Origin: Patescibacteria group bacterium
GTDB taxonomy: Bacteria > Patescibacteriota > Patescibacteriia > SG8-24 > DYFX01
Length of the DNA: 64,000 nucleotides
NCBI GenBank assembly: GCA_030583805.1
Contig: CP129476.1
Location: 902,657 to 966,656, forward strand
Direction of reading: 5' to 3'
Shown: one piece after another, positions 1 through 64,000 of the stretch
Position numbering within the stretch: the first letter of the stretch is position 1
Layout: each line of letters opens with the position of its first letter
Program-made: the position numbers and the translations under genes
Notes under the pieces: generated by a model
What the model was told of the DNA's origin: nothing
The model's input: the letters and a program-made list of their open reading frames with translations, nothing else
Database searches by the model: none

Positions 1-3
1 GAC

Positions 4-33
4 AACCGCTGGAACTGAACCGGCGGTTTTTTA
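4..33. terminator. GC hairpin (accgcugg/ccggcggu) + T6; bidirectional terminator 3' of rlmH
   Basis: inverted repeat with U-G wobble followed by TTTTTT; sits just past rlmH stop. Confidence 0.45.
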
Positions 34-501
34 ATAGTGATACGTCTTCCCGGCAAGCACCGTCATTGCCCGGTACAACTGCTCAAAGAGGATGGCGCGC
101 GCTTCGCCGTGGGTGAAGGTCATGGATGAGAGGGAAAGCTTGTACTGGCAGCTCGCGGCCAGCTCCGGATCGAGCCCGAGCGGCCCTCCTATAAGGAAGA
201 CGATTTCGCGTCCGCCCTGGCCTTCGCGGTCGAGCAGCTCCGCGAACTTTTCGGTGGTCACGGATTTTCCTTCCTTTATAAGCGCGACGGCAAATGCTCC
301 GTCGGCCACTTTTTTCTTCAAAGATTCGGCCTCCGCGCGCATGACCGCGGAGGCTTCATGCGCCGATTTAAAAGGCGTCTCCGCCACCTCCACGACGGAA
401 ACTTTGGCGAACGGCGAAAGACGTTTTTGGTACTCCGCGATCGCGTCCTTCCAGAACGGTTCTTTCAGCGACCCGACGGCGGCAATGGTGAGTTTGAACA
501 T
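31..501 (-). CDS. rlmH: 23S rRNA (pseudouridine1915-N3)-methyltransferase RlmH (SPOUT)
   Basis: 156 aa; full-length resemblance to YbeA/RlmH family (LIGGPLGL..., C-terminal ...RA...TNHPYH-like). Confidence 0.8.
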   Translation of the reverse strand: MFKLTIAAVGSLKEPFWKDAIAEYQKRLSPFAKVSVVEVAETPFKSAHEASAVMRAEAESLKKKVADGAFAVALIKEGKSVTTEKFAELLDREGQGGREIVFLIGGPLGLDPELAASCQYKLSLSSMTFTHGEARAILFEQLYRAMTVLAGKTYHY

Positions 502-569
502 AGGCTTGCAACAAGCATACCCGCTTCGCGAAAAGAAAAAAGCCTCGCCAGTCGGCGGGCTGCGAAGCG

Positions 570-1172
570 CTACGGTTTCTTGCCCTCTTTGTTGAGGCGG
601 TGATCGTACGCGGCGAGGAAGCGCAGGGTCGCCCGCTCGGGATCCGTGTTTTCCTTTTCACTCCCGAGCGTGACGCTGACGATGGATCGGATACGATCCT
701 CGATCTTCACGACGACGGCCATGCCGCCCTGTGCGATCGCTTCCAGCACGGCTTCGACATTGCCGTACCACGTCGGCTGGTTCCCGCGACCGTTCGGCGC
801 GTAGAGCGCGATCGGATAGAAGGTGTACTCGCCGGAACAGAGGCGCAGCTCCTCAGTGACGGCCGGCGAAGCGTATTGCAGCGCGAGCGCGAGGACGTTC
901 GCCCAAGGCCGTTCGCCGCCCTTCCTGATCGCTTCCGCGAGATCCGCCCGAAAGACCTGCCATCGCTTGTTCTGGCCCTTGATGAGCCGACCCCAGACGA
1001 GGTGGTGCTGATACCGGAGCGTGTCGAACGTCATGAAATCCGAGCGTAGATCGTCGATCTTGCGTTCCCCGGCCACGACGCGCACGACCATTCGGAACAG
1101 CGCATCGATCTTCTGCTGTCGTTCCTCGTGTTCTTCGGCCCAGCGAGCCCCTTCGCTCAATCCGTCGCTCAT
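570..1172 (-). CDS. hypothetical protein (200 aa)
   Basis: long ORF, strong SD AAGGAGG 6 nt upstream of ATG; no recognisable family. Confidence 0.55.
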   Translation of the reverse strand: MSDGLSEGARWAEEHEERQQKIDALFRMVVRVVAGERKIDDLRSDFMTFDTLRYQHHLVWGRLIKGQNKRWQVFRADLAEAIRKGGERPWANVLALALQYASPAVTEELRLCSGEYTFYPIALYAPNGRGNQPTWYGNVEAVLEAIAQGGMAVVVKIEDRIRSIVSVTLGSEKENTDPERATLRFLAAYDHRLNKEGKKP

Positions 1173-1244
1173 GCGTTCCTCCTTGTCGGTCTGCGGCCAT
1201 GATGCCCAGGTAAGACGGGCGCGTCAACAAAAAACGCCAGCTTT

Positions 1245-1637
1245 TCAGGAGCTGGCGATGAGGCGGCGCGTTCCCCGGAAGGAGCCTTCCTCCAAGAAGT
1301 CGTTGATCGGCACTTTCGTGATGCGCCCGCTGTCGGGATCGACATGCACGATGTCCCGTTCCTTGCCTCCGACGAACACGCCGAGGTGGCCGGCGTACCG
1401 CTTCGTCGGCAAGAGGCGTGCCGGCTTGCCCGTGCGGAAGACGACGTCGGCAGGGTCGAGATCCGAACCGACGACCGGGGCGCCTTTGTCCCAGATGGCG
1501 ACGAGGTCCTCTTCGAGCTCGATGTCGGCATGGCGGAAGAGCCAGACAATGAACTCGATCGGATCATAGTTTCGTTTGCCGATCGCTTCCGCGGCGATCT
1601 CCGCGATCTGCTTTCCGCTAACGCTTTTTCGGCCCAC
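1245..1637 (-). CDS. hypothetical protein (GTG start, ~130 aa)
   Basis: ORF frame 1245-1763; start placed at GTG 1637 preceded by AAAGGAGG SD; avoids overlap with upstream small membrane ORF. Confidence 0.45.
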   Translation of the reverse strand: MGRKSVSGKQIAEIAAEAIGKRNYDPIEFIVWLFRHADIELEEDLVAIWDKGAPVVGSDLDPADVVFRTGKPARLLPTKRYAGHLGVFVGGKERDIVHVDPDSGRITKVPINDFLEEGSFRGTRRLIASS

Positions 1638-1842
1638 GCGGATCCTCCTTTCCAGAATGCGGGTGATCGCTAGACGTGGTGTCCGACTGCGCGCGCTTCT
1701 TACGCAATCGGTGTTTGTGGATCTTGCTGTCGACCCAGAATGCGAGGAGAACAAGACCCGCATATCCGTAGACGACGAGCGTGAGAATGAGCCTCGGATC
1801 GCTTCGTTGGACGCGATTGTCCTCTGGTGCGTGCTCCTTCAT
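1618..1842 (-). CDS. small membrane protein (74 aa, one TM helix, basic C-tail)
   Basis: ATG at 1842 preceded by AAGGGGG SD; hydrophobic segment LILTLVVYGYAGLVLLAFWV. Confidence 0.4.
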   Translation of the reverse strand: MKEHAPEDNRVQRSDPRLILTLVVYGYAGLVLLAFWVDSKIHKHRLRKKRAQSDTTSSDHPHSGKEDPRGPKKR

Positions 1843-1937
1843 CGGAACGACCCCCTTCGAGTGAGCTGACACGAGCCTAGCAGATGGCGGAAAAATCATC
1901 TATGGCAGTACCGATATTTTATCTAATATTAGCGCAC

Positions 1938-1966
1938 TTGACAGTCTCTCAGCACTTCACTAAAGT
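1938..1966 (+). promoter_or_regulatory. rRNA promoter P1: TTGACA-17-TAAAGT
   Basis: consensus -35, 17-nt spacer, -10-like hexamer, ~525 nt upstream of 23S. Confidence 0.45.
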
Positions 1967-2017
1967 GCCGCCTGTTACCGCGTTCTTCACAGAAAGAAAC
2001 GAGTCCAAAGCCTGCTC

Positions 2018-2046
2018 TTGACAGGGAAAACGGACTCCTCTATACT
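2018..2046 (+). promoter_or_regulatory. rRNA promoter P2: TTGACA-17-TATACT
   Basis: near-consensus sigma70 promoter; TATACT -10 recurs at other promoters in window. Confidence 0.6.
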
Positions 2047-2135
2047 GTGGACAACTTAAAACTGCCACTTTGCGTAACGCACTCCACAACAGAGTCGAAG
2101 CGTAACCGAGCCATGGCCACCTCCTTTCAAAGGAG

Positions 2136-2165
2136 CTCTGGAACCGCTTGGAAGGCGGTTTTTTA
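2136..2165 (+). terminator. terminator-like hairpin (aaccgc/gcgguu) + T6 inside rRNA leader
   Basis: 6-bp GC stem, 7-nt loop, TTTTTT; lies between P2 and 23S 5' end, preceded by CCACCTCCTTTC motif. Confidence 0.4.
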
Positions 2166-2491
2166 AGTCCTTGAACGGCGCACCTTCGTAAGAACTTGTG
2201 AATCGAGACGGGAACTCCTGGCTACCTACGGGACTGCTACTCTACTGCAGACACTACGAGGTCCAGTTCCCATCCCGGTTCGTAAGTCGAAGTCCATGTA
2301 GAAACGGACGCAATCCCTGACCGCAAGGCGGGGGCCACGACAGACGGACGGAACCTTGACAACTGAATACAGACGAAATGACGTCAAGATAGATTAGAAA
2401 TGGGTACAGTACATACAAGTACTGAATTGAATTGCAATTGAAAGCGAGAATGTAAGTGAAACTGCTGGAGCACATCGTGCTTCAGTAGTTG

Positions 2492-5600
<3,109 letters not shown>

Positions 5601-5781
5601 AACTACTGAAGCACGAGTGCTTCGAGCGAACGCAAGTTCGTAAGAAGGACTAGTACTTTCTACCCAAAAATCCGTCCGAGAGAGCAATCTTTCGGAATCG
5701 GAAACGTCATCATTCTGTATTCTTTGTTGTCCCGGCGAAAGCCGGTAAATCAAGGCGATACGATACCTAGTGGTAACGTTT

Positions 5782-5897
<116 letters not shown>

Positions 5898-5904
5898 TTT
5901 ATGT

Positions 5905-5932
5905 AAAAACTCCTCGAAAGAGGAGTTTTTGC
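5905..5932 (+). terminator. intrinsic terminator of rRNA operon
   Basis: aaaaacuccuc-gaaa-gaggaguuuuu perfect hairpin + U-run. Confidence 0.75.
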
Positions 5933-5994
5933 TTTATCTTGACTTGCAGGAAGTTTCGTGCAAAAGTCCGCGTGTCAAAAAAAAGGAGGATCTG

Positions 5995-6447
5995 ATGCCG
6001 CCGACGTTACGTTCGGTCGATGATAGCTCATTTGCGGAGATGGTCGAGCCGTTGCTCACGGCTGCACGCGATGCTCGCCGATATGCGCACGCACCGTACT
6101 CGAAGTTTCAAGTCGGTGCCGCGCTTCTCGTCAGAGGGCACATCTTCACGGGGGTGAACATCGAGACCGTCGATTACCTGGTGACGCATGCCGAGGGGTC
6201 TGCCATTTCCGCCATGCGCGCGGCGGGGTACGGCGAGATGCAGATGATCGTGGCTGTTGGGGCGATGCATGCCTCGCCGCCAGATCAAGCGCCCGTCGTT
6301 ACGCCCTGCGGCAAGTGCCGGCAGGACATCTACGAGTGGGTGATGGGGACGCGCCACGACATCGACGTGATCGTACCCGATCCGGTCTCGAAGGAGCTCC
6401 GGCTCTGCTCGATCCGCGAGCTTCTCCCGCTGTCATTCGGCGGCTGA
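5995..6447 (+). CDS. cdd: cytidine deaminase
   Basis: HAE...PCGKCRQ zinc-binding CDA motifs; AAGGAGG SD before ATG 5995. Confidence 0.85.
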   Translation: MPPTLRSVDDSSFAEMVEPLLTAARDARRYAHAPYSKFQVGAALLVRGHIFTGVNIETVDYLVTHAEGSAISAMRAAGYGEMQMIVAVGAMHASPPDQAPVVTPCGKCRQDIYEWVMGTRHDIDVIVPDPVSKELRLCSIRELLPLSFGG

Positions 6448-6483
6448 TAACCGATCAGCCGTCTTTTTATTTGTCCGGGACTC

Positions 6484-6512
6484 TTGACAATTCCGGATAG
6501 AAATGATAGTCT
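6484..6512 (+). promoter_or_regulatory. promoter-like TTGACA-17-TAGTCT at start of ORF-free region
   Basis: consensus -35 with 17-nt spacer; no coding ORF downstream for ~0.7 kb. Confidence 0.35.
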
Positions 6513-7216
6513 AGCCTTTGTCCCTTGGTGGAAACCTTGGGAGAGGACAAGGGAAGCGGCCCACGCTTGAACCCCCGGAATGGCTTAGGAGCGACGGCGC
6601 TCCTGGCCCGGATACCTAGAGTTTGGGCTATTACCGGCCGCCGTAAGGCAGCCATCACCCGTAACGCTCCAGGAGGAGATCCCATGAAGGACCCGTCGAA
6701 GCACGTCTTCTACACCACCTTCTAGCTCGACATCGGCGCCGGCGACAGCCACGACGCGGGGCGGACAAAAGACGTCCGCCAACGCCTCGTGGCACATGCC
6801 ACCACCTGCCACGGAGGAACCGTGAAGAGCATCCAAGCACACTTTCTGTAGTTGCCATCCGGCCTACATATCGCGAGAGGCACGAATACAGCCCTCTCGA
6901 ACGACGCCGATTCGGATCATTCGCGGCCTGCCGCGACGCCATTCAGGTAAGGCATGAACCCTGAGATCCGTATCGACGCAACCGCCTTCGATGAAGGTCG
7001 ATCCAGTGTCTGATGTACGTGAGGCCGCTCGAGTGCGCCATGCTGCGACTTGAGCCGCCGAAGTCATCCGGAGAGGATCCGACACCGCCGTTCGCACGGC
7101 AAGAAGGCATCCGGCACGCGCCCGGACACACAACGCGTCGTTCGCAACGTAGCGCTCACGTTGCACAGAGCCGTCTCGCGCATCTCAAGCGGGCGGCTCT
7201 TCCTTTTTTTTGGCGC

Positions 7217-7245
7217 TTGATTCTCGTTGAAAAAAATGCTATACT
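7217..7245 (+). promoter_or_regulatory. promoter TTGATT-17-TATACT
   Basis: good -35/-10 with 17-nt spacer immediately after a T8 run. Confidence 0.55.
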
Positions 7246-7294
7246 GTCTTCAGCGATAGAGAGCCAGAACCTTCCACCCTGATTTCGACTTTGG

Positions 7295-7334
7295 ACGGAC
7301 TCGGCTTTTGATTGCGCGAGTCCGTTTTATTTCG
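7295..7334 (+). terminator. intrinsic terminator/attenuator ~50 nt downstream of promoter (possible ~80-nt sRNA end)
   Basis: 9-bp stem acggacucg/cgaguccgu, 13-nt loop, followed by UUUUAUUU. Confidence 0.45.
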
Positions 7335-7357
7335 GAAAAGAAACTCAAACAAAAGGT

Positions 7358-7522
7358 ATGGCGACGTGCCTGTGCGTGGGTGAGCTCTGCGTGTGCGAGG
7401 CGATTCATGTGCCGCCTGAGCTTCCATTTTGGAAAAAATACGACCGAACCGTAAACGGCTTTGTCGCTTGGGTGGCCGTTTTGAATGCGGCGATGCTTGC
7501 GGCCCTTCCGCTCGTCATGTAA
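7358..7522 (+). CDS. candidate small protein (54 aa): Cys-rich N-term (CLCVGELCVC) + C-terminal TM helix
   Basis: ORF below 60-aa cutoff found by eye; weak SD (AAAAGG); contains second terminator-like hairpin (aaacggc...gccguuu) inside. Confidence 0.25.
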   Translation: MATCLCVGELCVCEAIHVPPELPFWKKYDRTVNGFVAWVAVLNAAMLAALPLVM

Positions 7523-7536
7523 TCTCAAAATAGACC

Positions 7537-7722
7537 ATGCCACATATGGAGGCGCCCATGCTCGATCCCTGGATCATCAAGAAAATCCAAGAGGAGGAAG
7601 AGAAGCGGCGCCGTAAGGATGAGCACCATGCTCCGCCGCCCCTTCCGCCGCCCCCGCCGGAACCTCAGCCGGAAAAGAAGGACGAAGATAAGGATCGGGG
7701 AGTGACGATCATCGATATCTGA
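7537..7722 (+). CDS. small low-complexity protein (61 aa; alt start 7558 after GGAGG SD), E/K/R- and Pro-rich (PPPLPPPPPEPQPEKK)
   Basis: ORF with GGAGG 5 nt upstream of internal ATG 7558; followed by terminator. Confidence 0.35.
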   Translation: MPHMEAPMLDPWIIKKIQEEEEKRRRKDEHHAPPPLPPPPPEPQPEKKDEDKDRGVTIIDI

Positions 7723-7733
7723 GTCCCGACCAT

Positions 7734-7758
7734 CCCCTGCCTGCGCAGGGGATTTTCA
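7734..7758 (+). terminator. intrinsic terminator (ccccugc-cugcg-caggggauuuuc)
   Basis: perfect 6-7 bp GC stem + U-run after small ORF. Confidence 0.55.
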
Positions 7759-7815
7759 TTTGCCAAGAAAAACCCTCTCGCGTATGGTGGATCCAGTTCT
7801 TCGAGGAGGGCAGCC

Positions 7816-8538
7816 ATGCGGTTTAGTGGTAAGGGTTTGTGGCCCATCCTTAGCCTTGTCCTGATCCTGGGCGCTTGTGCCCCGAATACGTTCCGCGCGC
7901 GCGGAACGGTTCTACACCCGCTCCATGATCCGAAGGCGGACAATCCGGAAGAAGGACGTGCACCGCTGCTCCTCGTGATCAAACGCAAGGAAACGCGCGT
8001 GCAGGTGAAGCACACCATCGTCGGCCCCCAGAACAAACCGAAGGCGCTCACGTTCCTCGGCGAGTTCTGCGAGATCCTGACCGACAAGACCACAGGGACG
8101 CGCGTCGTCTTCCAATGCCTGCTCTTCTCCAACTACAAGGACGAGCTGGTGGAGATGAAGCAGTCCTTCACGCTGAAACTCCCTGACGGCCGCAAGCTCA
8201 AGGGCGAGTTGCACGCGAAGAACGCGCTGCAAGATCATACGTCCACGATTACCGGCGCCCACATGCAGACGCATATGGTCGTTCGGGACCGCGACAACGG
8301 CCAAGTGAGGCGCTATCGGCACGTCGAAGAAGTCGCGAATGAGTTTCCGCTGTTCTCGCGGATGTTCAAGATCGTCTTCTATGCCGAAGGCACGGGCGCG
8401 CTCGGCACGATCCTCGACACCGACACGTCGTTCCTCGAGCTTTCTATCGATGGCTACCAGCGGCGCTGGATCTATCACTTCGACTTCACGGACGATCCGA
8501 ATGCCGCAATGCGGTGGTGGATTGACCACATGGAGTAA
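7816..8538 (+). CDS. putative lipoprotein (240 aa), unknown function
   Basis: signal peptide with lipobox-like LILGAC; GGAGG SD. Confidence 0.6.
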   Translation: MRFSGKGLWPILSLVLILGACAPNTFRARGTVLHPLHDPKADNPEEGRAPLLLVIKRKETRVQVKHTIVGPQNKPKALTFLGEFCEILTDKTTGTRVVFQCLLFSNYKDELVEMKQSFTLKLPDGRKLKGELHAKNALQDHTSTITGAHMQTHMVVRDRDNGQVRRYRHVEEVANEFPLFSRMFKIVFYAEGTGALGTILDTDTSFLELSIDGYQRRWIYHFDFTDDPNAAMRWWIDHME

Positions 8539-8605
8539 ACCCGGCCTAGGCCGGTTTTTTTGTTGTTTGATAAAGCGCCTCAGAGCGGGTACGTTGGAAG
8601 TACCT

Positions 8606-10435
8606 ATGTGTGGAATCGTCGGATACATCGGAACGCGCCCCGCTCTCCCCATCCTGATCCGCGGGCTGCGTTCTCTTGAATATCGGGGATATGATTCTGC
8701 CGGCGTGGCGACGCCCGGTACGGACGGACTTCGGATCGTCAAAGCCTCAGGACGGCTTGATCGGTTGATCGAGCGTGTGGAGCAGACGGTCGATGATACG
8801 GCGACGATCGGAATCGCTCATACGCGCTGGGCCACCCACGGGCCGCCGACTGAGGCCAACGCGCACCCGCACGCCGATTGTTCCGGCGCCGTTGCCGTGG
8901 TACATAACGGCATTATCGAAAACTTTTCAGAATTGAAGCTCTGGCTTGAAAAAAGCGGACATCGCTTCGTCTCAGAAACGGACACGGAAGTGTTGGCGCA
9001 CCTGATCGAGGAATACCATGAAAACGACCTGTCCGCTTCGGTGCGGGCGGCGCTCAGGCATCTGCGAGGAACATACGGTCTCGCCGTCATGCATGCGGCG
9101 CATCCGCGCGAAATCGTCGTGGCGCGCCTCGGCAGCCCGATCGTGATCGGCATCGGAACGGGGGAGACGCTCGTCGCCTCGGACCCGTCAGCGCTCGTCG
9201 GCACGACGCGCAACGTCATGTATCTCGATGACGGAGAAATGGCGCGGCTCGACGCCTCGGGCGTGCAAGTGACGACGCTGCAGGCCGCGCCGGTGGAAAA
9301 AGCGCTGCAGGAAATTCAGTGGACTGAGAAAGAAATCGAGAAGGGCGGCTTTGCGCATTACATGCTGAAGGAGATGCATGAGCAGCCTGAAACGGTGCGA
9401 TCGGCGCTCCGCGGACGCCTGGCTTCCGACGGAGGCGTAACGCTCGGTGCCTTCAGCGATCTGCGCGCGGCACTTAAGGATATGCGCCGCATTCAGATTA
9501 TCGCCTGCGGTTCGGCCTACTACGCCAGCCTCGTCGGCGCACAAATGATCGAACGCTTGGCCAGGATCCCCGTCTCCGTCGATCTCGCTTCCGAGTATCG
9601 TTACCGCGAACCCGTCATGCCAAGCCGCACGGCGCTTCTGGCCGTCAGCCAATCGGGCGAAACGGCCGACACGCTCGCCGCGCTCCGTCTCGCCAAGAAC
9701 GCGGGGTTGATGACCATGGGCATCGTGAATGCGGTCGGTTCGACCATCGCCCGCGAAGTCGATGCCGGCATCTATAACCACGCGGGACCTGAGATCGGCG
9801 TGGCTTCGACAAAAGCGTTCGTATCGCAGCTGTCGGTCTTCCTCGTGTTCGCCCTGGCGCTCGGGCGTGAGCGCGGTCTGCCGCCGGATGAAGCGGAGCG
9901 GATTGCAAAGGCGCTTGAGCTCCTACCGATGCAGATTGAGCGCGTGCTGCGGTCCCGCGACCAGGTTGCCGAGTGGGCGTCCCAGCTTTCCGAAAAACGC
10001 CACGTCATGTATCTCGGGCGCACGCTGCATTATCCGATCGCGCTTGAAGGCGCGCTGAAGCTGAAAGAAGTTTCCTATCTGCACGCCGAAGGCTATGCGT
10101 CCGGCGAAATGAAGCACGGGCCGATCGCCATGGTCGAAGCGGGGTTCCCGGTCGTAGCGCTCGCTCCGCACGACGCCGTATTCGAGAAGGTGAAAAACAA
10201 TTTGGAAGAAGTCCGGGCACGCGGCGCCAAGACGTTTGCCGTCACGACGCCCGAGGGCCTCAGAACGCTCGGCCGGGCCGCCGACAACGCGCTCGAGATC
10301 CCGACGACGCACCCGCTCGTTCAGCCGATTTTGTCCGTTATTCCGCTCCAGATGCTCGCTTATGAAACCGCCGTTGCCAAAGGACTCGATGTCGACAAGC
10401 CTCGAAATCTCGCAAAATCCGTCACGGTTGAATAG
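8606..10435 (+). CDS. glmS: glutamine--fructose-6-phosphate aminotransferase (isomerizing)
   Basis: N-terminal MCGIVGY Ntn nucleophile, two SIS domains, C-terminal ...KSVTVE; 609 aa. Confidence 0.95.
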   Translation: MCGIVGYIGTRPALPILIRGLRSLEYRGYDSAGVATPGTDGLRIVKASGRLDRLIERVEQTVDDTATIGIAHTRWATHGPPTEANAHPHADCSGAVAVVHNGIIENFSELKLWLEKSGHRFVSETDTEVLAHLIEEYHENDLSASVRAALRHLRGTYGLAVMHAAHPREIVVARLGSPIVIGIGTGETLVASDPSALVGTTRNVMYLDDGEMARLDASGVQVTTLQAAPVEKALQEIQWTEKEIEKGGFAHYMLKEMHEQPETVRSALRGRLASDGGVTLGAFSDLRAALKDMRRIQIIACGSAYYASLVGAQMIERLARIPVSVDLASEYRYREPVMPSRTALLAVSQSGETADTLAALRLAKNAGLMTMGIVNAVGSTIAREVDAGIYNHAGPEIGVASTKAFVSQLSVFLVFALALGRERGLPPDEAERIAKALELLPMQIERVLRSRDQVAEWASQLSEKRHVMYLGRTLHYPIALEGALKLKEVSYLHAEGYASGEMKHGPIAMVEAGFPVVALAPHDAVFEKVKNNLEEVRARGAKTFAVTTPEGLRTLGRAADNALEIPTTHPLVQPILSVIPLQMLAYETAVAKGLDVDKPRNLAKSVTVE

Positions 10436-10510
10436 GGCTCGCAGGACCCGTCGTTGCGGGTCCTACCGCGTATTGCCACGGCAGCTTTAAAGGCGTATCA
10501 TCCTGGCACT

Positions 10511-11266
10511 ATGATTCGCACTGTTATTCTGGCTGCCGGAAAAGGCAAGCGCATGGGTCCATCAGACCTTCCCAAAGTCCTGCATGAAGTACTGGGCAAA
10601 CCGATGCTTTGGTACGTGCTTGAGGCCGTCATTGCGTCCGGCGTCGACGCCAAACCGGTCGTGGTTGTCGGTCATTTGGCGGAGAAGGTACGAGACATCT
10701 TTGGAGACCGCTGCGAGTACGCGTTGCAGACTGAAACCAAGGGGACTGGCGATGCAGTGCGCCGCGCGCAGGCGCTGCTCGAAGGCGCCGCCGACGACGT
10801 GATGGTGCTGGTCGGTGACCAGCCGTTTACCACGGCCGCTTCGGTGCGCAGAATCGCGGATACGCACCTCGCGAGCGCGGCCACGCTGACGATCGGCACG
10901 GTGACCGTCCCTGACTACGAGGGCTGGCGAAAGCCATTTGCTGATTTCGGACGCATCGTACGCGGCGCGGACGGTACGGTCGCCCGCATCGTCGAGGTAA
11001 AGGACGCCAGCCCGGACGTTTTGGCGATCCGTGAAATTTTCCCCAGTTTTTACTGTTTTAAGGCCGATTGGCTGTGGAAAAGCTTGGCGACGCTGACCAC
11101 GGACAATGCCCAGGGCGAGTATTATCTGACGGCGCTGCTTTCGAAGGCGATTGAGGACGGCGTCTCCGTCATGACGGTGCCGATCGCGCCTGAGGAGGCG
11201 CTCGGTATCAATACGCTTGAGCAGCTTGAGATTGCGGAACGATTGATGCGTGAAAAAAAATTCTAA
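10511..11266 (+). CDS. glmU: UDP-GlcNAc pyrophosphorylase domain only (GlmU N-terminal uridyltransferase, 251 aa; no LbH acetyltransferase domain)
   Basis: VILAAGKGKRM...DLPKVLH, QTETKGTGDA, NAQGEYYLT, GINTLEQL match GlmU N-domain; ORF stops at linker. Confidence 0.8.
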   Translation: MIRTVILAAGKGKRMGPSDLPKVLHEVLGKPMLWYVLEAVIASGVDAKPVVVVGHLAEKVRDIFGDRCEYALQTETKGTGDAVRRAQALLEGAADDVMVLVGDQPFTTAASVRRIADTHLASAATLTIGTVTVPDYEGWRKPFADFGRIVRGADGTVARIVEVKDASPDVLAIREIFPSFYCFKADWLWKSLATLTTDNAQGEYYLTALLSKAIEDGVSVMTVPIAPEEALGINTLEQLEIAERLMREKKF

Positions 11267-11318
11267 AAAAGAAAAACTTCCGCAAGCATGGGGCGGAAGT
11301 TTTTCTTTTCGGAAGATC

Positions 11319-11390
11319 TTAGATCTTCTTCTTCTTTTTCGCCGCCTTCTTCTTACCACCCTTCTTCGCGGCTTTCTTCTTCTTTGCCAT
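11319..11390 (-). CDS. 23-aa Lys-rich peptide MAKKKKAAKKGGKKKAAKKKKKI
   Basis: strong SD GAGGAGGTGA 7 nt before ATG; extended -10 TGgTATACT ~50 nt upstream; terminator downstream. Confidence 0.4.
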   Translation of the reverse strand: MAKKKKAAKKGGKKKAAKKKKKI

Positions 11391-11504
11391 TCGAATCACC
11401 TCCTCTTTAACGATATCGATCGCTTAATGCGATCCTCGTACGTCCATAGTATACCACAATTTTTTTTCGCGAGAGCGCGTCAACGACGCAACTGTGGATA
11501 AATT

Positions 11505-11861
11505 TCACGCGACACGCTTATAGTCGTCGGCAAGACGTTCAATGTCGTCTTCACGACATTCGCCTTTTTGTAATTCAAGAATCAAAAGTGATTTGGTTCC
11601 GTTATTCTTCACGCGATGCGTTTGTTGAATGCCGACTTTCACAACGTCGCCTTCCGCGATCGCGTGCTCGCTGCCTTCAAGTTCAAACGTGCCGCGTCCG
11701 GAAATAACGATCCATGATTCTTCACGCTTGAAATGGCGCTGGAGGCTGAGGCGGTGGCCGGGCGCTACTTCGATGAGTTTCACGAGGAAGCCCTGGCCCT
11801 CGAAGATGTTCTGGAACGCGCCCCAGGGCCGTATTTCCGTCGGTTGTGGAAGGTTTTTCAT
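11505..11861 (-). CDS. cupin-domain protein (mannose-6-phosphate isomerase type II C-terminal-like)
   Basis: 118 aa; G(X)5HXH...E..Y cupin motifs (APGHRLSLQRHFKREESWIVISG). Confidence 0.7.
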   Translation of the reverse strand: MKNLPQPTEIRPWGAFQNIFEGQGFLVKLIEVAPGHRLSLQRHFKREESWIVISGRGTFELEGSEHAIAEGDVVKVGIQQTHRVKNNGTKSLLILELQKGECREDDIERLADDYKRVA

Positions 11862-11867
11862 AGGTGT

Positions 11868-13586
11868 TCAGAGCTTTCCTGCCCCGTTCGGATTGTACCC
11901 GCCCCGCACCTCCTCGCCATCGCTGAAACCGTCACCGTCCGTGTCCGACATGGACGGATTCGTCCCGTATCGGCGCTCGTCATCGTCGCTCAAGCCGTCG
12001 AGATCCCGGTCGGCGATACATTCGTTACCCGGTGAGATGCCGTCGGGATGAGCGCAATGCGGACCGGCTTCGAGATCACCGGCGTCCTCCGGCATCATAA
12101 ATCGAAGTTCGTACCGCTGGCCGCCTGCCGCCGCAGCGTAGGCGTACGGAGCTTCGGATTCCACAGAGAGTTCCCCGGTGAAATCGCCGTAGACGGTGCC
12201 CGTGCAGTTGGCGCGCGTGCTCGTCCAAGCGCTCTTGTTGCCGATCAGGCACAGCACGGCATTCGTTTGGTCAATGAGCTCGGTGGAAGCGGGAGTGGGG
12301 TAGCTGTTCGTTTCCGAATAGGCCAGTTCCAAAGCCGTCTGGATCTGTCGTATTTCTGAAACGACGCTCGCGCCGCTCCCACCTTCCGTTGACGAAGCTG
12401 CGAGACCGCCCATGAGCTGCCCAAAAATTTCTTCAAACGTTTTCGATTCTGCCGGCGCTTCGATCACCGGCGTTTGATTGATGTTCTTGAACTTCACGTC
12501 GAATGTCATGGTGCCGTCGGCCGGAACGTCTTCGGTCGCACTGCCGGTCATCTGAAGCAGTACGCGCGTCGGCAAACCGCTTTCCCTGCCGATCCAAATT
12601 TCGGACGAGGTTACCGTGACCTCTTTCGAGTAGCGTTCATAGTCATCAACAAACTTCTCGTAGGCCAGCGAAGCCTCGCCGTTCATGATGCCCTGCATCC
12701 GAAACACGAAGGCCTCGAGCGCCTCCTGGTCGACGGCAAGCTGATAGTGCCTTGAAGCGACGCCATCGACATCCTCGTCTTTTAAGGCTTTTTTGACGCG
12801 CACCGGCCTGAGTTCGATAAAGGCTGCGCGGATCTCTGCCTTTTGCTCTTCGGTGATGGTTTCTTTCGGTGCGGGAGCCTCCTCCGTAGTCGCGGTACCG
12901 ACGAACTGCTTTGCCAAGCCTTTCGGATCGATCTTCACCCAGACCCCGGCGATCGGCGAGAGGTCGATGAACATGTTCGAAGGAACCTCCGTGAGACTGA
13001 GATAGGTCGCGTCTTCGAGTTGGCGGGTGCTGAGGCCGAGGATGGGGGAGCCGTTTGCCAAGGACGTGCTGGCGAGCTTCATATCGAAGCGCGATTTCGG
13101 CTTGGTGCGATCAGCGTGATCGATCGCTCCGTTCACCGTCAGTAACAGTTTGACGGAAGCCGCGTCGTCGCTCAAAACGGGCAGCAGCGCCTCGGCGCCA
13201 GCTCCCGTTGCGCTCGTCGTCGCCTCGACGCGAAGGCTCGATTCGAACTCAAAGGCCTTTATATCCATCGTGCCGGAGAGCGCCGCGGCCAAAACCTTCT
13301 CGGGGTCTTCTTTGAGAAAGAAGAAATAGGTCGCGGATGCGCCGCCAGCGAGCACAAGAATGCCAGCGACGATGCCGATCAGCAGACCCCAGCGTTTTGG
13401 CGCCGCAGACGTTACGGCAGGGGTTGCGGGCGCGCTCGGAGCGGCGGGCGCAGCAGGCGCGCTCATGGCCGCATGGATATCGGCCTCCGACCAACCGGTA
13501 CGCTTCAGTTCTTCTCGGATCGTGTCGCTTGCTTCGCCGGCAGCAAGACGCTGGCGCACGTACTCGGTCAATTGAGGTGAGTTCAT
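11868..13586 (-). CDS. membrane-anchored extracytoplasmic protein with pilin-like segment and C-terminal thrombospondin type-3-like Ca-binding repeats
   Basis: N-terminal cytoplasmic helix + TM (LLIGIVAGILVLAGG); IRQIQTALELAYSETNSYP pilin-like; DRDLDGLSDDDE / DTDGDGFSDGEE DxDxDG repeats; -10 TACAAT 8 nt before ATG (leaderless). Confidence 0.65.
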   Translation of the reverse strand: MNSPQLTEYVRQRLAAGEASDTIREELKRTGWSEADIHAAMSAPAAPAAPSAPATPAVTSAAPKRWGLLIGIVAGILVLAGGASATYFFFLKEDPEKVLAAALSGTMDIKAFEFESSLRVEATTSATGAGAEALLPVLSDDAASVKLLLTVNGAIDHADRTKPKSRFDMKLASTSLANGSPILGLSTRQLEDATYLSLTEVPSNMFIDLSPIAGVWVKIDPKGLAKQFVGTATTEEAPAPKETITEEQKAEIRAAFIELRPVRVKKALKDEDVDGVASRHYQLAVDQEALEAFVFRMQGIMNGEASLAYEKFVDDYERYSKEVTVTSSEIWIGRESGLPTRVLLQMTGSATEDVPADGTMTFDVKFKNINQTPVIEAPAESKTFEEIFGQLMGGLAASSTEGGSGASVVSEIRQIQTALELAYSETNSYPTPASTELIDQTNAVLCLIGNKSAWTSTRANCTGTVYGDFTGELSVESEAPYAYAAAAGGQRYELRFMMPEDAGDLEAGPHCAHPDGISPGNECIADRDLDGLSDDDERRYGTNPSMSDTDGDGFSDGEEVRGGYNPNGAGKL

Positions 13587-13663
13587 ATGCCATCATTGTA
13601 AGGATGAAACCGATGTTTCGTCTATGCTACGATGGGCATAGAATTCATTCATCATCATACGGT

Positions 13664-13969
13664 ATGGTACACAACTGGAAATCCTGGTTGGCGTCGGCCT
13701 CCGTCTTGCTCCTCGTAGGGGCGGGGTGCGCCGGTTCCGTCGATCAGAAGGCCTCGCTTGAGGCAGAAACCGGCATGGAAGCCGGGGAAAAGACGGGGGA
13801 GGGAGCCTCGCTCGACGCAAGCGTCGACGCGGCCGTCGACGCAGCGCTCGCTGAAATCGACGCGTCGACAAGAATGGAGCTTGAGGAAAACCAAGATGCG
13901 GACGTCGTCGCCAACGACGACGCTGAATTAAAAGCGTATGGCAACACCTATGTCGAAAGTGAACTCTAA
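13664..13969 (+). CDS. small acidic secreted/lipoprotein (101 aa)
   Basis: signal peptide LLLVGAGC; highly acidic mature region. Confidence 0.45.
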   Translation: MVHNWKSWLASASVLLLVGAGCAGSVDQKASLEAETGMEAGEKTGEGASLDASVDAAVDAALAEIDASTRMELEENQDADVVANDDAELKAYGNTYVESEL

Positions 13970-14765
13970 GCGTCTGGCCACCGGCGCGGCGGCCGGAGTC
14001 GTACTGCTCCTCACGTCCGTCCTGCCCGCGTTCGCGGTTGAAATGCGCGGCGACGTGAACGCTGATCTGCGGGTTCGGGCCGAAGGCTCGCCGAACGCCT
14101 GCGCGCGCATCACGCAGGCGTCAGAGCAGCTTCAAACGCGCCTCGGAGAACTTCGCTCAAGGCTCGACGTGCGTCGCGATGAGCGCAAAACGCGCATCGA
14201 TGATCGCCGAACCGAACACAGAGAGAATGCCGTTGAACGACGTGAGAATTGGAGCGAACGCTGGGACAAGCTCCTGATCGAGCTCGAAGCAAAGGCAGAA
14301 GCGGACGCGCAGAAAGCCGCCGTCCTTCAGTTCAAACTCGACATGCAAGCCGCCTTTAACGCGCGCCAGGGCGCGATTGATACGGCGACGGCCGCGTTTC
14401 GGACGGGTCTTGATAAGGCCGTCAGCGACCGCAAGACGGCCGTACAGGCCGCTGCGGACGCCCTGAAGGCTTCCGTGAGAGCCGCTTTCGATAAGGCCAA
14501 AGCGGACTGCGCCGCCGATGTCGACAGCGCTTCGGTTGTCGCCACGCTCAAGGCAAGCTTGAGCGCTGCGCATGCCAAGTTCCGCACCGACATGCAGGCT
14601 GTCGAGAAAGTCGGCACGAACGCCCGTGCCCTGGCCGAAGCCCGCCGCAACGCCGTTGAAAAGGCTAAAGCGGAGTTCAAGGTTGCTGCCGAAGCAGCTC
14701 GCGCAAAGCTCAAGGCAGCTTTGAAAGCCAACGCCACGGAGTCCGCGACCGCGACCCAGCCGTAA
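13950..14765 (+). CDS. secreted alpha-helical coiled-coil protein
   Basis: signal peptide AAAGVVLLLTSVLPAFA; Ala/Lys/Glu-rich heptad-like repeats. Confidence 0.55.
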   Translation: MSKVNSKRLATGAAAGVVLLLTSVLPAFAVEMRGDVNADLRVRAEGSPNACARITQASEQLQTRLGELRSRLDVRRDERKTRIDDRRTEHRENAVERRENWSERWDKLLIELEAKAEADAQKAAVLQFKLDMQAAFNARQGAIDTATAAFRTGLDKAVSDRKTAVQAAADALKASVRAAFDKAKADCAADVDSASVVATLKASLSAAHAKFRTDMQAVEKVGTNARALAEARRNAVEKAKAEFKVAAEAARAKLKAALKANATESATATQP

Positions 14766-14848
14766 CAACAACATCCGCCCGAAAGGGCGGATTTTGTTTT
14801 GGTTGGGGATAGTCACGCGCGCGCATTTCGTGTACACATAGAGAGACT

Positions 14849-16645
14849 ATGTGCGGGATCAACGGATTCGTCGGTACGAACAAGAGTGTCATGGCGAATA
14901 TGAACGCCGTCTTGATGCATCGCGGTCCCGACTACGCGGGGGTGTTTGATGATGGGCGCCTGAGCTTGAGCCACATCCTGCTTTCGATCCGTGACGCGTC
15001 CGACGTTTCCCGCCAGCCGGTGCGCAGTCCGGGGTCTCCTTGGGTGCTGGCGTTCAACGGGCAGCTCTACAATACGCGCGAGCTCAAGGCGTTCTTGGGG
15101 TCGGAATTCGAGGGCGTCGATTTGGACACGACGCTGCTGCACGCGGTTATCGAACGCGAGGGATGGAATTTTACGCGCCGTATTCACGGCATGTATGCGA
15201 TCGCTCTCTATAACGCGGCGGAAGGGATCGTGCGCTTGTATCGCGACCCGAGCGGCCAAAAGCTTCTCTATTATTACGCCAAGGACGGACGTTTTATTTG
15301 GAGTTCGGAGTTGAAGGGGATTTTGGCACATTCGGACGTTGACCGTGCGCCGGATGAGGAGGCGGTGGCAATCGCGGCTTCGCTCGGGTACATCCCGGGC
15401 GTACGGACGCTGTTCAAATACATCCGGAAGCTCAATTTGAATCAGTGGGCCTCTTTCGATCTTCGGACCAAGACGCTCACGACGGAATATTTCGGCGAAT
15501 CATCGAGCGACTATTTTCCGGAAGATCCCGACGAAGCGTTCAAGCTGCTCATTGAGGAGCATCTGCAGAGCAAACAACCCGTCGCCATCAATCTTTCCGG
15601 CGGCCTCGATTCTTCGCTCTTGGTGCACGAGATGGCCAAGCTCGGCCATGAAATCCGCACCTACACGACCCGCTTTGTCGACTGCAACGCGAAGTTCAAC
15701 CTCGATGCCGATCTCGCCGCGCGTTTGGCAAACGATTATCACACGAAGCACACGGAAGTGCTCGTGACAAAAGAAACATTTTTTCAGAACTTTCTTGAAG
15801 CGTATCGATTGATCGAAGAACCGAATTACAACGTCAGCCTGCCCGCCTACTTGCAGATCGCGAAGCGCGAGGGCATGCGCGGCGATCGGAACCGCGTCAT
15901 TCTTTCGGGGGACGGCGGCGACGAGCTTTTTGCCGGCTACCCGCACTATAAGGAGAGCCGCCGGATCGACCGGATGCAGCTGCTTATGACCCCCTGGCTC
16001 TTCAACCTGCTCAAGAACCGCCATTCCCGCGTGAAATACCGCTACGATCGCCTGGATGACCGATGGCTGGCTCTCAGAGCCTTCACCAAGCGGTTCCTGC
16101 GGGAACCGTCTTCCGGGCTCGCAGGCTACGTCCACGAGACCGTCGCGCCGTATCTCGAGACCCACGGCGCGAACGGTGATTCGGTTTACCAGATGATGGC
16201 GCGCGACCGCGTCCTCTGGATGGGCGGCGAGAACTTTATCCGCTCCGACAAGCTGTTCATGAGCCAGAGCCTCGAGCTGCGTTCGCCGCTCGCGTATCAT
16301 CCGTTCCGCTTGCACTGGGACGCGCGCTTGAAACCGAAAGATTATGTCGGGAGCGGCGTGGTCAACAAGCCGTTCCTTCGCGCGCATTATCTCGGCAAGC
16401 TGCCCGACTACATCACGAAGCGCGAAGACAAAACCGGCTGGCGCTCGCCGATCCAGGAATGGTACGACGCGCGGTACCGCGAGATGTTTCTGGATACGCT
16501 CGGCGCCGTCGAGAACAATAACGGTTTGGTCGACTGGAAAGCCGCGAAGGAGATTGTCGCCAAGCGCCAGGACTGGCCCGGCAAGACGGCGCACCTCTAC
16601 GTCTCGCTGGCGCTGCTCGCGAAGGATTACCAACTCTCGATTTGA
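14849..16645 (+). CDS. asnB: asparagine synthetase (glutamine-hydrolysing)
   Basis: MCGI N-terminal Cys nucleophile; SGGLDSS PP-loop; 598 aa. Confidence 0.9.
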   Translation: MCGINGFVGTNKSVMANMNAVLMHRGPDYAGVFDDGRLSLSHILLSIRDASDVSRQPVRSPGSPWVLAFNGQLYNTRELKAFLGSEFEGVDLDTTLLHAVIEREGWNFTRRIHGMYAIALYNAAEGIVRLYRDPSGQKLLYYYAKDGRFIWSSELKGILAHSDVDRAPDEEAVAIAASLGYIPGVRTLFKYIRKLNLNQWASFDLRTKTLTTEYFGESSSDYFPEDPDEAFKLLIEEHLQSKQPVAINLSGGLDSSLLVHEMAKLGHEIRTYTTRFVDCNAKFNLDADLAARLANDYHTKHTEVLVTKETFFQNFLEAYRLIEEPNYNVSLPAYLQIAKREGMRGDRNRVILSGDGGDELFAGYPHYKESRRIDRMQLLMTPWLFNLLKNRHSRVKYRYDRLDDRWLALRAFTKRFLREPSSGLAGYVHETVAPYLETHGANGDSVYQMMARDRVLWMGGENFIRSDKLFMSQSLELRSPLAYHPFRLHWDARLKPKDYVGSGVVNKPFLRAHYLGKLPDYITKREDKTGWRSPIQEWYDARYREMFLDTLGAVENNNGLVDWKAAKEIVAKRQDWPGKTAHLYVSLALLAKDYQLSI

Positions 16646-16649
16646 AACA

Positions 16650-16676
16650 AAAAACCCCGCGTATGCGGGGTTTTTT
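16650..16676. terminator. bidirectional terminator (aaaaccccgcg-uau-gcgggguuuuuu)
   Basis: perfect palindromic GC stem flanked by A-run and U-run between asnB (+) and tRNA-Ala (-). Confidence 0.75.
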
Positions 16677-16751
16677 GGTGGACCGCTCCGGACTTGAACC
16701 GGATGCCTCCGCCTTGCAAAGGCGGCGCTCTACCAGCTGAGCTAGCGGCCC
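16676..16751 (-). tRNA. tRNA-Ala (anticodon UGC)
   Basis: cloverleaf with G3:U70 Ala identity pair, anticodon loop uuUGCaa, GGTTCAAGTCC T-arm, encoded CCA. Confidence 0.9.
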
Positions 16752-16762
16752 ATAACGGGACT

Positions 16763-16791
16763 ACCTTAGACAATAAAGGCCTCTTCGTCAA
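16763..16791 (-). promoter_or_regulatory. tRNA-Ala promoter TTGACG-17-TAAGGT
   Basis: 17-nt spacer; -10 ends ~11 nt before tRNA 5' end. Confidence 0.45.
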
Positions 16792-16805
16792 TAAAAAAAC
16801 CGCAG

Positions 16806-17201
16806 TCAGTTTGGCTGCGGCGGCGTGCTGCGACGCGCTGGCGTCTTGAGCAGTTCGACGTAGTCGTGGAAATCGGAGAGGGCGAAGAGCTTGCGGTCAT
16901 TGGTCCAGATCGCGGCTTGGTTCCAGATCGCGATGTGTTCTCGGAGTTCCGGATCGATGTACGTTTCTGCGCCGTCTTGGCCGTCCACATCGCGGATGTC
17001 TTCGACATCAGCCATCTTGGAGTTCAAGATCGTCATGACGAATCCCTGAATCTCTTCGCTCGGCACCCCACCGGCCATAACGGCGGCATCCAGGATGACC
17101 ATCGCGAGGCATTTACTGCCGACTTCGACAGCGGCTTCGTCGGGCGTGCCAGTGAAACGCCCGTGCTTGCCGCATTTTTCACACAGCGTGAACGTGAGCA
17201 T
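16806..17201 (-). CDS. hypothetical protein with CxxC...H zinc-ribbon-like N-terminus
   Basis: start chosen at third ATG preceded by GGAGG SD; CEKCGKHG motif; terminator downstream. Confidence 0.5.
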   Translation of the reverse strand: MLTFTLCEKCGKHGRFTGTPDEAAVEVGSKCLAMVILDAAVMAGGVPSEEIQGFVMTILNSKMADVEDIRDVDGQDGAETYIDPELREHIAIWNQAAIWTNDRKLFALSDFHDYVELLKTPARRSTPPQPN

Positions 17202-17289
17202 GGACGCCTCCTGCATTGTGACGCGCATTCACCATACGCGTATTTCCGATTGGCGGTCAAGGTGGCCAAAGGGTATGCTGGAAGCAGCT

Positions 17290-18069
17290 ATGGAACTCCT
17301 GTTCCTCGGAACCGGGCCGGCCGAAGCCATTCCGCGCATGGGGCACGACGACGCGCTTTGTCGGGACGGCATGAAACCCCATTCGAAAAGCCGCCGCTTG
17401 CGCTCGGCGGCACTCCTGCGTTTCCGCGAAACTTCGATTCTCCTGGATGCGGGGCCGGACATCGGCTACCAGCTCGCTTCCCACCGCGTACAGCACATTG
17501 ACGCGGCGCTTCTCACGCATGCCCATCTCGATGCCGCCGGCGGACTTCGTACGCTGGCCGATTGGGCTTCGACGACCGGGCGGGTTCTGCCTGTCTATAC
17601 CGAGTTGCCAACGCAGAAGCGTTACGGGACGTTTTCGGGCCTTGAATACCGCTTCGTAAAATCCGGAGGTACGGCCAAGATCGGGGCGCTTTCGACGCGT
17701 TTCCTGCGCATGCGCCACAGCCTCCAGCCGGGATTCCCCACGCTCGGCTTCCGCATCGGCAAGCTGGCGTATGCCAGCGACGTCGCTTCAATTCCGACGC
17801 AATCGTTGAAGCATCTTCAGGGCGTGCGCACGCTGGTGCTCGACGCGGCCTTCTGGTTCGCGCAAAAATATCGGGGGCATCTCACGCCGGATAAATCGAT
17901 CAAGTATGCGCAGTGGCTCGGCGTCGAACATCTCGTGCTGACGCAGACTGGGCACACCTATCCTCCGCATGCCGAGGCGGAACGCGCGCTCAAGGCGTAT
18001 GCGAGAGAACATGCTCCGCACTTGAAACTGACGCTCGCGCATGACGGCCTCAGGATCAAGCAACCGTAA
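17290..18069 (+). CDS. MBL-fold metallo-hydrolase (PhnP-like phosphodiesterase family)
   Basis: LTHAHLDAAGG metallo-beta-lactamase motif, 259 aa. Confidence 0.7.
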   Translation: MELLFLGTGPAEAIPRMGHDDALCRDGMKPHSKSRRLRSAALLRFRETSILLDAGPDIGYQLASHRVQHIDAALLTHAHLDAAGGLRTLADWASTTGRVLPVYTELPTQKRYGTFSGLEYRFVKSGGTAKIGALSTRFLRMRHSLQPGFPTLGFRIGKLAYASDVASIPTQSLKHLQGVRTLVLDAAFWFAQKYRGHLTPDKSIKYAQWLGVEHLVLTQTGHTYPPHAEAERALKAYAREHAPHLKLTLAHDGLRIKQP

Positions 18070-18080
18070 TAAAAAACCGC

Positions 18081-18509
18081 TCAGAAGAGCGGGTTGGGAA
18101 ACGGGTGCGTGAGCGCTTCGCGCAGGCCCGTCTCCTTCTCGTCGAGATAGTGGAGCAGCCACCTGGCGCACTGGGTCAATCCAAGGTGGTACGGTTCCGG
18201 CGCCGCCGGACGCTCCGCGAACGCGCCGATCACCTGAATGGCATTGTAGAGCTCGACGTAGATGTCGTCGTCGCGATGGCCGGAGAACGTGATCGCCATG
18301 ATGCGCCCGTTCGCGTCGTGCTCGTACGACCAGGCAGCCAGCGCGATCGTCGTGCGGGACGCGTCGATGCGGTGGAGCTTGTAGTACATCACGATGTGAA
18401 GCGTTCCGTCGTGCGCGTCGTCCGCCCTGACCTCGATCGTATGCGGAAGTTGCTCGATCCACGCCTCGGCTTCCGAGGGATACTGGAGCAAGAGGAACAT
18501 GCGCTGCAT
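18081..18509 (-). CDS. hypothetical protein (142 aa)
   Basis: compact ORF with terminator-like sequence downstream; no family recognised. Confidence 0.5.
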   Translation of the reverse strand: MQRMFLLLQYPSEAEAWIEQLPHTIEVRADDAHDGTLHIVMYYKLHRIDASRTTIALAAWSYEHDANGRIMAITFSGHRDDDIYVELYNAIQVIGAFAERPAAPEPYHLGLTQCARWLLHYLDEKETGLREALTHPFPNPLF

Positions 18510-18571
18510 GACAGACCTCCTCCTACGAGCATAGCAAAACGCCCCCGACGTGTCGTCAGGGGCGTTTGCGT

Positions 18572-19540
18572 TCAGGGAAGGGGAACGAGGTTGCTTGGCG
18601 TTTTGCCGGCCAGGACGTCGATAATGCCCTGTGCGGCGATTCTTGCCATGGCGTCGCGCGCTTCGGTGGTCGCCGAGGCCGTATGCGGCGTCAGGGTGAC
18701 GTTTGGCAGCTTTGCGAGTCCGGGCACGAGTTTGGGCTCGAACTCGAAGACGTCGAGTCCTGCGGCGGCGATGCGCTTTGCTTTGAGCGCGGCGACCAAG
18801 GCTTTTTCGTCGATGACCGGGCCGCGCGACGTGTTCACCAGGATCGCGGTTTTCTTCATCAGCTTGAGCTTCTTCGCGTCGATCAGGTGGCGCGTCGTCG
18901 GCAGCAAGGGGACATGGACCGAAACGACGTCGGAGTTTTTCAGGAGCTCTTCGGCAGTCGCGTAGGTCGCGCCCAGTTCTTTCTCGAACGCTTCATTGCG
19001 CTTCACGTCAAAGTACAGCACCTTCATATCGAGACCCTTTGCCGCGCGCCGCGCGACGTCCGCGCCGATGCGTCCGAGACCGAGGACGCCCAAGGTCTTT
19101 CCGGCCAACTCGGTGCCGAGCAGCAGCTCCGGCTCCCAGCCTTTGTACTTGCCTCCGCGCACGAAACGGTCGGCTTCAGCCAAGCGCTTGGCGGCAGCCA
19201 TGATGAGCGCGATCGCGTGTTCGGCCACAGCGACGTTCAGCACCATGGGCGTATTCGCCGCGAGCACGCCGCGCTTTTTGAATGCTTTGAGATCGAAGTT
19301 GTCGTAGCCGACGGCATAGTTCGCCACGATCTTGAGCTGCATGCCCGCGGCGATGAAGAACTCCTCGTCGATCTTGTCGGTGAGAAGCGAAAGCATGGCG
19401 TCGCAGCCTTTGACCGCCTGCAGCATCGCTTTGCGCGGCATCGCCGTGCTCTTGTTGTAGAGTTTGACCTTGTGTCCGGCCTCCTTGAGGAGCGTAAGTC
19501 CGATCTTGGGAATCTTGCGGGTGACGAGAATGGTTGACAT
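18572..19540 (-). CDS. D-isomer-specific 2-hydroxyacid dehydrogenase (glyoxylate/hydroxypyruvate reductase-like)
   Basis: GxGxxG NAD site (GVLGLGRIG), catalytic R/E/H pattern, 322 aa. Confidence 0.85.
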   Translation of the reverse strand: MSTILVTRKIPKIGLTLLKEAGHKVKLYNKSTAMPRKAMLQAVKGCDAMLSLLTDKIDEEFFIAAGMQLKIVANYAVGYDNFDLKAFKKRGVLAANTPMVLNVAVAEHAIALIMAAAKRLAEADRFVRGGKYKGWEPELLLGTELAGKTLGVLGLGRIGADVARRAAKGLDMKVLYFDVKRNEAFEKELGATYATAEELLKNSDVVSVHVPLLPTTRHLIDAKKLKLMKKTAILVNTSRGPVIDEKALVAALKAKRIAAAGLDVFEFEPKLVPGLAKLPNVTLTPHTASATTEARDAMARIAAQGIIDVLAGKTPSNLVPLP

Positions 19541-19630
19541 ATGTTTCCATCCCGGCGAAAGCCGGGATCCAGGACGAGAAATGGGCGAATTGTTAGAGGC
19601 TGGGCCCCGGCCTCCGCCGGGGTGGTACGG

Positions 19631-20566
19631 TTAGGCCTTTCCAGCCGATCCGAAGAGTTCCATCTTATGTTTGACGACCTCGGTCATGAGCGTTTTTGCG
19701 GGTCCGACGATCTTGCGCGGATCGATCGCCATCTTGTCGCTGAGCAGGGTTTCGCGCACGGCGGCGGTAAAGGCGATACGGAGATCGGAGTCGACGTTGA
19801 TCTTGTTGATGCCGCGCTTGACCGCTTCGGCGATCGCGTCATCCGAGACGCCGTGCGCGCCGTCGAGACGCGCGCAGTCGCCGAGGATCGAACACTGGGT
19901 CTTGGTGCGCTCGACGAGGTCGGGCGAAATACCCGATGCGCCGTGGAGTACGAGCGGCATGTCGACCAGCTTCTTGATCGCCGTAATGCGCTCGAAATCC
20001 AGGACGGTTTCGCCCTTGAACTTGAAGGCGCCGTGCTGCGTACCGACGGCGATCGCAAGCGCGTCGCACTTCGTCGCCTTCACGAATGCCAGGGCTTTTT
20101 CAGGGTTCGTAAGATGCGCGTCTTTTTCCTCGACCGACACGAAGTCCTCGATGCCGGCGATCGCGCCGAGCTCGGCCTCGACCGAAACGCCTTTCCATTT
20201 CGCCCAGCCGACAACTTTTTTCGTGTTGGCGATATTTTCCGCGTCAGGCAATGATGATCCGTCGTACATGACGGATGTGTAGCCGCCGTGAATCGCCCGC
20301 TTCACCGTGTCCAGGTTCTTGCCGTGATCAAGGTGAAACACGACCGGCACGTTCGCTTTGGCGGCGACGCCGACCATCGCCTTCAGGTACTCCATGCCCG
20401 CATACTCGATCGCGCCTTCGCTCGTCTGCACGATGACGGGGGAGCGCGTTTCGACCGCAGCCGCCATGATCGCCTGCAGGATTTCGAGGTTGTTGATGTT
20501 GAACGCCCCGACGGCGTAGTTGCCGGCGTGCGCTTTGGCCAAAACTTTCTTCAGCGTCGTCAGCAT
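19631..20566 (-). CDS. fba: class II fructose-bisphosphate aldolase
   Basis: HLDHG zinc motif, NINN..., 311 aa from ATG 20566. Confidence 0.9.
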   Translation of the reverse strand: MLTTLKKVLAKAHAGNYAVGAFNINNLEILQAIMAAAVETRSPVIVQTSEGAIEYAGMEYLKAMVGVAAKANVPVVFHLDHGKNLDTVKRAIHGGYTSVMYDGSSLPDAENIANTKKVVGWAKWKGVSVEAELGAIAGIEDFVSVEEKDAHLTNPEKALAFVKATKCDALAIAVGTQHGAFKFKGETVLDFERITAIKKLVDMPLVLHGASGISPDLVERTKTQCSILGDCARLDGAHGVSDDAIAEAVKRGINKINVDSDLRIAFTAAVRETLLSDKMAIDPRKIVGPAKTLMTEVVKHKMELFGSAGKA

Positions 20567-20567
20567 A

Positions 20568-21557
20568 TTAGAACGTCTGTGCCTTGATGCTCGGGTACTT
20601 CTTGAGCCAGGACTGCATTTGGCCTTTGGTGAGCAATCCCGCCTGAGGACCAACTTTCAGAATGACTGAACCGGAGTTCATCGTGCCCCAGCGGAGCGCC
20701 TCGGGAATGTCTTTGCCGAGATTCATTGCCGCGATGAAGGCGGTTGCGAACGAGTCGCCCGCGCCCGTGCGTTCGACGACGGCCGTGTCGGTGATGCCGC
20801 ACTTCCAGAATGAAACGCCGTCATGCACGTACGAGCCCTTCTCGCCGTCGGTGATGACGACGATCTTGGGACCGATGCGCTTGGTCGCGATGAGCAATTC
20901 TTTCATGTCGGCGATGGTGCCGACGAGGCGCTGCGCCTCCTCCTTATTCACGAACAGGACGGCGGTCGAGGCCAAAAGCGGCTTGAGTTTCTCGAGACCT
21001 TGCTTGAGCTGGTGCGTGCCGGGATTGAAGGCAAGCTGCGCCCTGGTTTTCTTCACATGGGCCAAGAGCGCCATATGGAAATCCATGTGATTCTTGCCCA
21101 TGGACGTCAGGTAGAACCATTTGGTCGGCTTGAACTTCGGCATCTTATACTTGCGGTCGATATGGTAGACGAGGATCGTGCGCTCACCCTTATAGTTCAG
21201 GACAACCGAATAATTCGATTCCTGCTTCTTGTCGACCTGCACATACTCGCAGCACACCTTCTCGCGTTGGATAGTCTCCATGATGTTGCGGCCCGTTTCG
21301 TCGTTGCCGACGATCGAATAGAACGCGGCGGTCAGGCCGAGGCGCGAAGAACCCACGGCGTTGTTGGCGGCGTTGCCGCCGATCAGGCGCTGGACTTTTT
21401 CGACGGGGATTTTGTCGGCGTAGGACAGGCACAACTGGCAGACGTCTTTTTGGAGATTGCACAGCACGTTCGCTTCCTGGAGCGAAACGAAGACGTCGAG
21501 GGTGGCGTCACCGATGGAAATAACGTCGTACGCGGACGGTTTCTTGCGTTTCTGCAT
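20568..21557 (-). CDS. PfkB-family sugar kinase (ribokinase/phosphofructokinase-like)
   Basis: GG...NAANNA and GAGDSFATAF PfkB signatures. Confidence 0.85.
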   Translation of the reverse strand: MQKRKKPSAYDVISIGDATLDVFVSLQEANVLCNLQKDVCQLCLSYADKIPVEKVQRLIGGNAANNAVGSSRLGLTAAFYSIVGNDETGRNIMETIQREKVCCEYVQVDKKQESNYSVVLNYKGERTILVYHIDRKYKMPKFKPTKWFYLTSMGKNHMDFHMALLAHVKKTRAQLAFNPGTHQLKQGLEKLKPLLASTAVLFVNKEEAQRLVGTIADMKELLIATKRIGPKIVVITDGEKGSYVHDGVSFWKCGITDTAVVERTGAGDSFATAFIAAMNLGKDIPEALRWGTMNSGSVILKVGPQAGLLTKGQMQSWLKKYPSIKAQTF

Positions 21558-21583
21558 AGGGGAAAAGCTAGTGATTTCGCAGA

Positions 21584-21600
21584 AAGTATAACACAAACGC
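21584..21600 (-). promoter_or_regulatory. extended -10 promoter TGTTATACT (17-nt motif GCGTTTGTGTTATACTT, copy 1) upstream of PfkB-fba
   Basis: exact 17-mer also at 23488-23504; preceded by terminator hairpin gccccggaaacggggc of tkt operon. Confidence 0.45.
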
Positions 21601-21621
21601 CCCGTTTCCGGGGCGCTCTGC

Positions 21622-22614
21622 TTATCGCTGTGTTTTGCGCTTATAGGCCTTGCGGACGGCTTGCCGGATCGCCGGGGCGTCCATGCCGAATTGGCGCAGG
21701 AGCTCGTTGGGTTCGCCGGATTCCCCGAACACGTTCGGGACGCCGACGAATTCCTGGACGGTCGGGCGCGCTTTGGCCAGGTATTCCGCGACGGCGCCGC
21801 CCAGCCCGCCGGTAATCTGGTGTTCTTCGACGGTCACGATCGCGTCGCAGGCTTCGGCGGCGTGGAGCACGGCTTTTTCGTCGAGCGGCTTGATCGTATG
21901 GGAGTTCACGACCATGACGTCGAGGCCCTCGTCGGCCATCTGTTCGGCCGCGACGAGCGCTTGGTAGACCAGGGGACCGCAGGCGATGATGGCGACGTCC
22001 TTGCCGGAGCGGAGCGTCACGGCTTTGCCGATCTCGAACGGGGTTTCTTCGGTGGTGAAGACAGGCGATTTCTCGCGGGCGAAGCGCACGTAGCAGGCGC
22101 CTTCGTATTCGGCGATGGCGAGCGTGGCTTTCTTGGCTTCGACCGCGTCGCACGGGGCGATGATCACCATACCCGGGATCGGGCGCATGATCGCGATGTC
22201 TTCGATCGCCTGGTGCGTCGCGCCGTCGGGTCCGACCGAGACGCCGGCGTGGCTGCCGATGATCTTCACGTTCGTTTCATTCAGCGCGATGTTGGTGCGG
22301 ACCATTTCCCAGGCGCGGCCCGGGCAGAACATGGCGTACGACGTGATGAAGGGGATTTTTCCGCCCAGGGCGAGTCCGGCCGCTCCAGCCGCCAGGAACT
22401 GCTCGTGGACGCCGACCTGCACGAAGCGGTCTGGGAATTTCTTTTTGAAATCGGCGTTGCGGGTCGAATCAGTCAGATCGGCGCAGACGACGAGCACGTT
22501 CGGATTCTTCTCGGCGGCTTCGACGACGCCGAGGCCGTAGCCGTCGCGCGTTGGCTTTTGCGGAATCTTGGGATCGAGCAGCGGCTCGACCAGCTTGGCT
22601 TCTTTGCGGATCAT
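21622..22614 (-). CDS. transketolase, C-terminal subunit (split Tkt)
   Basis: pyrimidine-binding + C-terminal domains; ATGA overlap with N-subunit gene. Confidence 0.9.
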   Translation of the reverse strand: MIRKEAKLVEPLLDPKIPQKPTRDGYGLGVVEAAEKNPNVLVVCADLTDSTRNADFKKKFPDRFVQVGVHEQFLAAGAAGLALGGKIPFITSYAMFCPGRAWEMVRTNIALNETNVKIIGSHAGVSVGPDGATHQAIEDIAIMRPIPGMVIIAPCDAVEAKKATLAIAEYEGACYVRFAREKSPVFTTEETPFEIGKAVTLRSGKDVAIIACGPLVYQALVAAEQMADEGLDVMVVNSHTIKPLDEKAVLHAAEACDAIVTVEEHQITGGLGGAVAEYLAKARPTVQEFVGVPNVFGESGEPNELLRQFGMDAPAIRQAVRKAYKRKTQR

Positions 22615-23477
22615 AGCTTGGCGAGTTCGGTTTTGAGCTGCTTCCGGGTCGCATCGAGCTCGGCGAGCGCGGCATCGGCCTCGCCCGGCTTGAACGGCTG
22701 GCTGTGCCACAGGAAGTTGTTCTCCATGTACGAGACGCCTTTGCCAGGGATGTTGTGGGTCAACACGCAAATCGGCTTGTCGAACAGGGATTTCGTGGCT
22801 TCAAATGCCGCCACGACCGCTTCGACGTCGTTGCCGTTGCACTCGACGACGTGCCAATTGAACGCCTCGTATTTATCGCGGAGCGGCTCGAGCGGCATGA
22901 TGTCCTCGGTGCGCCCGTCGATCTGGATGTTGTTGCGGTCGACGATGCAGACGAGATTATCGAGCCGGTTCTTGCCGGCGAAAAGCATCGCTTCCCAATG
23001 GAGGCCCGCTTCGTGCTCGCCGTCCGACGTTTGGCAAAAGACGCGCCACTTTTTCTTGTCCATCTTGCCGGCATAGGCGAGTCCCGCGGCCTGCGCGAGC
23101 CCGGCGCCCAGCGGGCCGGACGTCGTTTCGGAACCGGGAAGCTTGATGCGCTCCGGGTGTCCCTGGAGGCGCGTGCCGAGACGGCGCAGTGTTTTCAATT
23201 CTTCGACAGGGAAATAGCCCGCCTCGGCCATGGCGGCGTAGCGGATGGGGCAGGTGTGGCCGTTCGAGAGGATCAAGCGGTCGCGGTCCTCCCAATCGGG
23301 ATGCTTCGGGTCGTGATTCAGCGTGTGGAAATACAGCACGGCGAAGACGTCGGCCATGCCGAGCGGTCCGCCTTGGTGCCCGCTGCCGGCGTGCGCCACC
23401 GATTCGATCACGTGGCGCCGGAGCGTGTTGGCGATGAGCTCCAGCTCCTTGATGCGTTTGTCGCTGAGGTGTGACAT
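22611..23477 (-). CDS. transketolase, N-terminal (TPP-binding) subunit (split Tkt)
   Basis: GHQGGPLGMADV TPP motif; start MSHLSDKRIKE; -10 TATACT 11 nt before ATG (leaderless). Confidence 0.9.
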   Translation of the reverse strand: MSHLSDKRIKELELIANTLRRHVIESVAHAGSGHQGGPLGMADVFAVLYFHTLNHDPKHPDWEDRDRLILSNGHTCPIRYAAMAEAGYFPVEELKTLRRLGTRLQGHPERIKLPGSETTSGPLGAGLAQAAGLAYAGKMDKKKWRVFCQTSDGEHEAGLHWEAMLFAGKNRLDNLVCIVDRNNIQIDGRTEDIMPLEPLRDKYEAFNWHVVECNGNDVEAVVAAFEATKSLFDKPICVLTHNIPGKGVSYMENNFLWHSQPFKPGEADAALAELDATRKQLKTELAKL

Positions 23478-23487
23478 ATGATAAGTA

Positions 23488-23504
23488 AAGTATAACACAA
23501 ACGC
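23488..23504 (-). promoter_or_regulatory. extended -10 promoter TGTTATACT (17-nt motif copy 2) upstream of split tkt
   Basis: exact repeat of 21584-21600. Confidence 0.45.
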
Positions 23505-23526
23505 TCATTTTCTCAGGAGGCTAGTC

Positions 23527-23940
23527 ATGCGCAACGACGTGCATTTGGACGCTGGAACCCGCGTCATCAACACCAAAACTGGCAAGCTCGGGACGGTGGA
23601 GGAGCCGCACTGGTTGATTCGCGGCAGCATGCCGCGCGAAGAGATCACGATCGCCTACGACGGCGAGCAAGGAAGCTCCGCGACGCCGCGTCGCGACATC
23701 GAGTATCGCGGCAACGGTGTCCACGAAGCGGCGCTCGTGCGCTTCGGTCATGTGGCTCTGGCGGACTACGTCCCTGGAACTGAGATCGTTCACGTTGCCG
23801 AACAGCATCGCGGTACGGTCGTTGTCGATACGCATGGCCGATGCGGGACGGACGAAGTGCTGGTCAGACTGCATGGCTGTGACGGGGATCCGATGGCCGT
23901 CGACTGGCGCGCGATCCGTCCGTTCATGGGCGACAAATAA
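23527..23940 (+). CDS. hypothetical protein with two SH3/KOW-like repeats (137 aa)
   Basis: CAGGAGG SD; repeated GT(R/E)V...G.(L/R)GTV pattern; terminator downstream. Confidence 0.5.
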   Translation: MRNDVHLDAGTRVINTKTGKLGTVEEPHWLIRGSMPREEITIAYDGEQGSSATPRRDIEYRGNGVHEAALVRFGHVALADYVPGTEIVHVAEQHRGTVVVDTHGRCGTDEVLVRLHGCDGDPMAVDWRAIRPFMGDK

Positions 23941-23950
23941 AAACCGCCGA

Positions 23951-25702
23951 TCACTCGGCGGTCTTTTCTTTCATTTCGTCCGGAGCGACCAATCCGCCTT
24001 GCGAGCGGAGCAGCGCGGCATAGGCGCCGTTCTTCGCGACGAGCTCGTCGTGGCGTCCCTGTTCGACCACGCGGCCGCCCTTGATCACGAGGATGCGGTC
24101 GGCGTCGCGGACGGTGCGGAGGCGGTGCGCGATGATGAACGTCGTGCGTCCCTTCATCAGCGTTTCGAGCGAGCGCTGGATCTCTTCCTCGGTCTTGCTG
24201 TCGAGGTTCGAGGTCGGCTCGTCGAGAATCAGGATTTTCGGATTGCGCAGGAAGGCGCGTGCCAGGGCGACGCGCTGGCGCTGTCCGCCCGAAAGCTTGA
24301 GACCGCGTTCGCCGACCAGCGTGTCGTAGCCGTCCGGCAACTGGCTGATGAACGTATCGAGGCTGGCGAGGCGCGCCGCTTCGCGCACCTCTTCGTCGGT
24401 CGCGTTCGGCCGGCCGTAGCGGATGTTCTCGCCGAGCGATTCGTGGAGGAGCGGAAGGTCTTGCGGCACGAGGCCGATCTGCGCGCGCAGCGAGGTCAGG
24501 TTCACGTCCTTGGCGTCGATGCCGTCGTAGAGGATCGTGCCGCCTTGCGGCAGGTGATAGCGGCCGATCAGGTCGATCAAGGTCGTCTTGCCCTCGCCCG
24601 ATTCTCCGACCAACGCGACGCGTTCGCCTTGTTTTACGGCGAACGTCACGTCTTCGAGCACCGGGACGTCTTGGCGGTAGCGGTAGCGAACGCCCTGGAA
24701 CTCGATGCCGCCGCGAAGGTCGATCGCGCGTCCGGAGTCGTAGTCTTCTTCGGGCTGATCGAGAAGGTTGCGCACGTTCTTGTACGTCGAGGTGGCGCGG
24801 GTGAGGCTGCGCATCTGCCACTGCACCCAGCGGACGTAGTTGAAGATGCCCATGGTCAAGGCCGAGATCGTTACGAACTGGCCAAACGTGAATGCGCCGG
24901 AACGGACGTGCAGCAGCGCCGTCACGAAGACGAGCGCGGAACCGCCTTGGATGATGAGGTGCTGCCGGTTGAACTGGCGCTGATCGAAACGGTTGTCGGC
25001 GGCGACGTCTTTCAGCATGATCGCCTTGAGGTCGTTCAGACGCTCAGACAAGCGTTGCTCGCCCGACGTCGACTTCACGACCAAAATATTCTTGATCGCA
25101 TCCCAAGCGATCGAGCTGACTTCGCGCGCCGAAGCGCGCCAGGTCATCTGGCTCTTCAAGGCGGCCGGGAGCGTCAGTATTTTATCGGCAATCACGCCGG
25201 CGACGGTGATCGTGAGCATGAGGCCGATGCGCCAATCGAGCCAAGCCAAGTAACTCAGCGTGGCCAGGACCGCAAGGAATGCCGGAAACAGGTCGAAGAC
25301 GACGCCAGTAATCACGTCGCGCGTTTCGCCTTCGAACTCCGTCAGCTTTTCCGTGATATCGCCGCCGCGCTGGCCGTAATGGAACGAGAGCGGCTTGCGC
25401 ACGAGCTGAGCGACGGCTTCCAGTTTGAAGCGGGTGACGACCGCGTAGGAGATGTTGTTGCCGTAATGGTAGAGGAACCAGTGCAGGCGTTCCGTGCCGT
25501 GTCCGAGCGCGAACCACGCGGCAATGCCGCCGACGACGGCCCACACAGACCCGCCCTTTCCGGCCGCGTCGATTGCCCGTCCCAGCACGATCGGGGAGAG
25601 CAGCCCCATGCCCGCCGCCGCAACCGCAAGCAGGGAACACCAGATAATGGTGACCCGATAGGGCGCGAGAAGCGTCATGATGAAGCGGGCGAATGTTTTC
25701 AT
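23951..25702 (-). CDS. ABC exporter, fused permease/ATPase (MsbA-like)
   Basis: 6-TM N-domain; Walker A GESGEGKTT, signature LSGGQRQR, Walker B ILILDE. Confidence 0.85.
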   Translation of the reverse strand: MKTFARFIMTLLAPYRVTIIWCSLLAVAAAGMGLLSPIVLGRAIDAAGKGGSVWAVVGGIAAWFALGHGTERLHWFLYHYGNNISYAVVTRFKLEAVAQLVRKPLSFHYGQRGGDITEKLTEFEGETRDVITGVVFDLFPAFLAVLATLSYLAWLDWRIGLMLTITVAGVIADKILTLPAALKSQMTWRASAREVSSIAWDAIKNILVVKSTSGEQRLSERLNDLKAIMLKDVAADNRFDQRQFNRQHLIIQGGSALVFVTALLHVRSGAFTFGQFVTISALTMGIFNYVRWVQWQMRSLTRATSTYKNVRNLLDQPEEDYDSGRAIDLRGGIEFQGVRYRYRQDVPVLEDVTFAVKQGERVALVGESGEGKTTLIDLIGRYHLPQGGTILYDGIDAKDVNLTSLRAQIGLVPQDLPLLHESLGENIRYGRPNATDEEVREAARLASLDTFISQLPDGYDTLVGERGLKLSGGQRQRVALARAFLRNPKILILDEPTSNLDSKTEEEIQRSLETLMKGRTTFIIAHRLRTVRDADRILVIKGGRVVEQGRHDELVAKNGAYAALLRSQGGLVAPDEMKEKTAE

Positions 25703-25736
25703 AGACGATTCAATGTACAACGGAAAACGCCCCTGG

Positions 25737-25925
25737 TCAAGGCGCGTTTTGCGGCGTTTGCGCGTGTGGTTGCGGCGGGGGAGCGGTCGGGCTTTTCCAG
25801 TCCGGCGGTGCCCATTTCGGGGCGAGCGGAGCTTGGCGTGGTTCGGAAGAGCCTGCCGAAGCGACGAAGAGCATGATGGCGAGCACGGCGAGCGAGACCG
25901 GGACGAGTACGCGGGCGCGCTTCAT
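25737..25925 (-). CDS. candidate small secreted Pro-rich protein (62 aa)
   Basis: ATG 3 nt after rpe stop (GAATGATATGAAG); signal peptide VLVPVSLAVLAIMLFVASAG then APLAPKWAPPDWKSPTAPPPQP. Confidence 0.3.
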   Translation of the reverse strand: MKRARVLVPVSLAVLAIMLFVASAGSSEPRQAPLAPKWAPPDWKSPTAPPPQPHAQTPQNAP

Positions 25926-25926
25926 A

Positions 25927-26568
25927 TCATTCCAAATCGGTATCGGCGCGCAGCGCGTCGATGGCTTTGGCCGGCGCGCCGGAGTTGAAGACGGCGCTGC
26001 CGGAGACGAGGCGGTCGGCTCCGGCCTCCGCGAGTTCGCGGGCGATGCCGACCGCGACGCCGCCGTCGACTTCGATGACCAGATCGGGGAACTTTTCGCG
26101 CAGCGTCCGCACCTTCTCGATCGCGACGGGTTGAAACGCTTGTCCCATCCAGCCGGGGTGCACGCCCATGACCTGGACGACATCCGCTTCGGCGAGCGCT
26201 TCTTCGACGGATGCGACGCTCGTTTCCGGATTCAGTGAAACGCCGGCTTCCATGCCGTAGAGCTTGATCTGACGGAGCGCTTCGGCGACGTCCTCGACGG
26301 CTTCGGCATGCACGATCGCTCTTTGGCAGCCGGCCACGGACCAAGCATCGAGGCTCGCGAGCGGGTCCTTCACCATCAAGTGCACTTCAAAGGCCATCGG
26401 CAGGCGCATGAGATCGATGCGCTTCGGGTCGGCCCACGTCACGTTATCGACAAAAGCGCCGTCCATGACGTCGATTTGGATCGTTTCGCAGAGATCGGCA
26501 ACCGATTCCGCTTTGCGGCGGAATTCCTTCTCGTCCTTGGCCAGGATGGCCGGAATGATCTCAACCAT
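25927..26568 (-). CDS. rpe: ribulose-phosphate 3-epimerase
   Basis: PAILA..., DVMDG, VHLMV, GG(V/I) motifs of Rpe; 213 aa. Confidence 0.9.
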   Translation of the reverse strand: MVEIIPAILAKDEKEFRRKAESVADLCETIQIDVMDGAFVDNVTWADPKRIDLMRLPMAFEVHLMVKDPLASLDAWSVAGCQRAIVHAEAVEDVAEALRQIKLYGMEAGVSLNPETSVASVEEALAEADVVQVMGVHPGWMGQAFQPVAIEKVRTLREKFPDLVIEVDGGVAVGIARELAEAGADRLVSGSAVFNSGAPAKAIDALRADTDLE

Positions 26569-27007
26569 GGTCTTCGAATGCGGAAATTTTTCCGAGCCGG
26601 CGGGCGTGGCGCGGCTCGCTCGAGAACGGCGTCGCGAGGAAGGTGTCGACGATCGCTTTGACGTCGTCGGTCGACGTGTCCCAGCCGGAAAGGCAGAGCA
26701 CGTTGGCGTCGTTGTGCTCGCGCGTGCGCTTGGCCTGGACTTCGCTCGTGGCGGCGACGGCGCGGACGCCTTTCACTTTATTGGCCGCCATGCAGACGCC
26801 CTGGGCCGATCCGCACACCAGGATGCCGACGCCGCTCGGAGCGGCGGCTACGGCTTTCCCCACGGCAAACGCGAAATCCGGGTAATCGTCGGCCGGATCG
26901 AGCTCGACGTTGCCGAGATCTTGATATTCCTCGCCGGACTCCTCGAGATGGCGGGCGACGGCCTTTTTCAGCTCGTACCCCGCGTGGTCGGAACCGAGAT
27001 AGATCAT
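26561..27007 (-). CDS. rpiB: ribose-5-phosphate isomerase B
   Basis: MIYLGSDHAGYELK N-terminus and GILVCGS.QGVCMAANK RpiB/LacAB signature; 8-nt overlap with rpe. Confidence 0.9.
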   Translation of the reverse strand: MIYLGSDHAGYELKKAVARHLEESGEEYQDLGNVELDPADDYPDFAFAVGKAVAAAPSGVGILVCGSAQGVCMAANKVKGVRAVAATSEVQAKRTREHNDANVLCLSGWDTSTDDVKAIVDTFLATPFSSEPRHARRLGKISAFEDHG

Positions 27008-27071
27008 ATGCCGACAGTATAGCGTCCTTGACAAAACGGGCAAAATACAAAAAAGACCGTCGTGAAGACGG

Positions 27072-27917
27072 TTATGCGGCGTGATCGTACGGATCGGGGA
27101 ATGCTCGCTGTCCGCACGAGGCGACGCCGAAGGCGATGTCGCCGAAGTTCACGGAAAACGTGCCGAGTCCGAACTCCGTATAGAACGCGGAGGCTTTGGG
27201 ATTCGACCCGTAGCCTTCGACTTCCAAGACCACGGTTTCGAAGTAGGTATTCTCTCGGCTGCCGAACCAGCGAAGGTGCGACGTTCCCGGCAGGCAGACC
27301 ATGTCGTTCTTCCAGCGCTCGCGCAAGCTGGCGCCGTAATGCGTGTCGAGCGCAATGCCCTCTTCGAGCGTGCATGGGAAGCGGTTTGCCTTGAGCAGCG
27401 CCTCCGCTTCGTTGCGCGGGGTCGGCTGCTCGAAGATGTCGCCCTGCTCCTCGGGTTTCTTGATCGGGAGCTGCCGATGCGCGCCGGGATCGACGTCGAT
27501 CGCCAGATAGGCGACCGCGCGGATGCTCGTGTCATCCGCGGTACGGATCCGATCGAGCGCCAAGCGCCCATCGAAGCTTCCCGCGCGGCGGTCAGGCTTC
27601 CGCATCGTGATCTGCTTGAGCAGAGGAACGACGTGTCCGGTCAGGACGACCAGGAGCGGAATGTTGCCTTCCGCCCACGTCGGAGCGTTCGTGCCGTCGT
27701 AGAGTCGGGAAAGAGCGAAATCGAGCGGCCAGAGCAATCGCCGCTTGTACGCGTCCTCAGAAAGCCCGGCGGCATCCAAGAGTCCGCAGTCCACGAGGTA
27801 CGCCATCTGGCGCTTGAACTCGCCACGCAGAATGCCCATGCGTTCGCGCGCAGCCTCTTCGCGTCTCAGGTCGTCTCGGGTCGGGGTCGGAATGTCTGGA
27901 GGCGGATCATCGAACAT
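27072..27917 (-). CDS. hypothetical protein (281 aa)
   Basis: start at ATG preceded by AAGGAG SD; no recognised family. Confidence 0.5.
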   Translation of the reverse strand: MFDDPPPDIPTPTRDDLRREEAARERMGILRGEFKRQMAYLVDCGLLDAAGLSEDAYKRRLLWPLDFALSRLYDGTNAPTWAEGNIPLLVVLTGHVVPLLKQITMRKPDRRAGSFDGRLALDRIRTADDTSIRAVAYLAIDVDPGAHRQLPIKKPEEQGDIFEQPTPRNEAEALLKANRFPCTLEEGIALDTHYGASLRERWKNDMVCLPGTSHLRWFGSRENTYFETVVLEVEGYGSNPKASAFYTEFGLGTFSVNFGDIAFGVASCGQRAFPDPYDHAA

Positions 27918-28013
27918 GCGATCTCCTTGCTTGATCCTGGCTTGGTGTACCACGACCCCGTCAGCATTTACAACCCCGCATTTCCCCATTAAGGTGGTCT
28001 ATATTGCTTATCT

Positions 28014-31000
28014 ATGGCCGCACCCAATTTTCCGCAACTCGAAGAGGAGCTTTTGAAGGACTGGGAGGAGAAACAGATCTTCAAAAAAACCCTGGAAAAG
28101 CCTGCTCCAAAAGGTGATTTTGTGTTCTTTGAAGGCCCCCCGACAGCCAACGGCAAGCCGGGCATTCATCACGTCCTGGCGCGCGCCTTCAAGGACCTGA
28201 TCCCGCGTTTCAAGACGATGCAGGGCTACCGCGTCGACCGCAAAGCCGGTTGGGACACGCACGGCTTGCCGGTTGAATTGGAAGTCGAGAAGCAGCTCGG
28301 TTTGAAGAACAAGAAAGACGTCGAAGCCTACGGCGTCGAGAAGTTCAACGAGAAGTGCCGCGAGTCCGTGTGGAAATACCTCGACGAGTGGGTGAAGATG
28401 ACGAAGCGCATGGGCTACTGGGTCGATTTGGAGCACCCGTACGTCACCTACAAAAACGAGTTCATCGAATCGGTGTGGAACATCGTCGCCGAAGTCGAGA
28501 AAAAGAATCTTCTCTACAAGGGCTACAAGATCGTCCCGTACTGCGCGCGTTGCGGCACGGCGCTTTCGTCGCACGAAGTCGCGCAGGGCTATAAGGAGGT
28601 GACGGAGACCTCGGTCTACGTCCGTTTCAAGGTGAAGGATGAAGCCAACACCTACTTCCTCGCTTGGACGACGACGCCTTGGACGCTGCCTTCCAACACC
28701 GCGCTTGCTGTCGGTGCCGATCTCGACTACGTCAAAGTCAAAAAGGGCGGAGACTTTTATTTTGTGGCGAAGGCTCGCGTGAGTTTGATGGAAGACGTCG
28801 AGATTGTGGAAGAGATGAAGGGCTCCGACCTCGTCGGTCAGCAATACGAGCCGCTCTACTCGTTCTTGCCGCTCGCGAAACCGGCGCACTGGGTCGTGGC
28901 AGGCTCCTTCGTTTCGACGACGGATGGCTCCGGCATCGTGCACATGGCTCCGTTCGGCGAGGACGACATGAACATCATCAAGGAACACGATTTCCCGGTG
29001 CTCATGACGGTCGGCTTGGACGGCGCGTTCATTCCGGAAATCACGCCGTGGGCCGGAAAATTCGTGAAGGACGTCGACGCGGAGATCGTGAAGGATCTCT
29101 CTGATCGCGGCCTCCTCTATAAGGAAGAGAAATACACGCACGACTATCCGTTCTGCTGGCGCTGCTCGACGCCGCTCCTGTATTACCCGAAAGACTCGTG
29201 GTTCATCGCCATGAGCAAGCTGCAGAAGGAATTGGTCGCCAACAACGAAAAGATCAACTGGGAACCGGCGCACATCAAGGAAGGCCGCTTCGGCGAATGG
29301 CTGCGCGGCATCAAGGACTGGGCGATTTCGCGCGACCGCTACTGGGGCACGCCGCTGCCGATTTGGGAGTGCGAGTGCGGCAAGACGCAGGCGATCGGTT
29401 CGCTGTCTGAGATGAACGAAAAGCGTTTCCGTAAGAACCGCTTCTTCATGGTGCGGCACGGACGCGCGATGTCGAATCAGAACGGCTACATCTCGTGCTG
29501 GCCGGAGCGTCCGGATCTCGAAGTCCATTTGACGCCGGAAGGCGAAGCTTCGGTGCGCGCGACGGCTGAGAGAATGAAAGAAGAGGGGATTGATCTCATT
29601 TTCGCTTCCGACTTGAAGCGCACGATGCAAACGGCGCAGCTCCTCGCCGAGATTACCGGAGCGGAATTGAAATTCGATCCGCGCCTGCGCGAGATCAACG
29701 TCGGCGTATTCAACGGCAAGAGCGAAGAAGAGTACAGCAAGCAGTTCGCCTCGCTCGAAGAAAAAATGACGAAGCCTGTCGAGGGCGGAGAATCGCTCGA
29801 AGACGTCCGCGCCCGCATGGTCGCGGCCGTGCTCGAATACGACCGCACGCACGAAGGCAAGAAGATCGCCATCGTGTCGCATGGCGACCCGCTTTGGGTG
29901 CTCGACGCCGCCATGAGCGGCGAGTGGAGCGCCGGCGTGCTCGAGAACTTCGGCGCGCGCTATCCGGACACGGGCAGCGGCCGCGAGTTCACCGTTCCGA
30001 ACTGGCCGTTCGACCACAAGGGCGCGCTCGACGTGCATAAGCCGTTCATCGACGCCGTCACGATCGCCTGCGACTGCGGCAAGGAAATGAAGCGCGTCCC
30101 CGAAGTCATGGACGTCTGGTTCGACTCGGGCGCCATGCCCTTCGCGCAGTGGCACTATCCTTTTGAGAACAAAGAGAAAATCGACGGCGGCACGGGCTAT
30201 CCGGCCGACTTCATCTCCGAAGCGATCGACCAGACGCGCGGTTGGTTCTACACGCTCCTCGCCGTCTCGACGCTCCTCGGCCGCGAACCGGCCTACAAGA
30301 ACGTCATCTGCCTCGGCCACCTGCTCGACGCCAAGGGCCAGAAGATGTCGAAGTCGAAAGGCAACGTCGTGAACCCGTGGGACATGTTCGCCAAGTACGG
30401 CGCCGACGCGGTGCGCTTCCACCTCTTCACCGTGAACCAGCCGGGCGAAGCCAAGCGCTTCGACGAGAAGGAAGTCGACGGCGTGATCAAGAAACTCTTC
30501 CTGATTCTTTGGAACGTCCAGTCGTTCTGGAAGATGTATGCGGGGGAGAAGGCGAAAGCGCAATCCGAGGCTCCCAAACCGGCGCACACGCTCGACGCTT
30601 GGGTGTTGTCCGAACTCGCATCCGTGACCGAAAAGGTCACGACGAATCTTGAGCGTTTCGACGTCGTCACGGCCGGCCGCGCGATCGCCGATTTCGCGAA
30701 CGACCTCTCGACCTGGTACCTGCGCCGCAGCCGCGATCGTTTCAAGAACGGCACGGATGAAGAAAAAGCCTCGGCCGTCGCGACGCTCGGACACGCGCTG
30801 CTGACCGTCTCCAAGCTCCTCGCGCCGTTCACGCCGCACGTGGCGGAAGGCTTGTACCGCGAAGTCGGCGGCGAGAAGGAATCGGTGCATCTCGACGCTT
30901 GGCCGGAGGCCGGAACGATCGACGAGAACCTGCTCTTGCAGATGAAACGCGTGCGCCAGGCTTGCTCGATGGGTCTTGAGAAGCGCGCCAAGGCCGGCAT

Positions 31001-31424
31001 CAACGTCCGCCAGGTGCTCTCGAAGCTGGAGATCGAGGCAGAATGGACGTTTGAGGACTGGATGCTCGAGATCGTCGCCGAGGAAGTGAACGTCAAGAAA
31101 GCGACGTACGAAAAAGACGACGAATTCGAAGTCGAGCTCGATACGGAGCTCACTCCCGAACTCAAGCGCGAGGGCGCCGCCCGCGAGCTCACGCGCGCCG
31201 TGAACGCGCTCCGCAAGGAAGCGAAGCTCACGATTCAGGACCGCATCACGCTGCTTGTCGAAGGTTTGGACGGCTTCTGGAAAGAGGTCATGGACGCGCA
31301 CGGCGCGCCCGTGCTCGCCGACGTTAAAGCTGACGCGGTGAAAGAAAGTCTGGACGGCGCCCTCGCGACGGGGGAGGTCGAAGCGGACGGCCAGGAGCTC
31401 AAAATCGGCATCGCCAAGAACTGA
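28014..31424 (+). CDS. ileS: isoleucine--tRNA ligase (type 2) carrying an inserted histidine-phosphatase (PGM-family) domain
   Basis: HHVLARAFKD (HIGH-like), editing domain, WAISRDRYWGTP, KMSKS; insert FFMVRHGRA...IVSHGD between CECG and CDCG zinc-knuckle halves; -10 TATATT 8 nt before ATG. Confidence 0.95.
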   Translation: MAAPNFPQLEEELLKDWEEKQIFKKTLEKPAPKGDFVFFEGPPTANGKPGIHHVLARAFKDLIPRFKTMQGYRVDRKAGWDTHGLPVELEVEKQLGLKNKKDVEAYGVEKFNEKCRESVWKYLDEWVKMTKRMGYWVDLEHPYVTYKNEFIESVWNIVAEVEKKNLLYKGYKIVPYCARCGTALSSHEVAQGYKEVTETSVYVRFKVKDEANTYFLAWTTTPWTLPSNTALAVGADLDYVKVKKGGDFYFVAKARVSLMEDVEIVEEMKGSDLVGQQYEPLYSFLPLAKPAHWVVAGSFVSTTDGSGIVHMAPFGEDDMNIIKEHDFPVLMTVGLDGAFIPEITPWAGKFVKDVDAEIVKDLSDRGLLYKEEKYTHDYPFCWRCSTPLLYYPKDSWFIAMSKLQKELVANNEKINWEPAHIKEGRFGEWLRGIKDWAISRDRYWGTPLPIWECECGKTQAIGSLSEMNEKRFRKNRFFMVRHGRAMSNQNGYISCWPERPDLEVHLTPEGEASVRATAERMKEEGIDLIFASDLKRTMQTAQLLAEITGAELKFDPRLREINVGVFNGKSEEEYSKQFASLEEKMTKPVEGGESLEDVRARMVAAVLEYDRTHEGKKIAIVSHGDPLWVLDAAMSGEWSAGVLENFGARYPDTGSGREFTVPNWPFDHKGALDVHKPFIDAVTIACDCGKEMKRVPEVMDVWFDSGAMPFAQWHYPFENKEKIDGGTGYPADFISEAIDQTRGWFYTLLAVSTLLGREPAYKNVICLGHLLDAKGQKMSKSKGNVVNPWDMFAKYGADAVRFHLFTVNQPGEAKRFDEKEVDGVIKKLFLILWNVQSFWKMYAGEKAKAQSEAPKPAHTLDAWVLSELASVTEKVTTNLERFDVVTAGRAIADFANDLSTWYLRRSRDRFKNGTDEEKASAVATLGHALLTVSKLLAPFTPHVAEGLYREVGGEKESVHLDAWPEAGTIDENLLLQMKRVRQACSMGLEKRAKAGINVRQVLSKLEIEAEWTFEDWMLEIVAEEVNVKKATYEKDDEFEVELDTELTPELKREGAARELTRAVNALRKEAKLTIQDRITLLVEGLDGFWKEVMDAHGAPVLADVKADAVKESLDGALATGEVEADGQELKIGIAKN

Positions 31425-31487
31425 CGCCAAGCGCCCGTTGACAAACGGGCGCTTTTGGTATGAGATTCTTCGCGGAGGAACCGTAAG

Positions 31488-31856
31488 ATGATCACGCATC
31501 CGAACGCTCATTTCGTCCTGTACGCGGACCGTGTAGATAAGACGTTGCACGTCCACCTCGCCACGACCGGCGACTTGGAGCAGCTCCGTGAGCAGATGGT
31601 CGACCTGGGCGAGCCGATCGCGGCCCACCTCGTCACGTTCGACGGCTTCAACGAGCGCGAGCAGCTCGTCGCCTTCGACCGTGCGCAAAGAGCGGGAAGC
31701 GCGGACTACGCCGAGATCATGTGCATGGAGCGCCTGCTGCTTCTCGGCGTTGCTGCCGGACGCGAGCTCGGCGCCCGGGAAGCGCGCGCCACGCGATCGC
31801 AAGAGGTGCTCGCGACGATGCGCCTGCCGTCACCCGAAGATGCCGCTACCGATTGA
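31488..31856 (+). CDS. hypothetical protein (122 aa)
   Basis: GGAGG SD 8 nt before ATG. Confidence 0.5.
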   Translation: MITHPNAHFVLYADRVDKTLHVHLATTGDLEQLREQMVDLGEPIAAHLVTFDGFNEREQLVAFDRAQRAGSADYAEIMCMERLLLLGVAAGRELGAREARATRSQEVLATMRLPSPEDAATD

Positions 31857-31904
31857 CCCGCCGCCATTGCGCGCGCGGGTTTTTTTCTTTATTGTGAATC
31901 CACT

Positions 31905-32183
31905 ATGCAAGACATCGGCAAAAAGTACCGCAAGATCGTCTTCGTCTGCACGAACCAGAAGGAGAACGGAAAAGAATGCTGCGCCATGAAAGGCGGGAGG
32001 GAATTGCACGCGAAGCTCAAAGAAGAAATGAAGAAAACGGACCTGACAATCCGCGTTTCCAAGTCCGGCTGTCTCGACCGCTGTTCCGAAGGCGTCACGG
32101 TGACGGTCCAGCCCGACGACGCGTGGTACGGCAACGTGACGGAAGCGGACATCCCCGAGCTCGTGAAGAAAATCGCTTCGTAA
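31905..32183 (+). CDS. thioredoxin-like [2Fe-2S] ferredoxin
   Basis: VFVCTNQ...ECCA...SGCLDRC Cys ligand pattern; 92 aa. Confidence 0.7.
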   Translation: MQDIGKKYRKIVFVCTNQKENGKECCAMKGGRELHAKLKEEMKKTDLTIRVSKSGCLDRCSEGVTVTVQPDDAWYGNVTEADIPELVKKIAS

Positions 32184-32216
32184 AAAGAAAAGCCGCCCGA
32201 TGACCGGGCGGTTTTT
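32184..32216. terminator. bidirectional intrinsic terminator (aaaagccgcccg-auga-ccgggcgguuuuu)
   Basis: A-run/GC hairpin/U-run between convergent genes. Confidence 0.65.
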
Positions 32217-32217
32217 G

Positions 32218-32523
32218 TTACGCGGGCTGGGTGAACGGCGCGGCAATGTAGACGCCGCAGGCCGGAAGACCCTCCGTCGGGACACCGGCGGCGCGGAACG
32301 CCTCGATGCTCAGATGCTGGGTGTGGCGGAATCCGCAGGTTTCGACGGCGACGCCGAACGTTCCGGGATCGTCGGTTGCCTCGATCGGCACGAGCGCGAC
32401 GAAGCCGTCGAACGGTTCGCGCAGCGGGCCGAACGCGCGGGCGATGTTTTCGACCTCGCGTCCAACCCCGGCCACGACCGCATCCCGAATCTCATGCAAG
32501 CGTACGGGAGAAAATGTCATCAT
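32218..32523 (-). CDS. hypothetical protein (101 aa)
   Basis: ORF between terminator and kinase-like genes. Confidence 0.4.
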   Translation of the reverse strand: MMTFSPVRLHEIRDAVVAGVGREVENIARAFGPLREPFDGFVALVPIEATDDPGTFGVAVETCGFRHTQHLSIEAFRAAGVPTEGLPACGVYIAAPFTQPA

Positions 32524-32564
32524 AGGGTTCTTTCCTAATGCTGCTGCGCCTGAGTATGCGCTTT

Positions 32565-32996
32565 TTAAGCCTTTTTGTCAAGACCGGCTTGGCGCCAGGA
32601 TGCCATGGGCGCGCGTGCCCGCTTCGGGTCGCCCGACTCTCCGTTTCCGGATCCGCGAAGCTGCTCGATCAAGCCGTCGTAGCCCGCCGTCATCATGACT
32701 TCTTGGCCGAAATTCTCGATCTGCATGGCCTGTTCCTCGCTGACGCCTTCGGTCGAGAGGCCGAAATCGATGACGAAGACGTCGCCCGTATCGGCAATCA
32801 TGACGTTTTTGGGGTGAAAGTCCCGGTGCCAAAACTTTTCGCGCTTTGAAAGTGCGGCAAAGGCTTGGATCGCCTTGAACTGATCTTCCGTCACGATCGC
32901 GGACTGCTTGCGGAAACACGTGTCCCACATCGCCTTCTCGATTTCTTTGTGGCGCCCCTGCTGGTAGTACTGCGCCATTCCGGTGCGTCGAATCAA
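32565..32996 (-). CDS. protein-kinase-like fold, C-lobe half (HRDFHPKN catalytic loop, IDFG)
   Basis: APH/RIO/Kdo-kinase-like catalytic motifs; starts at ATGA overlap with N-lobe ORF. Confidence 0.6.
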   Translation of the reverse strand: MIRRTGMAQYYQQGRHKEIEKAMWDTCFRKQSAIVTEDQFKAIQAFAALSKREKFWHRDFHPKNVMIADTGDVFVIDFGLSTEGVSEEQAMQIENFGQEVMMTAGYDGLIEQLRGSGNGESGDPKRARAPMASWRQAGLDKKA

Positions 32997-33538
32997 AAAA
33001 TCTTCAACGTAGGAATCGTCGGGGTGAGCCGAAAGTCCTCAACGTCCTTTTCGGAAAGATGCCCGCTGGCCACGCCTTCCGTGCGAAGGTAATTTTCCAT
33101 CAAGAGCCTCCAAAGCGTTTTGCCCTGGACGCGCTCCATCACCAGCACTTCGCTGCCGCTCTCGCGCGTGTATCCGATCGGCTCCGGCACGCGCACGCGC
33201 GGCGCCTTCGGATACTTCGTGCGCCAGCCTTCGGTCATCTGCCACGCGCGCATCTGCAATTCGAATTCGGTTTCGAGATCGTTCAGCACGCCGGGGTGCG
33301 GCCTGTCGGTGTAGGCGAACTTTGAAACGAATTTCTTGAGAGCGGGGTCCGCGGTGTGCGTCATGACTTCCGCGGTCGTGCCGGCGCCGAGGCGGGTTTG
33401 GTTCGATCGATCAAGAAACGCTCTCGAAAAAGCGTCTAAGACGCGCTCCTTGTCTTCGAGCCGCATCTCCGGCCGTTCAAACGGCGAAAGACGCACTTTC
33501 TTTTCGGGTTTCTCCTGCATATGCGGGGAGCGTAGCAC
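32993..33538 (-). CDS. protein-kinase-like fold, N-lobe half (through hinge VLVMERVQG)
   Basis: ends 90 aa before expected catalytic loop, which is in next ORF in another frame. Confidence 0.55.
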   Translation of the reverse strand: MLRSPHMQEKPEKKVRLSPFERPEMRLEDKERVLDAFSRAFLDRSNQTRLGAGTTAEVMTHTADPALKKFVSKFAYTDRPHPGVLNDLETEFELQMRAWQMTEGWRTKYPKAPRVRVPEPIGYTRESGSEVLVMERVQGKTLWRLLMENYLRTEGVASGHLSEKDVEDFRLTPTIPTLKIF

Positions 33539-33566
33539 GCCGCAGAGCGAAAAAAAAGTCCGCGAG

Positions 33567-33923
33567 TCACTTGATCACGCGGAGAAGAGGGGAGGCGGGA
33601 TGTCCGAAAAACTGGAGGAATTGGGCGAGCGGAAGATGCACGGTTCGAGGATCGCCCGGCCAGGAGAAGAAGACGAGGCGGTCGTCGTGGCGGTAGGTGA
33701 TCGCGTCACACCCGCACGACTCCAGCGCGGTCTCGCAGAAGATGCGGACGCGATCTTCGAGCAGCGCGCGCTGCTCCAGCGCTCTTCGTTCACGGCGTTC
33801 CGCGCAGTCTTCGAAGGGGGCGTCGGTTTGGCGCATGCGTTTCTCCGCGGGGCTGATCGGCCGAGGCGGGGCGCTCCTCCAGCCGATTTCCAGTTCGAAG
33901 GCCTCGTATTCCTGCTCATCCAT
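33567..33923 (-). CDS. hypothetical protein (118 aa)
   Basis: ORF only. Confidence 0.4.
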   Translation of the reverse strand: MDEQEYEAFELEIGWRSAPPRPISPAEKRMRQTDAPFEDCAERRERRALEQRALLEDRVRIFCETALESCGCDAITYRHDDRLVFFSWPGDPRTVHLPLAQFLQFFGHPASPLLRVIK

Positions 33924-33999
33924 GAGGACCTCCTCGGAAGAAGCTTAGTGCCAAAAAAACGAAGTTGTCAAGGCTGAAAACCGGGGGTAGACTGAACCC

Positions 34000-34548
34000 A
34001 TGATTGCCTTTCTCAAAGGGTTGGTTCTGGAAAAAGGCCGCGAGCATGTCATTCTGCTCGTCGGCGATATCGGCTATCTCGTGAAGGTACCGACGCACCT
34101 TTTGGCTGCCCTGGAAAAGGGGAACGAGGCGCGGCTCTATACCCACCAGATCATCCGCGAGGACGCGAACGATCTGGTCGGCTTCGCGACGGTCGCCGAA
34201 CTCGAACTCTTCTGGAAACTGATCACGGTCTCCGGCGTCGGCCCCAGGATGGCCTTGCAGCTTTTGTCGCTCGGCACGGTCGAGAGCGTGCGCGGCGCCG
34301 TCGAGCGCGGCGACGTTTCCTATCTTGAAAGCGCCCAAGGCGTCGGCCGCAAGACGGCGCAGCGCGTCGTACTCGAACTCAAGGGCAAGCTCGTTACGGA
34401 CGAGGAGCCCGGCGAGGGAGGCGACGAGGCCGTTTCGGCGCTTGAGAACCTCGGGTATGCCCGCCACAAGGCGCGGGAGATCGTGAAAGATATCGAAGGC
34501 ACGACGGAAGAGCGCATCAAGATCGCGCTTAGAATGCTCTCGCGCTAA
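34000..34548 (+). CDS. ruvA: Holliday junction DNA helicase RuvA
   Basis: MIAFLKG..., two HhH motifs (VSGVGPRMALQLL, ESAQGVGRKTAQRVVLEL). Confidence 0.9.
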   Translation: MIAFLKGLVLEKGREHVILLVGDIGYLVKVPTHLLAALEKGNEARLYTHQIIREDANDLVGFATVAELELFWKLITVSGVGPRMALQLLSLGTVESVRGAVERGDVSYLESAQGVGRKTAQRVVLELKGKLVTDEEPGEGGDEAVSALENLGYARHKAREIVKDIEGTTEERIKIALRMLSR

Positions 34549-35525
34549 TGGAACGCGTCACCGTACAAGGCGATTGGAACCAGGAAGCGCTTCGCTTGGG
34601 CGGAGGCTTTTTGCAGTCTTGGGAGTGGGGGACGTTTCAAGAGAGGGCGGGCGCCGAGATCGCGCGATGGCGCGGAGCCGCGCCGGAAGGAGCCGGAAAC
34701 CGCGCCGCGCTCGCGCTGCTCGTGAAGCGCGCGCTGCCGTTCGGCCGGTCGTATTGGTACTGCCCGCGCGGTCCGCTTGGCGCGGACGCGGTCGAGAAGC
34801 TGGTCGCCTCCGACGCGCTTCGCGGCGCGTTGTTCCTCCGCTGCGAGCCGAGCGAGACGCTGCCGGCCGCGCGCAAGGTGCGCGACGTCCAGCCGTGCCA
34901 GACCCTGATCGTCGATCTCCGGCAGGATACCGAGGCGCTGCTCGCCGCGATGCATGAAAAGTGGCGTTACAATATCCGCTTGGCGGAGCGCAAAGGCGTA
35001 AAAGTGTATATGGCCGGCACGCACGATCCGAGCGCGATCGATATCTTCTGGCGGCTGATGTCGGAAACGACGGAGCGCGACGGGTTCCGCGCCCATGGAA
35101 AAGAATACTACCGGCTGATGCTCGAGACGCTCGCGGGCGATCCAGAGACGGACGGCAAGACGCGCCCGGTCGCGCGGCTCGTCTTCGCCGAACACGACGG
35201 CAAGGTGCTGGCTGCCAATTTGATGCTGTTTTTCGGCGGAACGGCGACCTATCTCCACGGCGCTTCGAGCCGAGAACGCCGCGAAGTCATGGCGCCGCAA
35301 GCGCTCCATTGGCAAGCGATGCAGGACGCCAAGGCTTGGGGCTACACGGATTACGATTTCTGGGGCGTGGCGCCCGAAGGCATCGAGGGTCATCCTTGGG
35401 CCGGCATTACGCGTTTCAAGCGCGGTTTCGGCGGCCGTTACGTCAGCTATCCCGGCACGTTCGACTTGCCGCTCGATCAATTTTGGTATACGGTCTACGC
35501 CTTCGCGCGACGCCTGCGCCCATAG
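34548..35525 (+). CDS. FemAB-family peptidoglycan aminoacyl(peptidyl)transferase
   Basis: FemAB/MurM-like GNAT-tandem pattern (YWYCPRGP, ATYLHGAS, FKRGFGG); TAATG overlap with ruvA. Confidence 0.75.
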   Translation: MERVTVQGDWNQEALRLGGGFLQSWEWGTFQERAGAEIARWRGAAPEGAGNRAALALLVKRALPFGRSYWYCPRGPLGADAVEKLVASDALRGALFLRCEPSETLPAARKVRDVQPCQTLIVDLRQDTEALLAAMHEKWRYNIRLAERKGVKVYMAGTHDPSAIDIFWRLMSETTERDGFRAHGKEYYRLMLETLAGDPETDGKTRPVARLVFAEHDGKVLAANLMLFFGGTATYLHGASSRERREVMAPQALHWQAMQDAKAWGYTDYDFWGVAPEGIEGHPWAGITRFKRGFGGRYVSYPGTFDLPLDQFWYTVYAFARRLRP

Positions 35526-35592
35526 CTCAGCTGGATAGAGTGCTTCCCTCCGAAGGAAGAGGTCGGACGTTCGAATCGTCCTGGGCGCACCA
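35516..35592 (+). tRNA. tRNA-Arg (anticodon CCG)
   Basis: GCGCCCA acceptor, anticodon loop cuCCGaa, GGACGTTCGAATCGTCC T-arm, CCA encoded; 5' end overlaps Fem gene stop. Confidence 0.9.
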
Positions 35593-35663
35593 CGAAAGAC
35601 GTCCGGTCATGCCGGACGTTTTTCGTTTGCCATTTCGGTCGGCGGCTCTTATACTCAGCGCAT

Positions 35664-36200
35664 ATGCGTACGGCACCCGCACGTCTTCTCCTCGGCGCGA
35701 CATTGCTTGTCGCCGGTTTCGGCGTGATCACGGGCGGTTCGCCGCTGCGGAACGATCTCGTGCAAGGCGCTTTCGGTCTTGTCGACATGAAAGAGCGCCA
35801 GTGCCGGAAAGCGCCGTCGGCCGTCGGTTCCGTCTGCCCGAAGGGCTGCGAAGCCCGCCCGAGCCGCTCGCCGTCTGACCGATTGGTTCCGACGGAATGC
35901 CACAGCCCGATGTGGCTCGCGACTTGCGGCGATGCCTGCGATGCCGACGAAGGCTATATCCGTCTTGAAGACGGCGGTCTTGCCGACGCGCTGCGCCTGC
36001 GCCTCGTGCTTGAACAAGCGGCAGATGACGACATGCGGAAAAAGCTTGCCGCATACGGCGTCACGCTCGAGGCGCGGTTCGATGGCCTGTACCACTATGA
36101 CGCCGTCATTTCTCCCGACGCCGGCACCTCTTTGGAAAAAACCAAAAAGCGCCTCGAGGCGCTTTCCAGTGTCCGCTTCGTGGACTACGTTTTGAAGTAA
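35664..36200 (+). CDS. secreted Cys-rich hypothetical protein (178 aa)
   Basis: signal peptide LLLGATLLVAGFGV; multiple Cys. Confidence 0.5.
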   Translation: MRTAPARLLLGATLLVAGFGVITGGSPLRNDLVQGAFGLVDMKERQCRKAPSAVGSVCPKGCEARPSRSPSDRLVPTECHSPMWLATCGDACDADEGYIRLEDGGLADALRLRLVLEQAADDDMRKKLAAYGVTLEARFDGLYHYDAVISPDAGTSLEKTKKRLEALSSVRFVDYVLK

Positions 36201-36349
36201 TTCCTTTCCCTACCACCCACGTAAGAACCGGGTGCGAGTTCGAGGCGCGCGAGGACTGTTTGAGGCAGGCGAGCAACGATGCGAGCCGGTTCCCCGACGT
36301 AGTCGGGGAAGCCGAGTTCCGCAGCGCGCCGAGAATTCGCGCCCGGTTC

Positions 36350-38212
36350 TTATTCTCTCACCACACCTTTACCGGCGGCCGACGCGTCACCCAGGAGATC
36401 GGTTCCGATAGCCGGAGCCGTTTTTAGTATCACCGTTCCGACGTCCTTGTCGAATCCTTCGAGCCTGTTGTCGCCGGTCAGGTCGATGATTTTTCCCACA
36501 TCCTCCGCTTCAGGCGTCAGCTCGACGTCGAAGGTGACGGTCACCGAATCCACGGAGGTCGGCATGCGGTTGAGGCGCCAGGTGACCTTGCGGCCGGTTT
36601 CGTCGAACGTCAGGCTTCCGGCTTCGACCAAACGATCCTCGCCGGTCCACTTCACGCCTTGCGGCAAGAGCGTGCTGGCCGTCAGATCCGTCAGTTCATG
36701 GAGCGAGTTTTGCACGACCCACGTGATGCGGTACACGGTCTTCTCTCCGGCAATGGGAGGAAGAGGGCCGGACCCGACCGGCGTTCCGTCCTCGGTGAAG
36801 TAACGGCCGAAGGCTTGGAAGGCGGTGTCGCTTTGCAGGCGGATGTCGAACGGCGCGGTGTCGACTTGGCGCGTTCCAGGGACGTTCCCGGCCTTGCCAA
36901 TCGCGGCGCTCGCTACGGCGTGGATCGCGTATACGGACGTTTCCACGTCAGCGAAGGGCTTGCGAATCAGTTGTACCGAGAAAGCGATCTCGCCTTTATC
37001 TCCCGGCTCAAGCAATGCGAGTGCCGGCAGTTCTTTTTTGGTCCATGTAAGCGTCGAGCCGACGCGCCTGACGGACAAGTCGTCCTTCAGCGAGACCCAG
37101 TCGAGAATCGTCCGGCCTACCGGCTCCGAGGGGAGCGAGGCGGAAATCGCCACGTCCTTCAACGAAACGTCGCTGGCGTTTTCGTACCGCACCGCGAAGT
37201 AGAGCGTATCGCCGAACGAGACGACGGGCGGCTTGTTGGAGCCGTTGACGATGAGTGCCAGATCAAGATTGCTCTTGAGCACGTTCGTCGTCGTGTCCGC
37301 TTTCGCGATTTCGATCAGCTTGGCGTTTTCGGCGAAGCCCATGCGGGCATGCATCGTCTTTCGGCCTCGCGATGTCGCGGAAAACGTTCCTTGCACCGCG
37401 ATCGTCCCTTTGCTCTTCGGCTCGATCGTCGGAAACGTCCATTGCAGGGCGACACCCTCGTCGTTTTTCGGCTTGGATGAAGCGAAGATAAAGCCCTCAA
37501 GCGGATCGATTTGCAGACGGACGTTCTCGAGCGGAAGCTCCGACAGGTTCTCGTATTCGAAGACGTACGCGATATCGTCGCCCGGCGTCATTTCAGGCGT
37601 GCCGGTGGCCGAGAGCGTGAGCGCCGCGTCCTTGACGACGACCGTATGCGAGGCGACTCTTTGGAATTCAGCGTTGAAATCCGCGGGCTTGTAGTCGAGC
37701 TCCGCTTGAAAGGTGAGCGCGGCTTCGAGCTCGCGTCTCACGTAACCGCGGACGCGCACCTCGCCCTCTCCTCCGGGAGCCACGGAGCCGATCGTCCACG
37801 TGCCGTCGTCGGCCGAAGGAAGGTCGGTGCCCGTCATCTGGAATCCGTCCGGAAGCCGCAAGACGATGCTGGCTCGCGCGAGCGGGATGCGTTCGCGATT
37901 TTGGTAGCGCACGACGACTTCCTCTTCGTTGCCGGATGTGAAACTGCCGTCCGTCTGCACGGTCAGGAGGACTTGTTCGCCGCTGAAACCCGACGTGCGC
38001 GCGAAGAGGAAGATGCCGGCCCAGGCCGCGCCGCCAAGCGCCAGAAGGCCGAAGGCGATGAAGATCAGGGCGGAACGCAAACGGCTTCTCGGCTTGCCGT
38101 CGAGGCGCGTGAAGTCGGGCATCGCCCCGTCGGAGTCGGCGTAAATCTGCTTCAGCTCTTGGCCAAGATCCTGCTTGATTTTTTTCGGCTTCTCCTCCAT
38201 AGAAGGCTTCAT
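36350..38212 (-). CDS. membrane-anchored protein with tandem DUF11/CARDB-like beta-sandwich repeats
   Basis: N-terminal TM (ALIFIAFGLLALGGAAWAGIFLF) then >=4 repeats of the Y.V.Y.N.S...L.NV pattern. Confidence 0.7.
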   Translation of the reverse strand: MKPSMEEKPKKIKQDLGQELKQIYADSDGAMPDFTRLDGKPRSRLRSALIFIAFGLLALGGAAWAGIFLFARTSGFSGEQVLLTVQTDGSFTSGNEEEVVVRYQNRERIPLARASIVLRLPDGFQMTGTDLPSADDGTWTIGSVAPGGEGEVRVRGYVRRELEAALTFQAELDYKPADFNAEFQRVASHTVVVKDAALTLSATGTPEMTPGDDIAYVFEYENLSELPLENVRLQIDPLEGFIFASSKPKNDEGVALQWTFPTIEPKSKGTIAVQGTFSATSRGRKTMHARMGFAENAKLIEIAKADTTTNVLKSNLDLALIVNGSNKPPVVSFGDTLYFAVRYENASDVSLKDVAISASLPSEPVGRTILDWVSLKDDLSVRRVGSTLTWTKKELPALALLEPGDKGEIAFSVQLIRKPFADVETSVYAIHAVASAAIGKAGNVPGTRQVDTAPFDIRLQSDTAFQAFGRYFTEDGTPVGSGPLPPIAGEKTVYRITWVVQNSLHELTDLTASTLLPQGVKWTGEDRLVEAGSLTFDETGRKVTWRLNRMPTSVDSVTVTFDVELTPEAEDVGKIIDLTGDNRLEGFDKDVGTVILKTAPAIGTDLLGDASAAGKGVVRE

Positions 38213-40656
38213 TCGCGATTGACGAGCACCATGCCGACGAAGACGTCCTGGTCGAGCGGCGCTTTGAGTTCCAGTCTACCCGGTTCGACGTTCGCCTCTT
38301 CGGGAACGCTCGTGCGGATCGACCATCCTTTGGGAGCGAGCGTGCGGCTTTCGAGCGTACGACGCGACGTGCCCGCTTGCTTCTGCACGATGAGTTTCAA
38401 TTCCGCAGTCGGGACATAGGCGCCCACCGCGTCCTTTGCCCGTTCGACCCAAGACGCGGGAGCGCGTGTCAGATCGGCGAGGCGGAAGGGGAGGCGATAG
38501 CTCAGCTTCACGGTTTTCGTTTCTCCCGGCTCGAGCTGGACCCAGTTGCCGAAGACGGTGAGTTCCGATTCGTCGTGGATCGTCGTGCCGGAGGCTTCGT
38601 CGATCGTCGTCGGTCCTTCGACGGCGGCGAGCAGCGTCGAGGGCTGCAGCGTCGTGTCTTGGGGGAGGAAGTAGCCCTCGGCGGGAGCTTGAAACCCCTC
38701 GGCCGAGAGCAAGGTGCTGCCCTTCGGCACGTAGACGCGCATGTAGTCGATATTCTTGATGCCGGTAAAGAGCTCTCCGGGCTTTCCGCGGTGCGCGCGC
38801 GTCACGGTGACCGTATCGATGATGCTGCCGTCTTCCTCGAAGCGCGTTTCATGGCGGATGAACTCATCGATCACGCCGTCCGTTTTTCCTCCGGCGATGT
38901 TGGTGTCGATGACGGCGAGGTAGTCGGCGTCCGCCGTCGGACGGAGCGCTCCGGTCCATCCGAAGTCGTCGGCGGCTCGCTGCGTGCTCTCGTCGCTGAA
39001 ATAGACTTGGACGTCTTTGGAAGAGAGCGCTTTGCCGAAGGCGCTGGCAAGTTTCGGCAAGTCGCTCGACCCGCCGTCAACGAGCTTCTTCAGCAGCTTC
39101 GGCGCCATGTCGCTGATGATCTGCTTCGGCCGGTTCGTTTCGCGATCGTATTCGATCTCGACGGCCTTTTGCGTTTCAAGCATGAAGTTGTCGGCGGTAA
39201 TCGTCTTGCCGTATTCCGGCATTTCAATCGGACCGACGGCGCGCAAGAGCTCCTGCATCACGTTCGAGGTGACGGCGATCACGCCGTCGACCGTCGGACC
39301 GCCGCTCTTTTCGTAGAACCACATGAGCGAGCGAGCTGAAGTGGGGAAGTCCGGGAACCAGTTGGCGTCCTGGAATTCCCAGCGCGGGTTCACGAGTCGG
39401 AGCTGCTCCGGCGCTTTGATGCGGCGATTGAATCCGCCGCGCAAGTCGTAGGAACCGCCGGCGGGAATTTCAATTTTCTCGATTTCACCGTCTTTCAAAT
39501 CCATGAGCGCGAAAGAGCCGATGAAGCCTCCGGTCGGTCTCAGTTCGTTGGCGTTTTGGAACACGACGAGGTAGCGGCGCTTGCCGTTCGCGCCGATCGC
39601 GTCGAGCAGCGTCGGGGACGAGGATGAGGCGCGTTTCAAATCGGCGAGAGCCGAGACGACGTCTTCGCGAAGACGCACGAACATCGGGCGATACGCCGAA
39701 GGCACGCTGCGCGCGGAAACGTCGTTCAGGCGCGCGACGCCTTCTTCAAGATGGGGGAGCGCGTTCTCAAGCGCTTTCGTCATGTGCGCGAGTTTCACCG
39801 CGTTCGTCTCCTGCGACAACTGCATCGCGTCCAAACCGCGCGCAAGCTCCGCGCCTGCCTTGGAGACGGCTTCGCCGGCATCAAGAAGCTTGGTGCCGCT
39901 TGAGAGTTTTTCGCCGTTGCCGCTCAAGAGCGCCGCCATGCGGACGGTCAAATCGTCAACGCGCTCGCGCGTCGAAGCGAATGCTCCGGCCGAACGCGCG
40001 AACGCGTCGGCGGAAGATTCTCCGCCCAGGGCGCTTTCGCCGGCATCTTTCAGGCCGCCGACCGCTTCTTGCGCATCCGCGGCGATGACGCCCGCGCGCT
40101 CCAGCAATCCGGCGTACGACAACAGCGCTTGGAGCGGGAGCGTCACCAAGATGGCGAGCACGGCAAAGGCTGCCACTTGGCGCTTCCACGCGGCGTCGGG
40201 AAAGAAAGAGAAAGCGGGTTTCGTTTTTCGCGATAATTTGATCGTGACCGGCGCCGGCGTCGGGCGCTCAGGCACGACGGGAGCCTGCGGTCGTGCCAAC
40301 GCCTCCGTCGGTTTCGGAACGGGCGGGCGCGGCGTCTTCGGCTTGCGCTTGAAGAGCAGCGCGATCATGGCGAACGGCAGTTTCAAAAAGACGGCCACCG
40401 AGGCGCGCGGCGTTTTCCGGTGCGGCATGAACGGAACCATCGAGCGGTGGCTGTGATCGCGGCGCTTGAAGAGGCGCATCCAGATGCTCAGCTTCTGCCC
40501 GAAATCCAAGTCCGGGCGCGGACCTTGCTGCGCTTGTTTGGAAAAAGCCGAAAGATCGACGATGTGCGGAGACACCGTAGACGAAGGCTGGATCGGCACG
40601 TCTTTATGCCGTCCTTCCTCGCGGTTCATCGATTCGCGCCGCGCTTGCTCGTTCAT
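38209..40656 (-). CDS. DUF4012-domain membrane protein
   Basis: hallmark RYLVVFQNANELRPTGGFIGSFA; TM helix; ATGA overlaps at both ends. Confidence 0.8.
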   Translation of the reverse strand: MNEQARRESMNREEGRHKDVPIQPSSTVSPHIVDLSAFSKQAQQGPRPDLDFGQKLSIWMRLFKRRDHSHRSMVPFMPHRKTPRASVAVFLKLPFAMIALLFKRKPKTPRPPVPKPTEALARPQAPVVPERPTPAPVTIKLSRKTKPAFSFFPDAAWKRQVAAFAVLAILVTLPLQALLSYAGLLERAGVIAADAQEAVGGLKDAGESALGGESSADAFARSAGAFASTRERVDDLTVRMAALLSGNGEKLSSGTKLLDAGEAVSKAGAELARGLDAMQLSQETNAVKLAHMTKALENALPHLEEGVARLNDVSARSVPSAYRPMFVRLREDVVSALADLKRASSSSPTLLDAIGANGKRRYLVVFQNANELRPTGGFIGSFALMDLKDGEIEKIEIPAGGSYDLRGGFNRRIKAPEQLRLVNPRWEFQDANWFPDFPTSARSLMWFYEKSGGPTVDGVIAVTSNVMQELLRAVGPIEMPEYGKTITADNFMLETQKAVEIEYDRETNRPKQIISDMAPKLLKKLVDGGSSDLPKLASAFGKALSSKDVQVYFSDESTQRAADDFGWTGALRPTADADYLAVIDTNIAGGKTDGVIDEFIRHETRFEEDGSIIDTVTVTRAHRGKPGELFTGIKNIDYMRVYVPKGSTLLSAEGFQAPAEGYFLPQDTTLQPSTLLAAVEGPTTIDEASGTTIHDESELTVFGNWVQLEPGETKTVKLSYRLPFRLADLTRAPASWVERAKDAVGAYVPTAELKLIVQKQAGTSRRTLESRTLAPKGWSIRTSVPEEANVEPGRLELKAPLDQDVFVGMVLVNRE

Positions 40657-41783
40657 GACGGGAGGGAAGAAAGATAGGCTTGATAGGTGCGCTCCGCGCA
40701 GTCTTTCCACGTGTATTTTTCCGCTTGGGCACGTCCGCGCTCGGCCAGCGTCGCTCGAAGCGCGTTATCGGCGAAGGATCGCTGCATGGCTTCGGCCATC
40801 GCGTCAGGATTCTCGGGGTCGAAATAGGTCGCGGCGTCGCCGAGCACTTCCGGCAGGCAGGAAGAGTCGGAAGCGGCTACCGGCGTTCCGTAGCGCATCG
40901 CTTCGAGCGGCGGCAGGCCGAAGCCTTCGAGAAGCGAAGGGAACACGTAGACGCGGGCGTTGCGGTAGAGCTCAGCCAATTCGGACTCCGTCGCGTATCC
41001 GTAGAAGACGGCATCGTTCCGTTCAAGCAGTCCAAGCCGCTCGGCCTCTTTTTTCAAACGATCGTAGAAATAGTCCATTTTTCCGACCAAGACGAGCTGG
41101 GCCTCAAGCCCTCCGGCCCGCATACGCTTGAACACGTCGAGTAAACGCTCCAGGTTTTTGTGCGGATACGCGTTGCCGACGTAGAGAAAGTACGGTTTTA
41201 CGATCTTTTTGTTCGTCAGATCGATCTGCGCCCCGCCATTCGCTTGAACGGCGTCGGAAGCCTCGTAGGTGACGGTAATTTTTCGTTCAGGAACCCCGAG
41301 AGACTGCGTGATATCGCGTTTCGTGTACTCCGAGACGGCGATAATCCTTTTGGCGCGCCGCGCGGCGAGTCGGATCGTCAGGTGGTAGGCCGCGTATTTT
41401 AGGCGGTACATCACGGCGTTCAAGGTCGTGGCTCTCCGGGTCGGATACCGGAACAAGATCAGGTCATGGATCGTCACCACGAACGGGCACGGCGTGAGGA
41501 TCGGCACGTTGAAGTGCGGGAAATGCATGAGATCGATCCCTTCTCGCCGGATCAGGGGCGGGAAATGCACCTGTTCCGACAAGGAATACCAAGGAAAATC
41601 GGCCAAAACCTTGCGAAAGCGCGCTGAAGTCGGGTGGTAGAGATCGAAGTTCTCTTTTCGCAAAAACACCACAAATTCATGCTGGCTCTCGATCCGCTCC
41701 AGGTTCTCAATGAGCCTTTCGGTATAGCGGCCGAGTCCTTTGCCAACAGGTCCGAAAAACCGCGCATCAATACCGATTCTCAT
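40653..41783 (-). CDS. glycosyltransferase family 4 (GT-B)
   Basis: 376 aa; Glyco_trans_4 N-domain + C-terminal EX7E-type catalytic pattern (PSLLEGFGLPPLEAMRYGTPVAAS). Confidence 0.85.
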   Translation of the reverse strand: MRIGIDARFFGPVGKGLGRYTERLIENLERIESQHEFVVFLRKENFDLYHPTSARFRKVLADFPWYSLSEQVHFPPLIRREGIDLMHFPHFNVPILTPCPFVVTIHDLILFRYPTRRATTLNAVMYRLKYAAYHLTIRLAARRAKRIIAVSEYTKRDITQSLGVPERKITVTYEASDAVQANGGAQIDLTNKKIVKPYFLYVGNAYPHKNLERLLDVFKRMRAGGLEAQLVLVGKMDYFYDRLKKEAERLGLLERNDAVFYGYATESELAELYRNARVYVFPSLLEGFGLPPLEAMRYGTPVAASDSSCLPEVLGDAATYFDPENPDAMAEAMQRSFADNALRATLAERGRAQAEKYTWKDCAERTYQAYLSSLPS

Positions 41784-41856
41784 GCCCCCACTCTACCATT
41801 TTCCAAGCGCTGAGCGGAAGGTTTTTGCGTTTTTAAGCTTAGAGCGACGTTAAAGC

Positions 41857-41885
41857 TTGATTTTACGGCCAAAAAATGATAAAAT
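41857..41885 (+). promoter_or_regulatory. promoter TTGATT-17-TAAAAT upstream of giant gene
   Basis: 17-nt spacer; in divergent intergenic region. Confidence 0.45.
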
Positions 41886-42049
41886 ACTTGTGTATCCACA
41901 GGGCTTAGCAGGGCTCTGCGGAAAAACAAAAACAAATGGGGGGGAGTCTTTACAATTTTTTGGCTCGAATTAGCGGTTTTGATACCGACCGCCAGGTTGA
42001 TTTCGTGCTCCCTGGCGGTTTTTCGTACAAAAAGACCCTTCTTAAGGCG

Positions 42050-45000
42050 ATGAAAGCCGTTTTCCCCGCGGTTTTCATCGCCTTTTTCCTCATTTCCCCT
42101 GCCTACGCCGCCAACTCCGTCCCCAAGGTCCTGAACTATCAAGCCCGGGTCACCGATTCGGGCGGCGTACCCGTCCCGAACGGGGCTCTGTCCGTCATTT
42201 TCCGCCTGTACGACGGCGACGGCACCTGTCTGTATTCGGCTCGCGGCTCCTGCGGCACCCCGACGGCCAAATCCGTCACGGTGACGAACGGCGTCTTCTC
42301 GACCCAGCTCGGCGAAGCGGGCGACAACGAGATTCCGGACGGTCTCTTCGACAACAACGTCGTGACTCTCGGCATTACGATCGGCGCGGACGCCGAAATG
42401 ACCCCTCGGAAGCGTCTCACCGCCGCCGCCTATGCCCTGAACGCCGACCGCCTCGATGATCTCGACGTCACCTCTTCCGGTTCCACGACCGCCTACATCC
42501 CGAGTACCACGGCCAACGGCAACCTCGTCATTACGGGCGATCCGCAGGGTACGGGCGTCGGCAACGGCTCCTTCTATATCAACCCCGCCAACGCCGCCGC
42601 TTCGGAGACCCTCTTCGGCATCGCCGACAACGGAGGCGTCCGCTTCCAGATCGACAAGGAAGGCGACATCACGCACACGGGCTCTCTCCTCGCCACCGCC
42701 GCCTCCTCGACGGCGCAGTTCGTGTTCCGGGGTGCGGCGAGCCAGACGAACGGCGTGTTCGGAATCCAAGACGCGAGTCAAAACCGCTTGCTCACTGTTT
42801 CCGCCACGTCGACCTTGATCGGCGCGGACGCTTCCGCATATCGCGTCGGTATCGGCATGGCGAGTCCGACTGCACTGCTGCACCTCGCGGACACGGCGAA
42901 CGCGCAATTGAAACTTCAGAGGATCGGCGCGTCGGCACAGGCTGGCACGCTCAATTTTGGCAACCAGGGCAGTCTCATCGCCAACTCCCGCGCTGCGATC
43001 AACAACTACGTCTTGCGCAACGACGGCGCGCTCCATTTGATTCGCAACCTCATTTTCCAGAGCGTGGATTGGGAACTTGAGGCCAACGGCACGGGCGCGC
43101 TGCTTGAAGTCGGCGAGGAAGGTATTTCTCTCTGGACGGCGCCGTCTTCCACCGCGGGCACGCAGAACCTCGCCATTCTCTTCATGGCGCGCGACGACGG
43201 AGATATTGCTATCCCCGCGAACGTCGGCATCGGCATCGCGTACAGCGACCCGACGGTCAGCGTTCCTTTGTATGTACAAGGTACGACGTCGGAAATCATG
43301 AAGTCGATCCGCAATTCGGCGCTGACGAACGTCGCGACGACGGGTTTGCGTGTCGTGCAAAACTCTTCGAACTCGAGTCTTGCCGACGGCTTCGGCATGG
43401 TCATTCAGTACGCGATCGACAGTCCTTCGATCGCGGAAACGGTCCTGGCTGAAGTCGGCGGTATCCGCTACGGCGCGGACAACTCCGGTGCCATCGTTTT
43501 CAATACATATAACGCCGGTGCTGGCACCGAAAAGGCCCGCATTCTTCCGAACGGCTATTTCGGCATCGGTAACGCCGCGCCCGCGAACAAGCTCACTGTC
43601 GGTTCCGCCACCAGCACGTTCGAAGTCGACTTCAGCGGTAACGTGCGCAAGATCAACAATGTCATCTACAGCTGGCCGGCCTCGCAGGGCGGCGCCTCGA
43701 CGGTGCTGCAAAACGACGGCAACGGCGTTTTGACGTGGGCGTCTTCGAGCGGCGGCAACCTGAACCAGGCATATCTCGCTGCCACCGGTTCTCCGGAAAT
43801 TTCGCTCACGCCCTCGGTCGGCGCGGTTACGATCGCCGACACGCTCTCGGGCACCGGCAACATCTTCGAGATTACGGACCGCACGACGGCGGCCGGAGAC
43901 TTCTCGCGCCGCTATTTCACCGTCAGCTCGACGTCGACCAACCTGGCGTACAACAACCTGTCGAGCGGCACCGCGTTCGGCGTCTCTTCAAGCGCGGCCT
44001 TCTCGGGCAACCTGATGGCGCTCGCCGGCACCGCGAACTTTACGGGAGATCTTCTTGAACTGACGTCGGCGGCTTCGTTCGGCCGCGGCATTTTCATCGA
44101 CTACGACGCCGGCAACAACGACGGCACGATCATCGAAATCATGTCGGACGAAACGAGCGTTTCCGGCACCTCGGCGGACACGCAGAAATTTGCGGTCTCG
44201 GCCGCCGGTTCCATTACCGGCGACGGCAACCTTACGATCGGCGGCTCGACCAACCTGGGCGATTCGACGGGCACCGACACGCTCGTATTCACGAGCGGCG
44301 CCACCACGGGTTCGCTCGCGCTCTTCCAGACCAGCGGCTCGGTCAGCACCGGCAACGTCATTCGCGTCACTTCTACGAACAACACGATGACGACGGGCCG
44401 CATGCTCACGACGGAGCACACGGCGCCGAACGTGGTATCGGCCTTCACCGGATTCATGAACAACTTCGAGGCGACCCGCACCTTCAGCAGCGCCGGCACC
44501 TACGGCGAATCCGGCAGCATCGCCCGCGTCCAGCGGAGTCTGACGAGCAACGGCGGGAGCGTGACGGTCAACGCCTCCGGAGACGTCATGCTGATCAGCT
44601 CGGACGGCACGCAGACGTCCGGCACCTTGAACATCACGGGCAGCGTCCTTGAATTGGCCCAGAACTACGCATCCGCCTCCGGCGCGGCCTTGAATATCGT
44701 GAATGCCGGCACGGGCGCCGACATCGCGCTTCCGGCCACGGCGATCATTGATATCGGCAACGGCGGCACCTTGATCTTCCGCGACGGCACGAACACGCTT
44801 TGTACGATCACGGACGCGGGAACGACGGGAGATTTCAGCTGCTCGGGCACCATTTCAGGCGCGAGCGGTGGCAACCTGAACCAGGCGTATCTCGCGGCCA
44901 CGGGTTCTCCGGAACTCTCGATCACGCCGTCCGTCGGCGCTCTCACGATCGGCGACACCTTCGGCGGCACCGGCAACATCTTCGAGGTGCAGGACCGCAC

Positions 45001-48000
45001 CAACGCCGCCGGCGACTACAGCATCCGCATGTTCAGCGTGAGCGCGACCGGTACGCGGATCGCTTCCGACGTCTTCTTCGCCAGCGGCGGCGGCAACGAC
45101 GCCTCGGTCGCCTTCATCGATGATCCGGACACCGGTTTCGCGAACGGCGGCACCAACCGTATCGACTTCATCACGGCCGGACAGACGAAGATCATTCTGG
45201 AAGACAACTTCACCCTGTTCGGCTCGACCGAACTCATCGTGAACGGCGGCGTCATCGACTTCGGCGCCTCTTCCGGCTTCCTGGCTGCGACGCCGACAAT
45301 CTTGGAAGTCGGCGGCGCGGCCACGACGCTCATCATGGGCGCGAACGGCCCCGGCACGACCCGGATCCGCAACAGCCTGGTCGTGAACGGCGATCCGCAG
45401 GGTACCGGCCTCTCGAACGGCACGGTCTACGTGAACCCCTCGGCCCCGACCGGCAACGAGACGCTCTTCTCGATCGCCAACAACGGCTCCTTGCGCTTCA
45501 AGCTCGATGCCGAAGGCGACATCGACGTCACGGGCAGCATGCTTGCCGTCTCCGCTTCGACGACGAGCCAGTTCCAGCTCCGCGGCTTTGCCGCCCAGTC
45601 CAACAACATCTTCGAAGTCCAGGATTCTTTCACGAACCGCCTCTTCTCGGTTTCTTCGACCTCGACGCGCTACATCAACCGCCTCATCGCCCCGGCGCAT
45701 GCCGTGAACCAGGGTCTCCAGATCCCGACCTTCGCCGGCGTCCCGACGGCGGTGACGGGAACGGCAGAGGGCGATCTGGTCTGGGATTCTACGGGCAACA
45801 GCTTGTATGCGTATAACGGCGCCGCGTTCGCGGCGATCGGCGGTACGACGAACTTGAACCAAGCGTATCTCGTTGCTACGGGCACTGCGGAAATCTCCCT
45901 CACGCCGTCCGTCGGCGCCCTCACGATCGCCGACACGCTCTCGGGCACCGGCAACATCTTCGAGATCCAGAACCGCACGACGGCAGCTGGCGATTACAGC
46001 ACGCGTTACATGACGGTGAGTTCAACCGGAACGACCGTCACGAACCTGACCATCACCGGCATTTGTACGGGTTGCGGCGGCGCGTCTCCGAGCTTGAACC
46101 AGGCGTATCTCGCCGCCACCGGCTCGCCGGAAATCTCCATCACGCCGTCCGTCGGCGCCCTCACGATCGCCGATACCTTCTCGGGCACCGGCAACATCTT
46201 TGAGATTACGAACCGCACTAATCCGGCGGGTGATTACAGTGCGCGCTACTTCACCGTCAGCGGAACGGCAACCTCGATCGCCACCAAAGCCTACTTCTCG
46301 CGCGGTGGAGGCAATGATGCCTCGATCGCCTTCATCGGCGATGAAGATACCGGTCTTTCGAACGGAAACGACAATCGTTTGGACGTGGTGATCGGCGGCG
46401 CGACGACGATGATTATCGACGATAACGTCACGGTTGTTGGTTCTTCTGAATTTACGGTCAACGGAGGCGTCATCAACATCGGCGCATCTTTCGGCCAGCT
46501 CGCATCTTCGCCGACCACGCTTGAACTTGCGCATGCCGCCACCACCCTCACACTCGGCGCGACCACGGGCACGACAACCACTCGCAACAGCCTGGTCGTC
46601 GGCTCCTCCTCGTCGACGCACGTCTTGAACACGACCGGCGCTCGTATCACCGGCAACCTCACGCCGTCCGCCGACAACACTTACAACCTTGGCGACTACA
46701 ATCGTCGCTGGAAGGATTTGTGGCTCTCGGGCGGCTCGGCCCACATCGCCTATAACACGAGCGGCACGACTTCGCTCGACATTGGCTGGGTCAATAGGTT
46801 TGCCCACCCGACCAACAGCCTCCGCGCGCGACTATTCTCGTCCGGACAACCGATCCAGATCACGCCGAACAATGGAGAGACGGCAGGTTTGTATATCGAC
46901 ACGGCTGGCAGGGTGGGTATGGGCACGACGCTGCCCACCATCAAGCTGCACGTCGAAGACAACGTCGCGGACTTCGTCGCGTACTTCGACAACAACGGCA
47001 GCGCCGACACGCGCGTAGGCATCATTATCGAGGGATGTGCCGACAACAACCCGACGTCGAGCTGCGAACTGATCAGCTTCCGCGACGGCGATGGCACCGG
47101 CATCGGCCGCGTTCGCGGAAACGCTTCTGGCGGCGTTACCTACGCCACGACAGGCGCCGGCGACTTCGGCGAACGTCTGCCCGGAGATCCGTGGATCCTG
47201 ACCGACGGTTATCTCGTGGCTGTGGGCGAAGCTGGTGTGGCATTGAAGGCGACGAATAGCGCGAATCTGATCGGTGTCGCGAACGACAACATCGTCTTCG
47301 CCGGCAATGACGACCTCGATCCGGCGACCAGCGTTCCGGTGGCCATGCTCGGTCTTGCCGACGCGTACGTAAACGTTGAAAACGGCGTGATCAAGGCGGG
47401 CGACCTTATTGCGCTCTCTTCGACGCCCGGCGTCGGCATGAAGGCAACCAAGCCCGGCATGGTCGTGGGACGCGCGATGCAGGACTGGAGCGGCCCGGGT
47501 CTCGGCAAAATCCAGGTGCACGTATCTCCGCAGTGGCACTCCGGCCTCTCGATCACGAACGACGGCGCGTCCTCGATCTTCGCCGACGACTTCGCCTTCA
47601 AGCCGCTCGACATCGCCTCGGCGACCGGCACCGCCTTCTCCTCGTATGCACTGAAATTCGGCGGTTCCGTGTGGGACAGCGCTTCGAACACCGCCGTCAC
47701 GCGCAACATCTCGATGCGCAACAATGTCAGTACTCCTGATATCTACCAACTTGAATTCAAGAATACGGTCGGCGGCACGCTCGCCTCGCTGAACCAGGCT
47801 GGCGACCTCGCCTTGGCGGGTTCCCTCACCGTGAACGGCGGCCTCGACTACGCCGAAACGTTCCCGGCGGCTCCGGACCTCGACGCCGGCGACATCGTCA
47901 TGGTCGACGCGGCGAATACCAACGGCTACGGCGTGAAGAAGTCCGACGCCGCCTACGAAAACACCCTCCTCGGCGTCATCTCGACCAAGCCCGGCTTCCT

Positions 48001-48892
48001 GACGGGCAAGAGCACGGCGGGTACCCAGCCCGTGGCCCTCGCCGGCCGCGTACCGGTCAAGGTCAACACCGAATCCGGCGAGATCAAGCCGGGCGACCCG
48101 ATCACTTCGTCCTCGACGCCTGGCGTCGGTATGAAGGCGGCGGAAGCCGGACGCGTCATCGGTATCGCGCTTGAAGGCTGGAACGGCAGCGGCACCGGCC
48201 GCATCACCGTCTTCGTGAACCCCTCGTGGTGGAACGGCCCGGCCGCGCTCGCGGGAGCGATCGCAGGTGGCACGTTGTCGACCAATGGCGAAACGCTGAT
48301 TGATCTCAAGAACTCCACGCTCGCGGGCGTCTCCGCCATCGTTTCGACCAGCGGTCTCTGGAGCGTGACTTCCGACGGCATCTTGGCCGCGCAGAAAGTC
48401 GAAGCCAAGAGCGTGCAGGCCGAAAACGTCGTGCTTGTTCAGTCTGAATCGGCGGCGAGCGTTTCCGAGGGCGTCGTGCCCGAAGGGTATAACGCGACGC
48501 TCGTGCGCAATCCCTCCATGACATCCAATGCCAAAGTCTTTGTCTCCTTCCTGGGAGATCCGGGCGGAGGCTATTGGATCGGAGAAAAGGGTGAAGGAGA
48601 CTTCACGCTGCACCTGGCCAGGCCGGCCACACAAGATTTGCCGTTCGAGTATTGGATCCTTGGCGTCGACGACCGCCGTCCCAGTCCCCCCACTGGGACG
48701 GACGAGTCGACGCCTCTCTCGGACGGATCACCTCCGATCGATCCGGAAACCACCGGATCGGCATCGGGCACGGAGGAGACGGAACCTACGCCGACCGGCG
48801 CGGATCCGGATCCGACGGAACCTATCGTGACGGAAACGAGCACGAGTACGGATCAGACGGAATCGAGCACGAGTACGGACGCGAGTCCGTAA
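42050..48892 (+). CDS. giant secreted repeat protein (2,281 aa) with phage tail-fibre-like motifs
   Basis: signal peptide MKAVFPAVFIAFFLISPAYA (alt. upstream ATG 41936); five ~75-aa NLNQAYLAATGSPEIS...GTGNIFEI..RT.AAGDYS repeats; GRVGMGTTLPTIKLHV tail-fibre motif; duplicated C-terminal domain (...SSTPGVGMKA...). Confidence 0.8.
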   Translation: MKAVFPAVFIAFFLISPAYAANSVPKVLNYQARVTDSGGVPVPNGALSVIFRLYDGDGTCLYSARGSCGTPTAKSVTVTNGVFSTQLGEAGDNEIPDGLFDNNVVTLGITIGADAEMTPRKRLTAAAYALNADRLDDLDVTSSGSTTAYIPSTTANGNLVITGDPQGTGVGNGSFYINPANAAASETLFGIADNGGVRFQIDKEGDITHTGSLLATAASSTAQFVFRGAASQTNGVFGIQDASQNRLLTVSATSTLIGADASAYRVGIGMASPTALLHLADTANAQLKLQRIGASAQAGTLNFGNQGSLIANSRAAINNYVLRNDGALHLIRNLIFQSVDWELEANGTGALLEVGEEGISLWTAPSSTAGTQNLAILFMARDDGDIAIPANVGIGIAYSDPTVSVPLYVQGTTSEIMKSIRNSALTNVATTGLRVVQNSSNSSLADGFGMVIQYAIDSPSIAETVLAEVGGIRYGADNSGAIVFNTYNAGAGTEKARILPNGYFGIGNAAPANKLTVGSATSTFEVDFSGNVRKINNVIYSWPASQGGASTVLQNDGNGVLTWASSSGGNLNQAYLAATGSPEISLTPSVGAVTIADTLSGTGNIFEITDRTTAAGDFSRRYFTVSSTSTNLAYNNLSSGTAFGVSSSAAFSGNLMALAGTANFTGDLLELTSAASFGRGIFIDYDAGNNDGTIIEIMSDETSVSGTSADTQKFAVSAAGSITGDGNLTIGGSTNLGDSTGTDTLVFTSGATTGSLALFQTSGSVSTGNVIRVTSTNNTMTTGRMLTTEHTAPNVVSAFTGFMNNFEATRTFSSAGTYGESGSIARVQRSLTSNGGSVTVNASGDVMLISSDGTQTSGTLNITGSVLELAQNYASASGAALNIVNAGTGADIALPATAIIDIGNGGTLIFRDGTNTLCTITDAGTTGDFSCSGTISGASGGNLNQAYLAATGSPELSITPSVGALTIGDTFGGTGNIFEVQDRTNAAGDYSIRMFSVSATGTRIASDVFFASGGGNDASVAFIDDPDTGFANGGTNRIDFITAGQTKIILEDNFTLFGSTELIVNGGVIDFGASSGFLAATPTILEVGGAATTLIMGANGPGTTRIRNSLVVNGDPQGTGLSNGTVYVNPSAPTGNETLFSIANNGSLRFKLDAEGDIDVTGSMLAVSASTTSQFQLRGFAAQSNNIFEVQDSFTNRLFSVSSTSTRYINRLIAPAHAVNQGLQIPTFAGVPTAVTGTAEGDLVWDSTGNSLYAYNGAAFAAIGGTTNLNQAYLVATGTAEISLTPSVGALTIADTLSGTGNIFEIQNRTTAAGDYSTRYMTVSSTGTTVTNLTITGICTGCGGASPSLNQAYLAATGSPEISITPSVGALTIADTFSGTGNIFEITNRTNPAGDYSARYFTVSGTATSIATKAYFSRGGGNDASIAFIGDEDTGLSNGNDNRLDVVIGGATTMIIDDNVTVVGSSEFTVNGGVINIGASFGQLASSPTTLELAHAATTLTLGATTGTTTTRNSLVVGSSSSTHVLNTTGARITGNLTPSADNTYNLGDYNRRWKDLWLSGGSAHIAYNTSGTTSLDIGWVNRFAHPTNSLRARLFSSGQPIQITPNNGETAGLYIDTAGRVGMGTTLPTIKLHVEDNVADFVAYFDNNGSADTRVGIIIEGCADNNPTSSCELISFRDGDGTGIGRVRGNASGGVTYATTGAGDFGERLPGDPWILTDGYLVAVGEAGVALKATNSANLIGVANDNIVFAGNDDLDPATSVPVAMLGLADAYVNVENGVIKAGDLIALSSTPGVGMKATKPGMVVGRAMQDWSGPGLGKIQVHVSPQWHSGLSITNDGASSIFADDFAFKPLDIASATGTAFSSYALKFGGSVWDSASNTAVTRNISMRNNVSTPDIYQLEFKNTVGGTLASLNQAGDLALAGSLTVNGGLDYAETFPAAPDLDAGDIVMVDAANTNGYGVKKSDAAYENTLLGVISTKPGFLTGKSTAGTQPVALAGRVPVKVNTESGEIKPGDPITSSSTPGVGMKAAEAGRVIGIALEGWNGSGTGRITVFVNPSWWNGPAALAGAIAGGTLSTNGETLIDLKNSTLAGVSAIVSTSGLWSVTSDGILAAQKVEAKSVQAENVVLVQSESAASVSEGVVPEGYNATLVRNPSMTSNAKVFVSFLGDPGGGYWIGEKGEGDFTLHLARPATQDLPFEYWILGVDDRRPSPPTGTDESTPLSDGSPPIDPETTGSASGTEETEPTPTGADPDPTEPIVTETSTSTDQTESSTSTDASP

Positions 48893-48931
48893 GACGACGG
48901 TTGTAAAAGACTCCCGCTGCACGGGAGTCTT

Positions 48932-50089
48932 TTACGTACCGGCAATGATGTCGAATGCGCCTTCGGTTTTCTCGGCGCAGGCGCTCCAACGAAACAGCGT
49001 GGCGCGATCCCGTCCTCTTGCGACATACCGTTCCGCGAGCGAAGGGGAGTCGAGGATGGCGTCGATCGCGGCGGCGATTTCCGTCGGTCGATAGGGGTCT
49101 GTCAGGAGTCCGGCGGTCTCCATGATTTCGCTGAGAGCGCCGGCGTGCGAGGCGACGACGGGCAGTCCCGAGGCCATCGCTTCGAGCGGCGGCAGGCCGA
49201 AGCCTTCATAGAAAGAGGGGAAGGCCAAGAGCGACGCGAGGCGGTACAAGCATCGGCGATCGAGATCGTTCACGTACCCGAGCAATCGGATGTCATCGCG
49301 GTACGGGCTGCGCCGGATGGCTTGAAGAATCGCGGCGTTGTTCCAGCCGGACGGTCCTGCGAGCACCAAACCCAGTCCGGCATAGCGCGCCTGCGGGCGG
49401 AGCTGATGGTAGGCGTCGAGCAAGCCGAGATGGTTTTTCCGGGGTTCCAGCGCTCCGACGTGCAGAATGAAGCGCTCTGGCAATCGCCAGCGTTCGCGCG
49501 CTTGCCGCAGCGCGTCTTGGGGCGGCGTGTCGAAAAAATCCGAAGCGACGCCTTCATGGGTGACGACGATCTTTTCCGGCGGCAGCCGCCAACGGTCGAC
49601 AAGATCGCGTTTCGTCGTTTCGGAAACGGCGAGGACGACGTTCGCGCGTCGGGCGAGATTCCGCGGCGCGACGGCGCGATGCCACAAGCGCTGTTTCAGC
49701 GAAAAAAATTCCGGATACGTTTCAAACGTCAGATCGTGAATGGTGAGCGCCAGCGGCAGGGAAGGGGAGAGCGCGACAAAATGCGGATTCGGCATCCAGC
49801 AGAGCGTCGGCGGCTCGGAAGCGAAGCGTTCCAGGTGCGGCGTCTTAAAAAGACGCATCGACGCGTTGAGCAGCTTGTTCGGATAGCGCGTCAACGTATC
49901 GATTCCGGCGACGGGCGCGACAAGATCCGCCTTCGGCGGCAGCGCCGCATTGGCCCACGTTTCAATCGCATAGCGGCCGGATTCCTTGAGCGCCGCCGTC
50001 AATCTGCGCGCGTACTCGAAGACGCCTCCGCCATTGCGGTCCAACAGGGCTCTTCCGTCGATGAGGACGCGGCGCGATCGATTCGACAT
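48932..50089 (-). CDS. glycosyltransferase family 4
   Basis: GT4 C-terminal motif AFPSFYEGFGLPPLEAMASGLPVVAS. Confidence 0.85.
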   Translation of the reverse strand: MSNRSRRVLIDGRALLDRNGGGVFEYARRLTAALKESGRYAIETWANAALPPKADLVAPVAGIDTLTRYPNKLLNASMRLFKTPHLERFASEPPTLCWMPNPHFVALSPSLPLALTIHDLTFETYPEFFSLKQRLWHRAVAPRNLARRANVVLAVSETTKRDLVDRWRLPPEKIVVTHEGVASDFFDTPPQDALRQARERWRLPERFILHVGALEPRKNHLGLLDAYHQLRPQARYAGLGLVLAGPSGWNNAAILQAIRRSPYRDDIRLLGYVNDLDRRCLYRLASLLAFPSFYEGFGLPPLEAMASGLPVVASHAGALSEIMETAGLLTDPYRPTEIAAAIDAILDSPSLAERYVARGRDRATLFRWSACAEKTEGAFDIIAGT

Positions 50090-50151
50090 GGAACGCTTGT
50101 GTGATTGTTGGAAAGCCGTTAGGGTCTTTGTAGGCAGTTTTGGAGGCCGTC

Positions 50152-50805
50152 ATGACGAGCATGCGTCTCTGCTTCGCGTTTCTGGTGCTCCTGGTTCTTC
50201 CGTCCGCTTGCCTCAAGTCGGTGTGCCCGACGTGTCCGACCTGTCCGGTCGCAACAGCCGGCGAGGACTGCGGGCCGCCGCCGATCGCCGATCCCGACTG
50301 GACGATGCGGGACGATCGTCCGGATCTGCCTGAAGGCCTCGCGTGTCTCAAGGATCCGCTGGCCGTACCGGCCTCGTACCTCATCGTCAACGCGCCGTTC
50401 CGCGACCCCGAGCATTGTTGGACGCCCAACATGCACCGCGGAACCGACTTGCGCGCCAAGGCCGATACTCCGGTCGTGGCCAGCGCTGCGGGCGAAGTTG
50501 TCGACGTTCGGCAGCAGCACGGCGAAACGTGGTCCGTGGAAGTTCGCTTCGGCGACGGCTGGAGTTACCGTCCGGCGCATCTGCGCGAGATCGCGGTTGC
50601 GCTCGGAGACAAGGTCGAAGCTGGCGACGTGCTGGGCTGGTCCGGCGGCGAGAGGAAGCAGCCGGGATCAGGTCCGTACACCACCGGCCCGCACTTGCAC
50701 TTCGAACTCGTCTACCAAGGCGCGTACGTCGACGCCGAGAAATACTTCTGCCGTTCATACGCGCGCTCGACCGCCACGCGCACGTGTCTCAAAGTGTGCC
50801 AGTAG
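50152..50805 (+). CDS. secreted M23-family metallopeptidase (LytM-like)
   Basis: GGAGG SD; signal peptide; HRGTD...HLHFEL zinc motifs; CPTCPTCP Cys-Pro repeat after signal peptide. Confidence 0.8.
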   Translation: MTSMRLCFAFLVLLVLPSACLKSVCPTCPTCPVATAGEDCGPPPIADPDWTMRDDRPDLPEGLACLKDPLAVPASYLIVNAPFRDPEHCWTPNMHRGTDLRAKADTPVVASAAGEVVDVRQQHGETWSVEVRFGDGWSYRPAHLREIAVALGDKVEAGDVLGWSGGERKQPGSGPYTTGPHLHFELVYQGAYVDAEKYFCRSYARSTATRTCLKVCQ

Positions 50806-50837
50806 CCGCCCGCCCTCCGAGGAGCGGGCTTTTCATT

Positions 50838-51455
50838 TTAGGCTGCGAGACGCTTCGGGCGCCAGGAGGCGTATGCGCACGCGAGGCCGATGAAGGCGCC
50901 GACGAACGCTCCGGCCAAGGCCGCTCGCGCCGGCGGAATGCGCGTTTCCGCGATAACCGGCTCGGAGGCGCTCACGATAAAGAGCGTTTCCTGTTCGGGA
51001 GAAAGGACGAGCGTCCGTGCGCGTTCAGAAACGTGGCGCGAAAGGCTCGCATACAACTTGGCGGCCGTTTCGGCATCGGACGCCGCATAGGCAACGACGA
51101 CGTTCTGGCTCGAATATTTTTTTCCTCGGAAAACGCGCCCGGAAATCGCCCTGATTTCGGAGTCGGTTCGCTGGATTCCGGCGTCGGCGAAGACTTCTTT
51201 GACGACGGAAGGCGTCGAGAGCCAGCTGATCATCGTGTCGGCGACGAGCTCCGAAGCGCGCAGGGCATAGTAGCCGTCGTACGAGTAATCGGACGTTTCC
51301 TGGCGCGCTTGCTGCGAGATCGTAAACGCGAATGAAACGTTGGTGCGCGGCGGCAAGGTTCCGGCGACGGCGGCGAAGAGCAGTGCGGCGGCCGCGGCGG
51401 AAGCGAGGACGGCGCGAACCGGATGCGAGAAGAATCCGACGAGGTGCGTTTTCAT
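50838..51455 (-). CDS. Wzz-like chain-length determinant-type protein (two terminal TM helices)
   Basis: TM near both ends with periplasmic middle; ATGA coupling to upstream GT4. Confidence 0.5.
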   Translation of the reverse strand: MKTHLVGFFSHPVRAVLASAAAAALLFAAVAGTLPPRTNVSFAFTISQQARQETSDYSYDGYYALRASELVADTMISWLSTPSVVKEVFADAGIQRTDSEIRAISGRVFRGKKYSSQNVVVAYAASDAETAAKLYASLSRHVSERARTLVLSPEQETLFIVSASEPVIAETRIPPARAALAGAFVGAFIGLACAYASWRPKRLAA

Positions 51456-52606
51456 GCGTGTGCGGTTTCGCGCGCGGTAACGCCGCGCTTTTCTTTTTGA
51501 ACGGCATGGGCCGTCTTGTGCGCTTTCCAGCTTTCCGAAACGAAGGAGGCGATACGGCGCTTGAAGACGCTGACGTCGAACGACTCGGCGTGCGCGCGGA
51601 TCGTGGCGGGGTCGTAACGCTCCGGGTTGAAGCGGATCACGGTTGCGGCAAGCTCCTCCCACTCCTGGTCTCCGAAAAACTCCCCGGTCACGCCCGGAAC
51701 GACGGTTTCAAGCGCGCCGCCGACGCCGTACGCGATGACGGGCCGTCCAGCCGCCATGGATTCGAGGGCCGTAATGCCGAAATCTTCTTCTTGCGGATGG
51801 ATGAACGCGATGGCGCCGCGATACAGCTCGGCCTTCTCGGCGTCGCTGACCTTGCCGACGAACTCGATGTTCGGGCGCGCGTGCTTCCGGTATTCCTTGG
51901 AGAGGGGACCGTCGCCGAAAATCTTGAGCGGCAGGCCGAGGCGGTTGAAGGCCTGGATGATGAGATCAAAGCGCTTATAGGAAACGAGGCGCCCGCCCGC
52001 CAAGAAGTACGTTCCGGGCGCGGTTGCGACGGAAAACTTTCCCGTTTCGACGGGAGGATAGATGATTTCGGAATCGCGGGCGTAATATTTTTTGATGCGG
52101 TCGGCGACCGTGCGCGAGTTGGCGATGAACCGGTCGACGCGGTCCGAGGACAAGCGGTCCCAGACGCGCAAGCGATTGAGGAGCATCGGCAAGAGCGCCT
52201 TCGTCAGGCGGTTCGCGTTCAACTCCTGCACGTAGCTGTGCGTGTCGCTCCACAAATAACGGGTCGGCGTGTGGCAATAGCAGACGTGCAACGTGTCCGG
52301 CTTCGTGATGATGCCTTTGGCGAAGGCGCTCGAGCTCGAAATCACGACGTCGAACTCGGAGAGATCGTGGCTCTCCGTCGCGGCCGGCATGAGCGGAAGG
52401 AACCACTGGTATTTTTTCAAAGCGAACGGAAGCTTTTGCAGGAACGACGTGCGGATGTCTTTGGAAGCGAATTCTTTGCTGACGCGCTTCGGATCGTAGA
52501 GCAGCGTGTAGGTCGGCGCGTTCGGAAAAATTTCCTGCAAGGCCAGCAAGACTTTTTCGGCTCCTCCGTCCTGCACCAGATGATCGTGGACGAGCGCGAC
52601 TTTCAT
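51452..52606 (-). CDS. glycosyltransferase family 4
   Basis: GT4 motif IHPQEEDFGITALESMAAGRPVIAYG. Confidence 0.85.
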   Translation of the reverse strand: MKVALVHDHLVQDGGAEKVLLALQEIFPNAPTYTLLYDPKRVSKEFASKDIRTSFLQKLPFALKKYQWFLPLMPAATESHDLSEFDVVISSSSAFAKGIITKPDTLHVCYCHTPTRYLWSDTHSYVQELNANRLTKALLPMLLNRLRVWDRLSSDRVDRFIANSRTVADRIKKYYARDSEIIYPPVETGKFSVATAPGTYFLAGGRLVSYKRFDLIIQAFNRLGLPLKIFGDGPLSKEYRKHARPNIEFVGKVSDAEKAELYRGAIAFIHPQEEDFGITALESMAAGRPVIAYGVGGALETVVPGVTGEFFGDQEWEELAATVIRFNPERYDPATIRAHAESFDVSVFKRRIASFVSESWKAHKTAHAVQKEKRGVTARETAHA

Positions 52607-52607
52607 A

Positions 52608-54032
52608 TCAGTACGCCCCTTTTTTCGCGAAGACCACAAACGGCGTCTTTGCCAGGATCGCCAGGTCCATGAGGGGCGTCCAGTTTTCGATGTAGAACGT
52701 GTCGAGGCGGATCTCGTCGTCGAAAGCGAGGTCGGAGCGGCCGGAGACCTGCGCCAAGCCGGTGATGCCCGGGCGCACCATGAGGACGCGGCGGTGGTGG
52801 CGCTGATATTTTTCGACTTCGCGCGTTTGGTGGGGGCGCGGTCCGATCAAGCTCATGTCGCCCTTGAGGACGTTGAAAAATTGCGGCAGCTCGTCGATCG
52901 AGAAGCGGCGGATGAAGCGGCCGACCTTCGTGACGCGCGGGTCGTCCTTGATCTTATAGACCGGGCCGTTTTTCATGCTGCGCTCGGCGATGAGCTTCTG
53001 CTCAAGCTCGAGGGCGGCGCGTTGGTCGGCGAATTGCTCGCCGATCGAGACGTCGGCGCGCATGGAGCGGAACTTGTAGGCGCGGAACTTGCGGCCTTGG
53101 AGGCCGACGCGTTCGTTGCGGAAGATGATCGGTCCGCGCGATTCGAGCGCCACGGCGATGGCCGCGAGCAGCATGATCGGCGAGGTAAGGATGATCAGGA
53201 GCACGGAGCCGATGACGTCGAAGACGCGCTTGTAGACGCGGCCCCATCCTTCGAGGCGCGTGCGCTTCACTTCAATCACGGGGATGCCGGCGATCGTCGT
53301 CGACAAGAGCGCGGCGTGCGCGGCCAAGGTGTCGGCGGCGTAGCGGAAGGTAAGGTGCCGGTCCTCCGCGAACTCGATCACGGCGCGCATGGCCTCCTTG
53401 CTGGTTTCAGGATCGGTTACGAAAATTTCGTCGACGTCGTCGGCGTCGCACAGCGCCGAAGCCGCGCGCGCCGCTTCCGCGTCCCATCGGGCGAAGCGCG
53501 CGATGATGCGGTAGCCGCCCGCGGGGTTCTTGGCGAACTGCTCGGTGATCGCCGCCGTGGCGCGATCTTCGCCGCCGACCACGATGACATGGCGCGCGCC
53601 GATGCCGCGCTTCAAGAGTTGGCGGTTCACGAGACGCACGAGCAAGCGCATGAAAATGACGTAGGCAATCGACAAGAGCCAGGCCGCCAAGACGACGAAT
53701 CGCGACGTGAAGAGCTCGCGCTGGAAGAAAATCAAAATGATGAGCCCCATCACGCCGAGCGTGCAGGCCGAGACGACTTTGACGGCTTCTTCCAGAATGC
53801 GGCGCGGGCGCTCGATCGCGTAGAGTCCGGTCAGCGCGAAAATCACCAAATACGCCAGAGCGATGGCTGCGGCGGCTTTGAAGAAATCGGGGTAGGGGAG
53901 CAGCGAGATGGCCGGACGGAGTTCGGCGAACGTCTCGAAGCGCAGACGGTGGGCGGTGAGAGCGGCTAGGAGCAGCGCCACGTAGTCCAAGGGCAGGAGG
54001 ATGACAGTGAAGGTCAGCTGGTTTCTGCGCAT
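52608..54032 (-). CDS. polyprenyl-phosphate hexose-1-phosphate transferase (WbaP/WcaJ-like 'bacterial sugar transferase')
   Basis: multi-TM N-term; C-terminal SMRADVSIGE...SIDELPQFFNVLKGDMSLIGPRP signature. Confidence 0.85.
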   Translation of the reverse strand: MRRNQLTFTVILLPLDYVALLLAALTAHRLRFETFAELRPAISLLPYPDFFKAAAAIALAYLVIFALTGLYAIERPRRILEEAVKVVSACTLGVMGLIILIFFQRELFTSRFVVLAAWLLSIAYVIFMRLLVRLVNRQLLKRGIGARHVIVVGGEDRATAAITEQFAKNPAGGYRIIARFARWDAEAARAASALCDADDVDEIFVTDPETSKEAMRAVIEFAEDRHLTFRYAADTLAAHAALLSTTIAGIPVIEVKRTRLEGWGRVYKRVFDVIGSVLLIILTSPIMLLAAIAVALESRGPIIFRNERVGLQGRKFRAYKFRSMRADVSIGEQFADQRAALELEQKLIAERSMKNGPVYKIKDDPRVTKVGRFIRRFSIDELPQFFNVLKGDMSLIGPRPHQTREVEKYQRHHRRVLMVRPGITGLAQVSGRSDLAFDDEIRLDTFYIENWTPLMDLAILAKTPFVVFAKKGAY

Positions 54033-54119
54033 ATTCGTACGGACAGCGTATCTTTTTAAGGCGTTTTTTTCAAGCCTGGCCGGCAGGGAAAGAAAAAGCC
54101 CCGCTTGAGCGGGGCGAGA

Positions 54120-55130
54120 CTAGGAAGCGTCGGAACCGGAGCGTTCGGCTGCCGGCTGCACCATCTCTTCGGCGGCGCGGCGGGCGGAATCGACCGCTTG
54201 GACGAGATCTTGCTTCTTCTCGTCGTAGTAGCGGCCGGCCGCCTTGCGGGCGTTGCGAAGGCGGCGCGCGGCCTCCTTTCCGAAATCGTGCGTGCCTTTC
54301 TTCAGGCGGTGGCGCGCGAGCTGCTTCGCGGTCGGCGTCATGACGTCTTTCGCCAGCCGCAGCCAGGAAAGCACCTTGATCGCGTAGTAGCTGACGTCGA
54401 TCTCCCACCAGTAGAATCCCTGGCGCGCCGACGTCTGCACGTGGTGATGGTTGTTGTGCCAGCCCTCACCGAGCGTGATCAGCGCGAGCACCGGATTGTT
54501 CCGGCTGTCGTCGGTCTGCGTATCGAATCGGCGCGATCCCCAGACGTGCGAGAGCGAGTTGATCGTGAACGTGCCGTGCCAGAGCAGGACGGTCGAGAGC
54601 AGGAATCCGACGAGGAGCATGCTCCAGCCGCCGAACAGCCAGCAGACGACGCCGAGCAGCGCCGGCGGCACGATCCACCAGCGATTCAGCCACCGGAGTT
54701 CCGGGTAGACGGCGAAGTCGCGGATGCGATCGAACTTCGTCTCCTTGTGCTTTCCGCACAGGAACCACACCATGTGCGACCACCAGAAGCCCTTCGTGGG
54801 CGAGTGGATGTCGCGCTCGGTGTCGGAGTACAGGTGGTGGTCGCGGTGATGCGCCGCCCACCAGAGCACGCCCTTCTGCGCGGCGGTCGTGCCGCCCACG
54901 GCCATCAGGAACTGCATCGGGCGGCCGAGCTTGTAGGCTCGGTGCGCGAAGTAGCGGTGGTACCCGGCGGTCAGAAAGAACATGCGGACGACGTACAGGG
55001 CGACGCAGACGATCGCCTCGTTCCAGCCCGCGCCGGTCCAGAACGCCAGAGGCAGCGAGAGATGCACCAGAAGCATGGGGAGCGCGTGCAGCCAGTCGAT
55101 GCGGTCGGAACGAGCCTTTGCCTTCTTCAT
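54120..55130 (-). CDS. acyl-CoA/acyl-lipid delta-9-type fatty acid desaturase
   Basis: three His boxes HRYFAH, HHRDHH, HNNHH; 4 TM. Confidence 0.85.
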   Translation of the reverse strand: MKKAKARSDRIDWLHALPMLLVHLSLPLAFWTGAGWNEAIVCVALYVVRMFFLTAGYHRYFAHRAYKLGRPMQFLMAVGGTTAAQKGVLWWAAHHRDHHLYSDTERDIHSPTKGFWWSHMVWFLCGKHKETKFDRIRDFAVYPELRWLNRWWIVPPALLGVVCWLFGGWSMLLVGFLLSTVLLWHGTFTINSLSHVWGSRRFDTQTDDSRNNPVLALITLGEGWHNNHHHVQTSARQGFYWWEIDVSYYAIKVLSWLRLAKDVMTPTAKQLARHRLKKGTHDFGKEAARRLRNARKAAGRYYDEKKQDLVQAVDSARRAAEEMVQPAAERSGSDAS

Positions 55131-55236
55131 GTGTTCGGCCTCCTTTCGAAGAAGCCCGCCCAGTACATCACAAAACGCGGCTCCTGCCAATTATCCACTA
55201 GAGACACCCTGAAGGCGCGCGTATACTGAACCGGCC

Positions 55237-55827
55237 ATGAAGACCATGATGAAAACGGGAACGCTCCATGTCGTCTGCGGATGCATGTCCTCGGGCAAAA
55301 GCAGCGAGCTTGCACGCCTGCTGCGTCGTGCCACGATCGCGAAGATCCCCGTTTTTGCTTTCAAGCCCGCGACTGATACGCGCGACGGCATGGAAGTCCG
55401 CTCGCGCGACGGTCAGACGCACGAAGCGCGCGCCGTCAGCCGCGCTGTCGACGCGCTCGCCGTCGTTCCGCTCGAAGGCCCCGGTCTCGTTGGCTTCGAT
55501 GAAGCGCAGTTCTTCGATGAAGGCCTCGTCGCCGTCGTCGATGCGCTGCTCCGCCGCGGCCACGAAGTCGTGTGCGCAGGACTCGATACCGATTTCCGCG
55601 GCGAGCCGTTCGGCACCATGCCGCAGCTGCTCGCGCGCGCGGATGAAGTCACGAAACTCTCAGCCGTCTGCGTGCGCTGCGGCGACCGCCAAGCGACGCG
55701 CAGCCAGCGCCTCATCAACGGCCGTCCCGCGCCGTACGACGCTCCGACCATCCAGGTCGGCGGCGAAGATGCCTACGAAGCGCGCTGCCGCTCGTGCCAC
55801 GAAGTGCCCGGTCATCCCGCTCCATGA
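55237..55827 (+). CDS. tdk: thymidine kinase
   Basis: GCMSSGKS P-loop, DEAQFF, C-terminal CVRCG...C zinc ribbon. Confidence 0.85.
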   Translation: MKTMMKTGTLHVVCGCMSSGKSSELARLLRRATIAKIPVFAFKPATDTRDGMEVRSRDGQTHEARAVSRAVDALAVVPLEGPGLVGFDEAQFFDEGLVAVVDALLRRGHEVVCAGLDTDFRGEPFGTMPQLLARADEVTKLSAVCVRCGDRQATRSQRLINGRPAPYDAPTIQVGGEDAYEARCRSCHEVPGHPAP

Positions 55828-55879
55828 GCGGGATTTTTCATACAGAAAAAACGCCCCGGTGAGGGACGTTTCTTCATGC

Positions 55880-56395
55880 GTTTCAAGCGAGCCTGTAAGC
55901 CGAATTCTGTCTTCCGACGTTGCCGCCGGAATGACGGTCATCTCTCTCGTCCCAACGTTGCCATTGGGATCAAGCAAGCTACCTAATTTGCTCTTGCACC
56001 GGATCGGTGTTTACCCCGGAGCCGATCACTCGACTGCCGCGTGGGCTCTTACCCCACGATTTCAACCTTACCTCACTCCCGAAGGAGGTCTCTCCATTGA
56101 AGGATGAGGCGGTATGTTTCTGTTGCTCCCCGTGCAAGCCTCGCGGCTCTCATGGGGCATCCTCCGAAGAGGACCCGCACGCCCGACGAATCGGGCTTCC
56201 CTGGGCTTGGCGTATCCGCACCATCTCTCGTTACCCGAGACATGATGTGATCCGTTGTTCCCGGTTGCCGTTAGCAACGATCTCTGAATCATGGATTGCT
56301 CCATGAAACGGTGTTCGGACTTTCCTCGATCCGCCTATTTTGGGCGGGTCGCGACCATCCGGCTCCCTTAAAACAGCTCCCAGGTACGATGTACC
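55880..56395 (-). ncRNA. rnpB: RNase P RNA (bacterial type A-like, ~500 nt)
   Basis: minus-strand GAGGAAAGTCCGAAC (CR-I/P4), GGTAAGAGCCCACG, GGTAAACACCGATCCGGTGCAAGAGCAAAT, ACAGAATTCGGCTTACAGG (CR-V/P4 3' strand). Confidence 0.75.
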
Positions 56396-56407
56396 TAGGA
56401 TAGACGG

Positions 56408-56436
56408 ACTATAAAAGAAAAAGCCCCGTTTGTCAA
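56408..56436 (-). promoter_or_regulatory. rnpB promoter TTGACA-17-TATAGT
   Basis: consensus -35/17-nt spacer/-10 ending ~70 nt 5' of P4 5' strand. Confidence 0.5.
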
Positions 56437-56502
56437 GACGGGACTGCGGCCGCGTGCTGGGCGCGCGCGTCGAGCGCGATCATGATTCCTGAGAGCGGCG
56501 TG

Positions 56503-57339
56503 TCAAGTGTCGGGATCGAGGATTTCGTGCAGCCTCGCGAGGCCGGCCAGGAGCGTGAGCTGGTGGAGCGGCATGTCGGTGTTGTGACAGACGAGGTCGT
56601 ACCCGTACCCCGGAAGCCGTCCGTTCCACTCGGGATCGAGGCCGACGGCGTTGCCGAGCGGCATGCGCAGATGCAGCTGGTCGGGCGGTTCCAGATACGC
56701 TTCGAAGTGGCGCGCGATAGCGTCGTCGTCCAAGGCTTCGCCCCAGAGGCGTTCGCAAGCCAGGCGCATTGCGCGGCCGATGTCGGGAAAGGCGAGCGGC
56801 GTTTCCGCAGGCGGCAGGCGACGGAGCGCTTCTTGCGAAAGCGTCGCGCTGATCGGCGCTCCGTAGCAGCTGCGCTTCATGACCGACATCGAAACGCGCA
56901 TGAGTTGGCGCGCGTTCCCGAGATCTTCGGGCCGCACGCCGCGCATGCCGTCGAGCGCCGAGAAGAAGACGGAAAGCGTCGCGGAAAGCGCATAGGCGGA
57001 ATGCCAGTCCGGATGTTCGCGGCCGCCCAAGCCGATGTGCGGCAAGGGAAAGCGCCAGAGGTTCCAGCCGCGGACGTCGGTCCCGATCGGTTCGCCGCTC
57101 GAGCGGTTGCCGTGCTGGGGAAAGCCCCAACCGCGCAGTTCCGACGGCGGCACGTACGCGCCGAATCCGAACGCTTCGACATAGGAGGCGACGGCGTGAT
57201 CTTCCCGCATGAGCTCGTTCAGCATCCGATCGCGCACGTGAGGATGCGTACGCACTACGATCGTGCGCGTCGCGTTTTCTTCAAACGCCAGATCGTACCA
57301 GCGCGGGAGTGCTTCGAGCGCCAGAGCGAATGGATTCAT
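56503..57339 (-). CDS. hypothetical protein (279 aa)
   Basis: GGAGG SD before ATG. Confidence 0.5.
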   Translation of the reverse strand: MNPFALALEALPRWYDLAFEENATRTIVVRTHPHVRDRMLNELMREDHAVASYVEAFGFGAYVPPSELRGWGFPQHGNRSSGEPIGTDVRGWNLWRFPLPHIGLGGREHPDWHSAYALSATLSVFFSALDGMRGVRPEDLGNARQLMRVSMSVMKRSCYGAPISATLSQEALRRLPPAETPLAFPDIGRAMRLACERLWGEALDDDAIARHFEAYLEPPDQLHLRMPLGNAVGLDPEWNGRLPGYGYDLVCHNTDMPLHQLTLLAGLARLHEILDPDT

Positions 57340-57383
57340 CGCGTACCTCCGTCGTAAAAGAAAAACATGCCGAGAGTGGCATG

Positions 57384-57743
57384 TCAACGCCGCGCATGCA
57401 GGCGCTCGTGGCGCAGGCGCAGGAAGTAGCGCCAAACGCCGCCCGTTTCGATGACGACACATTCAACCGTCTGACCGTTATAGGTTGAACGCCAAGCGCT
57501 GAACACCAGCGCGCCTTCGTACCACACCTGGATCGCCTCGCGCTGCAGGTTCTGCGGCACGGTCAGGTGGTAATCGTACCGCAGCTCGAAGGGGTAGAGT
57601 ACGCGCTGAATGACGCCTCCGCCCCGTCCGCCTTCGGCGTCTTCGACGCGCACGTGGCCGTTGGTCTTTGCCAGCTCGACGGCCGCATCGAATACCCGCT
57701 TCTCTTCACGCGTGAAAGGCCTTGTGGCGAGGTTGGTCGACAT
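57384..57743 (-). CDS. hypothetical protein (120 aa)
   Basis: GGAGG SD before ATG. Confidence 0.5.
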   Translation of the reverse strand: MSTNLATRPFTREEKRVFDAAVELAKTNGHVRVEDAEGGRGGGVIQRVLYPFELRYDYHLTVPQNLQREAIQVWYEGALVFSAWRSTYNGQTVECVVIETGGVWRYFLRLRHERLHARR

Positions 57744-57802
57744 GCTGCCTCCGTTGCTTGAAGGTGGCACGACGCTGCGCGCGCGTCAATCCTGACGGCT
57801 CG

Positions 57803-59308
57803 TCAGCGCAGCAATCTTGAGATCCCGTCGAATTTGCGGATGAGGGGGAGCGGATCCCAAGCGGTCATGCCGAGGCTTTGCACCAGCTCTTCGGCGTCCC
57901 AGGAAACGCCTTTGGCGAAGAGTTCTTTCAGGAAGGCGCCGGCATCGCGTTTCAGGAACCAGCGGTCGCCGAAGGTGCGCACAAGGTGCTCTTCGAGTTG
58001 GGACGAGGCAATCCAGGCGCGCAAATAATCGGCGCTGTAGAAACCGCTGTCCATGTCTTCGATCCAGAATTCCGGCTCGTAGGAAAATCCCGTCAGGTCG
58101 CGGAGCGTCTTGGCGTACAGTTCTTTGTTGCGGGCGATGTCGTACGGCTTTTCGTCGAAGGCCAGCTCGTAGCTGAATTTGGCGACGTAGCGGCGCAGCA
58201 TGAAGAGGTTGCCGAGGAGCGCCCAGGCGCCGGCGCGGTCGGCGGCGGCTTTCGGCACGCGCATGACGTGCTCGAGCCAAAGCGGATTTTCCGGCAGGTG
58301 CTCGATCAGTGCGGCGAACGTTTCCGACAGGGCGTGCGAACGCGGCATGCCGCGCCACTCGTAGGGGAGCGAAGGATCGGTGTACGCGAAATGGAACGCG
58401 TGTCCGCCTTCGTGCAGCAAGCCGCGGACGTCTTCGTAGCCGCCCTGGGGTTTGATGATGATGTGCACCTCTTCCGGCGCGTGGGGCGCGTAGCAGCAGG
58501 CGCGCGGGTGCTTGCCGGGCCGCGCCTCGGCGTCGATGCGGATTTGCGGCGCCTGCTCGAACGGCAGCCCGATCGTGGCAAAAGCTCCGGAGCAGAGCGG
58601 GATCAGTTTTTCCGGCGGGAACAAATGCGCGAATTCGTTGCCGGCGCGCCAATGGAGCGCGTGCGCCGATCCGATGTCGCCGAGTTCTTTTCCGTAGGCG
58701 CGGCGCAGCACGTCGGACATGACGCGCCGGTACATGCCCGTCGTTTCCTGCAGGAGCGGAATCGTTTTTTGCAAAAAGGTTTCGTAGCGCAAGCGCTTCT
58801 TCGCTTCGGAATATTCGCGCGCCGTGCCGAAACCGAACTTGGCGAGCGCCTGGCGCGCCGCGTGCTCGAGATCGACGCGGAGCGGCGTCAGCTCTTCGGC
58901 CAGCGCCGCCTGGGCCGCGCGAAGCGCGTTGCGTTTTTCAAAATCGTCTTCCTGCGCGATCACGCTCGCGATGTCGTAGTAGGGGATCTTCAAGCCGTTG
59001 GCGCCGGTCTCGAGGCCGGCCGCCTTCTGGAGAATTTTTTCCTCGATCGGCAGCGTTTCAGACTCCACGACGCCTTCAAGAAGCGCGAAAAGCGAGCGTT
59101 CCATCTGATCGCGCTTTTTCGGCTGCGCCGTGCGCTCGATGAGTCCTCGGAGCGTGACGATCGTTTCTTGGGAAAAGAGTTCGGTAAAACGCTCGCGAAC
59201 GGAAACAAAGGCGGGCCGCGCTTTCAGGCCTGCGCGGGCGAGGCGATCCTCGGACGCGAGCGCAGCGCGGTACTCCTCGAGCTGCTTCAGAATCTCCTCG
59301 TATGTCAT
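57803..59308 (-). CDS. pepF: M3-family oligoendopeptidase (PepF-like)
   Basis: HEGGHAFH zinc motif; 501 aa. Confidence 0.8.
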   Translation of the reverse strand: MTYEEILKQLEEYRAALASEDRLARAGLKARPAFVSVRERFTELFSQETIVTLRGLIERTAQPKKRDQMERSLFALLEGVVESETLPIEEKILQKAAGLETGANGLKIPYYDIASVIAQEDDFEKRNALRAAQAALAEELTPLRVDLEHAARQALAKFGFGTAREYSEAKKRLRYETFLQKTIPLLQETTGMYRRVMSDVLRRAYGKELGDIGSAHALHWRAGNEFAHLFPPEKLIPLCSGAFATIGLPFEQAPQIRIDAEARPGKHPRACCYAPHAPEEVHIIIKPQGGYEDVRGLLHEGGHAFHFAYTDPSLPYEWRGMPRSHALSETFAALIEHLPENPLWLEHVMRVPKAAADRAGAWALLGNLFMLRRYVAKFSYELAFDEKPYDIARNKELYAKTLRDLTGFSYEPEFWIEDMDSGFYSADYLRAWIASSQLEEHLVRTFGDRWFLKRDAGAFLKELFAKGVSWDAEELVQSLGMTAWDPLPLIRKFDGISRLLR

Positions 59309-59310
59309 GT

Positions 59311-60315
59311 TCAGCGCAAACCGGTCGCGCGCAGCACCGTGTCCATCGTCTGCTTGGCGACGGCGCGCGCTTTGGCGCCGCCCGAAGCCAAGACCATGCG
59401 GATGCGGTCCGGGTTCTTCATCAGCTCTTTCTTCTTCGCGCGGTAGTCGGCGAAGCGGCCAGCGACCGCTTCCGCGGCGCGCTTTTTAAGATCGCCGTAC
59501 TTCACGGGCTGGGAGGCGATCGCTTCCTTGCGGGCGTCTTTTCCGTCGCACAGCTCGATCAGGTCAAGAAGCAGCGCGACGCCGGCATACGCTTCGGTTT
59601 TGAGCAGCGCGTCGGTGATCGTACCGCTCGGTTCCGTCGGCACGCCCTTCAGCTTCTTCAAAATATCCTCCGGCTCGTCGTCCAACGCGAGATACGATTT
59701 CGGGCCGTGGCTCTTCGACATTTTTTTCGTCGGCTCCGTCAGGCTCATGATCTTGGGCGTTTCCGTCAAAAGCTCTTTCGCCTCCGGGAAGACGTTGCCG
59801 AAGCGCTTGTTGAAGTTGCGCGCGATGACGCGGGTCGTTTCGACGTGCTGCACCTGGTCCTGTCCAACCGGCACCGCGTTGCCGCCGTAGATCAAAATAT
59901 CGGCGGCTTGGAGCACCGGGTAATCCATGAGACCCATGTTGATGTTCTTCTCCTGGCGTTCGGCCTTGTCCTTGTATTGCGTCATGCGTTCCATCTCGGC
60001 GACGGGCGTGACGGTGTTGAAGATCCAGCCGAGCTCGACGACTTCCGGCACGTCGGACTGCACGAAGAGCGTCGACTTTTTGGGATCGAGGCCGAGCGCG
60101 AGCAGCGACGCTGCCAAATCGAGGATGCGATGCTGCATCTCTTTCGGATCGTAGGCAATCGTCATCGCGTGATAGTCGGCGATGAAGAACCAGCAGCGCT
60201 CGGGATGCGCGTCTTGCAGCGCGAGCCAGTTGCGCAGGCTGCCGGCCCAGTTGCCGATGTGGAGTTCGCCCGTGGGTTGGGCGCCTGAAACGACGATCGT
60301 TGCGTCCTTTTTCAT
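59311..60315 (-). CDS. trpS: tryptophan--tRNA ligase
   Basis: class I signatures TGELHIGN (HIGH) and KMSKS; 334 aa. Confidence 0.9.
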   Translation of the reverse strand: MKKDATIVVSGAQPTGELHIGNWAGSLRNWLALQDAHPERCWFFIADYHAMTIAYDPKEMQHRILDLAASLLALGLDPKKSTLFVQSDVPEVVELGWIFNTVTPVAEMERMTQYKDKAERQEKNINMGLMDYPVLQAADILIYGGNAVPVGQDQVQHVETTRVIARNFNKRFGNVFPEAKELLTETPKIMSLTEPTKKMSKSHGPKSYLALDDEPEDILKKLKGVPTEPSGTITDALLKTEAYAGVALLLDLIELCDGKDARKEAIASQPVKYGDLKKRAAEAVAGRFADYRAKKKELMKNPDRIRMVLASGGAKARAVAKQTMDTVLRATGLR

Positions 60316-60376
60316 ATGTTGGCATCTTACCGTTTCCGCCAAAATTGGCAATAAAAAACGCCTGTCCCTGGGCGGG

Positions 60377-60778
60377 TCAGGCGAGCGCGTGCGGCCGCCT
60401 CTTCGGGGCCAGTACGAGAAAACAGGAATGCTTGAGTTGCATGATCTGCCTTCGCGCCTCGTGGAGCAGCTGGTCTTTGTTGAAGAATACCTGCTTGGCA
60501 GGATGGAACCATTCCTGGTGGGAACCCCGGCCGACGGCGATGGCGTGCTGCATCAGTCCGAGGCCTTGGGTGGCGTGAACGACGTCGGTCCAGACCTCAA
60601 ACGAAACGAAATGCCCGCTGAACGTTCCGTTGTAGTTGTGCTGCCAGACGATCGAGTCCGCCGACGCGTGCATATATGCGGCGAGCTGGAGATCGTGGTC
60701 CTTCGTCAGCGCGGCGAGATGTGCGATGACGTCGTCCATGAACGTTCTGACCGATTCCGGGATGATCGGCGCCGTCAT
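60377..60778 (-). CDS. hypothetical His-rich protein (133 aa), possibly DinB/YfiT-like
   Basis: ATGA coupling to upstream ORF; multiple conserved-looking His. Confidence 0.45.
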   Translation of the reverse strand: MTAPIIPESVRTFMDDVIAHLAALTKDHDLQLAAYMHASADSIVWQHNYNGTFSGHFVSFEVWTDVVHATQGLGLMQHAIAVGRGSHQEWFHPAKQVFFNKDQLLHEARRQIMQLKHSCFLVLAPKRRPHALA

Positions 60779-61245
60779 GCGGATCCGACCTTCTTCGCGC
60801 CTCCAGCCTCGGCTAGGCGACGCAGGTTTGCGACGAAGTTTGCCCGGTCCTTCGCGCGCCACTCGCGGTCGGCGCCGAGGTGCAGAAAGCGGGCCAGATC
60901 TTGCGGGTCGTGGAAGTGGTCGACCGTCAGGCGCAGGTACTCGAACTCTTCCTGGAAGCCTTCGATGCCGACGCAGCGGTAGACGGGACGCAGCTCCTCG
61001 TTCCCCAGACGGAGCTCCAGACGGCAGTGGTCGCCGTCGTATTCGAGCAGCGCCCAGGACGTCCAGAGCGTGCACGTGAAGCGGCCCAAACGGCCGGGCA
61101 GCTCCAGCGTGGCCTGCCAGCGTTCGCCGGCGACGAGTGCGGGCTCCATGGGAGCGGCGAACCCCTCCGCGATGCAGGCTTCCCTCAGCGCTGTGAGAAA
61201 CGACTTCGCGCGGTCGGACAGGAAACCGGGATCAGGATCGTCCAT
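60775..61245 (-). CDS. hypothetical protein (156 aa)
   Basis: ORF with downstream ATGA-coupled partner. Confidence 0.45.
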   Translation of the reverse strand: MDDPDPGFLSDRAKSFLTALREACIAEGFAAPMEPALVAGERWQATLELPGRLGRFTCTLWTSWALLEYDGDHCRLELRLGNEELRPVYRCVGIEGFQEEFEYLRLTVDHFHDPQDLARFLHLGADREWRAKDRANFVANLRRLAEAGGAKKVGSA

Positions 61246-61336
61246 GACAACCTCCGTCTTCGGACGATTTCAGCGTTTCACGCCGACGCGGTTTCGTCAA
61301 TACGAAAACCCCGCTCGGGGGAGCGGGGTTCGCGGT

Positions 61337-63310
61337 TTAGACATCGATCAGGACCGGCAGGATCATCGGGCGGCGTTCCGTCTCCTTGAAGAGGAACGAG
61401 CCGACTTCGTTGCGGACCTTGGTTTTCAGGTATTCGTCGAGCGCGGGCGTTTTCGGATCGGCGTCCTTCAAGATCTTCTTTACGAAGTCCCGGGCGCGCA
61501 TCACGAGTCCGCTCGGATCTTTCTGGTAGACGAAGCCGCGCGAGATGATGTCGGGATCGCCGACGAGCGCGCCGGTCTTCTTGTCGATCTTGCAGACCAC
61601 GACGAGCATGCCGTCTTCGGCCAGCTCGCGGCGGTCGCGCAGGACGACTTCCGAGACGTCGCCGACGCCGAGGCCGTCGACGAAGACGTAGTCGGACGGG
61701 ACGAATTCCGCCGTGAGGCGGGCGCCCGTCTTGTCGAACTCGACAATCTGGCCATTGTCGGCCACGAAGATGTTCGAACGCGGCGTACCGACCGCTTCCG
61801 CCAAATCGGCGTGCGCTTCAAGCATGAAGCGGTTGCCGTGGATCGGCATGAAGAAGCGCGGCTTGGTGAGGCGCAGCATGAGCTTCAGGTCTTCCTGCTT
61901 GGCGTGGCCGCCGGCGTGGATGTCGACCATGGCGTTGTCGACGAGCTTGGCGCCCTGGCGCACGAGAGTGTCCTTGAGCGATTGGACGGTGCGCTCGTTG
62001 CCCGGAATGACCGAGCTCGAGAAGACGACGAGATCGTTCGGCTGGATCGACAGGAACTTGTGCTCGCGGTTCGCGACCTTCATGAGCGTCGCGTTCTGCT
62101 CGCCCTGCGAACCGGTGCAGACGACGATCGCCTTGTTGTCCGGCAGGCGCTTGAACTCGTCTTCTTCGACGATCGTGCCCTGCTTGTATTTCATGTAGCC
62201 GAGCTTGTGGGCCAGCTCCACGTTGTTGAGGAGCGAGCGGCCTTGCAGCAAGACCTTGCGGCCGAGCGGTTCGGCGGCGTCGAAGACCTGCTGCATGCGG
62301 GTGAGCATCGACGAGAACATGCCGATGATGACGCGTCCGGTGGCGCGCTCGATCGTGCGGCGGATTTCGTCGCCGACGACCTTCTCCGAGATCTGGTGTC
62401 CCGGCGAGGTGGCGTTGGTCGAGTCCGACATGAGCATGAGCACGTTCTTCGAGCCGAAGCTCGCGATGTGGATCAGGTCGGCCGGGTCGCCGTCAGCCGG
62501 CGTGAAGTCGAATTTGAAGTCGCCGGTGCCGAGGATCACGCCGTACGGGGTGTAGAGCGCGGTGCCGAAGGCGTCGGAAATGTTGTGGTTGACGTGGAAG
62601 GGCTCGAACACGAAGTTGCGTCCCATCTGGATGCGGCTCTTGCCGGTCACCATATGGAACTTGAGCTGGTTCGCGTTGCCGAATTCTTCCTGGCGGTTCC
62701 GGATGATGCCGGCCGTAAGCGGCGCGGTGTAGATCGTCGGGAAACCGAGGCGGGGGAGGATGAACGGCAAGCCGCCGACGTGGTCGAGGTGGCCGTGGCT
62801 CACGATGACGCCGCGAATGTTGCGCTCCTTGCCTTTCAAGGAGGCGATGTTCGGGATGATGTAGTCGACGCCCGGCATGTTTTCTTCCGGGAACATCAAA
62901 CCCGCGTCGACGATGACGATGTCATCGCCGCATTCGAAGACGGTGCAGTTGCGGCCGATCTCTTCGAGACCGCCCAAGGCGTAGACCTTGAGCTTCGGCG
63001 GGTTGCCCTGGATGTTGTCCATGGGCAAGGCCGCAGTCGGGGCGTTCTTCGAAGCGTGGAGCGCTTCGACGGTGCGCGCGGACATGCCGCGCTGGGCTGC
63101 GCCGCCGCTCACCGAAATGACTTTCGGGGCGGGGCGTCCGCCGCGTCCTCCGCGGAACGGGGGACGATTGCCGCCGCCGCGGAAGGGCGGGCGGTTGCCG
63201 CCGTGCTGAGCAGGGCGAGAGGCCGAGCCGGACGGCGCGGGGCGCGACGATCCGCCTTGAGGAGGAGTCGGTCGCCTGGGTGCGGATACCATAAAAAGGA
63301 ATCTGTTCAT
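61337..63310 (-). CDS. rnj: ribonuclease J with ~100-aa N-terminal Arg/Gly/Pro-rich (RGG-repeat) extension
   Basis: MBL motif HGHLDHVGG, beta-CASP and C-terminal domain; N-terminal GGNRPPFRGG x2. Confidence 0.9.
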   Translation of the reverse strand: MNRFLFMVSAPRRPTPPQGGSSRPAPSGSASRPAQHGGNRPPFRGGGNRPPFRGGRGGRPAPKVISVSGGAAQRGMSARTVEALHASKNAPTAALPMDNIQGNPPKLKVYALGGLEEIGRNCTVFECGDDIVIVDAGLMFPEENMPGVDYIIPNIASLKGKERNIRGVIVSHGHLDHVGGLPFILPRLGFPTIYTAPLTAGIIRNRQEEFGNANQLKFHMVTGKSRIQMGRNFVFEPFHVNHNISDAFGTALYTPYGVILGTGDFKFDFTPADGDPADLIHIASFGSKNVLMLMSDSTNATSPGHQISEKVVGDEIRRTIERATGRVIIGMFSSMLTRMQQVFDAAEPLGRKVLLQGRSLLNNVELAHKLGYMKYKQGTIVEEDEFKRLPDNKAIVVCTGSQGEQNATLMKVANREHKFLSIQPNDLVVFSSSVIPGNERTVQSLKDTLVRQGAKLVDNAMVDIHAGGHAKQEDLKLMLRLTKPRFFMPIHGNRFMLEAHADLAEAVGTPRSNIFVADNGQIVEFDKTGARLTAEFVPSDYVFVDGLGVGDVSEVVLRDRRELAEDGMLVVVCKIDKKTGALVGDPDIISRGFVYQKDPSGLVMRARDFVKKILKDADPKTPALDEYLKTKVRNEVGSFLFKETERRPMILPVLIDV

Positions 63311-63444
63311 GTCCCGATGAACGGGACGGATTATATATTGTGTTGATTGCGGACATTCGGGTCCCGCGCAACGGGAGAAATGCCGTCGCAGATCGACAGT
63401 CGGGAGAACTGAAATGCTTCAGTGCTTTCGACGGGAAATCTGCC

Positions 63445-63531
63445 TGGTGGGCGGGGAGGGACTTGAACCCTCATGACCTTGCGGTCGTACGGCCCTGAAC
63501 CGTATGCGTCTGCCAATTCCGCCACTCGCCC
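63445..63531 (-). tRNA. tRNA-Leu (anticodon CAG), type II with long variable arm
   Basis: 87 nt; anticodon loop uuCAGgg, variable stem GACC/GGTC, GGTTCAAGTCC T-arm, CCA encoded; A6-C67 mismatch. Confidence 0.8.
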
Positions 63532-63562
63532 ACGCGTTTTGATTGTGCCTCCTAGGAGAATC

Positions 63563-63591
63563 AGTATACCCCGATCACCCGAAACGGTCAA
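63563..63591 (-). promoter_or_regulatory. tRNA-Leu promoter TTGACC-17-TATACT
   Basis: 17-nt spacer, -10 ~30 nt upstream of tRNA 5' end. Confidence 0.5.
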
Positions 63592-63600
63592 GTATCGAGC

Positions 63601-64000
63601 CTATTTCCACCTTCTGGCCGTTTCAAGATACCACGACGTCACGGTCGCGAAACGATCGGAAGGACTGTTCACGCGCGACCCCGAGAATCCTTTGAGCTCG
63701 GCCGGCATGGCATAGGTATAGGAAGGGCTGTAGAGGAAGGCGGCCGGCTGCTGTTCCGACAAGCTGCTCAGGAATTTGGTGTACGCCTGGTTGCGCGCGG
63801 CGGGATCGGCCGTGCGTCGCGCGGTTTCAAGCGCTTGGTCCGCCGCCGAATCCGAGAACATGGCCAAGTTCAAGCCGGGATCCTGGATCTGCGAAGAGTG
63901 CCAGAACGGATACGGATCGAGATCGCTGCCGAGCAGCTGTCCGTACAGAAGCGCGTCGTAGTCGCGCGAGCGGATGACCGTGCGGTGGATCTCCGAGGCG
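63601..64000 (-). CDS. peptide/oligopeptide ABC transporter substrate-binding protein (SBP family 5), 3' portion; gene continues past window end
   Basis: C-terminal SBP_bac_5-like sequence ...AAFLYSPSYTYAMPAELKGF...; open to window edge. Confidence 0.55.
   Translation of the reverse strand, partial: ASEIHRTVIRSRDYDALLYGQLLGSDLDPYPFWHSSQIQDPGLNLAMFSDSAADQALETARRTADPAARNQAYTKFLSSLSEQQPAAFLYSPSYTYAMPAELKGFSGSRVNSPSDRFATVTSWYLETARRWK

What the first reader, a model, noticed from the sequence alone, without database searches (positions are those of the whole stretch)
29420..30015. Histidine-phosphatase (PGM-family) domain inserted inside the zinc knuckle of isoleucyl-tRNA synthetase
In type-2 IleRS the segment WxISRxRxWG.P-[CxCG]-~40 aa-[CxCG]-xxxRVxDVxDxWFDSG is short. 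Here the two halves ([35 protein letters not shown] ... [35 protein letters not shown]) are separated by ~200 extra residues. The insert carries both catalytic signatures of the histidine phosphatase superfamily (FFMVRHGRAMSNQNG = RHG motif; IAIVSHGDPLW = second catalytic His) and a typical PGM/SixA/PhoE-like fold order. The reading frame is continuous with no stop or frameshift, so it would be expressed as one 1,136-aa polypeptide. I am not aware of any aminoacyl-tRNA synthetase with a fused or inserted phosphomonoesterase. The position, a loop between zinc ligands near the catalytic core, would let the domain fold independently. Possible roles are speculative: hydrolysing a phosphorylated metabolite or aminoacyl-adenylate analogue, antibiotic (mupirocin-like) defence, or regulatory moonlighting.
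Basis: partly seen in the sequence, partly recalled or inferred. Interest (0 to 1): 0.85.

Follow-up and report, generated by a model that had tools for sequence, protein, structure and literature searches.

The report
Active phosphatase domain nested inside IleRS
The isoleucyl-tRNA synthetase gene in this window really does carry a complete, apparently active histidine-phosphatase enzyme spliced into one of its surface loops; at least 80 species-level genomes, mostly of ultra-small Patescibacteria, share this design, and related bacteria keep the same phosphatase as a separate gene right next to the synthetase gene, so the two enzymes are linked for a reason nobody has yet described.

Summary
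ORF 28014-31424 (+) encodes a 1,136-aa type-2 IleRS. A complete His_Phos_1 domain (Pfam E=6e-36, residues 478-634) is nested between the two Cys pairs of the CP3 zinc-knuckle subdomain. It is neither a misassembly nor a one-off. 119 of the 120 closest database homologs have the same architecture, as do 80 of 80 checked species-level genomes, mostly labelled Patescibacteria. The phosphatase catalytic set (R481, H482, R536, E/D560, H623) is invariant in all 120 insert-bearing homologs. Against the closest ortholog, dN/dS on the insert (0.07) equals that of the synthetase body. AlphaFold models the whole protein confidently (pLDDT 92, pTM 0.82). New here: free-standing members of the same phosphatase subfamily lie directly upstream of insert-free ileS genes in 7 of 8 evaluable contexts, within a conserved argS-phosphatase-ileS block. 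The enzymes are therefore linked both as neighbours and as a fusion. The domain resembles the small PhoE/GpgP/PspA/CobC phosphatases, not true phosphoglycerate mutases. The substrate is unknown. Many related IleRS lack the phosphatase, so it is accessory. No publication was found. Verdict: real, lineage-wide, undescribed bifunctional synthetase; a new variant of a known kind.

The parts
28014..31424 (+). ileS ORF, 1,136 aa: type-2 isoleucyl-tRNA synthetase with a nested phosphatase
   Evidence: TIGR00392 scores 901 bits (cut-off 621). The best solved relatives are P. megaterium IleRS2 (8c8w) and T. thermophilus IleRS (1ile).
28161..28172 (+). Class I signature in its non-canonical form, G50-I-H-H53 (GXHH instead of HXGH)
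   Evidence: The motif type is described and linked to mupirocin hyper-resistance in IleRS2 by PMC10485003.
28587..29150 (+). CP1 editing domain (aa ~192-379), including the WTTTPWTLP motif, H310 and D318
   Evidence: It matches isolated IleRS editing-domain structures 1wk8, 1wny and 1ue0 at query residues 192-379. The motif residues are invariant in alignment A1.
29370..29378 (+). First Cys pair of the CP3 zinc knuckle (C453-E-C455; CxC here, CxxC in most homologs)
   Evidence: All four Cys are kept in 104 of 121 sequences. The CP3/zinc assignment comes from PMC7191050.
29415..30029 (+). Inserted segment (aa ~468-672) that is absent from insert-free IleRS2
   Evidence: Alignment with P0069. 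Gap between residues 474 and 485 of 8c8w. dN/dS is 0.071 against L001.
29445..29915 (+). His_Phos_1 (PF00300) match, aa 478-634
   Evidence: E=5.7e-36. The insert model has pLDDT 93.5. Foldseek TM is 0.75-0.78 to GpgP, PspA and PhoE.
29454..29462 (+). R481-H482-G483: phosphate-binding Arg and the nucleophilic His
   Evidence: R481 and H482 are present in all 120 insert-bearing homologs.
29619..29621 (+). R536, the second phosphate-binding Arg (SDLxRTxxTA motif)
   Evidence: Present in 120 of 120 insert-bearing homologs.
29691..29693 (+). E560, the presumed general acid
   Evidence: E in 111 and D in 10 of the 121 aligned sequences.
29880..29882 (+). H623, the second catalytic His (SHGDPLW)
   Evidence: Present in 120 of 120 insert-bearing homologs.
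30069..30077 (+). Second Cys pair of the CP3 zinc knuckle (C686-D-C688)
30342..30356 (+). KMSKS loop (K777-M-S-K-S781)
30594..31418 (+). Anticodon-binding domain and the type-2 C-terminal domain (Anticodon_1 861-1002, DUF5915 956-1135)

Best explanation
SUMMARY. The gene encodes a two-enzyme polypeptide. It is a fully equipped type-2 IleRS (probably the housekeeping one) of a probable Patescibacteria (CPR) bacterium. A complete, catalytically competent branch-1 histidine phosphatase is nested in the CP3 zinc-knuckle subdomain, which is a structurally variable surface module.

SHOWN
- The synthetase keeps its signature motifs (GXHH form of HIGH, KMSKS), its CP1 editing motifs and its anticodon-binding domain.
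- The phosphatase keeps the whole catalytic set.
- The insert is under purifying selection as strong as that on the synthetase.
- The insert is predicted to fold as a normal PhoE/GpgP/PspA-like domain.
- The same phosphatase subfamily exists as a stand-alone gene directly upstream of insert-free ileS, in a conserved argS-phosphatase-ileS-recO neighbourhood. Insert-bearing loci have argS abutting ileS and no separate copy in the flanks.

INFERRED
- The fusion is the internalised form of an operon partnership. One parsimonious route is a duplication into CP3 followed by differential loss, because inserted, split and phosphatase-free states are interleaved among IleRS lineages.
- The phosphatase works through its own active site: H482 attacks a phosphomonoester, R481, R536 and H623 hold the phosphate, and E560 protonates the leaving group.
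- IleRS charges and proofreads tRNA-Ile in the usual way.

MOST LIKELY ROLE (inference, about 55-60%)
- It is a soluble small-molecule or nucleotide phosphomonoesterase. Its expression and stoichiometry are tied to ileS, and it is docked rigidly on the synthetase.
- It is dispensable for aminoacylation itself, because many related IleRS lack it.
- The substrate is not identified.
For: - Architecture and family matches.
- Recurrence: 119 of 120 homologs at 48-94% identity; 80 of 80 genome loci with a single internal copy.
- Catalytic residues invariant in 120 of 120 insert-bearing homologs; Cys4 kept in 104 of 121.
- dN/dS: insert 0.071, N-terminal part 0.062, C-terminal part 0.073. GC3 is equal.
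- Structure: full model pLDDT 91.7 and pTM 0.82, with the insert at 90-97. Insert model pLDDT 93.5. Foldseek best hits are GpgP, PspA and PhoE at TM 0.75-0.78. The full model matches IleRS2 8c8w and 1ile.
- Split form: free-standing homologs P0121, P0129, P0132, P0134, P0138, P0125 and P0247 lie directly upstream of insert-free ileS. Five more cases were found starting from the IleRS side.
- Shared synteny (argS, recO) between split and inserted loci.
- CP3 is a variable subdomain with a different topology in each solved IleRS (PMC7191050).
- Accessory nature: 59 of 65 evaluable type-2 ileS loci have no nearby phosphatase, and P0069 has none.
- Fusions onto translation-related genes are common in this phylum.
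Against: - No biochemical data exist, and the substrate class is a guess.
- High pTM and well-ordered linkers suggest a fixed interface. The linkage survives in two genetic forms and in two deeply divergent IleRS2 types. Some lineages carry 2-4 tandem copies inside IleRS. All of this fits a role directly tied to the synthetase reaction or to tRNA at least as well as it fits mere co-expression.
- I could not obtain model coordinates, so the position of the phosphatase pocket relative to the synthetic site, the editing site and the tRNA path is unknown.
- Whether genomes without the insert carry the phosphatase elsewhere is unknown.
- Whether this is the only ileS in the genome was not checked, because only 64 kb is available.
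- The taxon labels of the closest relatives are inconsistent (Baltobacteraceae, Eisenbacteria, Gammaproteobacteria), so the assignment to Patescibacteria is probable rather than proven.
Confidence: 0.6

Rival explanations
1. The phosphatase acts in cis on the aminoacylation system. It might heal tRNA-Ile 3' ends that carry a 2'- or 3'-phosphate so that A76 can be charged. Or it might hydrolyse a product or by-product of adenylate chemistry (PPi, AMP, or a phosphorylated inhibitor) at the synthetase.
For: - The genetic linkage to ileS is tight and takes two forms.
- The domain is predicted to be rigidly docked (pTM 0.82).
- Some IleRS carry tandem copies.
- The same subfamily is fused to TsaC, another ATP -> acyl-AMP + PPi enzyme of tRNA biology.
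- Other Patescibacterial TsaC fusion partners include RNA-end and nucleic-acid repair enzymes: CPDase/LigT, MGMT and a glycosylase.
- One archaeal sulfate adenylyltransferase-histidine phosphatase fusion is on record (PMC11237513).
Against: - Many closely related IleRS work without any nearby phosphatase.
- TsaC fusions in this phylum are promiscuous, and only about 5 clusters carry His_Phos.
- The domain shows only generic PhoE/CobC-type motifs and no extra basic surface was identified.
- To my knowledge, branch-1 histidine phosphatases are not known to hydrolyse PPi or RNA ends.
- TsaC does not bind tRNA ends.
Confidence: 0.25
2. The domain is no longer an enzyme. It serves as a structural or ligand-sensing (allosteric) module of IleRS.
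For: The domain is inserted about 14 residues before the WFDSG segment of the catalytic core. It is predicted to be docked.
Against: - The full catalytic set is invariant in 120 of 120 homologs down to 48% overall identity.
- The free-standing orthologous genes keep the same residues.
- Selection is as strong as on the synthetase.
Confidence: 0.07
3. The phosphatase is an antibiotic-defence device that inactivates an IleRS-directed natural inhibitor.
For: The synthetase body carries the GXHH motif that is associated with mupirocin hyper-resistance. That implies selection by IleRS inhibitors in this lineage.
Against: - By my own knowledge, mupirocin has no phosphate ester.
- The insert occurs equally in canonical HXGH-type IleRS2.
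- No resistance-family model is met: MupA and MupB score 827 and 786 bits against cut-offs of 1900.
- No defence genes were seen in the neighbourhood.
Confidence: 0.05
4. The apparent insertion is an assembly chimera or a frameshift artefact.
For: None was found.
Against: - The same in-frame architecture occurs in independent assemblies from NCBI, JGI, ENA and Logan and in 80 genome loci.
- There is no compositional break.
- dS is about 0.5-0.8 with low dN against an independent ortholog.
Confidence: 0.01

Closest known systems
Type-2 isoleucyl-tRNA synthetase (IleRS2), including the GXHH hyper-resistant form (P. megaterium IleRS2 8c8w; T. thermophilus IleRS 1ile; Brkic et al. 2023, PMC10485003)
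   Same: - Best sequence and fold match for the synthetase body.
- A Zn-type Cys4 motif in CP3, as in the T. thermophilus enzyme.
- The GXHH signature, KMSKS, the CP1 editing motifs and the type-2 C-terminal domain.
   Different: CP3 holds a roughly 200-residue enzyme domain where solved IleRS2 have about 10 residues between the Cys pairs. Both Cys pairs are CxC in the window clade.
Small branch-1 histidine phosphatases: PhoE (1h2e/1ebb), glucosyl-3-phosphoglycerate phosphatase GpgP (4pz9/4qih), PspA phosphoserine phosphatase (4ij5), alpha-ribazole phosphatase CobC
   Same: The fold, the size (about 190 aa), the RHG...R...E...H catalytic set and the GGES...R motif.
   Different: - It scores below every curated family cut-off: CobC 80 against 163, PspA 71 against 350, GpmB 74 against 261.
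- It forms its own subfamily (SSWPE and SHGDPLW motifs) that is found next to or inside ileS.
- It is nested in another enzyme.
Cofactor-dependent phosphoglycerate mutase (dPGM) and SixA
   Same: The superfamily and the catalytic His/Arg core.
   Different: - TIGR01258 scores 35 bits against a cut-off of 82, and only the first 104 of 245 profile positions align.
- SixA scores 30 against a cut-off of 74.5.
- The match to dPGM covers only the first 104 of 245 profile positions, and TM normalised to dPGM structures is only about 0.54-0.65.
Bifunctional RNase H / acid phosphatase (NCBIfam NF005567, PRK07238; the M. tuberculosis Rv2228c type, by my own knowledge)
   Same: A CobC/PhoE-like histidine phosphatase is covalently joined to a nucleic-acid enzyme without an obvious shared substrate. 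The insert matches its phosphatase half (75 bits).
   Different: That fusion is end-to-end, not nested. The partner is RNase H, not an aaRS. The score is below the cut-off of 326.
IleRS with an N-acetyltransferase domain (NCBIfam NF040702, ileS_w_GNAT) and, more generally, the nested CP1 editing domain of class Ia synthetases
   Same: These are precedents for an extra catalytic domain carried by IleRS, and for domain-in-domain insertion in the Rossmann fold.
   Different: The accessory fold is different (GNAT against His_Phos). The window protein scores 307 against a cut-off of 1999. I found no paper on either architecture.
TsaC(Sua5/YrdC)-His_Phos fusions of Patescibacteria (P0225, P0231, P0395-P0397; found here)
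   Same: The same phosphatase subfamily and motifs (196 bits to the insert HMM), attached to another adenylate-forming enzyme of tRNA biology.
   Different: This is a C-terminal fusion and it is rare (about 5 clusters). TsaC in this phylum is fused to many unrelated enzymes.
Histidine-phosphatase domain of yeast TFIIIC subunit tau55 (PMC4490372, and bioRxiv 10.1101/2020.04.17.046805 as listed)
   Same: A histidine-phosphatase domain embedded in tRNA-related machinery with an unclear substrate.
   Different: It is eukaryotic, it sits in a transcription factor, and it is unrelated in context. I cite it as an analogy only.

Membership tests
Isoleucine--tRNA ligase (TIGR00392 / class Ia aaRS) | The whole-protein score is above the curated cut-off. 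| tested here: met
   901.5 bits against a cut-off of 621.4.
Isoleucine--tRNA ligase (TIGR00392 / class Ia aaRS) | Class I signature motifs (HIGH-type and KMSKS). | tested here: met
   G50-I-H-H53 is the GXHH variant documented as functional in IleRS2 (PMC10485003). K777-MSKS is present.
Isoleucine--tRNA ligase (TIGR00392 / class Ia aaRS) | A CP1 editing domain with its conserved Thr-rich, His and Asp residues. | tested here: met
   It matches the isolated editing-domain structures 1wk8, 1wny and 1ue0. W218-TTTPWTL, H310 and D318 are invariant in A1.
Isoleucine--tRNA ligase (TIGR00392 / class Ia aaRS) | Isoleucylation and editing activity. | not testable with these tools
   This needs enzyme assays.
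Type-2 IleRS (IleRS2) | Closest to IleRS2 structures, with the type-2 C-terminal domain instead of the bacterial zinc-binding domain. | tested here: met
   8c8w scores 868 bits and 1ile 822 bits, against 328-332 bits for IleRS1. DUF5915 is present at the C-terminus.
MupA/MupB mupirocin-resistance IleRS (NF000257, NF000258) | The score is above the curated cut-off. | tested here: not met
   827 and 786 bits against a cut-off of 1900.
Histidine phosphatase superfamily, branch 1 (PF00300) | The score is above the Pfam gathering threshold. | tested here: met
   124.5 bits in the full protein and 129.3 bits for the insert alone, against 21.7.
Histidine phosphatase superfamily, branch 1 (PF00300) | The catalytic core: RHG Arg and His, a second Arg, an acidic proton donor, and a second His. 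| tested here: met
   R481, H482, R536, E560 and H623 are present, and they are invariant (E or D at 560) in 120 of 120 insert-bearing homologs.
Histidine phosphatase superfamily, branch 1 (PF00300) | The PGM-like alpha/beta fold. | tested here: met
   The AF2 insert model has pLDDT 93.5. Foldseek gives probability 1.00 and TM 0.75-0.78 to 4qih, 4ij5 and 1h2e. This rests on a predicted structure, not a solved one.
Histidine phosphatase superfamily, branch 1 (PF00300) | Phosphomonoesterase or mutase activity through a phospho-His intermediate. | not testable with these tools
   This needs biochemistry.
2,3-BPG-dependent phosphoglycerate mutase (TIGR01258) | The score is above the cut-off and the match runs the full length. 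| tested here: not met
   34.8 bits against 81.7, with only profile positions 2-104 of 245 aligned.
Alpha-ribazole phosphatase CobC (TIGR03162) | The score is above the cut-off. | tested here: not met
   80.5 bits against 162.9.
Phosphoserine phosphatase PspA (NF045917) / GpmB (NF002901) / SixA (TIGR00249) | The score is above the cut-off. | tested here: not met
   71 against 350, 74 against 261, and 30 against 74.5.
CP3 zinc knuckle of T. thermophilus-type IleRS | Four Cys in two pairs flanking the CP3 loop. | tested here: met
   C453/C455 and C686/C688 are present. All four are kept in 104 of 121 homologs and are lost together in about 9. The CP3 zinc motif is described in PMC7191050.
CP3 zinc knuckle of T. 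thermophilus-type IleRS | The four Cys converge on one metal site with the phosphatase looped out. | not testable with these tools
   The tools return no model coordinates. What can be seen is that both beta-hairpins are predicted with pLDDT of at least 90.

The most novel reading that the evidence does not exclude
The phosphatase is a functional part of the isoleucylation machinery: a third catalytic site on an aaRS, besides the synthetic and editing sites. It would act on tRNA-Ile ends, or on a phosphorylated product, by-product or inhibitor of the adenylation reaction. Patescibacteria would keep it attached to IleRS, either as a translationally coupled partner or as a CP3 insert, for that reason.
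Probability: 0.22. Interest if true: 0.85.

Novelty: new variant of a known kind. Interest (0 to 1): 0.64.

Why it matters
- Aminoacyl-tRNA synthetases are among the best-studied enzymes. Accessory domains on them have repeatedly turned out to carry new biology, such as editing, signalling and complex assembly.
- This case is an entire, selectively maintained enzyme of another superfamily, nested in the catalytic body of a bacterial IleRS (probably the housekeeping one). It occurs across a large part of the Candidate Phyla Radiation.
- There is an independent genomic signal that the two activities belong together, because the same phosphatase is the operon neighbour of ileS elsewhere.
- It offers a concrete and cheap biochemical question: which phosphoester, and does it affect charging?
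- It is a natural example of domain-in-domain insertion at a permissive site (CP3), which is useful for aaRS engineering.
- It is a marker trait for the evolution of IleRS2, including the GXHH/HXGH forms, in organisms that cannot be cultured alone.
- If the phosphatase turns out to be unrelated to translation, the case still documents how genome-reduced bacteria package housekeeping enzymes into essential genes.

Tried and rejected
1. Misassembly or chimera: rejected.
2. 'It is a phosphoglycerate mutase, SixA or CobC': rejected on curated cut-offs.
3. Genome scan with an insert-only alignment (A2): it failed because no stretch was conserved enough. I repeated it with the flanks included (A3). 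As a result, only the 80 loci that were kept are verified to contain the insert. The full 596 are not.
4. Single origin of the insertion: a quick NJ analysis does not support one clean clade. Inserted, split and phosphatase-free IleRS are interleaved, and all three states occur in both GXHH and HXGH types. No ML tree software was available, so the number of events is unresolved.
5. TsaC-His_Phos fusions as evidence for shared adenylate/PPi chemistry: downgraded after I found that TsaC in this phylum is fused to MGMT, TruB, CPDase, a glycosylase, GNAT and NUDIX.
6. 'Free' phosphatases that cluster among the inserts: at least P0141 is a contig-sized fragment of an IleRS gene.
7. Universal adjacency: rejected. 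59 of 65 evaluable type-2 ileS loci have no nearby phosphatase, and one low-scoring free-standing member (P0264) is followed by NUDIX, not ileS.
8. Remnant of the RNR gene that sits downstream of ileS in relative L171: not found in the window.
9. AFDB (afdb50) fold search: the library was unavailable.
10. Literature: no paper combines IleRS or aaRS with histidine phosphatase, His_Phos_1, phosphoglycerate mutase insertion or Patescibacteria. The AARS Online review lists no phosphatase module. The Patescibacteria and pyrophosphatase search gave nothing usable for the PPi idea.
11. Geometry of the phosphatase pocket relative to the IleRS active sites: this could not be done because no coordinates are returned.
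Full report
**1. Observation**

The window holds one uninterrupted ORF, 28014..31424 on the + strand, of 1,136 codons.

Pfam finds the following:
- tRNA-synt_1 in two stretches (E=7.5e-120).
- His_Phos_1 at residues 478-634 (E=5.7e-36, 124.5 bits against a gathering score of 21.7).
- Anticodon_1 at 861-1002.
- DUF5915 at 956-1135.

The NCBIfam equivalog for ileS scores 901 bits against a cut-off of 621.

In frame they correspond to residues 470-667.

Two comparisons define the extra segment as about residues 468-672 (29415-30029), roughly 193-205 aa:
- The insert-free relative P0069 has CxxC, about 37 residues, then CxxC. The query has 230 residues between the equivalent Cys.
- In P. megaterium IleRS2 the insertion falls between residues 474 and 485.

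GC content and GC3 are continuous across the junctions.

**2. It is neither an artefact nor a singleton**

Of the 120 best database homologs (48-94% identity; sources NCBI, JGI, ENA and Logan), 119 carry PF00300 together with the IleRS domains.

All 80 loci that were kept cover the whole junction-plus-insert query. A local tblastn shows the order IleRS N-half, phosphatase, IleRS C-half in each of them, with no second phosphatase copy in the 6-kb flanks.

Where source names exist, they are mostly Patescibacteria/Parcubacteria lineages: Yanofsky-, Zambryski-, Nomura-, Wolfe-, Magasanik-, Uhr-, Komeili-, Nealson- and Campbellbacteria, and Paceibacterota.

The labels of the nearest relatives of the window are inconsistent (Baltobacteraceae, Eisenbacteria, 'Gammaproteobacteria'). 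Together with the 60.6% GC, this makes the taxonomic assignment of the window itself probable rather than certain.

**3. Both enzymes look functional**

Synthetase:
- KMSKS, the CP1 editing motifs (WTTTPWTLP, H310, D318) and the anticodon-binding domain are invariant or nearly so.
- The HIGH position reads G50-I-H-H53. This is the non-canonical GXHH form that Brkic et al. showed to be catalytically tolerated only in IleRS2 and to confer mupirocin hyper-resistance.

Phosphatase:
- R481, H482, R536, E593, R601 and H623 are present in all 120 insert-bearing homologs.
- Position 560 is E in 111 sequences and D in 10.
- N488 is kept in 105.

Selection: between the window gene and its closest ortholog L001 (86% nucleotide identity), dN/dS is 0.071 for the insert, 0.062 for the N-terminal synthetase part and 0.073 for the C-terminal part.

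Structure:
- AlphaFold2 models the full protein with mean pLDDT 91.7 and pTM 0.82, and the insert region is at 90-97.
- The insert alone gives pLDDT 93.5 and pTM 0.91.
- Foldseek places the insert with GpgP (4qih), PspA (4ij5/6) and PhoE (1h2e) at TM 0.75-0.78.
- The whole model matches IleRS2 8c8w and 1ile.
- A pTM of 0.82 for a protein of this size suggests a defined docking of the insert. I could not inspect coordinates.

**4. What kind of phosphatase**

By sequence, the nearest solved relatives are PspA phosphoserine phosphatase, a riboflavin-pathway histidine-family phosphatase (9mmh), GpgP, PhoE and alpha-ribazole phosphatase.

The insert fails every curated NCBIfam cut-off:
- CobC: 80 against 163.
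- dPGM_arch: 74 against 225.
- GpmB: 74 against 261.
- PspA: 71 against 350.
- pgm_1: 35 against 82.
- SixA: 30 against 74.5.

It is therefore a member of the superfamily and of the small-phosphatase branch, but of none of the named families. 'PGM' and 'SixA' should not be used for it.

**5. Where it is inserted**

The segment between [14 protein letters not shown] and DVWFDSG is the CP3 subdomain. In T. thermophilus IleRS, CP3 carries a zinc motif. Its topology differs between the C. albicans, T. thermophilus and S. aureus enzymes (PMC7191050), so it is a permissive surface module.

All four Cys are kept in 104 of 121 homologs and are lost together in about nine. In the window clade both pairs are CxC rather than CxxC.

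**6. The key new result: a split form**

A search of 1.84 billion representative proteins with the insert alone returned two kinds of hit: IleRS-embedded domains, and free-standing proteins of 187-205 aa at 38-45% identity.

I looked up the genomic context of nine free-standing proteins.
- Seven lie directly upstream of an insert-free type-2 ileS of 931-968 aa, on the same strand, with gaps from a 10-nt overlap to about 120 nt. These are P0121, P0129, P0132, P0134, P0138, P0125 and P0247.
- For P0240 the contig ends before the next gene can be identified.
- P0264, the lowest-scoring member, is followed by a NUDIX gene.

In every case with enough upstream sequence, argS lies upstream. recO often lies downstream of ileS.

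The same argS...ileS...recO synteny surrounds the insert-bearing genes, where argS abuts ileS with nothing in between. The loci are therefore orthologous, and the phosphatase is either between argS and ileS or inside ileS.

Working from the IleRS side, I sampled 80 type-2 ileS metagenome loci.
- 5 of 65 evaluable loci have the same phosphatase subfamily directly upstream (188-230 bits to an HMM built from inserts).
- 1 has it 2.8 kb upstream.
- 59 have none nearby.
- The 120 nearest relatives of a split-type IleRS all lack PF00300 and are again Patescibacteria.

The phosphatase therefore follows ileS, but ileS does not need the phosphatase.

**7. Evolution**

In quick neighbour-joining and identity analyses, the inserted, split and phosphatase-free IleRS are interleaved.
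- The window enzyme is closer to P0069 (none), L143 (none) and L098 (split) than to another block of insert-bearing enzymes in 200 of 200 bootstraps.
- That other block is closer to split enzymes than to the window group in 200 of 200 bootstraps.
- All three states occur in both the GXHH-type and the canonical HXGH-type IleRS2.
- The domain tree shows a mostly 'inserted' half and a mostly 'free-standing' half, with the window clade on the free-standing side.

A single ancient duplication into CP3 followed by differential loss, together with allele replacement between lineages, would explain this most simply. Repeated insertion at the one permissive site is not excluded. These trees are crude, and the number of events is unresolved.

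**8. Other architectures of the same subfamily**

- Some IleRS carry two His_Phos copies in tandem (P0169; P0241, 1,419 aa, on contigs up to 1.06 Mb) or four His_Phos stretches by Pfam (three recovered with my insert HMM) (P0217).
- About five clusters are TsaC(Sua5/YrdC)-His_Phos fusions that share the SSWPE and SHGxPLW motifs.
- TsaC, like IleRS, makes an acyl-adenylate and PPi, which is suggestive.
- However, in Patescibacteria TsaC is also fused to MGMT (dozens of clusters), TruB, CPDase/LigT, a DNA glycosylase, GNAT and NUDIX. Fusion alone is therefore weak evidence of shared chemistry in this phylum.

**9. Mechanism**

Shown: the evidence in sections 3 and 6 shows two intact catalytic units in one chain, equal purifying selection on both, and a conserved genetic partnership.

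Inferred:
- The phosphatase works by the standard phospho-histidine mechanism. H482 is the nucleophile. R481, R536 and H623 hold the phosphate. E560 is the general acid.
- IleRS charges and edits normally.

My best estimate (about 0.6) is an autonomous phosphomonoesterase acting on a soluble substrate. Its production, stoichiometry and possibly location are tied to IleRS, and it is accessory to aminoacylation.

The main rival (about 0.25) is a cis-acting role on tRNA-Ile ends or on a product, by-product or inhibitor of adenylation. The dual linkage, the predicted rigid docking and the tandem copies favour this rival. The many phosphatase-free relatives and the generic active site count against it.

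A non-catalytic module (about 0.07), antibiotic defence by the phosphatase (about 0.05) and an artefact (about 0.01) are unlikely.

**10. Known or new**

I found no paper that mentions this architecture. The AARS Online overview lists no phosphatase module.

The sequences are public and are automatically annotated. NCBI often names them only 'class I tRNA ligase family protein'.

There are precedents for the general theme:
- The nested CP1 editing domain.
- NCBIfam's ileS_w_GNAT.
- The RNase H/acid-phosphatase fusion (NF005567).
- The histidine-phosphatase domain of TFIIIC tau55.

I therefore rate it a new variant of a known kind. It is real, widespread and unstudied. It deserves a moderately high interest score, mainly because the neighbour-or-insert pattern makes a functional link between a phosphatase and IleRS directly testable.

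Noticed in passing
window 28161-28172: The IleRS class I signature reads GIHH (the GXHH form), not HXGH. This form was linked to mupirocin hyper-resistance in IleRS2 (PMC10485003). Among the 121 aligned sequences (the query and 120 homologs), 111 have GIHH. Across Patescibacterial loci both GXHH and HXGH types occur at the same argS-ileS-recO locus.
   Followed up: partly
window 29370-29378 and 30069-30077: Both CP3 Cys pairs are CxC in the window clade, whereas most homologs have CxxC. About nine homologs have lost most or all of the Cys.
   Followed up: partly
P0169, P0241 (1,419 aa; ENA contigs up to 1.06 Mb), P0217: Some IleRS carry two or four tandem His_Phos copies at the insertion site (P0217: four Pfam stretches, three recovered with my HMM).
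   Followed up: partly
L170 977-2140 (P0231); also P0225 and P0395-P0397: These are TsaC (threonylcarbamoyl-AMP synthase)-His_Phos fusions that use the same phosphatase subfamily. Patescibacterial TsaC is also fused to MGMT, TruB, CPDase/LigT, methylpurine glycosylase, GNAT and NUDIX.
   Followed up: partly
L173 2384-4048 and 4130-5275: In one split-type genome (GCA_964372685.1), the ileS downstream of the phosphatase is called as two ORFs of 554 and 381 aa, separated by 82 nt containing stop codons. This could be a frameshift, a pseudogene, a sequencing error or a truly split IleRS.
   Followed up: no
window 2487-5606 and 5781-5899: A 23S rRNA (3,120 nt against a 2,925-position model, so about 200 nt extra) is followed by a 5S rRNA. 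No 16S rRNA was detected anywhere in the 64-kb window, including the 2.4 kb upstream, so the rRNA genes may be unlinked.
   Followed up: no
window 55880-56370 (-): RNase P RNA class A spans 491 nt against a 367-position model, which implies sizeable expansions.
   Followed up: no
window 41936-48892 (+): A 2,318-aa ORF has no Pfam match. Several other long ORFs (23717-25876, 51332-52672, 57803-59308, 61070-63346) also have none.
   Followed up: no
window 31430-34000: The 2.5 kb between ileS and ruvA has no ORF with a Pfam hit. In the syntenic insert-free relative L171, a ribonucleotide reductase gene occupies this position, and no remnant of it is detectable here.
   Followed up: partly
window 25927-27043 (-): Ribulose-phosphate 3-epimerase and RpiB (pentose-phosphate enzymes) lie just upstream of ileS on the opposite strand. 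They are separated from ileS by a 305-aa protein that resembles DUF5701.
   Followed up: no
L001 vs window: The closest genome locus (91% aa identity over the CP3-insert query; 92% over the whole protein and 86% nucleotide identity over ileS) shares only ileS and one 404-nt piece (window 23076-23478) at the nucleotide level. The flanks have diverged or rearranged. Its record is labelled 'uncultured Gammaproteobacteria', which is probably a binning label.
   Followed up: no
PMC11237513 (literature): A single archaeal (Sulfolobus) fusion of sulfate adenylyltransferase, another PPi-releasing adenylyl-transfer enzyme, with a histidine phosphatase is reported. It is a weak parallel to the IleRS and TsaC cases.
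   Followed up: no

Follow-up and report, generated by a model that had tools for sequence, protein, structure and literature searches.

The window, as we call the whole 64,000-nt stretch of DNA analysed here, contains one copy of a gene encoding a 2,280-residue fibre-like protein. A single stop-free frame spans positions 41936 to 48892 of the plus strand, and the product read from the annotated start at 42050 is identical in sequence to a hypothetical protein deposited at NCBI (WKZ28868.1, QY323_05060), whose source is a Patescibacteria MAG of 1.17 Mb. The open reading frame proposed by an earlier sequence-only reading is thus real, and no interruption was found in it. Its GC3 (0.80) is similar to that of the adjoining genes, and the protein is strongly Ser/Thr/Gly/Ala-rich. 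Translation possibly starts at 41936 instead of 42050; the additional 38 residues are kept in two related genomes (L001 and L002) and in part in a distant homologue (P0006), and a promoter-like site at 41857-41885 scored not above chance. The features of the locus are as follows, with slashes marking predicted cuts.

36350-38212, minus strand, DUF11 protein gene, upstream of the fibre gene (Pfam)
38209-40710, minus strand, DUF4012 protein gene, upstream (Pfam)
40653-41783, minus strand, GT4 glycosyltransferase gene, upstream (Pfam)
41936-42049, plus strand, possible N-terminal extension of 38 aa (MGGSLYNFLARISGF...KKTLLKA), in frame and free of stops, 5' of the annotated start
42050-48892, plus strand, fibre open reading frame, 2,280 aa plus stop codon, frame uninterrupted from 41936
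42050-42109, plus strand, predicted signal peptide, aa 1-20, MKAVFPAVFIAFFLISPAYA, cleavage site A-Y-A/A (hydrophobicity, homologues)
42110-42475, plus strand, MAT_N-like beta-sandwich with a short helix, aa 21-142, containing the invariant ...EMTPRKR... (NF053851 profile, AF2)
42503-42871, plus strand, unit B copy 1, aa 152-274 (self-BLAST against aa 1103-1227, 49-53% identity, E 9e-35)
42845-43612, plus strand, shaft region with three capping-loop-like motifs (regex search)
43757-43972, plus strand, unit A copy 1, aa 570-641, NLNQAYLAATGSPEISLTPSVGA... (four-copy HMM, E 3.6e-45)
43973-44839, plus strand, unique Gly/Ser/Thr/Asn-rich stretch, aa 642-930 (composition)
44873-45349, plus strand, unit A copy 2 and unit C copy 1, aa 942-1100 (self-similarity)
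45356-45730, plus strand, unit B copy 2, aa 1103-1227 (self-BLAST)
45851-46567, plus strand, unit A copies 3 and 4 (aa 1268-1339 and 1348-1419) and unit C copy 2 (aa 1420-1506) (self-similarity)
46637-47161, plus strand, putative pre-cleavage tip region, aa 1530-1704, holding NTYNLGDYNRRWKDLW and the fourth capping-loop motif (PDB sequence matches)
47162-47551, plus strand, G2-type intramolecular chaperone copy 1, aa 1705-1834, starting G/DFGE (hmmsearch)
47552-47845, plus strand, beta-rich linker between the chaperone copies, aa 1835-1932 (AF2 model)
47846-48238, plus strand, G2-type intramolecular chaperone copy 2, aa 1933-2063, starting L/DYAE (predicted autocleavage site)
48239-48661, plus strand, linker and small C-terminal beta-sandwich (aa 2134-2204) (AF2)
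48671-48889, plus strand, Thr/Pro/Ser/Asp/Glu-rich tail, aa 2208-2280 (composition)
48932-50089, minus strand, GT4 gene, downstream (Pfam)
50140-50805, plus strand, M23 peptidase gene, downstream (Pfam)
51452-52639, minus strand, GT4 gene, downstream (Pfam)
52608-54032, minus strand, Bac_transf priming sugar transferase gene, downstream (Pfam)

The glycosyltransferase setting pointed out earlier was confirmed by Pfam, with GT4 genes on either side of the fibre gene. The DUF11, DUF4012 and GT4 genes keep their order beside the fibre orthologues of L001, L002 and L003, with 61-82% protein identity; the downstream envelope-glycan block (48932-54032) is conserved in L001 and not in L002. Other neighbours of the fibre gene encode RuvA, FemAB and IleRS. 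This neighbourhood and the Ser/Thr richness make the fibre a candidate for glycosylation.

Hydrophobicity singles out one segment of the protein, the N-terminus (MKAVFPAVFIAFFLISPAYA followed by ANS), which resembles a Sec signal peptide, as had been claimed; an equivalent segment is found in homologues. The beta-sandwich that comes immediately behind it (aa 21-142) is homologous, by profile match, to the N-domain of the prey-grabbing MAT (mosaic adhesive trimer) fibres of Bdellovibrio; in all 21 MATs this domain likewise directly follows the signal peptide (PMC10769870). The assignment is based on family-level profiles and fold, since the fibre's own match to NCBIfam NF053851 (Bdello_MAT_N; E 1.3e-8, 34.9 bits) does not reach the cut-off of 60; the same profile was found in 37 of 44 homologues (best E 8.6e-11). 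The domain was modelled by AF2 with a pLDDT of 83, above 90 across aa 30-120. The model has no significant match among PDB folds, and the MAT N-domain is also without a fold relative there (PMC10769870).

The shaft is built of internal duplications. Unit A (72 aa) is present in four full copies, starting at aa 570, 942, 1268 and 1348 (nt 43757, 44873, 45851 and 46091), and two partial look-alikes (aa 245-261 and 1185-1211) both fall inside unit B. In addition, aa 934-1125 and 1337-1529 share about 60% identity (self-BLAST). The sequence-only reading had described five near-identical copies; modularity and nucleotide-level similarity held up, the count and the near-identity did not. Between unit A copies, protein identity is 62-72% and DNA identity 70-75%, and the longest exact direct DNA repeat within the gene is 44 nt, so the hazard of assembly collapse raised at the same time is small and unsupported. 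The unique stretch at aa 642-930 matched nothing in Pfam, PHROG or NCBIfam and could be aligned in few of 66 homologues. A regex search for the tail-fibre-like capping-loop motif, of a type defined for MAT fibres (PMC10769870), bore out the earlier mention of such motifs, with four occurrences: VGIGMASPTALLHL at aa 266, VGIGIAYSDPTVSVPLYV at aa 392, FGIGNAAPANKLTV at aa 504 and IDTAGRVGMGTTLPTIKLHVED at aa 1622 (nt 46913-46966). When the 46.6-47.0 kb module was compared with known structures, as had been suggested, the region around the fourth motif aligned on it to solved MAT fibres, its top PDB sequence matches being 8ond_A (Bd2133, E 0.0011) and 8ojn_C (Bd3182, E 0.0033); a PHROG tail-fibre match was weak.

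The C-terminal duplication was recovered by self-BLAST (aa 1702-1832 against 1930-2063, 40-51% identity), and the duplicated domain is of the phi29 gp12/Peptidase_G2 type. Copy 1 matches the A1 profile with an E value of 6.5e-35 (hmmsearch). The family profile matches gp12 residues 675-743 (E 1.2e-6), and the crystallised released gp12 fragment (3gqh_A) starts exactly at the aligned Asp; residue 691 is the end of mature gp12* (PMC6542822). PF11962 was found in 10 of 42 family members (best E 7.1e-9) and the fibre's own score is sub-threshold (E 0.024), so this assignment too is based on family-level profiles and fold. Fold comparison gave a phage tailspike chaperone fold, with the gp12 domain as top match. 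That part of the earlier expectation stood; an S74 identity was rejected, the domain having neither a Pfam S74 match nor an SDxxxK motif. Across 81 domain instances, D, A and E of the D-x-A-E motif are conserved in 74, 74 and 77. Copy 1 retains D and E; a Gly replaces the nearly invariant Ala (DFGE), and this copy may be inactive. In the AF2 model, the end of the linker between the copies consists of beta strands, and pLDDT drops from about 80 to about 60 toward the cleavage motif. Behind copy 2, pLDDT is low over aa 2067-2083 and about 95 over the terminal beta-sandwich (aa 2134-2204), which is kept in roughly one third to one half of homologues and for which no specific relative was found. 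The final 73 residues (T17 P13 S12 D8 E8) are rich in Thr, Pro, Ser, Asp and Glu, much as described before; this tail is probably disordered (pLDDT below 60 wherever modelled by AF2) and has neither an LPXTG motif nor a membrane segment.

Length polymorphism among related genomes, which the earlier reading had suggested looking for, is real: orthologues at the same locus in four genomes, the present one included, are 2,044, 2,280, 2,865 and 3,478 aa long. Their ends align at 52-81% identity, and most of the middle is unalignable in the two longest, from two of the three related genomes; the proteins flanking the locus (RuvA, FemAB, DUF11, DUF4012 and GT4) are 61-95% identical. Among long independent representatives with a MAT-type N-domain, 60 of 85 also have the chaperone, in at least two copies in 29. 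Homologues contain lectin-like, LamG and beta-propeller modules, and some (P0024, P0052 and P0061) have S74 in place of the G2-type chaperone. By these comparisons, the protein belongs to a large, so far uncharacterised family with a recurrent architecture.

We propose, with a probability of about 55%, that the protein is a Sec-exported, cell-anchored, probably homotrimeric fibre or adhesin of the MAT kind that would chaperone and cleave itself. The idea of a secreted modular surface fibre is thereby retained on the strength of the Patescibacteria source, the N-domain, the motif region and the phage chaperone fold, and shorn of S74; the AF2 models are of monomers. The signal peptide would take the unfolded chain over the membrane, and aa 21-142 would form the cell-proximal base, as the authors proposed for the Bdellovibrio N-domain (PMC10769870). 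Next comes a beta-rich, internally duplicated shaft of about 1,550 aa, with its four MAT/S74-type capping-loop motifs. By analogy with gp12, the chaperone domains would trimerise first and bring three chains into register, which would let the shaft fold extracellularly with no help from cytoplasmic chaperones. The domains would then cut themselves off just before the conserved Asp, at L1932/D1933 and possibly at G1704/D1705. Being of gp12/Peptidase_G2 type, the C-terminal domain therefore probably serves as a pro-domain and is removed, rather than being the functional tip, which would be the stretch immediately upstream of the cut. The mature fibre would have about 1,680-1,910 aa and, scaled from the Bd2133 tip (150 A per 370 aa), a length of the order of 70 nm. 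It may attach the bacterium to another cell, be it partner or host, or to a surface, and swapping of the mosaic middle between related genomes would alter length and specificity. The source bacterium likely lives attached to other cells, and the protein is a concrete candidate for the attachment of ultrasmall Patescibacteria.

Several points count against this scenario. If both copies cut, the tandem arrangement and the conserved terminal beta-sandwich are unaccounted for. Xiang et al. are said to have found in 2009 that release of the gp12 chaperone requires ATP, which is unavailable outside the cell. Moreover, the Patescibacteria envelope is thought to be single-membrane, unlike that of Bdellovibrio. 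The G2-like domains might stay uncleaved as structural or adhesive beta-tulip knobs, in the manner of phage capsid decoration proteins, with the full 2,280-aa protein, terminal beta-sandwich and acidic tail included, as the working molecule, a minority reading to which we give about one chance in five. Behind gp12, the fold matches include many non-cleaving capsid decoration or cement proteins, copy 1 carries the non-consensus DFGE, cleavage would discard a well-folded beta-sandwich shared by roughly one third to one half of homologues, and the P22 tailspike retains its auto-chaperone domain (PMC3357383). However, D-x-A-E is near-invariant at the exact gp12 cleavage position, which is hard to account for without catalysis, and by sequence as well as by fold it is the cleaving gp12 domain that matches best, ahead of the decoration proteins.

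It seems unlikely that the protein is a tailspike-like enzyme and no pure adhesin, with part of the shaft, for instance aa 642-930, forming a catalytic beta-helix that degrades the surface polysaccharide or wall of a partner cell. Solved G2-type chaperones do sit on depolymerising tailspikes (phi29 gp12, Dpo31, K1 lyase/depolymerase C-termini), gp12 and the Klebsiella phage depolymerases with such a chaperone being degrading enzymes; aa 642-930 is also repetitive, and an M23 peptidase gene lies nearby. Yet Pfam, NCBIfam and PHROG searches of all segments returned no lyase, hydrolase or pectate-lyase-like family. We hold it equally doubtful that the protein is a structural, S-layer-like or wall-associated envelope component made with the nearby glycan genes and not recognising other cells. 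The conserved envelope-glycan locus (three GT4 genes, Bac_transf, DUF4012, DUF11), the Ser/Thr/Gly/Ala-rich composition and the single copy in the window would suit it, but the domain set is that of recognition fibres of phages and Bdellovibrio, homologues bear lectin-like, LamG and beta-propeller modules, and a middle replaced between close relatives is easier to reconcile with diversifying recognition than with a protein forming a lattice. The phage-type chaperone and weak PHROG tail-fibre matches could also point to a prophage or tailocin tail-fibre gene, hence to no cellular surface protein. This is very improbable: the neighbours examined (36-54 kb) include no phage genes, tblastn against 50,697 phage records gave one weak match only, and the protein has an N-domain of MAT type behind a Sec signal peptide. 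The housekeeping and envelope genes of the flanks (RuvA, FemAB, GT4s, DUF4012, IleRS), with synteny kept in four genomes, indicate a cellular gene.

Among known systems, the Peptidase_S74 chaperones (K1F endosialidase, T5 pb1, MyRF) are functional analogues, C-terminal, trimerising and self-cleaving on triple-beta-helix fibres. They share the upstream capping-loop motif with the present fibre; fold and catalytic residues differ. The phi29 gp12 pre-neck appendage tailspike (Peptidase_G2, MEROPS/Pfam PF11962; PDB 3gqh, 3suc) has a C-terminal auto-chaperone, its sequence similarity being seen only via the family profile. It is assembled in the cytoplasm, has 854 aa, one chaperone copy and an N-terminal coiled coil for virion attachment, whereas the Patescibacteria fibre would be secreted and cell-anchored, with two chaperone copies and 220 more residues downstream. 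The closest likeness by PDB sequence match is to the MAT fibres of Bdellovibrio bacteriovorus (Bd2133, Bd3182; Caulton et al. 2024, PMC10769870), whose examples in Table S3 include no Patescibacteria member. MAT fibres have about 1,000 aa, roughly half the present length, and an S74 chaperone instead of two G2 (phi29 gp12) types in tandem; unlike them, the Patescibacteria fibre continues behind the chaperones with an additional beta-sandwich and an acidic tail, belongs to a host with a different envelope, and has an N-domain below the Bdellovibrio subfamily cut-off. In both, the signal peptide leads into a homologous, beta-rich N-domain (about 130 aa), and both have the same shaft capping-loop motif, a phage-type intramolecular chaperone at the C-terminal end and a mosaic, module-swapping evolution, in organisms that appear to depend on contact with other cells.

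The fibre protein is read from a single uninterrupted frame.

41936-48892, + strand: fibre ORF, a single open frame; the protein from the 42050 start has 2,280 aa

This product is identical to NCBI WKZ28868.1, encoded on a 1,167,441-bp contig, and the GC3 of its gene (0.80) is in line with that of the adjoining genes. The many long antisense ORFs around it are what a G+C content of 62% usually produces. The ATG at 41936 lies ahead of the 42050 start by 38 stop-free codons, a stretch that two related genomes conserve and one distant homologue conserves in part; because it is both open and conserved, the true start may be 41936 rather than 42050. The protein has a single hydrophobic stretch, MKAVFPAVFIAFFLISPAYA at its N-terminus; with the ANS that comes after it and an A-x-A site, it could plausibly act as a Sec signal. 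Glycine, threonine, alanine and serine make up 45% of the chain. The last 73 residues are rich in Thr, Pro, Ser, Asp and Glu, which bears out the Thr/Ser/Glu/Pro-rich tail described in the sequence-only reading. Sortase or membrane anchoring at this end was considered and rejected, since LPXTG is absent and the C-terminus is devoid of hydrophobicity. Whole-protein scans against Pfam, PHROGs and PDB sequences were uninformative, and signals came only from segments and family profiles.

The C-terminal domain is tandemly duplicated, as had been proposed, and by family profile and predicted fold it is a phage phi29 gp12-type chaperone (Peptidase_G2, hereafter G2). Self-comparison aligned residues 1702-1832 with residues 1930-2063 at 40-51% identity. 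A profile made from 42 homologous C-terminal segments, which carry a nearly invariant D-x-A-E at the domain start, matched the phi29 gp12 pre-neck appendage protein in the PDB (6qz9_A, residues 675-743, E 1.2e-6). It also matched 3gqh_A, the crystallised released fragment, which opens with DFAE in exact register with D-x-A-E, and the third match was the "chaperon domain D4" of the tailspike Dpo31. PF11962 (Peptidase_G2, IMC autoproteolytic cleavage domain) was matched by 10 of the 42 segments (best 7.1e-9), the fibre protein itself staying sub-threshold (E 0.024, 14.5 bits, cut-off 25). The AF2 model of residues 1900-2240 had a pLDDT of 82, rising above 90 inside the chaperone domain. Its top Foldseek match was pre-mature gp12 (3suc), followed by beta-tulip phage capsid decoration proteins and the C-termini of Klebsiella phage depolymerases; the chaperone domain is thus predicted to have the gp12 C-terminal fold. 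After copy 2 come a linker that is modelled poorly, a small beta-sandwich modelled with confidence (residues 2134-2204) and an acidic tail.

The motif at the start of the domain aligns with the cleavage site of gp12. The mature form, gp12*, has residue 691 as its last residue (PMC6542822); gp12 is cut before D692 and the released fragment begins with DFAE. In the fibre, D1933-Y-A-E1936 and D1705-F-G-E1708 both align with the DFAE of 3gqh_A, the DFGE of copy 1 carrying a non-consensus residue. Among 81 domain instances in 61 homologues, the aspartate and the alanine are each kept in 74 and the glutamate in 77, and 20 of these proteins have two copies. The sequence-only reading had assigned this region to peptidase S74, an assignment that must be abandoned: neither the whole fibre protein nor any of nine segments matched PF13884 at E up to 5, and the SDxxxK catalytic motif is absent from the protein. 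An S74 chaperone in the fibre is therefore ruled out. S74 replaces G2 in three homologues.

The claim of a tail-fibre-type motif, on the other hand, was right, because this motif is the capping loop of MAT fibres (the mosaic adhesive trimers of Bdellovibrio) and of S74 fibres. VG(I/M)G..P...L.V occurs four times, at residues 266, 392, 504 and 1622. When residues 1500-1705 were searched against PDB sequences, the two top matches were Bd2133 (8ond_A, E 0.0011) and Bd3182 (8ojn_C, E 0.0033), modest E-values for alignments that cover residues 1609-1687 and fall on IDTaGrVGmGTtlPTikLHVe. The MAT shaft is beta-helical, with capping loops of consensus V-G-G/N-pi-x-x-P-x-x-x-L (PMC10769870), and the motif in the fibre is one residue longer than this published consensus. 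In the MAT structures, the element is the "capping loop" of a trimeric beta-helix and is common to S74-type phage fibres and MyRF (PMC10769870).

The other end of the protein also points to MAT fibres. When the protein was scanned in pieces, residues 14-96 matched NCBIfam NF053851 (Bdello_MAT_N) with an E-value of 1.3e-8 and 34.9 bits, under the curated cut-off of 60 bits, which is set for the Bdellovibrio subfamily. The same model was matched by 37 of 44 aligned homologous N-domains, the best at 8.6e-11. Since the score falls short of the cut-off, membership is at the superfamily and not at the subfamily level; as judged from these profile matches, the assignment of the N-domain to the MAT superfamily, and not to the Bdellovibrio subfamily, holds. 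The PDB contains nothing structurally related to the MAT N-domain, which is presumably located at the cell surface (PMC10769870). Our AF2 model of residues 1-165 (pLDDT 83) shows a beta-sandwich (residues 28-123) followed by a helix, and a PDB fold search with this model returned no significant match, only generic beta-sandwiches. The Ig-like N-terminal region of the sequence-only reading thus stands as a loose description of the fold. The N-domain family is very large: in 1.84 billion metagenomic protein clusters (50% identity) it has 72,871 representatives at E <= 1e-3, and it is also present in MAGs labelled Omnitrophica, WOR-1, Elusimicrobiales and Gammaproteobacteria. With the fibre protein as single query, a scan gave 12 loci, some of them in MAGs with the last two of these labels. 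We found experimental characterisation of this family only for Bdellovibrio. Among 85 further long representatives closest to the N-domain of the fibre, 60 have a G2-like domain and 29 have at least two copies. Therefore, the fibre is an ordinary, typical member of a populous family, one for which the literature searched yielded no published account.

The 66 homologues of the fibre range from 1,266 to 3,727 aa, and those that carry a name are assigned to Patescibacteria, Uhrbacteria or Magasanikbacteria. What they have in common is the first ~150 aa and the C-terminal region. Their middles are not shared, and some hold LVIVD/beta-propeller, LamG-like or neurotoxin-binding-like modules. In the fibre, the middle contains a 72-aa unit, which self-comparison, a regular expression and an HMM made from the copies located in four full copies starting at residues 570, 942, 1268 and 1348. 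The five near-identical copies initially described were an overestimate in both number and likeness: the nearest candidates for a fifth are partial look-alikes (residues 245-261 and 1185-1211) in a second duplicated module, and identity between the full copies is 62-72% at the protein level and 70-75% at the nucleotide level. Larger blocks are also duplicated, residues 152-274 being ~50% identical to 1103-1227 and residues 934-1125 ~60% identical to 1337-1529. The suspected assembly-collapse hazard finds no support at this nucleotide identity, the longest exact direct repeat within the gene being 44 nt. These figures, together with intact orthologues in independent assemblies of relatives, led us to reject the repeats as an assembly artefact. 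A diversity-generating retroelement target was likewise rejected, as no template-like repeat occurs anywhere in the window.

The gene lies in an envelope-glycan neighbourhood. According to Pfam, its neighbours are a DUF11 protein, a DUF4012 protein and a GT4 upstream, and a GT4, an M23 peptidase, a second GT4 and a Bac_transf downstream; RuvA and FemAB belong to the syntenic loci and, judging by homology, to the window as well. Three related genomes keep the order RuvA-FemAB-x-DUF11-DUF4012-GT4-fibre, which makes four genomes in all, and five flanking proteins (RuvA, FemAB, DUF11, DUF4012 and GT4), compared in all three relatives, are 61-95% identical. The length polymorphism that the sequence-only reading suggested looking for is present at this locus, where the orthologous fibres measure 2,044, 2,865 and 3,478 aa. 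The 2,044-aa orthologue, the closest of the three, is alignable over most of its length, and the two longer ones show little alignable sequence beyond the ends. The middle of the fibre is replaced mosaically between orthologues; the locus is conserved while its middle is swapped between relatives.

Several observations accompany this locus. The DUF11 (620-aa) and DUF4012 (833-aa) proteins, encoded at 36350-40710 (-), lie directly upstream of the GT4-fibre pair in four of four genomes. The two GT4 genes on either side of the fibre gene are 71% identical over 98 nt of their catalytic regions (40870-40967 versus 49149-49246) and are probably paralogous. No paralogue of the fibre was found in the window. 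A 320-kb contig of a related Patescibacteria MAG (JBAZZB010000002.1) bears two fibre-family genes, whose products (2,044 aa, and 1,676 aa partial) have N-domains 87% and 81% identical to that of the fibre; relatives thus differ in how many genes of the family they carry.

Elsewhere in the window, the IleRS (28014-31424 (+), 1,136 aa) contains a histidine-phosphatase-fold domain (Pfam His_Phos_1, residues 478-636), which also matches the phosphoserine phosphatase 4ij5. It is inserted between residues 8-467, which align with solved IleRS up to and including the editing domain, and the remainder from about residue 680; the 90%-identity cluster of this protein has 10 members, most of the same ~1,136-aa length. 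The 23S rRNA match, at 2487-5606 (+), is followed by a 5S at 5781-5899 (+), and insertions in the 23S are probable because the match spans 3,120 nt for a 2,925-position model. No 16S rRNA was found in the whole window and minus-strand protein-coding ORFs fill the 2.4 kb upstream of the 23S, so that the rRNA genes appear unlinked. The match to bacterial class A RNase P RNA at 55880-56370 (-) is 491 nt long for a 367-position model, which suggests expansion segments.

Building on what was directly observed (domain identities, the positions and conservation of motifs, gene context, synteny and the mosaic middle), we propose a working for the fibre. The chain would be exported by Sec, the C-terminal chaperones would nucleate trimerisation, and the beta-helical shaft would fold from C to N outside the cell. 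Self-cleavage would then occur before D1933, and perhaps also before D1705. The mature fibre could be of the order of 70 nm, if scaled from the Bd2133 tip (150 A per 370 aa), with the MAT_N-like base as its anchor and adhesion to a partner cell as its putative role. This mechanism calls for caution because neither key assignment reaches its threshold with the single sequence and the motif of copy 1 is non-consensus; moreover, cleavage would discard the conserved terminal beta-sandwich without explanation, and chaperone release in gp12 is reportedly ATP-dependent.

Other workings can be imagined for the same protein. The G2 domain might be a non-cleaved knob, in which case the beta-sandwich would stay attached. 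Alternatively, the fibre could be an enzymatic tailspike, a class that figures among the profile matches of the C-terminal domain, or a purely structural envelope protein, to be set beside the envelope-glycan character of the neighbourhood. A prophage tail-fibre gene would also account for phage-type parts, but it is effectively excluded: the neighbours examined (GT4s, DUF4012, DUF11, M23, Bac_transf, RuvA and FemAB) include no phage-like gene, the locus is syntenic in four genomes, and the phage collection yielded one weak match only. Returning to an adhesive, self-chaperoning trimer, we advance a broader and tentative reading, to which we give roughly one chance in four. In this reading, the main host-recognition organelle of many Patescibacteria (Uhrbacteria- and Magasanikbacteria-like) would be a trimeric fibre that derives from phages, evolves fast and chaperones itself, its gene keeping a fixed place on the chromosome in the lineage of the window. 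Tandem G2 would be a new, two-step maturation device releasing a functional folded C-terminal fragment. If so, Patescibacteria fibres would correspond to the receptor-binding proteins of phages and to the MATs of Bdellovibrio.

The way in which ultrasmall Patescibacteria find and hold their hosts is largely unexplained beyond the type IV pili of Saccharibacteria (PMC12206443). Our literature search, limited in coverage, returned no description of such fibres in Patescibacteria, and the examples from other organisms in the MAT paper include no Patescibacteria and no G2-type ending (PMC10769870). The fibre shows that another Patescibacteria branch encodes fibres from parts that Bdellovibrio and phages use in prey recognition. 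As a candidate for host attachment the fibre is concrete and open to biochemical tests, although we infer its every functional step; recombinant fragments would suffice, without culturing, to probe trimer formation and self-cleavage at the bonds before D1933 and D1705.

Among the closest known systems is the Bdellovibrio MAT. Both the N-domain and the capping loops, which help to define MATs, recur in the fibre. MATs form intertwined homotrimers at the cell surface and bind epitopes of partner cells, and the fibre may work alike. They differ at the C-terminus. A MAT ends in an S74 chaperone or an adhesive tip domain (PMC10769870), whereas the fibre has tandem G2 instead of the S74 chaperone and ends differently, with two G2 copies and a small beta-sandwich. 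Beyond these extra C-terminal parts, the fibre is twice the size, and its host is a member of the Patescibacteria. The MAT architecture is thereby broadened to take in a monoderm-type lineage, a G2-type chaperone and chaperones in tandem.

Follow-up and report, generated by a model that had tools for sequence, protein, structure and literature searches.

Polysaccharide genes of a Patescibacteria genome appear to form one half of a conserved cell-envelope glycan cassette

The genes lying between positions 48932 and 54032 of a Patescibacteria metagenome-assembled genome are genuine sugar-chain assembly genes and, judged by sequence comparison, their interval appears to represent half of an ancient cassette for a cell-envelope glycan, widely conserved in Patescibacteria, a group of ultra-small bacteria. 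We analyzed the interval within its window, that is, the whole stretch of 64,000 nucleotides (64 kb). The preliminary description had proposed a polyprenyl-phosphate-based glycan assembly set, and this claim was borne out. However, the coordinates given there span only half of the functional unit, and the label of a minimal set is misleading, since a further glycosyltransferase (GT4A), a DUF4012 membrane protein and a CLIPPER protein are also parts of this system. The best reading, which we regard as probable, is a conserved two-operon, polyprenyl-phosphate-primed envelope glycopolymer pathway that is independent of the giant protein encoded between the operons. Operon 1 comprises the genes of the initiating transferase (PGT), of GT4B and of a small co-polymerase (mini-PCP), plus that of GT4C, while operon 2 (GT4A-DUF4012-CLIPPER, 36350-41783) is found on the far side of the giant gene. 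The direct observations are the gene families with their catalytic motifs and topology, the translational coupling, the deep synteny and the variable inserts; the features concerned are:

35664..36200, plus strand: secreted or membrane protein of 178 aa, its gene running towards that of CLIPPER (conserved position)
36350..38212, minus strand: membrane-anchored CLIPPER/DUF11 Ig-like repeat protein, 620 aa (PF01345, 37 bits)
38209..40656, minus strand: DUF4012 membrane protein, 815 aa (PF13196, 109 bits)
40653..41783, minus strand: GT4A, third GT4 glycosyltransferase, first gene of operon 2, divergent from the giant gene (Pfam; EX7E motif)
41936..48892, plus strand: giant secreted G/T/A/S/N-rich repeat protein, 2318 aa (composition, repeats)
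48905..48933, no strand assigned: symmetrical A-run/hairpin/T-run where the giant and GT4C genes converge (sequence reading)
48932..50089, minus strand: GT4C, GT4 glycosyltransferase (Pfam; EX7E motif; kept in all relatives)
50152..50805, plus strand: M23 metallopeptidase with lipoprotein-type signal (PF01551, 75.4 bits)
50808..50829, no strand assigned: GC-rich hairpin with a plus-strand T-run, where the mini-PCP and M23 genes converge (sequence reading)
50838..51455, minus strand: mini polysaccharide co-polymerase (mini-PCP; PCP/Wzz-like), 205 aa (AF2/Foldseek, family profile)
51452..52606, minus strand: GT4B, GT4 glycosyltransferase, GT-B fold, retaining (Glycos_transf_1 and Glyco_transf_4)
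52608..54032, minus strand: PGT, large WbaP/WcaJ/CpsE-type polyprenyl-phosphate hexose-1-phosphate transferase (Pfam, NCBIfam, motif)

The identification of the initiating enzyme as a polyprenyl-phosphate sugar-1-phosphate transferase is confirmed by three family matches. Its catalytic domain matches Bac_transf in Pfam (PF02397, 219 bits; gathering score 27), the protein reaches 408 bits with TIGR03025 (cutoff 295.6), and a CoA_binding_3 domain (46.9 bits) lies ahead of the catalytic domain. Transmembrane (TM) windows fall within residues 5-136, a re-entrant helix spans residues 269-304, and the catalytic Asp-Glu dyad is present in DELPQ at residue 380. Both models of sugar specificity remain under their cutoffs (WcaJ equivalog, for Glc-1-P, 350.8 against 410.75; WbaP, for Gal-1-P, 308 against 403). 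Across all relatives, the transferase is 77-93% identical.

GT4A, GT4B and GT4C each combine an N-terminal Glyco_transf_4 with a C-terminal Glycos_transf_1 domain, all above the Pfam gathering score. The EX7E motif reads EGFGLPPLE in GT4A and GT4C and EDFGITALE in GT4B (residue 274); GT4C and GT4A are 34% identical. The genes were for the most part described correctly before, apart from the GT4 count and the extent of ATGA coupling. Two GT4 enzymes had been placed between 54032 and 50838, plus a third; we found one there and two in the whole interval, and the third GT4 of the system lies at 40653-41783, on the opposite side of the giant gene. ATGA coupling holds at the junction of GT4B with the small protein but not at that of PGT with GT4B, which reads TGA-T-ATG: GT4B starts 1 nt past the PGT stop codon. 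The junction sequences reveal further ATGA overlaps at GT4A/DUF4012 and DUF4012/CLIPPER, where the DUF4012 gene overlaps with each of its two neighbours.

The small two-TM protein is a true relative of Wzz and other polysaccharide co-polymerases (PCPs). A longer open reading frame of 274 aa with a GTG start exists, but the 205-aa start is backed by the gene calls in an identical contig (L001) and is also favoured by the lengths of the homologues. The protein consists of a first TM helix (residues 12-35), an alpha/beta base domain and a second TM helix (176-198) that carries GxxxGxxxG (GAFVGAFIG) and is preceded by a Pro-rich segment (PVIAETRIPP). It has no Pfam or NCBIfam match at E <= 0.01, and the Wzz model (PF02706) is not reached directly. 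The relationship emerges through intermediate sequences. The profile of its family (773 representatives) finds P0333 (E 1.4e-37) and P0423 (E 1.2e-22); P0333 scores 27.3 bits on Pfam Wzz, above the gathering score of 25.5, and five more family members match Wzz under that score. The distant members that match Wzz are fused to a kinase-like domain. In addition, the AF2 model (pLDDT 86) has KpsE, Wzz, WzzE and Wzc as its leading Foldseek matches in the PDB (E about 1e-3, probability 0.97-1.0, TM 0.4-0.6), and the lower rows mix in unrelated folds, such as GGDEF domains. The distant Wzz matches and the modelled fold thus support the earlier 'Wzz-like' assignment. The mini-PCP shares with the known PCPs the two-TM topology, the alpha/beta base domain and the Pro-rich segment followed by GxxxGxxxG in the second TM helix. 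Unlike Wzz-type PCPs, it measures only 205 aa and lacks the long helical hairpin from which the Wzz bell is built in the periplasm: the AF2 model contains only short helices between the TM helices, and no kinase domain is present. No Wzy, KpsMT or kinase gene that could partner it was found in the window. A distant lineage (L105) has the PGT-GT4-PCP trio as well. With a co-polymerase-type protein present, the product would be a polymer and not a short glycan linked to protein.

The absence of Wzx/Wzy or an ABC pair from the locus, as originally reported, was upheld by a scan for membrane proteins over the 64 kb. Polytopic proteins other than PGT are limited to a desaturase and a single MsbA-like ABC exporter (23951-25720), and none resembles Wzx, Wzy or an oligosaccharyltransferase. 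Likewise, neither Wzx nor Wzy was detected by Pfam in the cassettes of L002-L024, and no canonical LytR-CpsA-Psr (LCP) protein is encoded in the cluster or the window. Since flippase, polymerase and canonical LCP are all missing from the cluster and the 64 kb, the pathway is incomplete as seen. The cassette has several features in common with Gram-positive Wzx/Wzy capsule and exopolysaccharide loci (Streptococcus pneumoniae cpsA-E; Bifidobacterium longum 105-A), namely a WbaP/CpsE-type PGT with GT4 enzymes, a small two-TM PCP-2b-like protein (CpsC/CapA type) and a large extracytoplasmic membrane protein alongside, which is CpsA (LCP) in streptococci and DUF4012 in B. longum (PMC5412050) and here. 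It differs from these loci in lacking Wzx and Wzy in the cluster or the 64-kb window as well as the CpsB/CpsD phosphatase-kinase pair, which leaves its PCP with no kinase partner, and in adding an invariably coupled CLIPPER protein. Moreover, Gram-positive capsule loci are variable serotype islands, whereas the cassette belongs to the conserved core genome and occupies a fixed chromosomal position.

That no ligase or polymerase was identified in the 64 kb would also fit products that stay lipid-linked: a membrane glycolipid or lipoglycan, such as a lipoteichoic-acid-like anchor or a surface glycan linked to polyprenyl, for which DUF4012 and CLIPPER would act as scaffolds only. GT4 enzymes do include glycolipid synthases, and the GT4 proteins give weak NCBIfam cross-matches to IagA/BgsA and GlcN-PG synthase; a fatty-acid desaturase gene adjoins PGT in the clade of the window, and CDP-alcohol-phosphatidyltransferase-like genes are inserted in two cassettes (L075 and L080). 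We consider such products quite improbable: all GT4 matches are far under the equivalog cutoffs, the initiating enzyme is a polyprenyl-phosphate PGT and not a diacylglycerol glycosyltransferase, and the co-polymerase together with the large extracytoplasmic DUF4012 protein favours processing beyond the membrane.

Synteny supports the view that both operons form one system. The order PGT-GT4-GT4-GT4-DUF4012-CLIPPER recurs in three distant Patescibacteria at the same chromosomal position; in a Uhrbacteria genome, OZ246416.1 and SG8_24, the six-gene core lies between TrpRS and FemAB-RuvA-IleRS. The neighbourhood is related to the cell wall, with FemAB conserved next to the cassette, and the window also encodes GlmS and a GlmU-like uridylyltransferase. 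We surveyed 80 metagenome loci. CLIPPER directly follows DUF4012 on its 3' side in 59 of 60 loci, a GT4 gene directly precedes it in 56 of 61, and PGT with at least three GT4 genes lies upstream in 23 of 34. Genes unrelated to the cassette are inserted at the GT4C|GT4A junction in 13 of 39 loci, and in other lineages they include GlmS with RNase HII, a CDP-alcohol-phosphatidyltransferase-like gene, an aldo-keto reductase and a methyltransferase. The junction is a recurrent operon break.

In the window, the junction is occupied by the giant gene, and GCA_054403375.1 has the same split architecture. The giant protein has no match in Pfam, PHROG or PDB sequences, and its homologues measure 2082 and 2865 aa. 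Of the 12 genomes of the immediate clade that could be scored, 9 have the gene between the two operons, namely the window and eight others (L004/L019, L008, L009, L012, L013, L014, L015 and L018). In L020 and L025, too, a giant gene adjoins the GT4A-DUF4012-CLIPPER operon. The other three clade genomes (L002/L016/L056, L006/L011 and L088) have a complete, contiguous cluster that carries neither the giant nor the M23 gene. The giant is also missing from the cluster in the distant Patescibacteria L022-L024, as in all distant lineages examined. By these patterns, the giant gene is an insert of variable length, specific to its lineage, that occupies the GT4C|GT4A operon break and does not count among the conserved parts of the glycan system. 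Since the cassette is often interrupted there, the position of the giant does not show that it is the target of the cassette.

A dedicated protein O-glycosylation system with the giant as its substrate, as first proposed, is very improbable: the synteny comparison shows the full cluster persisting without the giant, and our analysis lends no support to its glycosylation. In favour of the proposal stands the recurrent position of a secreted protein that contains about 21% Ser+Thr and a P/T/S/E-rich tail, and given the occurrence between the operons in 9 of 12 genomes, a lineage-specific functional tie may exist. Protein O-glycosylation and S-layer clusters (Campylobacter pgl, Neisseria pgl, Geobacillus slg with WsaP and WsaB) do share with the cassette a PGT-initiated, GT-extended lipid-linked oligosaccharide and secreted repeat proteins encoded nearby. 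Unlike them, however, the window encodes no oligosaccharyltransferase of the PglB (STT3) or PglL/PilO/WsaB (Wzy_C) type, no GT-C protein, and no dedicated flippase or ABC pair. The cassette also differs from these clusters in having a co-polymerase, which is typical of polymers, and in that the candidate substrate is dispensable for its conservation.

The M23 gene behaves similarly. The divergently encoded secreted M23 peptidase reported before is indeed present, with the zinc ligands kept in HxxxD (HRGTD at residue 95) and HxH (HLH at residue 181). The sequence SACLKSVCPTCPTCP comes after the signal peptide. The CPTCPTCP motif does occur in the linker of the window protein but is not kept in homologues, one of which has CPVCP and the others nothing similar; their N-termini have instead a conserved, lipoprotein-like Cys immediately after the signal peptide. 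Among the 12 scorable clade genomes, the gene was found in eight of the nine with the giant and in none of the three without it. It is a variable insert that co-occurs with the giant gene and lies outside the conserved cassette. Together, the giant and the M23 lipoprotein would represent lineage-specific cargo at operon breaks, not demonstrated partners of the glycan system. The hairpin at 50808..50829 is likely the terminator of the M23 gene, at which the PGT-GT4B-PCP transcription unit would also end; the one at 48905..48933, which overlaps the stop codon of GT4C, likely terminates transcription in both directions.

The genes of operon 2 offer candidates for the late steps. DUF4012 consists of a disordered cytoplasmic N-terminus, a TM helix, a long extracytoplasmic helical bundle, an alpha/beta domain and C-terminal beta-sandwiches. 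The best Foldseek match of its AF2 model (pLDDT 77.6) is 3pe5_A (E 1.4e-4, TM 0.45 normalised to the target), a confirmed LCP, with Cps2A (3tep, 4de8) further down. Leaving aside 4g2a, the PDB matches of the alpha/beta domain are LCP enzymes only. LCP transferases (Cps2A, TagT/U/V, 3pe5) and DUF4012 both have an N-terminal membrane anchor, are extracytoplasmic and are encoded beside a PGT-initiated glycan pathway, and the order of secondary structures is similar by eye (beta, Arg-containing loop, beta, beta, alpha-beta-alpha-beta). Unlike LCPs, DUF4012 has an extra helical bundle of about 200 residues and the C-terminal beta-sandwiches, and the catalytic Arg/Asp set, which in LCPs binds polyprenyl pyrophosphate-Mg2+, is not demonstrably conserved: R361, E371, R373, D386 and D404 are invariant in the corresponding strands and loops, although their equivalence to LCP residues is unproven. 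The protein matches PF13196 only and not LytR_cpsA_psr (PF03816) in Pfam, and profile-profile comparison with LCPs by hhalign was negative, at probabilities of 0.3% (query A2, 4 LCPs) and 1.5% (trimmed domain, 26 LCPs). The likeness to LCP glycopolymer transferases would be one of modelled fold only, as seen with Foldseek. The DUF4012 family is enriched in CPR and Gram-positive bacteria (PMC6744442), and in the capsule/exopolysaccharide locus of B. longum 105-A it lies between the priming transferase and wzz (PMC5412050).

The CLIPPER protein, whose N-terminal TM helix spans residues 45-71, belongs to a CnaA-like surface-protein fold (bioRxiv 10.1101/2025.04.25.650565). Its position in the surveyed loci indicates that it is an obligate downstream partner of DUF4012. 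Convergent with it, the 178-aa protein has homologues that are 51-70% identical and occupy the same position in the small-protein-clade loci reaching that far (L002/L003/L016/L056, L006/L007/L011, L019, L020 and L021). It has no Pfam or NCBIfam match, and L022-L024, which are distant loci, show no related gene. As a conserved neighbour, it may or may not belong to the glycan system.

The LCP-like modelled fold of DUF4012, the ATGA overlap and near-constant adjacency of its gene to that of CLIPPER, and CLIPPER domains typical of surface-protein stalks may also suggest an enzyme-substrate pair, in which DUF4012 transfers the lipid-linked glycan onto CLIPPER or a different protein of the surface or S-layer-like type. 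Protein glycosylation by an LCP enzyme is known from Actinomyces oris, where LcpA acts on GspA. We regard this pairing as unlikely, since there is no sign of acceptor sites, the LCP homology of DUF4012 is unproven, a structural complex fits the tight coupling equally well, and the co-polymerase in the clade of the window suggests a polymer.

Under the glycopolymer reading that we favour, the four-sugar unit, the polymeric nature of the product, its acceptor and the activity of DUF4012 are predictions. The large WbaP-type PGT would move hexose-1-phosphate onto polyprenyl phosphate at the cytoplasmic face, and the three GT4 enzymes would add three sugars from nucleotide sugars to yield a lipid-linked tetrasaccharide unit, which a transporter encoded outside the cluster would flip. 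At the outer face, the mini-PCP (in this clade), DUF4012 and CLIPPER, all membrane-anchored, may control assembly or length and attach the unit to the wall, with DUF4012 as the candidate LCP-like transferase that passes the glycan from polyprenyl pyrophosphate to peptidoglycan. If CLIPPER or another surface protein were the acceptor instead, the product of the cassette would be a glycoprotein and not a wall polysaccharide.

The glycan-assembly genes between 48932 and 54032 are half of a larger unit, the rest of which lies upstream of the gene for the giant secreted repeat protein and is divergent from it. We took gene starts from the gene calls of the identical public contig (L001) and from homologue lengths. 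The interval itself contains:

52608-54032, minus strand: initiating sugar-1-phosphate transferase (PGT), large WbaP/WcaJ/CpsE type (Bac_transf 219 bits, CoA_binding_3 47 bits, TIGR03025 408 bits against a cutoff of 295)
51452-52606, minus strand: glycosyltransferase GT4B (Pfam/NCBIfam and ORF listing)
50838-51455, minus strand: two-TM protein of 205 aa (ORF listing)
50152-50805, plus strand: M23 peptidase (Pfam)
48932-50089, minus strand: glycosyltransferase GT4C (Pfam/NCBIfam and ORF listing)

The second operon, assigned by Pfam, consists of:

40653-41783, minus strand: GT4A, the third GT4 of the system
38209-40656, minus strand: DUF4012 protein
36350-38212, minus strand: DUF11/CLIPPER repeat protein

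Catalytic motifs are intact in the PGT (DELPQ), in every GT4 (EX7E) and in the M23 peptidase (HxxxD and HxH). The preliminary description was largely right about the glycan-assembly genes, but of the two GT4 genes that it placed between 54032 and 50838 only one is there, and the whole interval has two. The ATGA coupling that it reported is a true overlap between GT4B and the small-protein gene, while PGT and GT4B are joined as TGA-T-ATG with no overlap; further ATGA overlaps occur at the GT4A/DUF4012 and DUF4012/CLIPPER junctions. Its CPTCPTCP motif is present in the M23 protein but is lineage-specific and not kept among M23 homologues, in which the Cys directly after the signal peptide is conserved, as in a lipoprotein. 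A generic promoter and terminator scan gave nothing above shuffled sequences, and the hairpins reported are only those seen directly in the sequence.

In two relatives (loci L002/L003/L016 and L006/L007/L011) the order PGT-GT4B-small protein-GT4C-GT4A-DUF4012-CLIPPER is contiguous on one strand, and CLIPPER is followed by a gene for 172-178 aa, FemAB and RuvA. Neither a giant nor an M23 gene is found in these contiguous clusters, nor in that of a third genome (L088). The split layout of the window recurs in GCA_054403375.1, where the giant protein has 2865 aa. The small protein of the window is 100% identical to one encoded on a 1.17-Mb contig of a 'Patescibacteria group bacterium' MAG, and MAGs of Minisyncoccota and Paceibacter contain related loci. 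Six cassette-bearing MAG records (L010, L011, L012, L013, L015 and L018) are titled 'uncultured Gammaproteobacteria bacterium', probably through taxonomic mislabelling. The gene that converges on CLIPPER in the window (35664-36200, plus strand) encodes a protein of 178 aa that starts with a signal or TM segment and matches no family. Wherever a locus of the small-protein clade extends far enough, this position is taken by a homologue of 51-70% identity.

Homologues of DUF4012 form more than 3,000 clusters at E ≤ 1e-10. Three distant genomes, an Uhrbacteria MAG, the 886-kb record OZ246416.1 and Parcubacteria SG8_24, carry DUF4012 proteins that are only about 40% identical. All have the order PGT-GT4-GT4-GT4-DUF4012-CLIPPER and a shared chromosomal setting: RNase J and TrpRS lie upstream of the cassette, and FemAB, RuvA and IleRS follow it. 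The small protein, the giant protein and M23 are all missing from these three cassettes. We further collected 80 metagenome loci with a DUF4012 profile and mapped their genes with tblastn:

CLIPPER immediately downstream of DUF4012: 59 of 60 loci
GT4 immediately upstream of DUF4012: 56 of 61 loci
PGT and at least three GT4 upstream on the same strand: 23 of 34 loci
GT4C to GT4A gap below 320 nt: 26 of 39 loci
GT4C to GT4A gap with an insert of 0.5-5.2 kb: 13 of 39 loci

Since the six-gene cassette keeps a fixed chromosomal position across deeply divergent lineages, its product is expected to be a core envelope component. Individually, the glycan-assembly genes are ordinary. What makes the locus moderately interesting is the conserved set of six, with its invariant DUF4012-CLIPPER pair, no recognisable flippase or polymerase, and the hint of an LCP-like (LytR-CpsA-Psr glycopolymer transferase) fold in DUF4012.

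Across Patescibacteria, an insertion hotspot with lineage-specific cargo separates the second GT4 gene from the third (GT4C from GT4A):

GlmS and RNase HII: L024 6040-8607; L037 5581-8148
CDP-alcohol-phosphatidyltransferase-like membrane protein: L075 1995-3185; L080 7342-7959
aldo-keto reductase: L036 7374-8318
methyltransferase: L041 3410-3988

As the giant gene of the window sits at this recurrent inter-operon break, its position is no evidence for a functional tie. We scored its presence in the immediate clade, namely the genomes with the small protein (loci L004-L018 and L088; 12 scorable, the counts ignoring phylogenetic non-independence):

giant and M23 both present: 8 genomes
giant present, M23 absent: 1 genome
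both absent: 3 genomes
giant not scorable, M23 absent: 1 genome

This distribution suggests that the genes for the giant protein and the M23 lipoprotein come and go as a pair, perhaps serving as adhesin and wall hydrolase in host contact. The glycan genes do not depend on either. The proposal of a glycosylation system dedicated to the giant protein is therefore to be set aside, the glycan cluster being complete without it in relatives, and the giant protein as substrate is the least supported of the rival explanations; of the earlier interpretation, the glycan-assembly genes stand and the giant as their target does not. We also dropped the idea of a recent insertion, since 9 of the 12 scorable genomes have the giant gene, and prefer the more cautious description 'variable cargo at a recurrent break'.

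In the giant protein (gene at 41936-48892, plus strand), repeats of about 70 aa start with NLNQAYL at aa 608, 980 and 1306, and a variant copy lies near aa 1395; self-BLAST printed no internal repeats, which were found by motif search. Its C-terminal module, ending in SSTPGVGMKA, occurs in two copies, at aa 1831 and 2062, and is reminiscent of phage tail-spike autoprocessing domains, with no match to a Pfam or PHROG model. An acidic tail rich in P/T/S/E follows, devoid of a sorting signal. Homologues have 2082 and 2865 aa. Neither the giant nor the CLIPPER protein had a match in PHROGs, and a comparison of the giant protein with PDB sequences gave nothing meaningful.

The 205-aa small protein has no direct Pfam match, and its profile found nothing meaningful among PDB sequences. 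Its AF2 model (pLDDT 86) consists of TM1, an alpha/beta domain and TM2, and the leading PDB fold matches are the co-polymerases KpsE, Wzz, WzzE and Wzc (probability about 1.0, TM 0.5-0.6, E only about 1e-3), with unrelated folds lower. An exhaustive HMMER profile search extended the family to 773 representatives, which overturned our earlier view that it was confined to a clade of 53 clusters. Distant members match Pfam Wzz (P0333, 27.3 bits against a gathering score of 25.5). P0333 and another such member, P0423, are fusions of 423-425 aa that join a two-TM co-polymerase (PCP) domain to a cytoplasmic BY-kinase-like domain (weak AAA_31 match), and lie within a PGT-GT4-PCP trio of another lineage (L105 7154-11278) with no DUF4012 within 10 kb. 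Fold and family evidence together bear out the Wzz-like assignment: this is a mini-PCP without a kinase, of the CpsC/CapA kind, and unlike Wzz-type PCPs it lacks the long helical hairpin. The wider-family HMM detected it at just 2 of the 80 metagenome loci with DUF4012, so that its presence in such cassettes is restricted to certain lineages.

The literature searched offers little on DUF4012. Enrichment of the family in CPR and Gram-positive bacteria has been described (PMC6744442), and in the capsule/EPS locus of B. longum 105-A a member lies between the priming transferase and wzz (PMC5412050). The AF2 model (pLDDT 77.6) can be divided into five parts: the disordered cytoplasmic N-terminus, one TM helix, a helical bundle of about 200 residues, an alpha/beta domain at about aa 355-590 and C-terminal beta-sandwiches. 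Its best Foldseek match in the PDB is 3pe5_A (E 1.4e-4), which we checked to be an LCP family protein; Cps2A with bound polyprenyl phosphate comes lower in the list, and the remaining top matches, 4g2a excepted, look like beta-sandwich proteins. Profile-profile comparison with hhalign gave no signal against four PDB-derived LCP domains, nor did the trimmed domain against 26 full LCP sequences at three mact settings, so the likeness is at fold level only; the DUF4012 profile also found nothing meaningful among PDB sequences. On the model, LCP likeness is a lead and not a family membership.

The pathway that we propose is as follows. The PGT, whose enzyme class is established, would prime polyprenyl phosphate with a hexose-1-phosphate, and GT4B, GT4C and GT4A would extend it to a four-sugar unit, as deduced from one PGT and three single-domain GT4 enzymes. 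A transporter from outside the cluster would then flip the unit. As the preliminary description had stated, the locus has no flippase/polymerase or ABC pair: no polytopic Wzx, Wzy, GT-C or oligosaccharyltransferase candidate is found in the 64 kb of the window, and no exporter of lipid-linked glycans in the cluster. The only such candidate in the window is an ABC half-transporter with fused TMD-NBD 25 kb away (23951-25720, minus strand), which resembles MsbA, glucan exporters, HepA and PglK and falls below every NCBIfam cutoff.

Outside the cell, DUF4012 and CLIPPER, joined by the mini-PCP in the clade of the window, may assemble or attach the product. Tentatively, DUF4012 would be a highly divergent LCP-fold phosphotransferase and, with CLIPPER as obligate partner, the attachment step (to peptidoglycan or CLIPPER) of a near-universal Patescibacteria envelope-glycan pathway with a PGT, three GT4 enzymes and no classical Wzx/Wzy. 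Peptidoglycan is the most likely target, judging from the analogy to LCP enzymes and from the conserved presence of FemAB nearby. CLIPPER/DUF11 folds like CnaA, as is usual in the stalks of surface proteins (bioRxiv 10.1101/2025.04.25.650565); that it, or another surface protein, is itself the glycan acceptor appears unlikely, and a product that stays lipid-linked, with no attachment by DUF4012, is more doubtful still.

Elsewhere, the window shows traits typical of the candidate phyla radiation: a 23S rRNA of 3120 nt against a 2925-nt model, hence with insertions inside; an RNase P RNA (55880-56370, minus strand) of 491 nt against a 367-nt model; a split transketolase; and FemAB. A 5S rRNA follows the 23S (rRNA region 2487-5899, plus strand), with no 16S upstream within the window. 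The isoleucyl-tRNA synthetase (28014-31424, plus strand, 1136 aa) has a histidine-phosphatase domain (His_Phos_1, aa 478-634) that separates the halves of its catalytic domain, an architecture also found in L020, L022 and L024 but not in L023 (966 aa). An unusually long GlmS (698 aa) is encoded ahead of a protein of 270 aa whose only match is to the uridylyltransferase half of GlmU, the acetyltransferase half being absent; the two (8339-11266, plus strand) are likely a UDP-amino-sugar supply module. Another probable surface protein, of 572 aa (11868-13586, minus strand), starts with a TM or signal segment and carries bacterial TSP3 (calcium-binding) repeats at its C-terminus.

Patescibacteria have tiny genomes and very limited biosynthetic capacity, and most are episymbiotic, with host contact through the cell surface; to our knowledge, the chemistry of that surface is essentially unknown. 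The gene set to target is now defined as PGT, the three GT4 genes, DUF4012 and CLIPPER. As a caution, genes for giant surface proteins within glycan clusters can be opportunistic inserts and not partners. DUF4012, a family also present in bifidobacterial capsule loci, gains a testable biochemical role. If correct, the proposed attachment step would give a function to a large DUF family common to Actinobacteria and Firmicutes EPS loci, and would define a core surface glycoconjugate of ultra-small, mostly episymbiotic bacteria.
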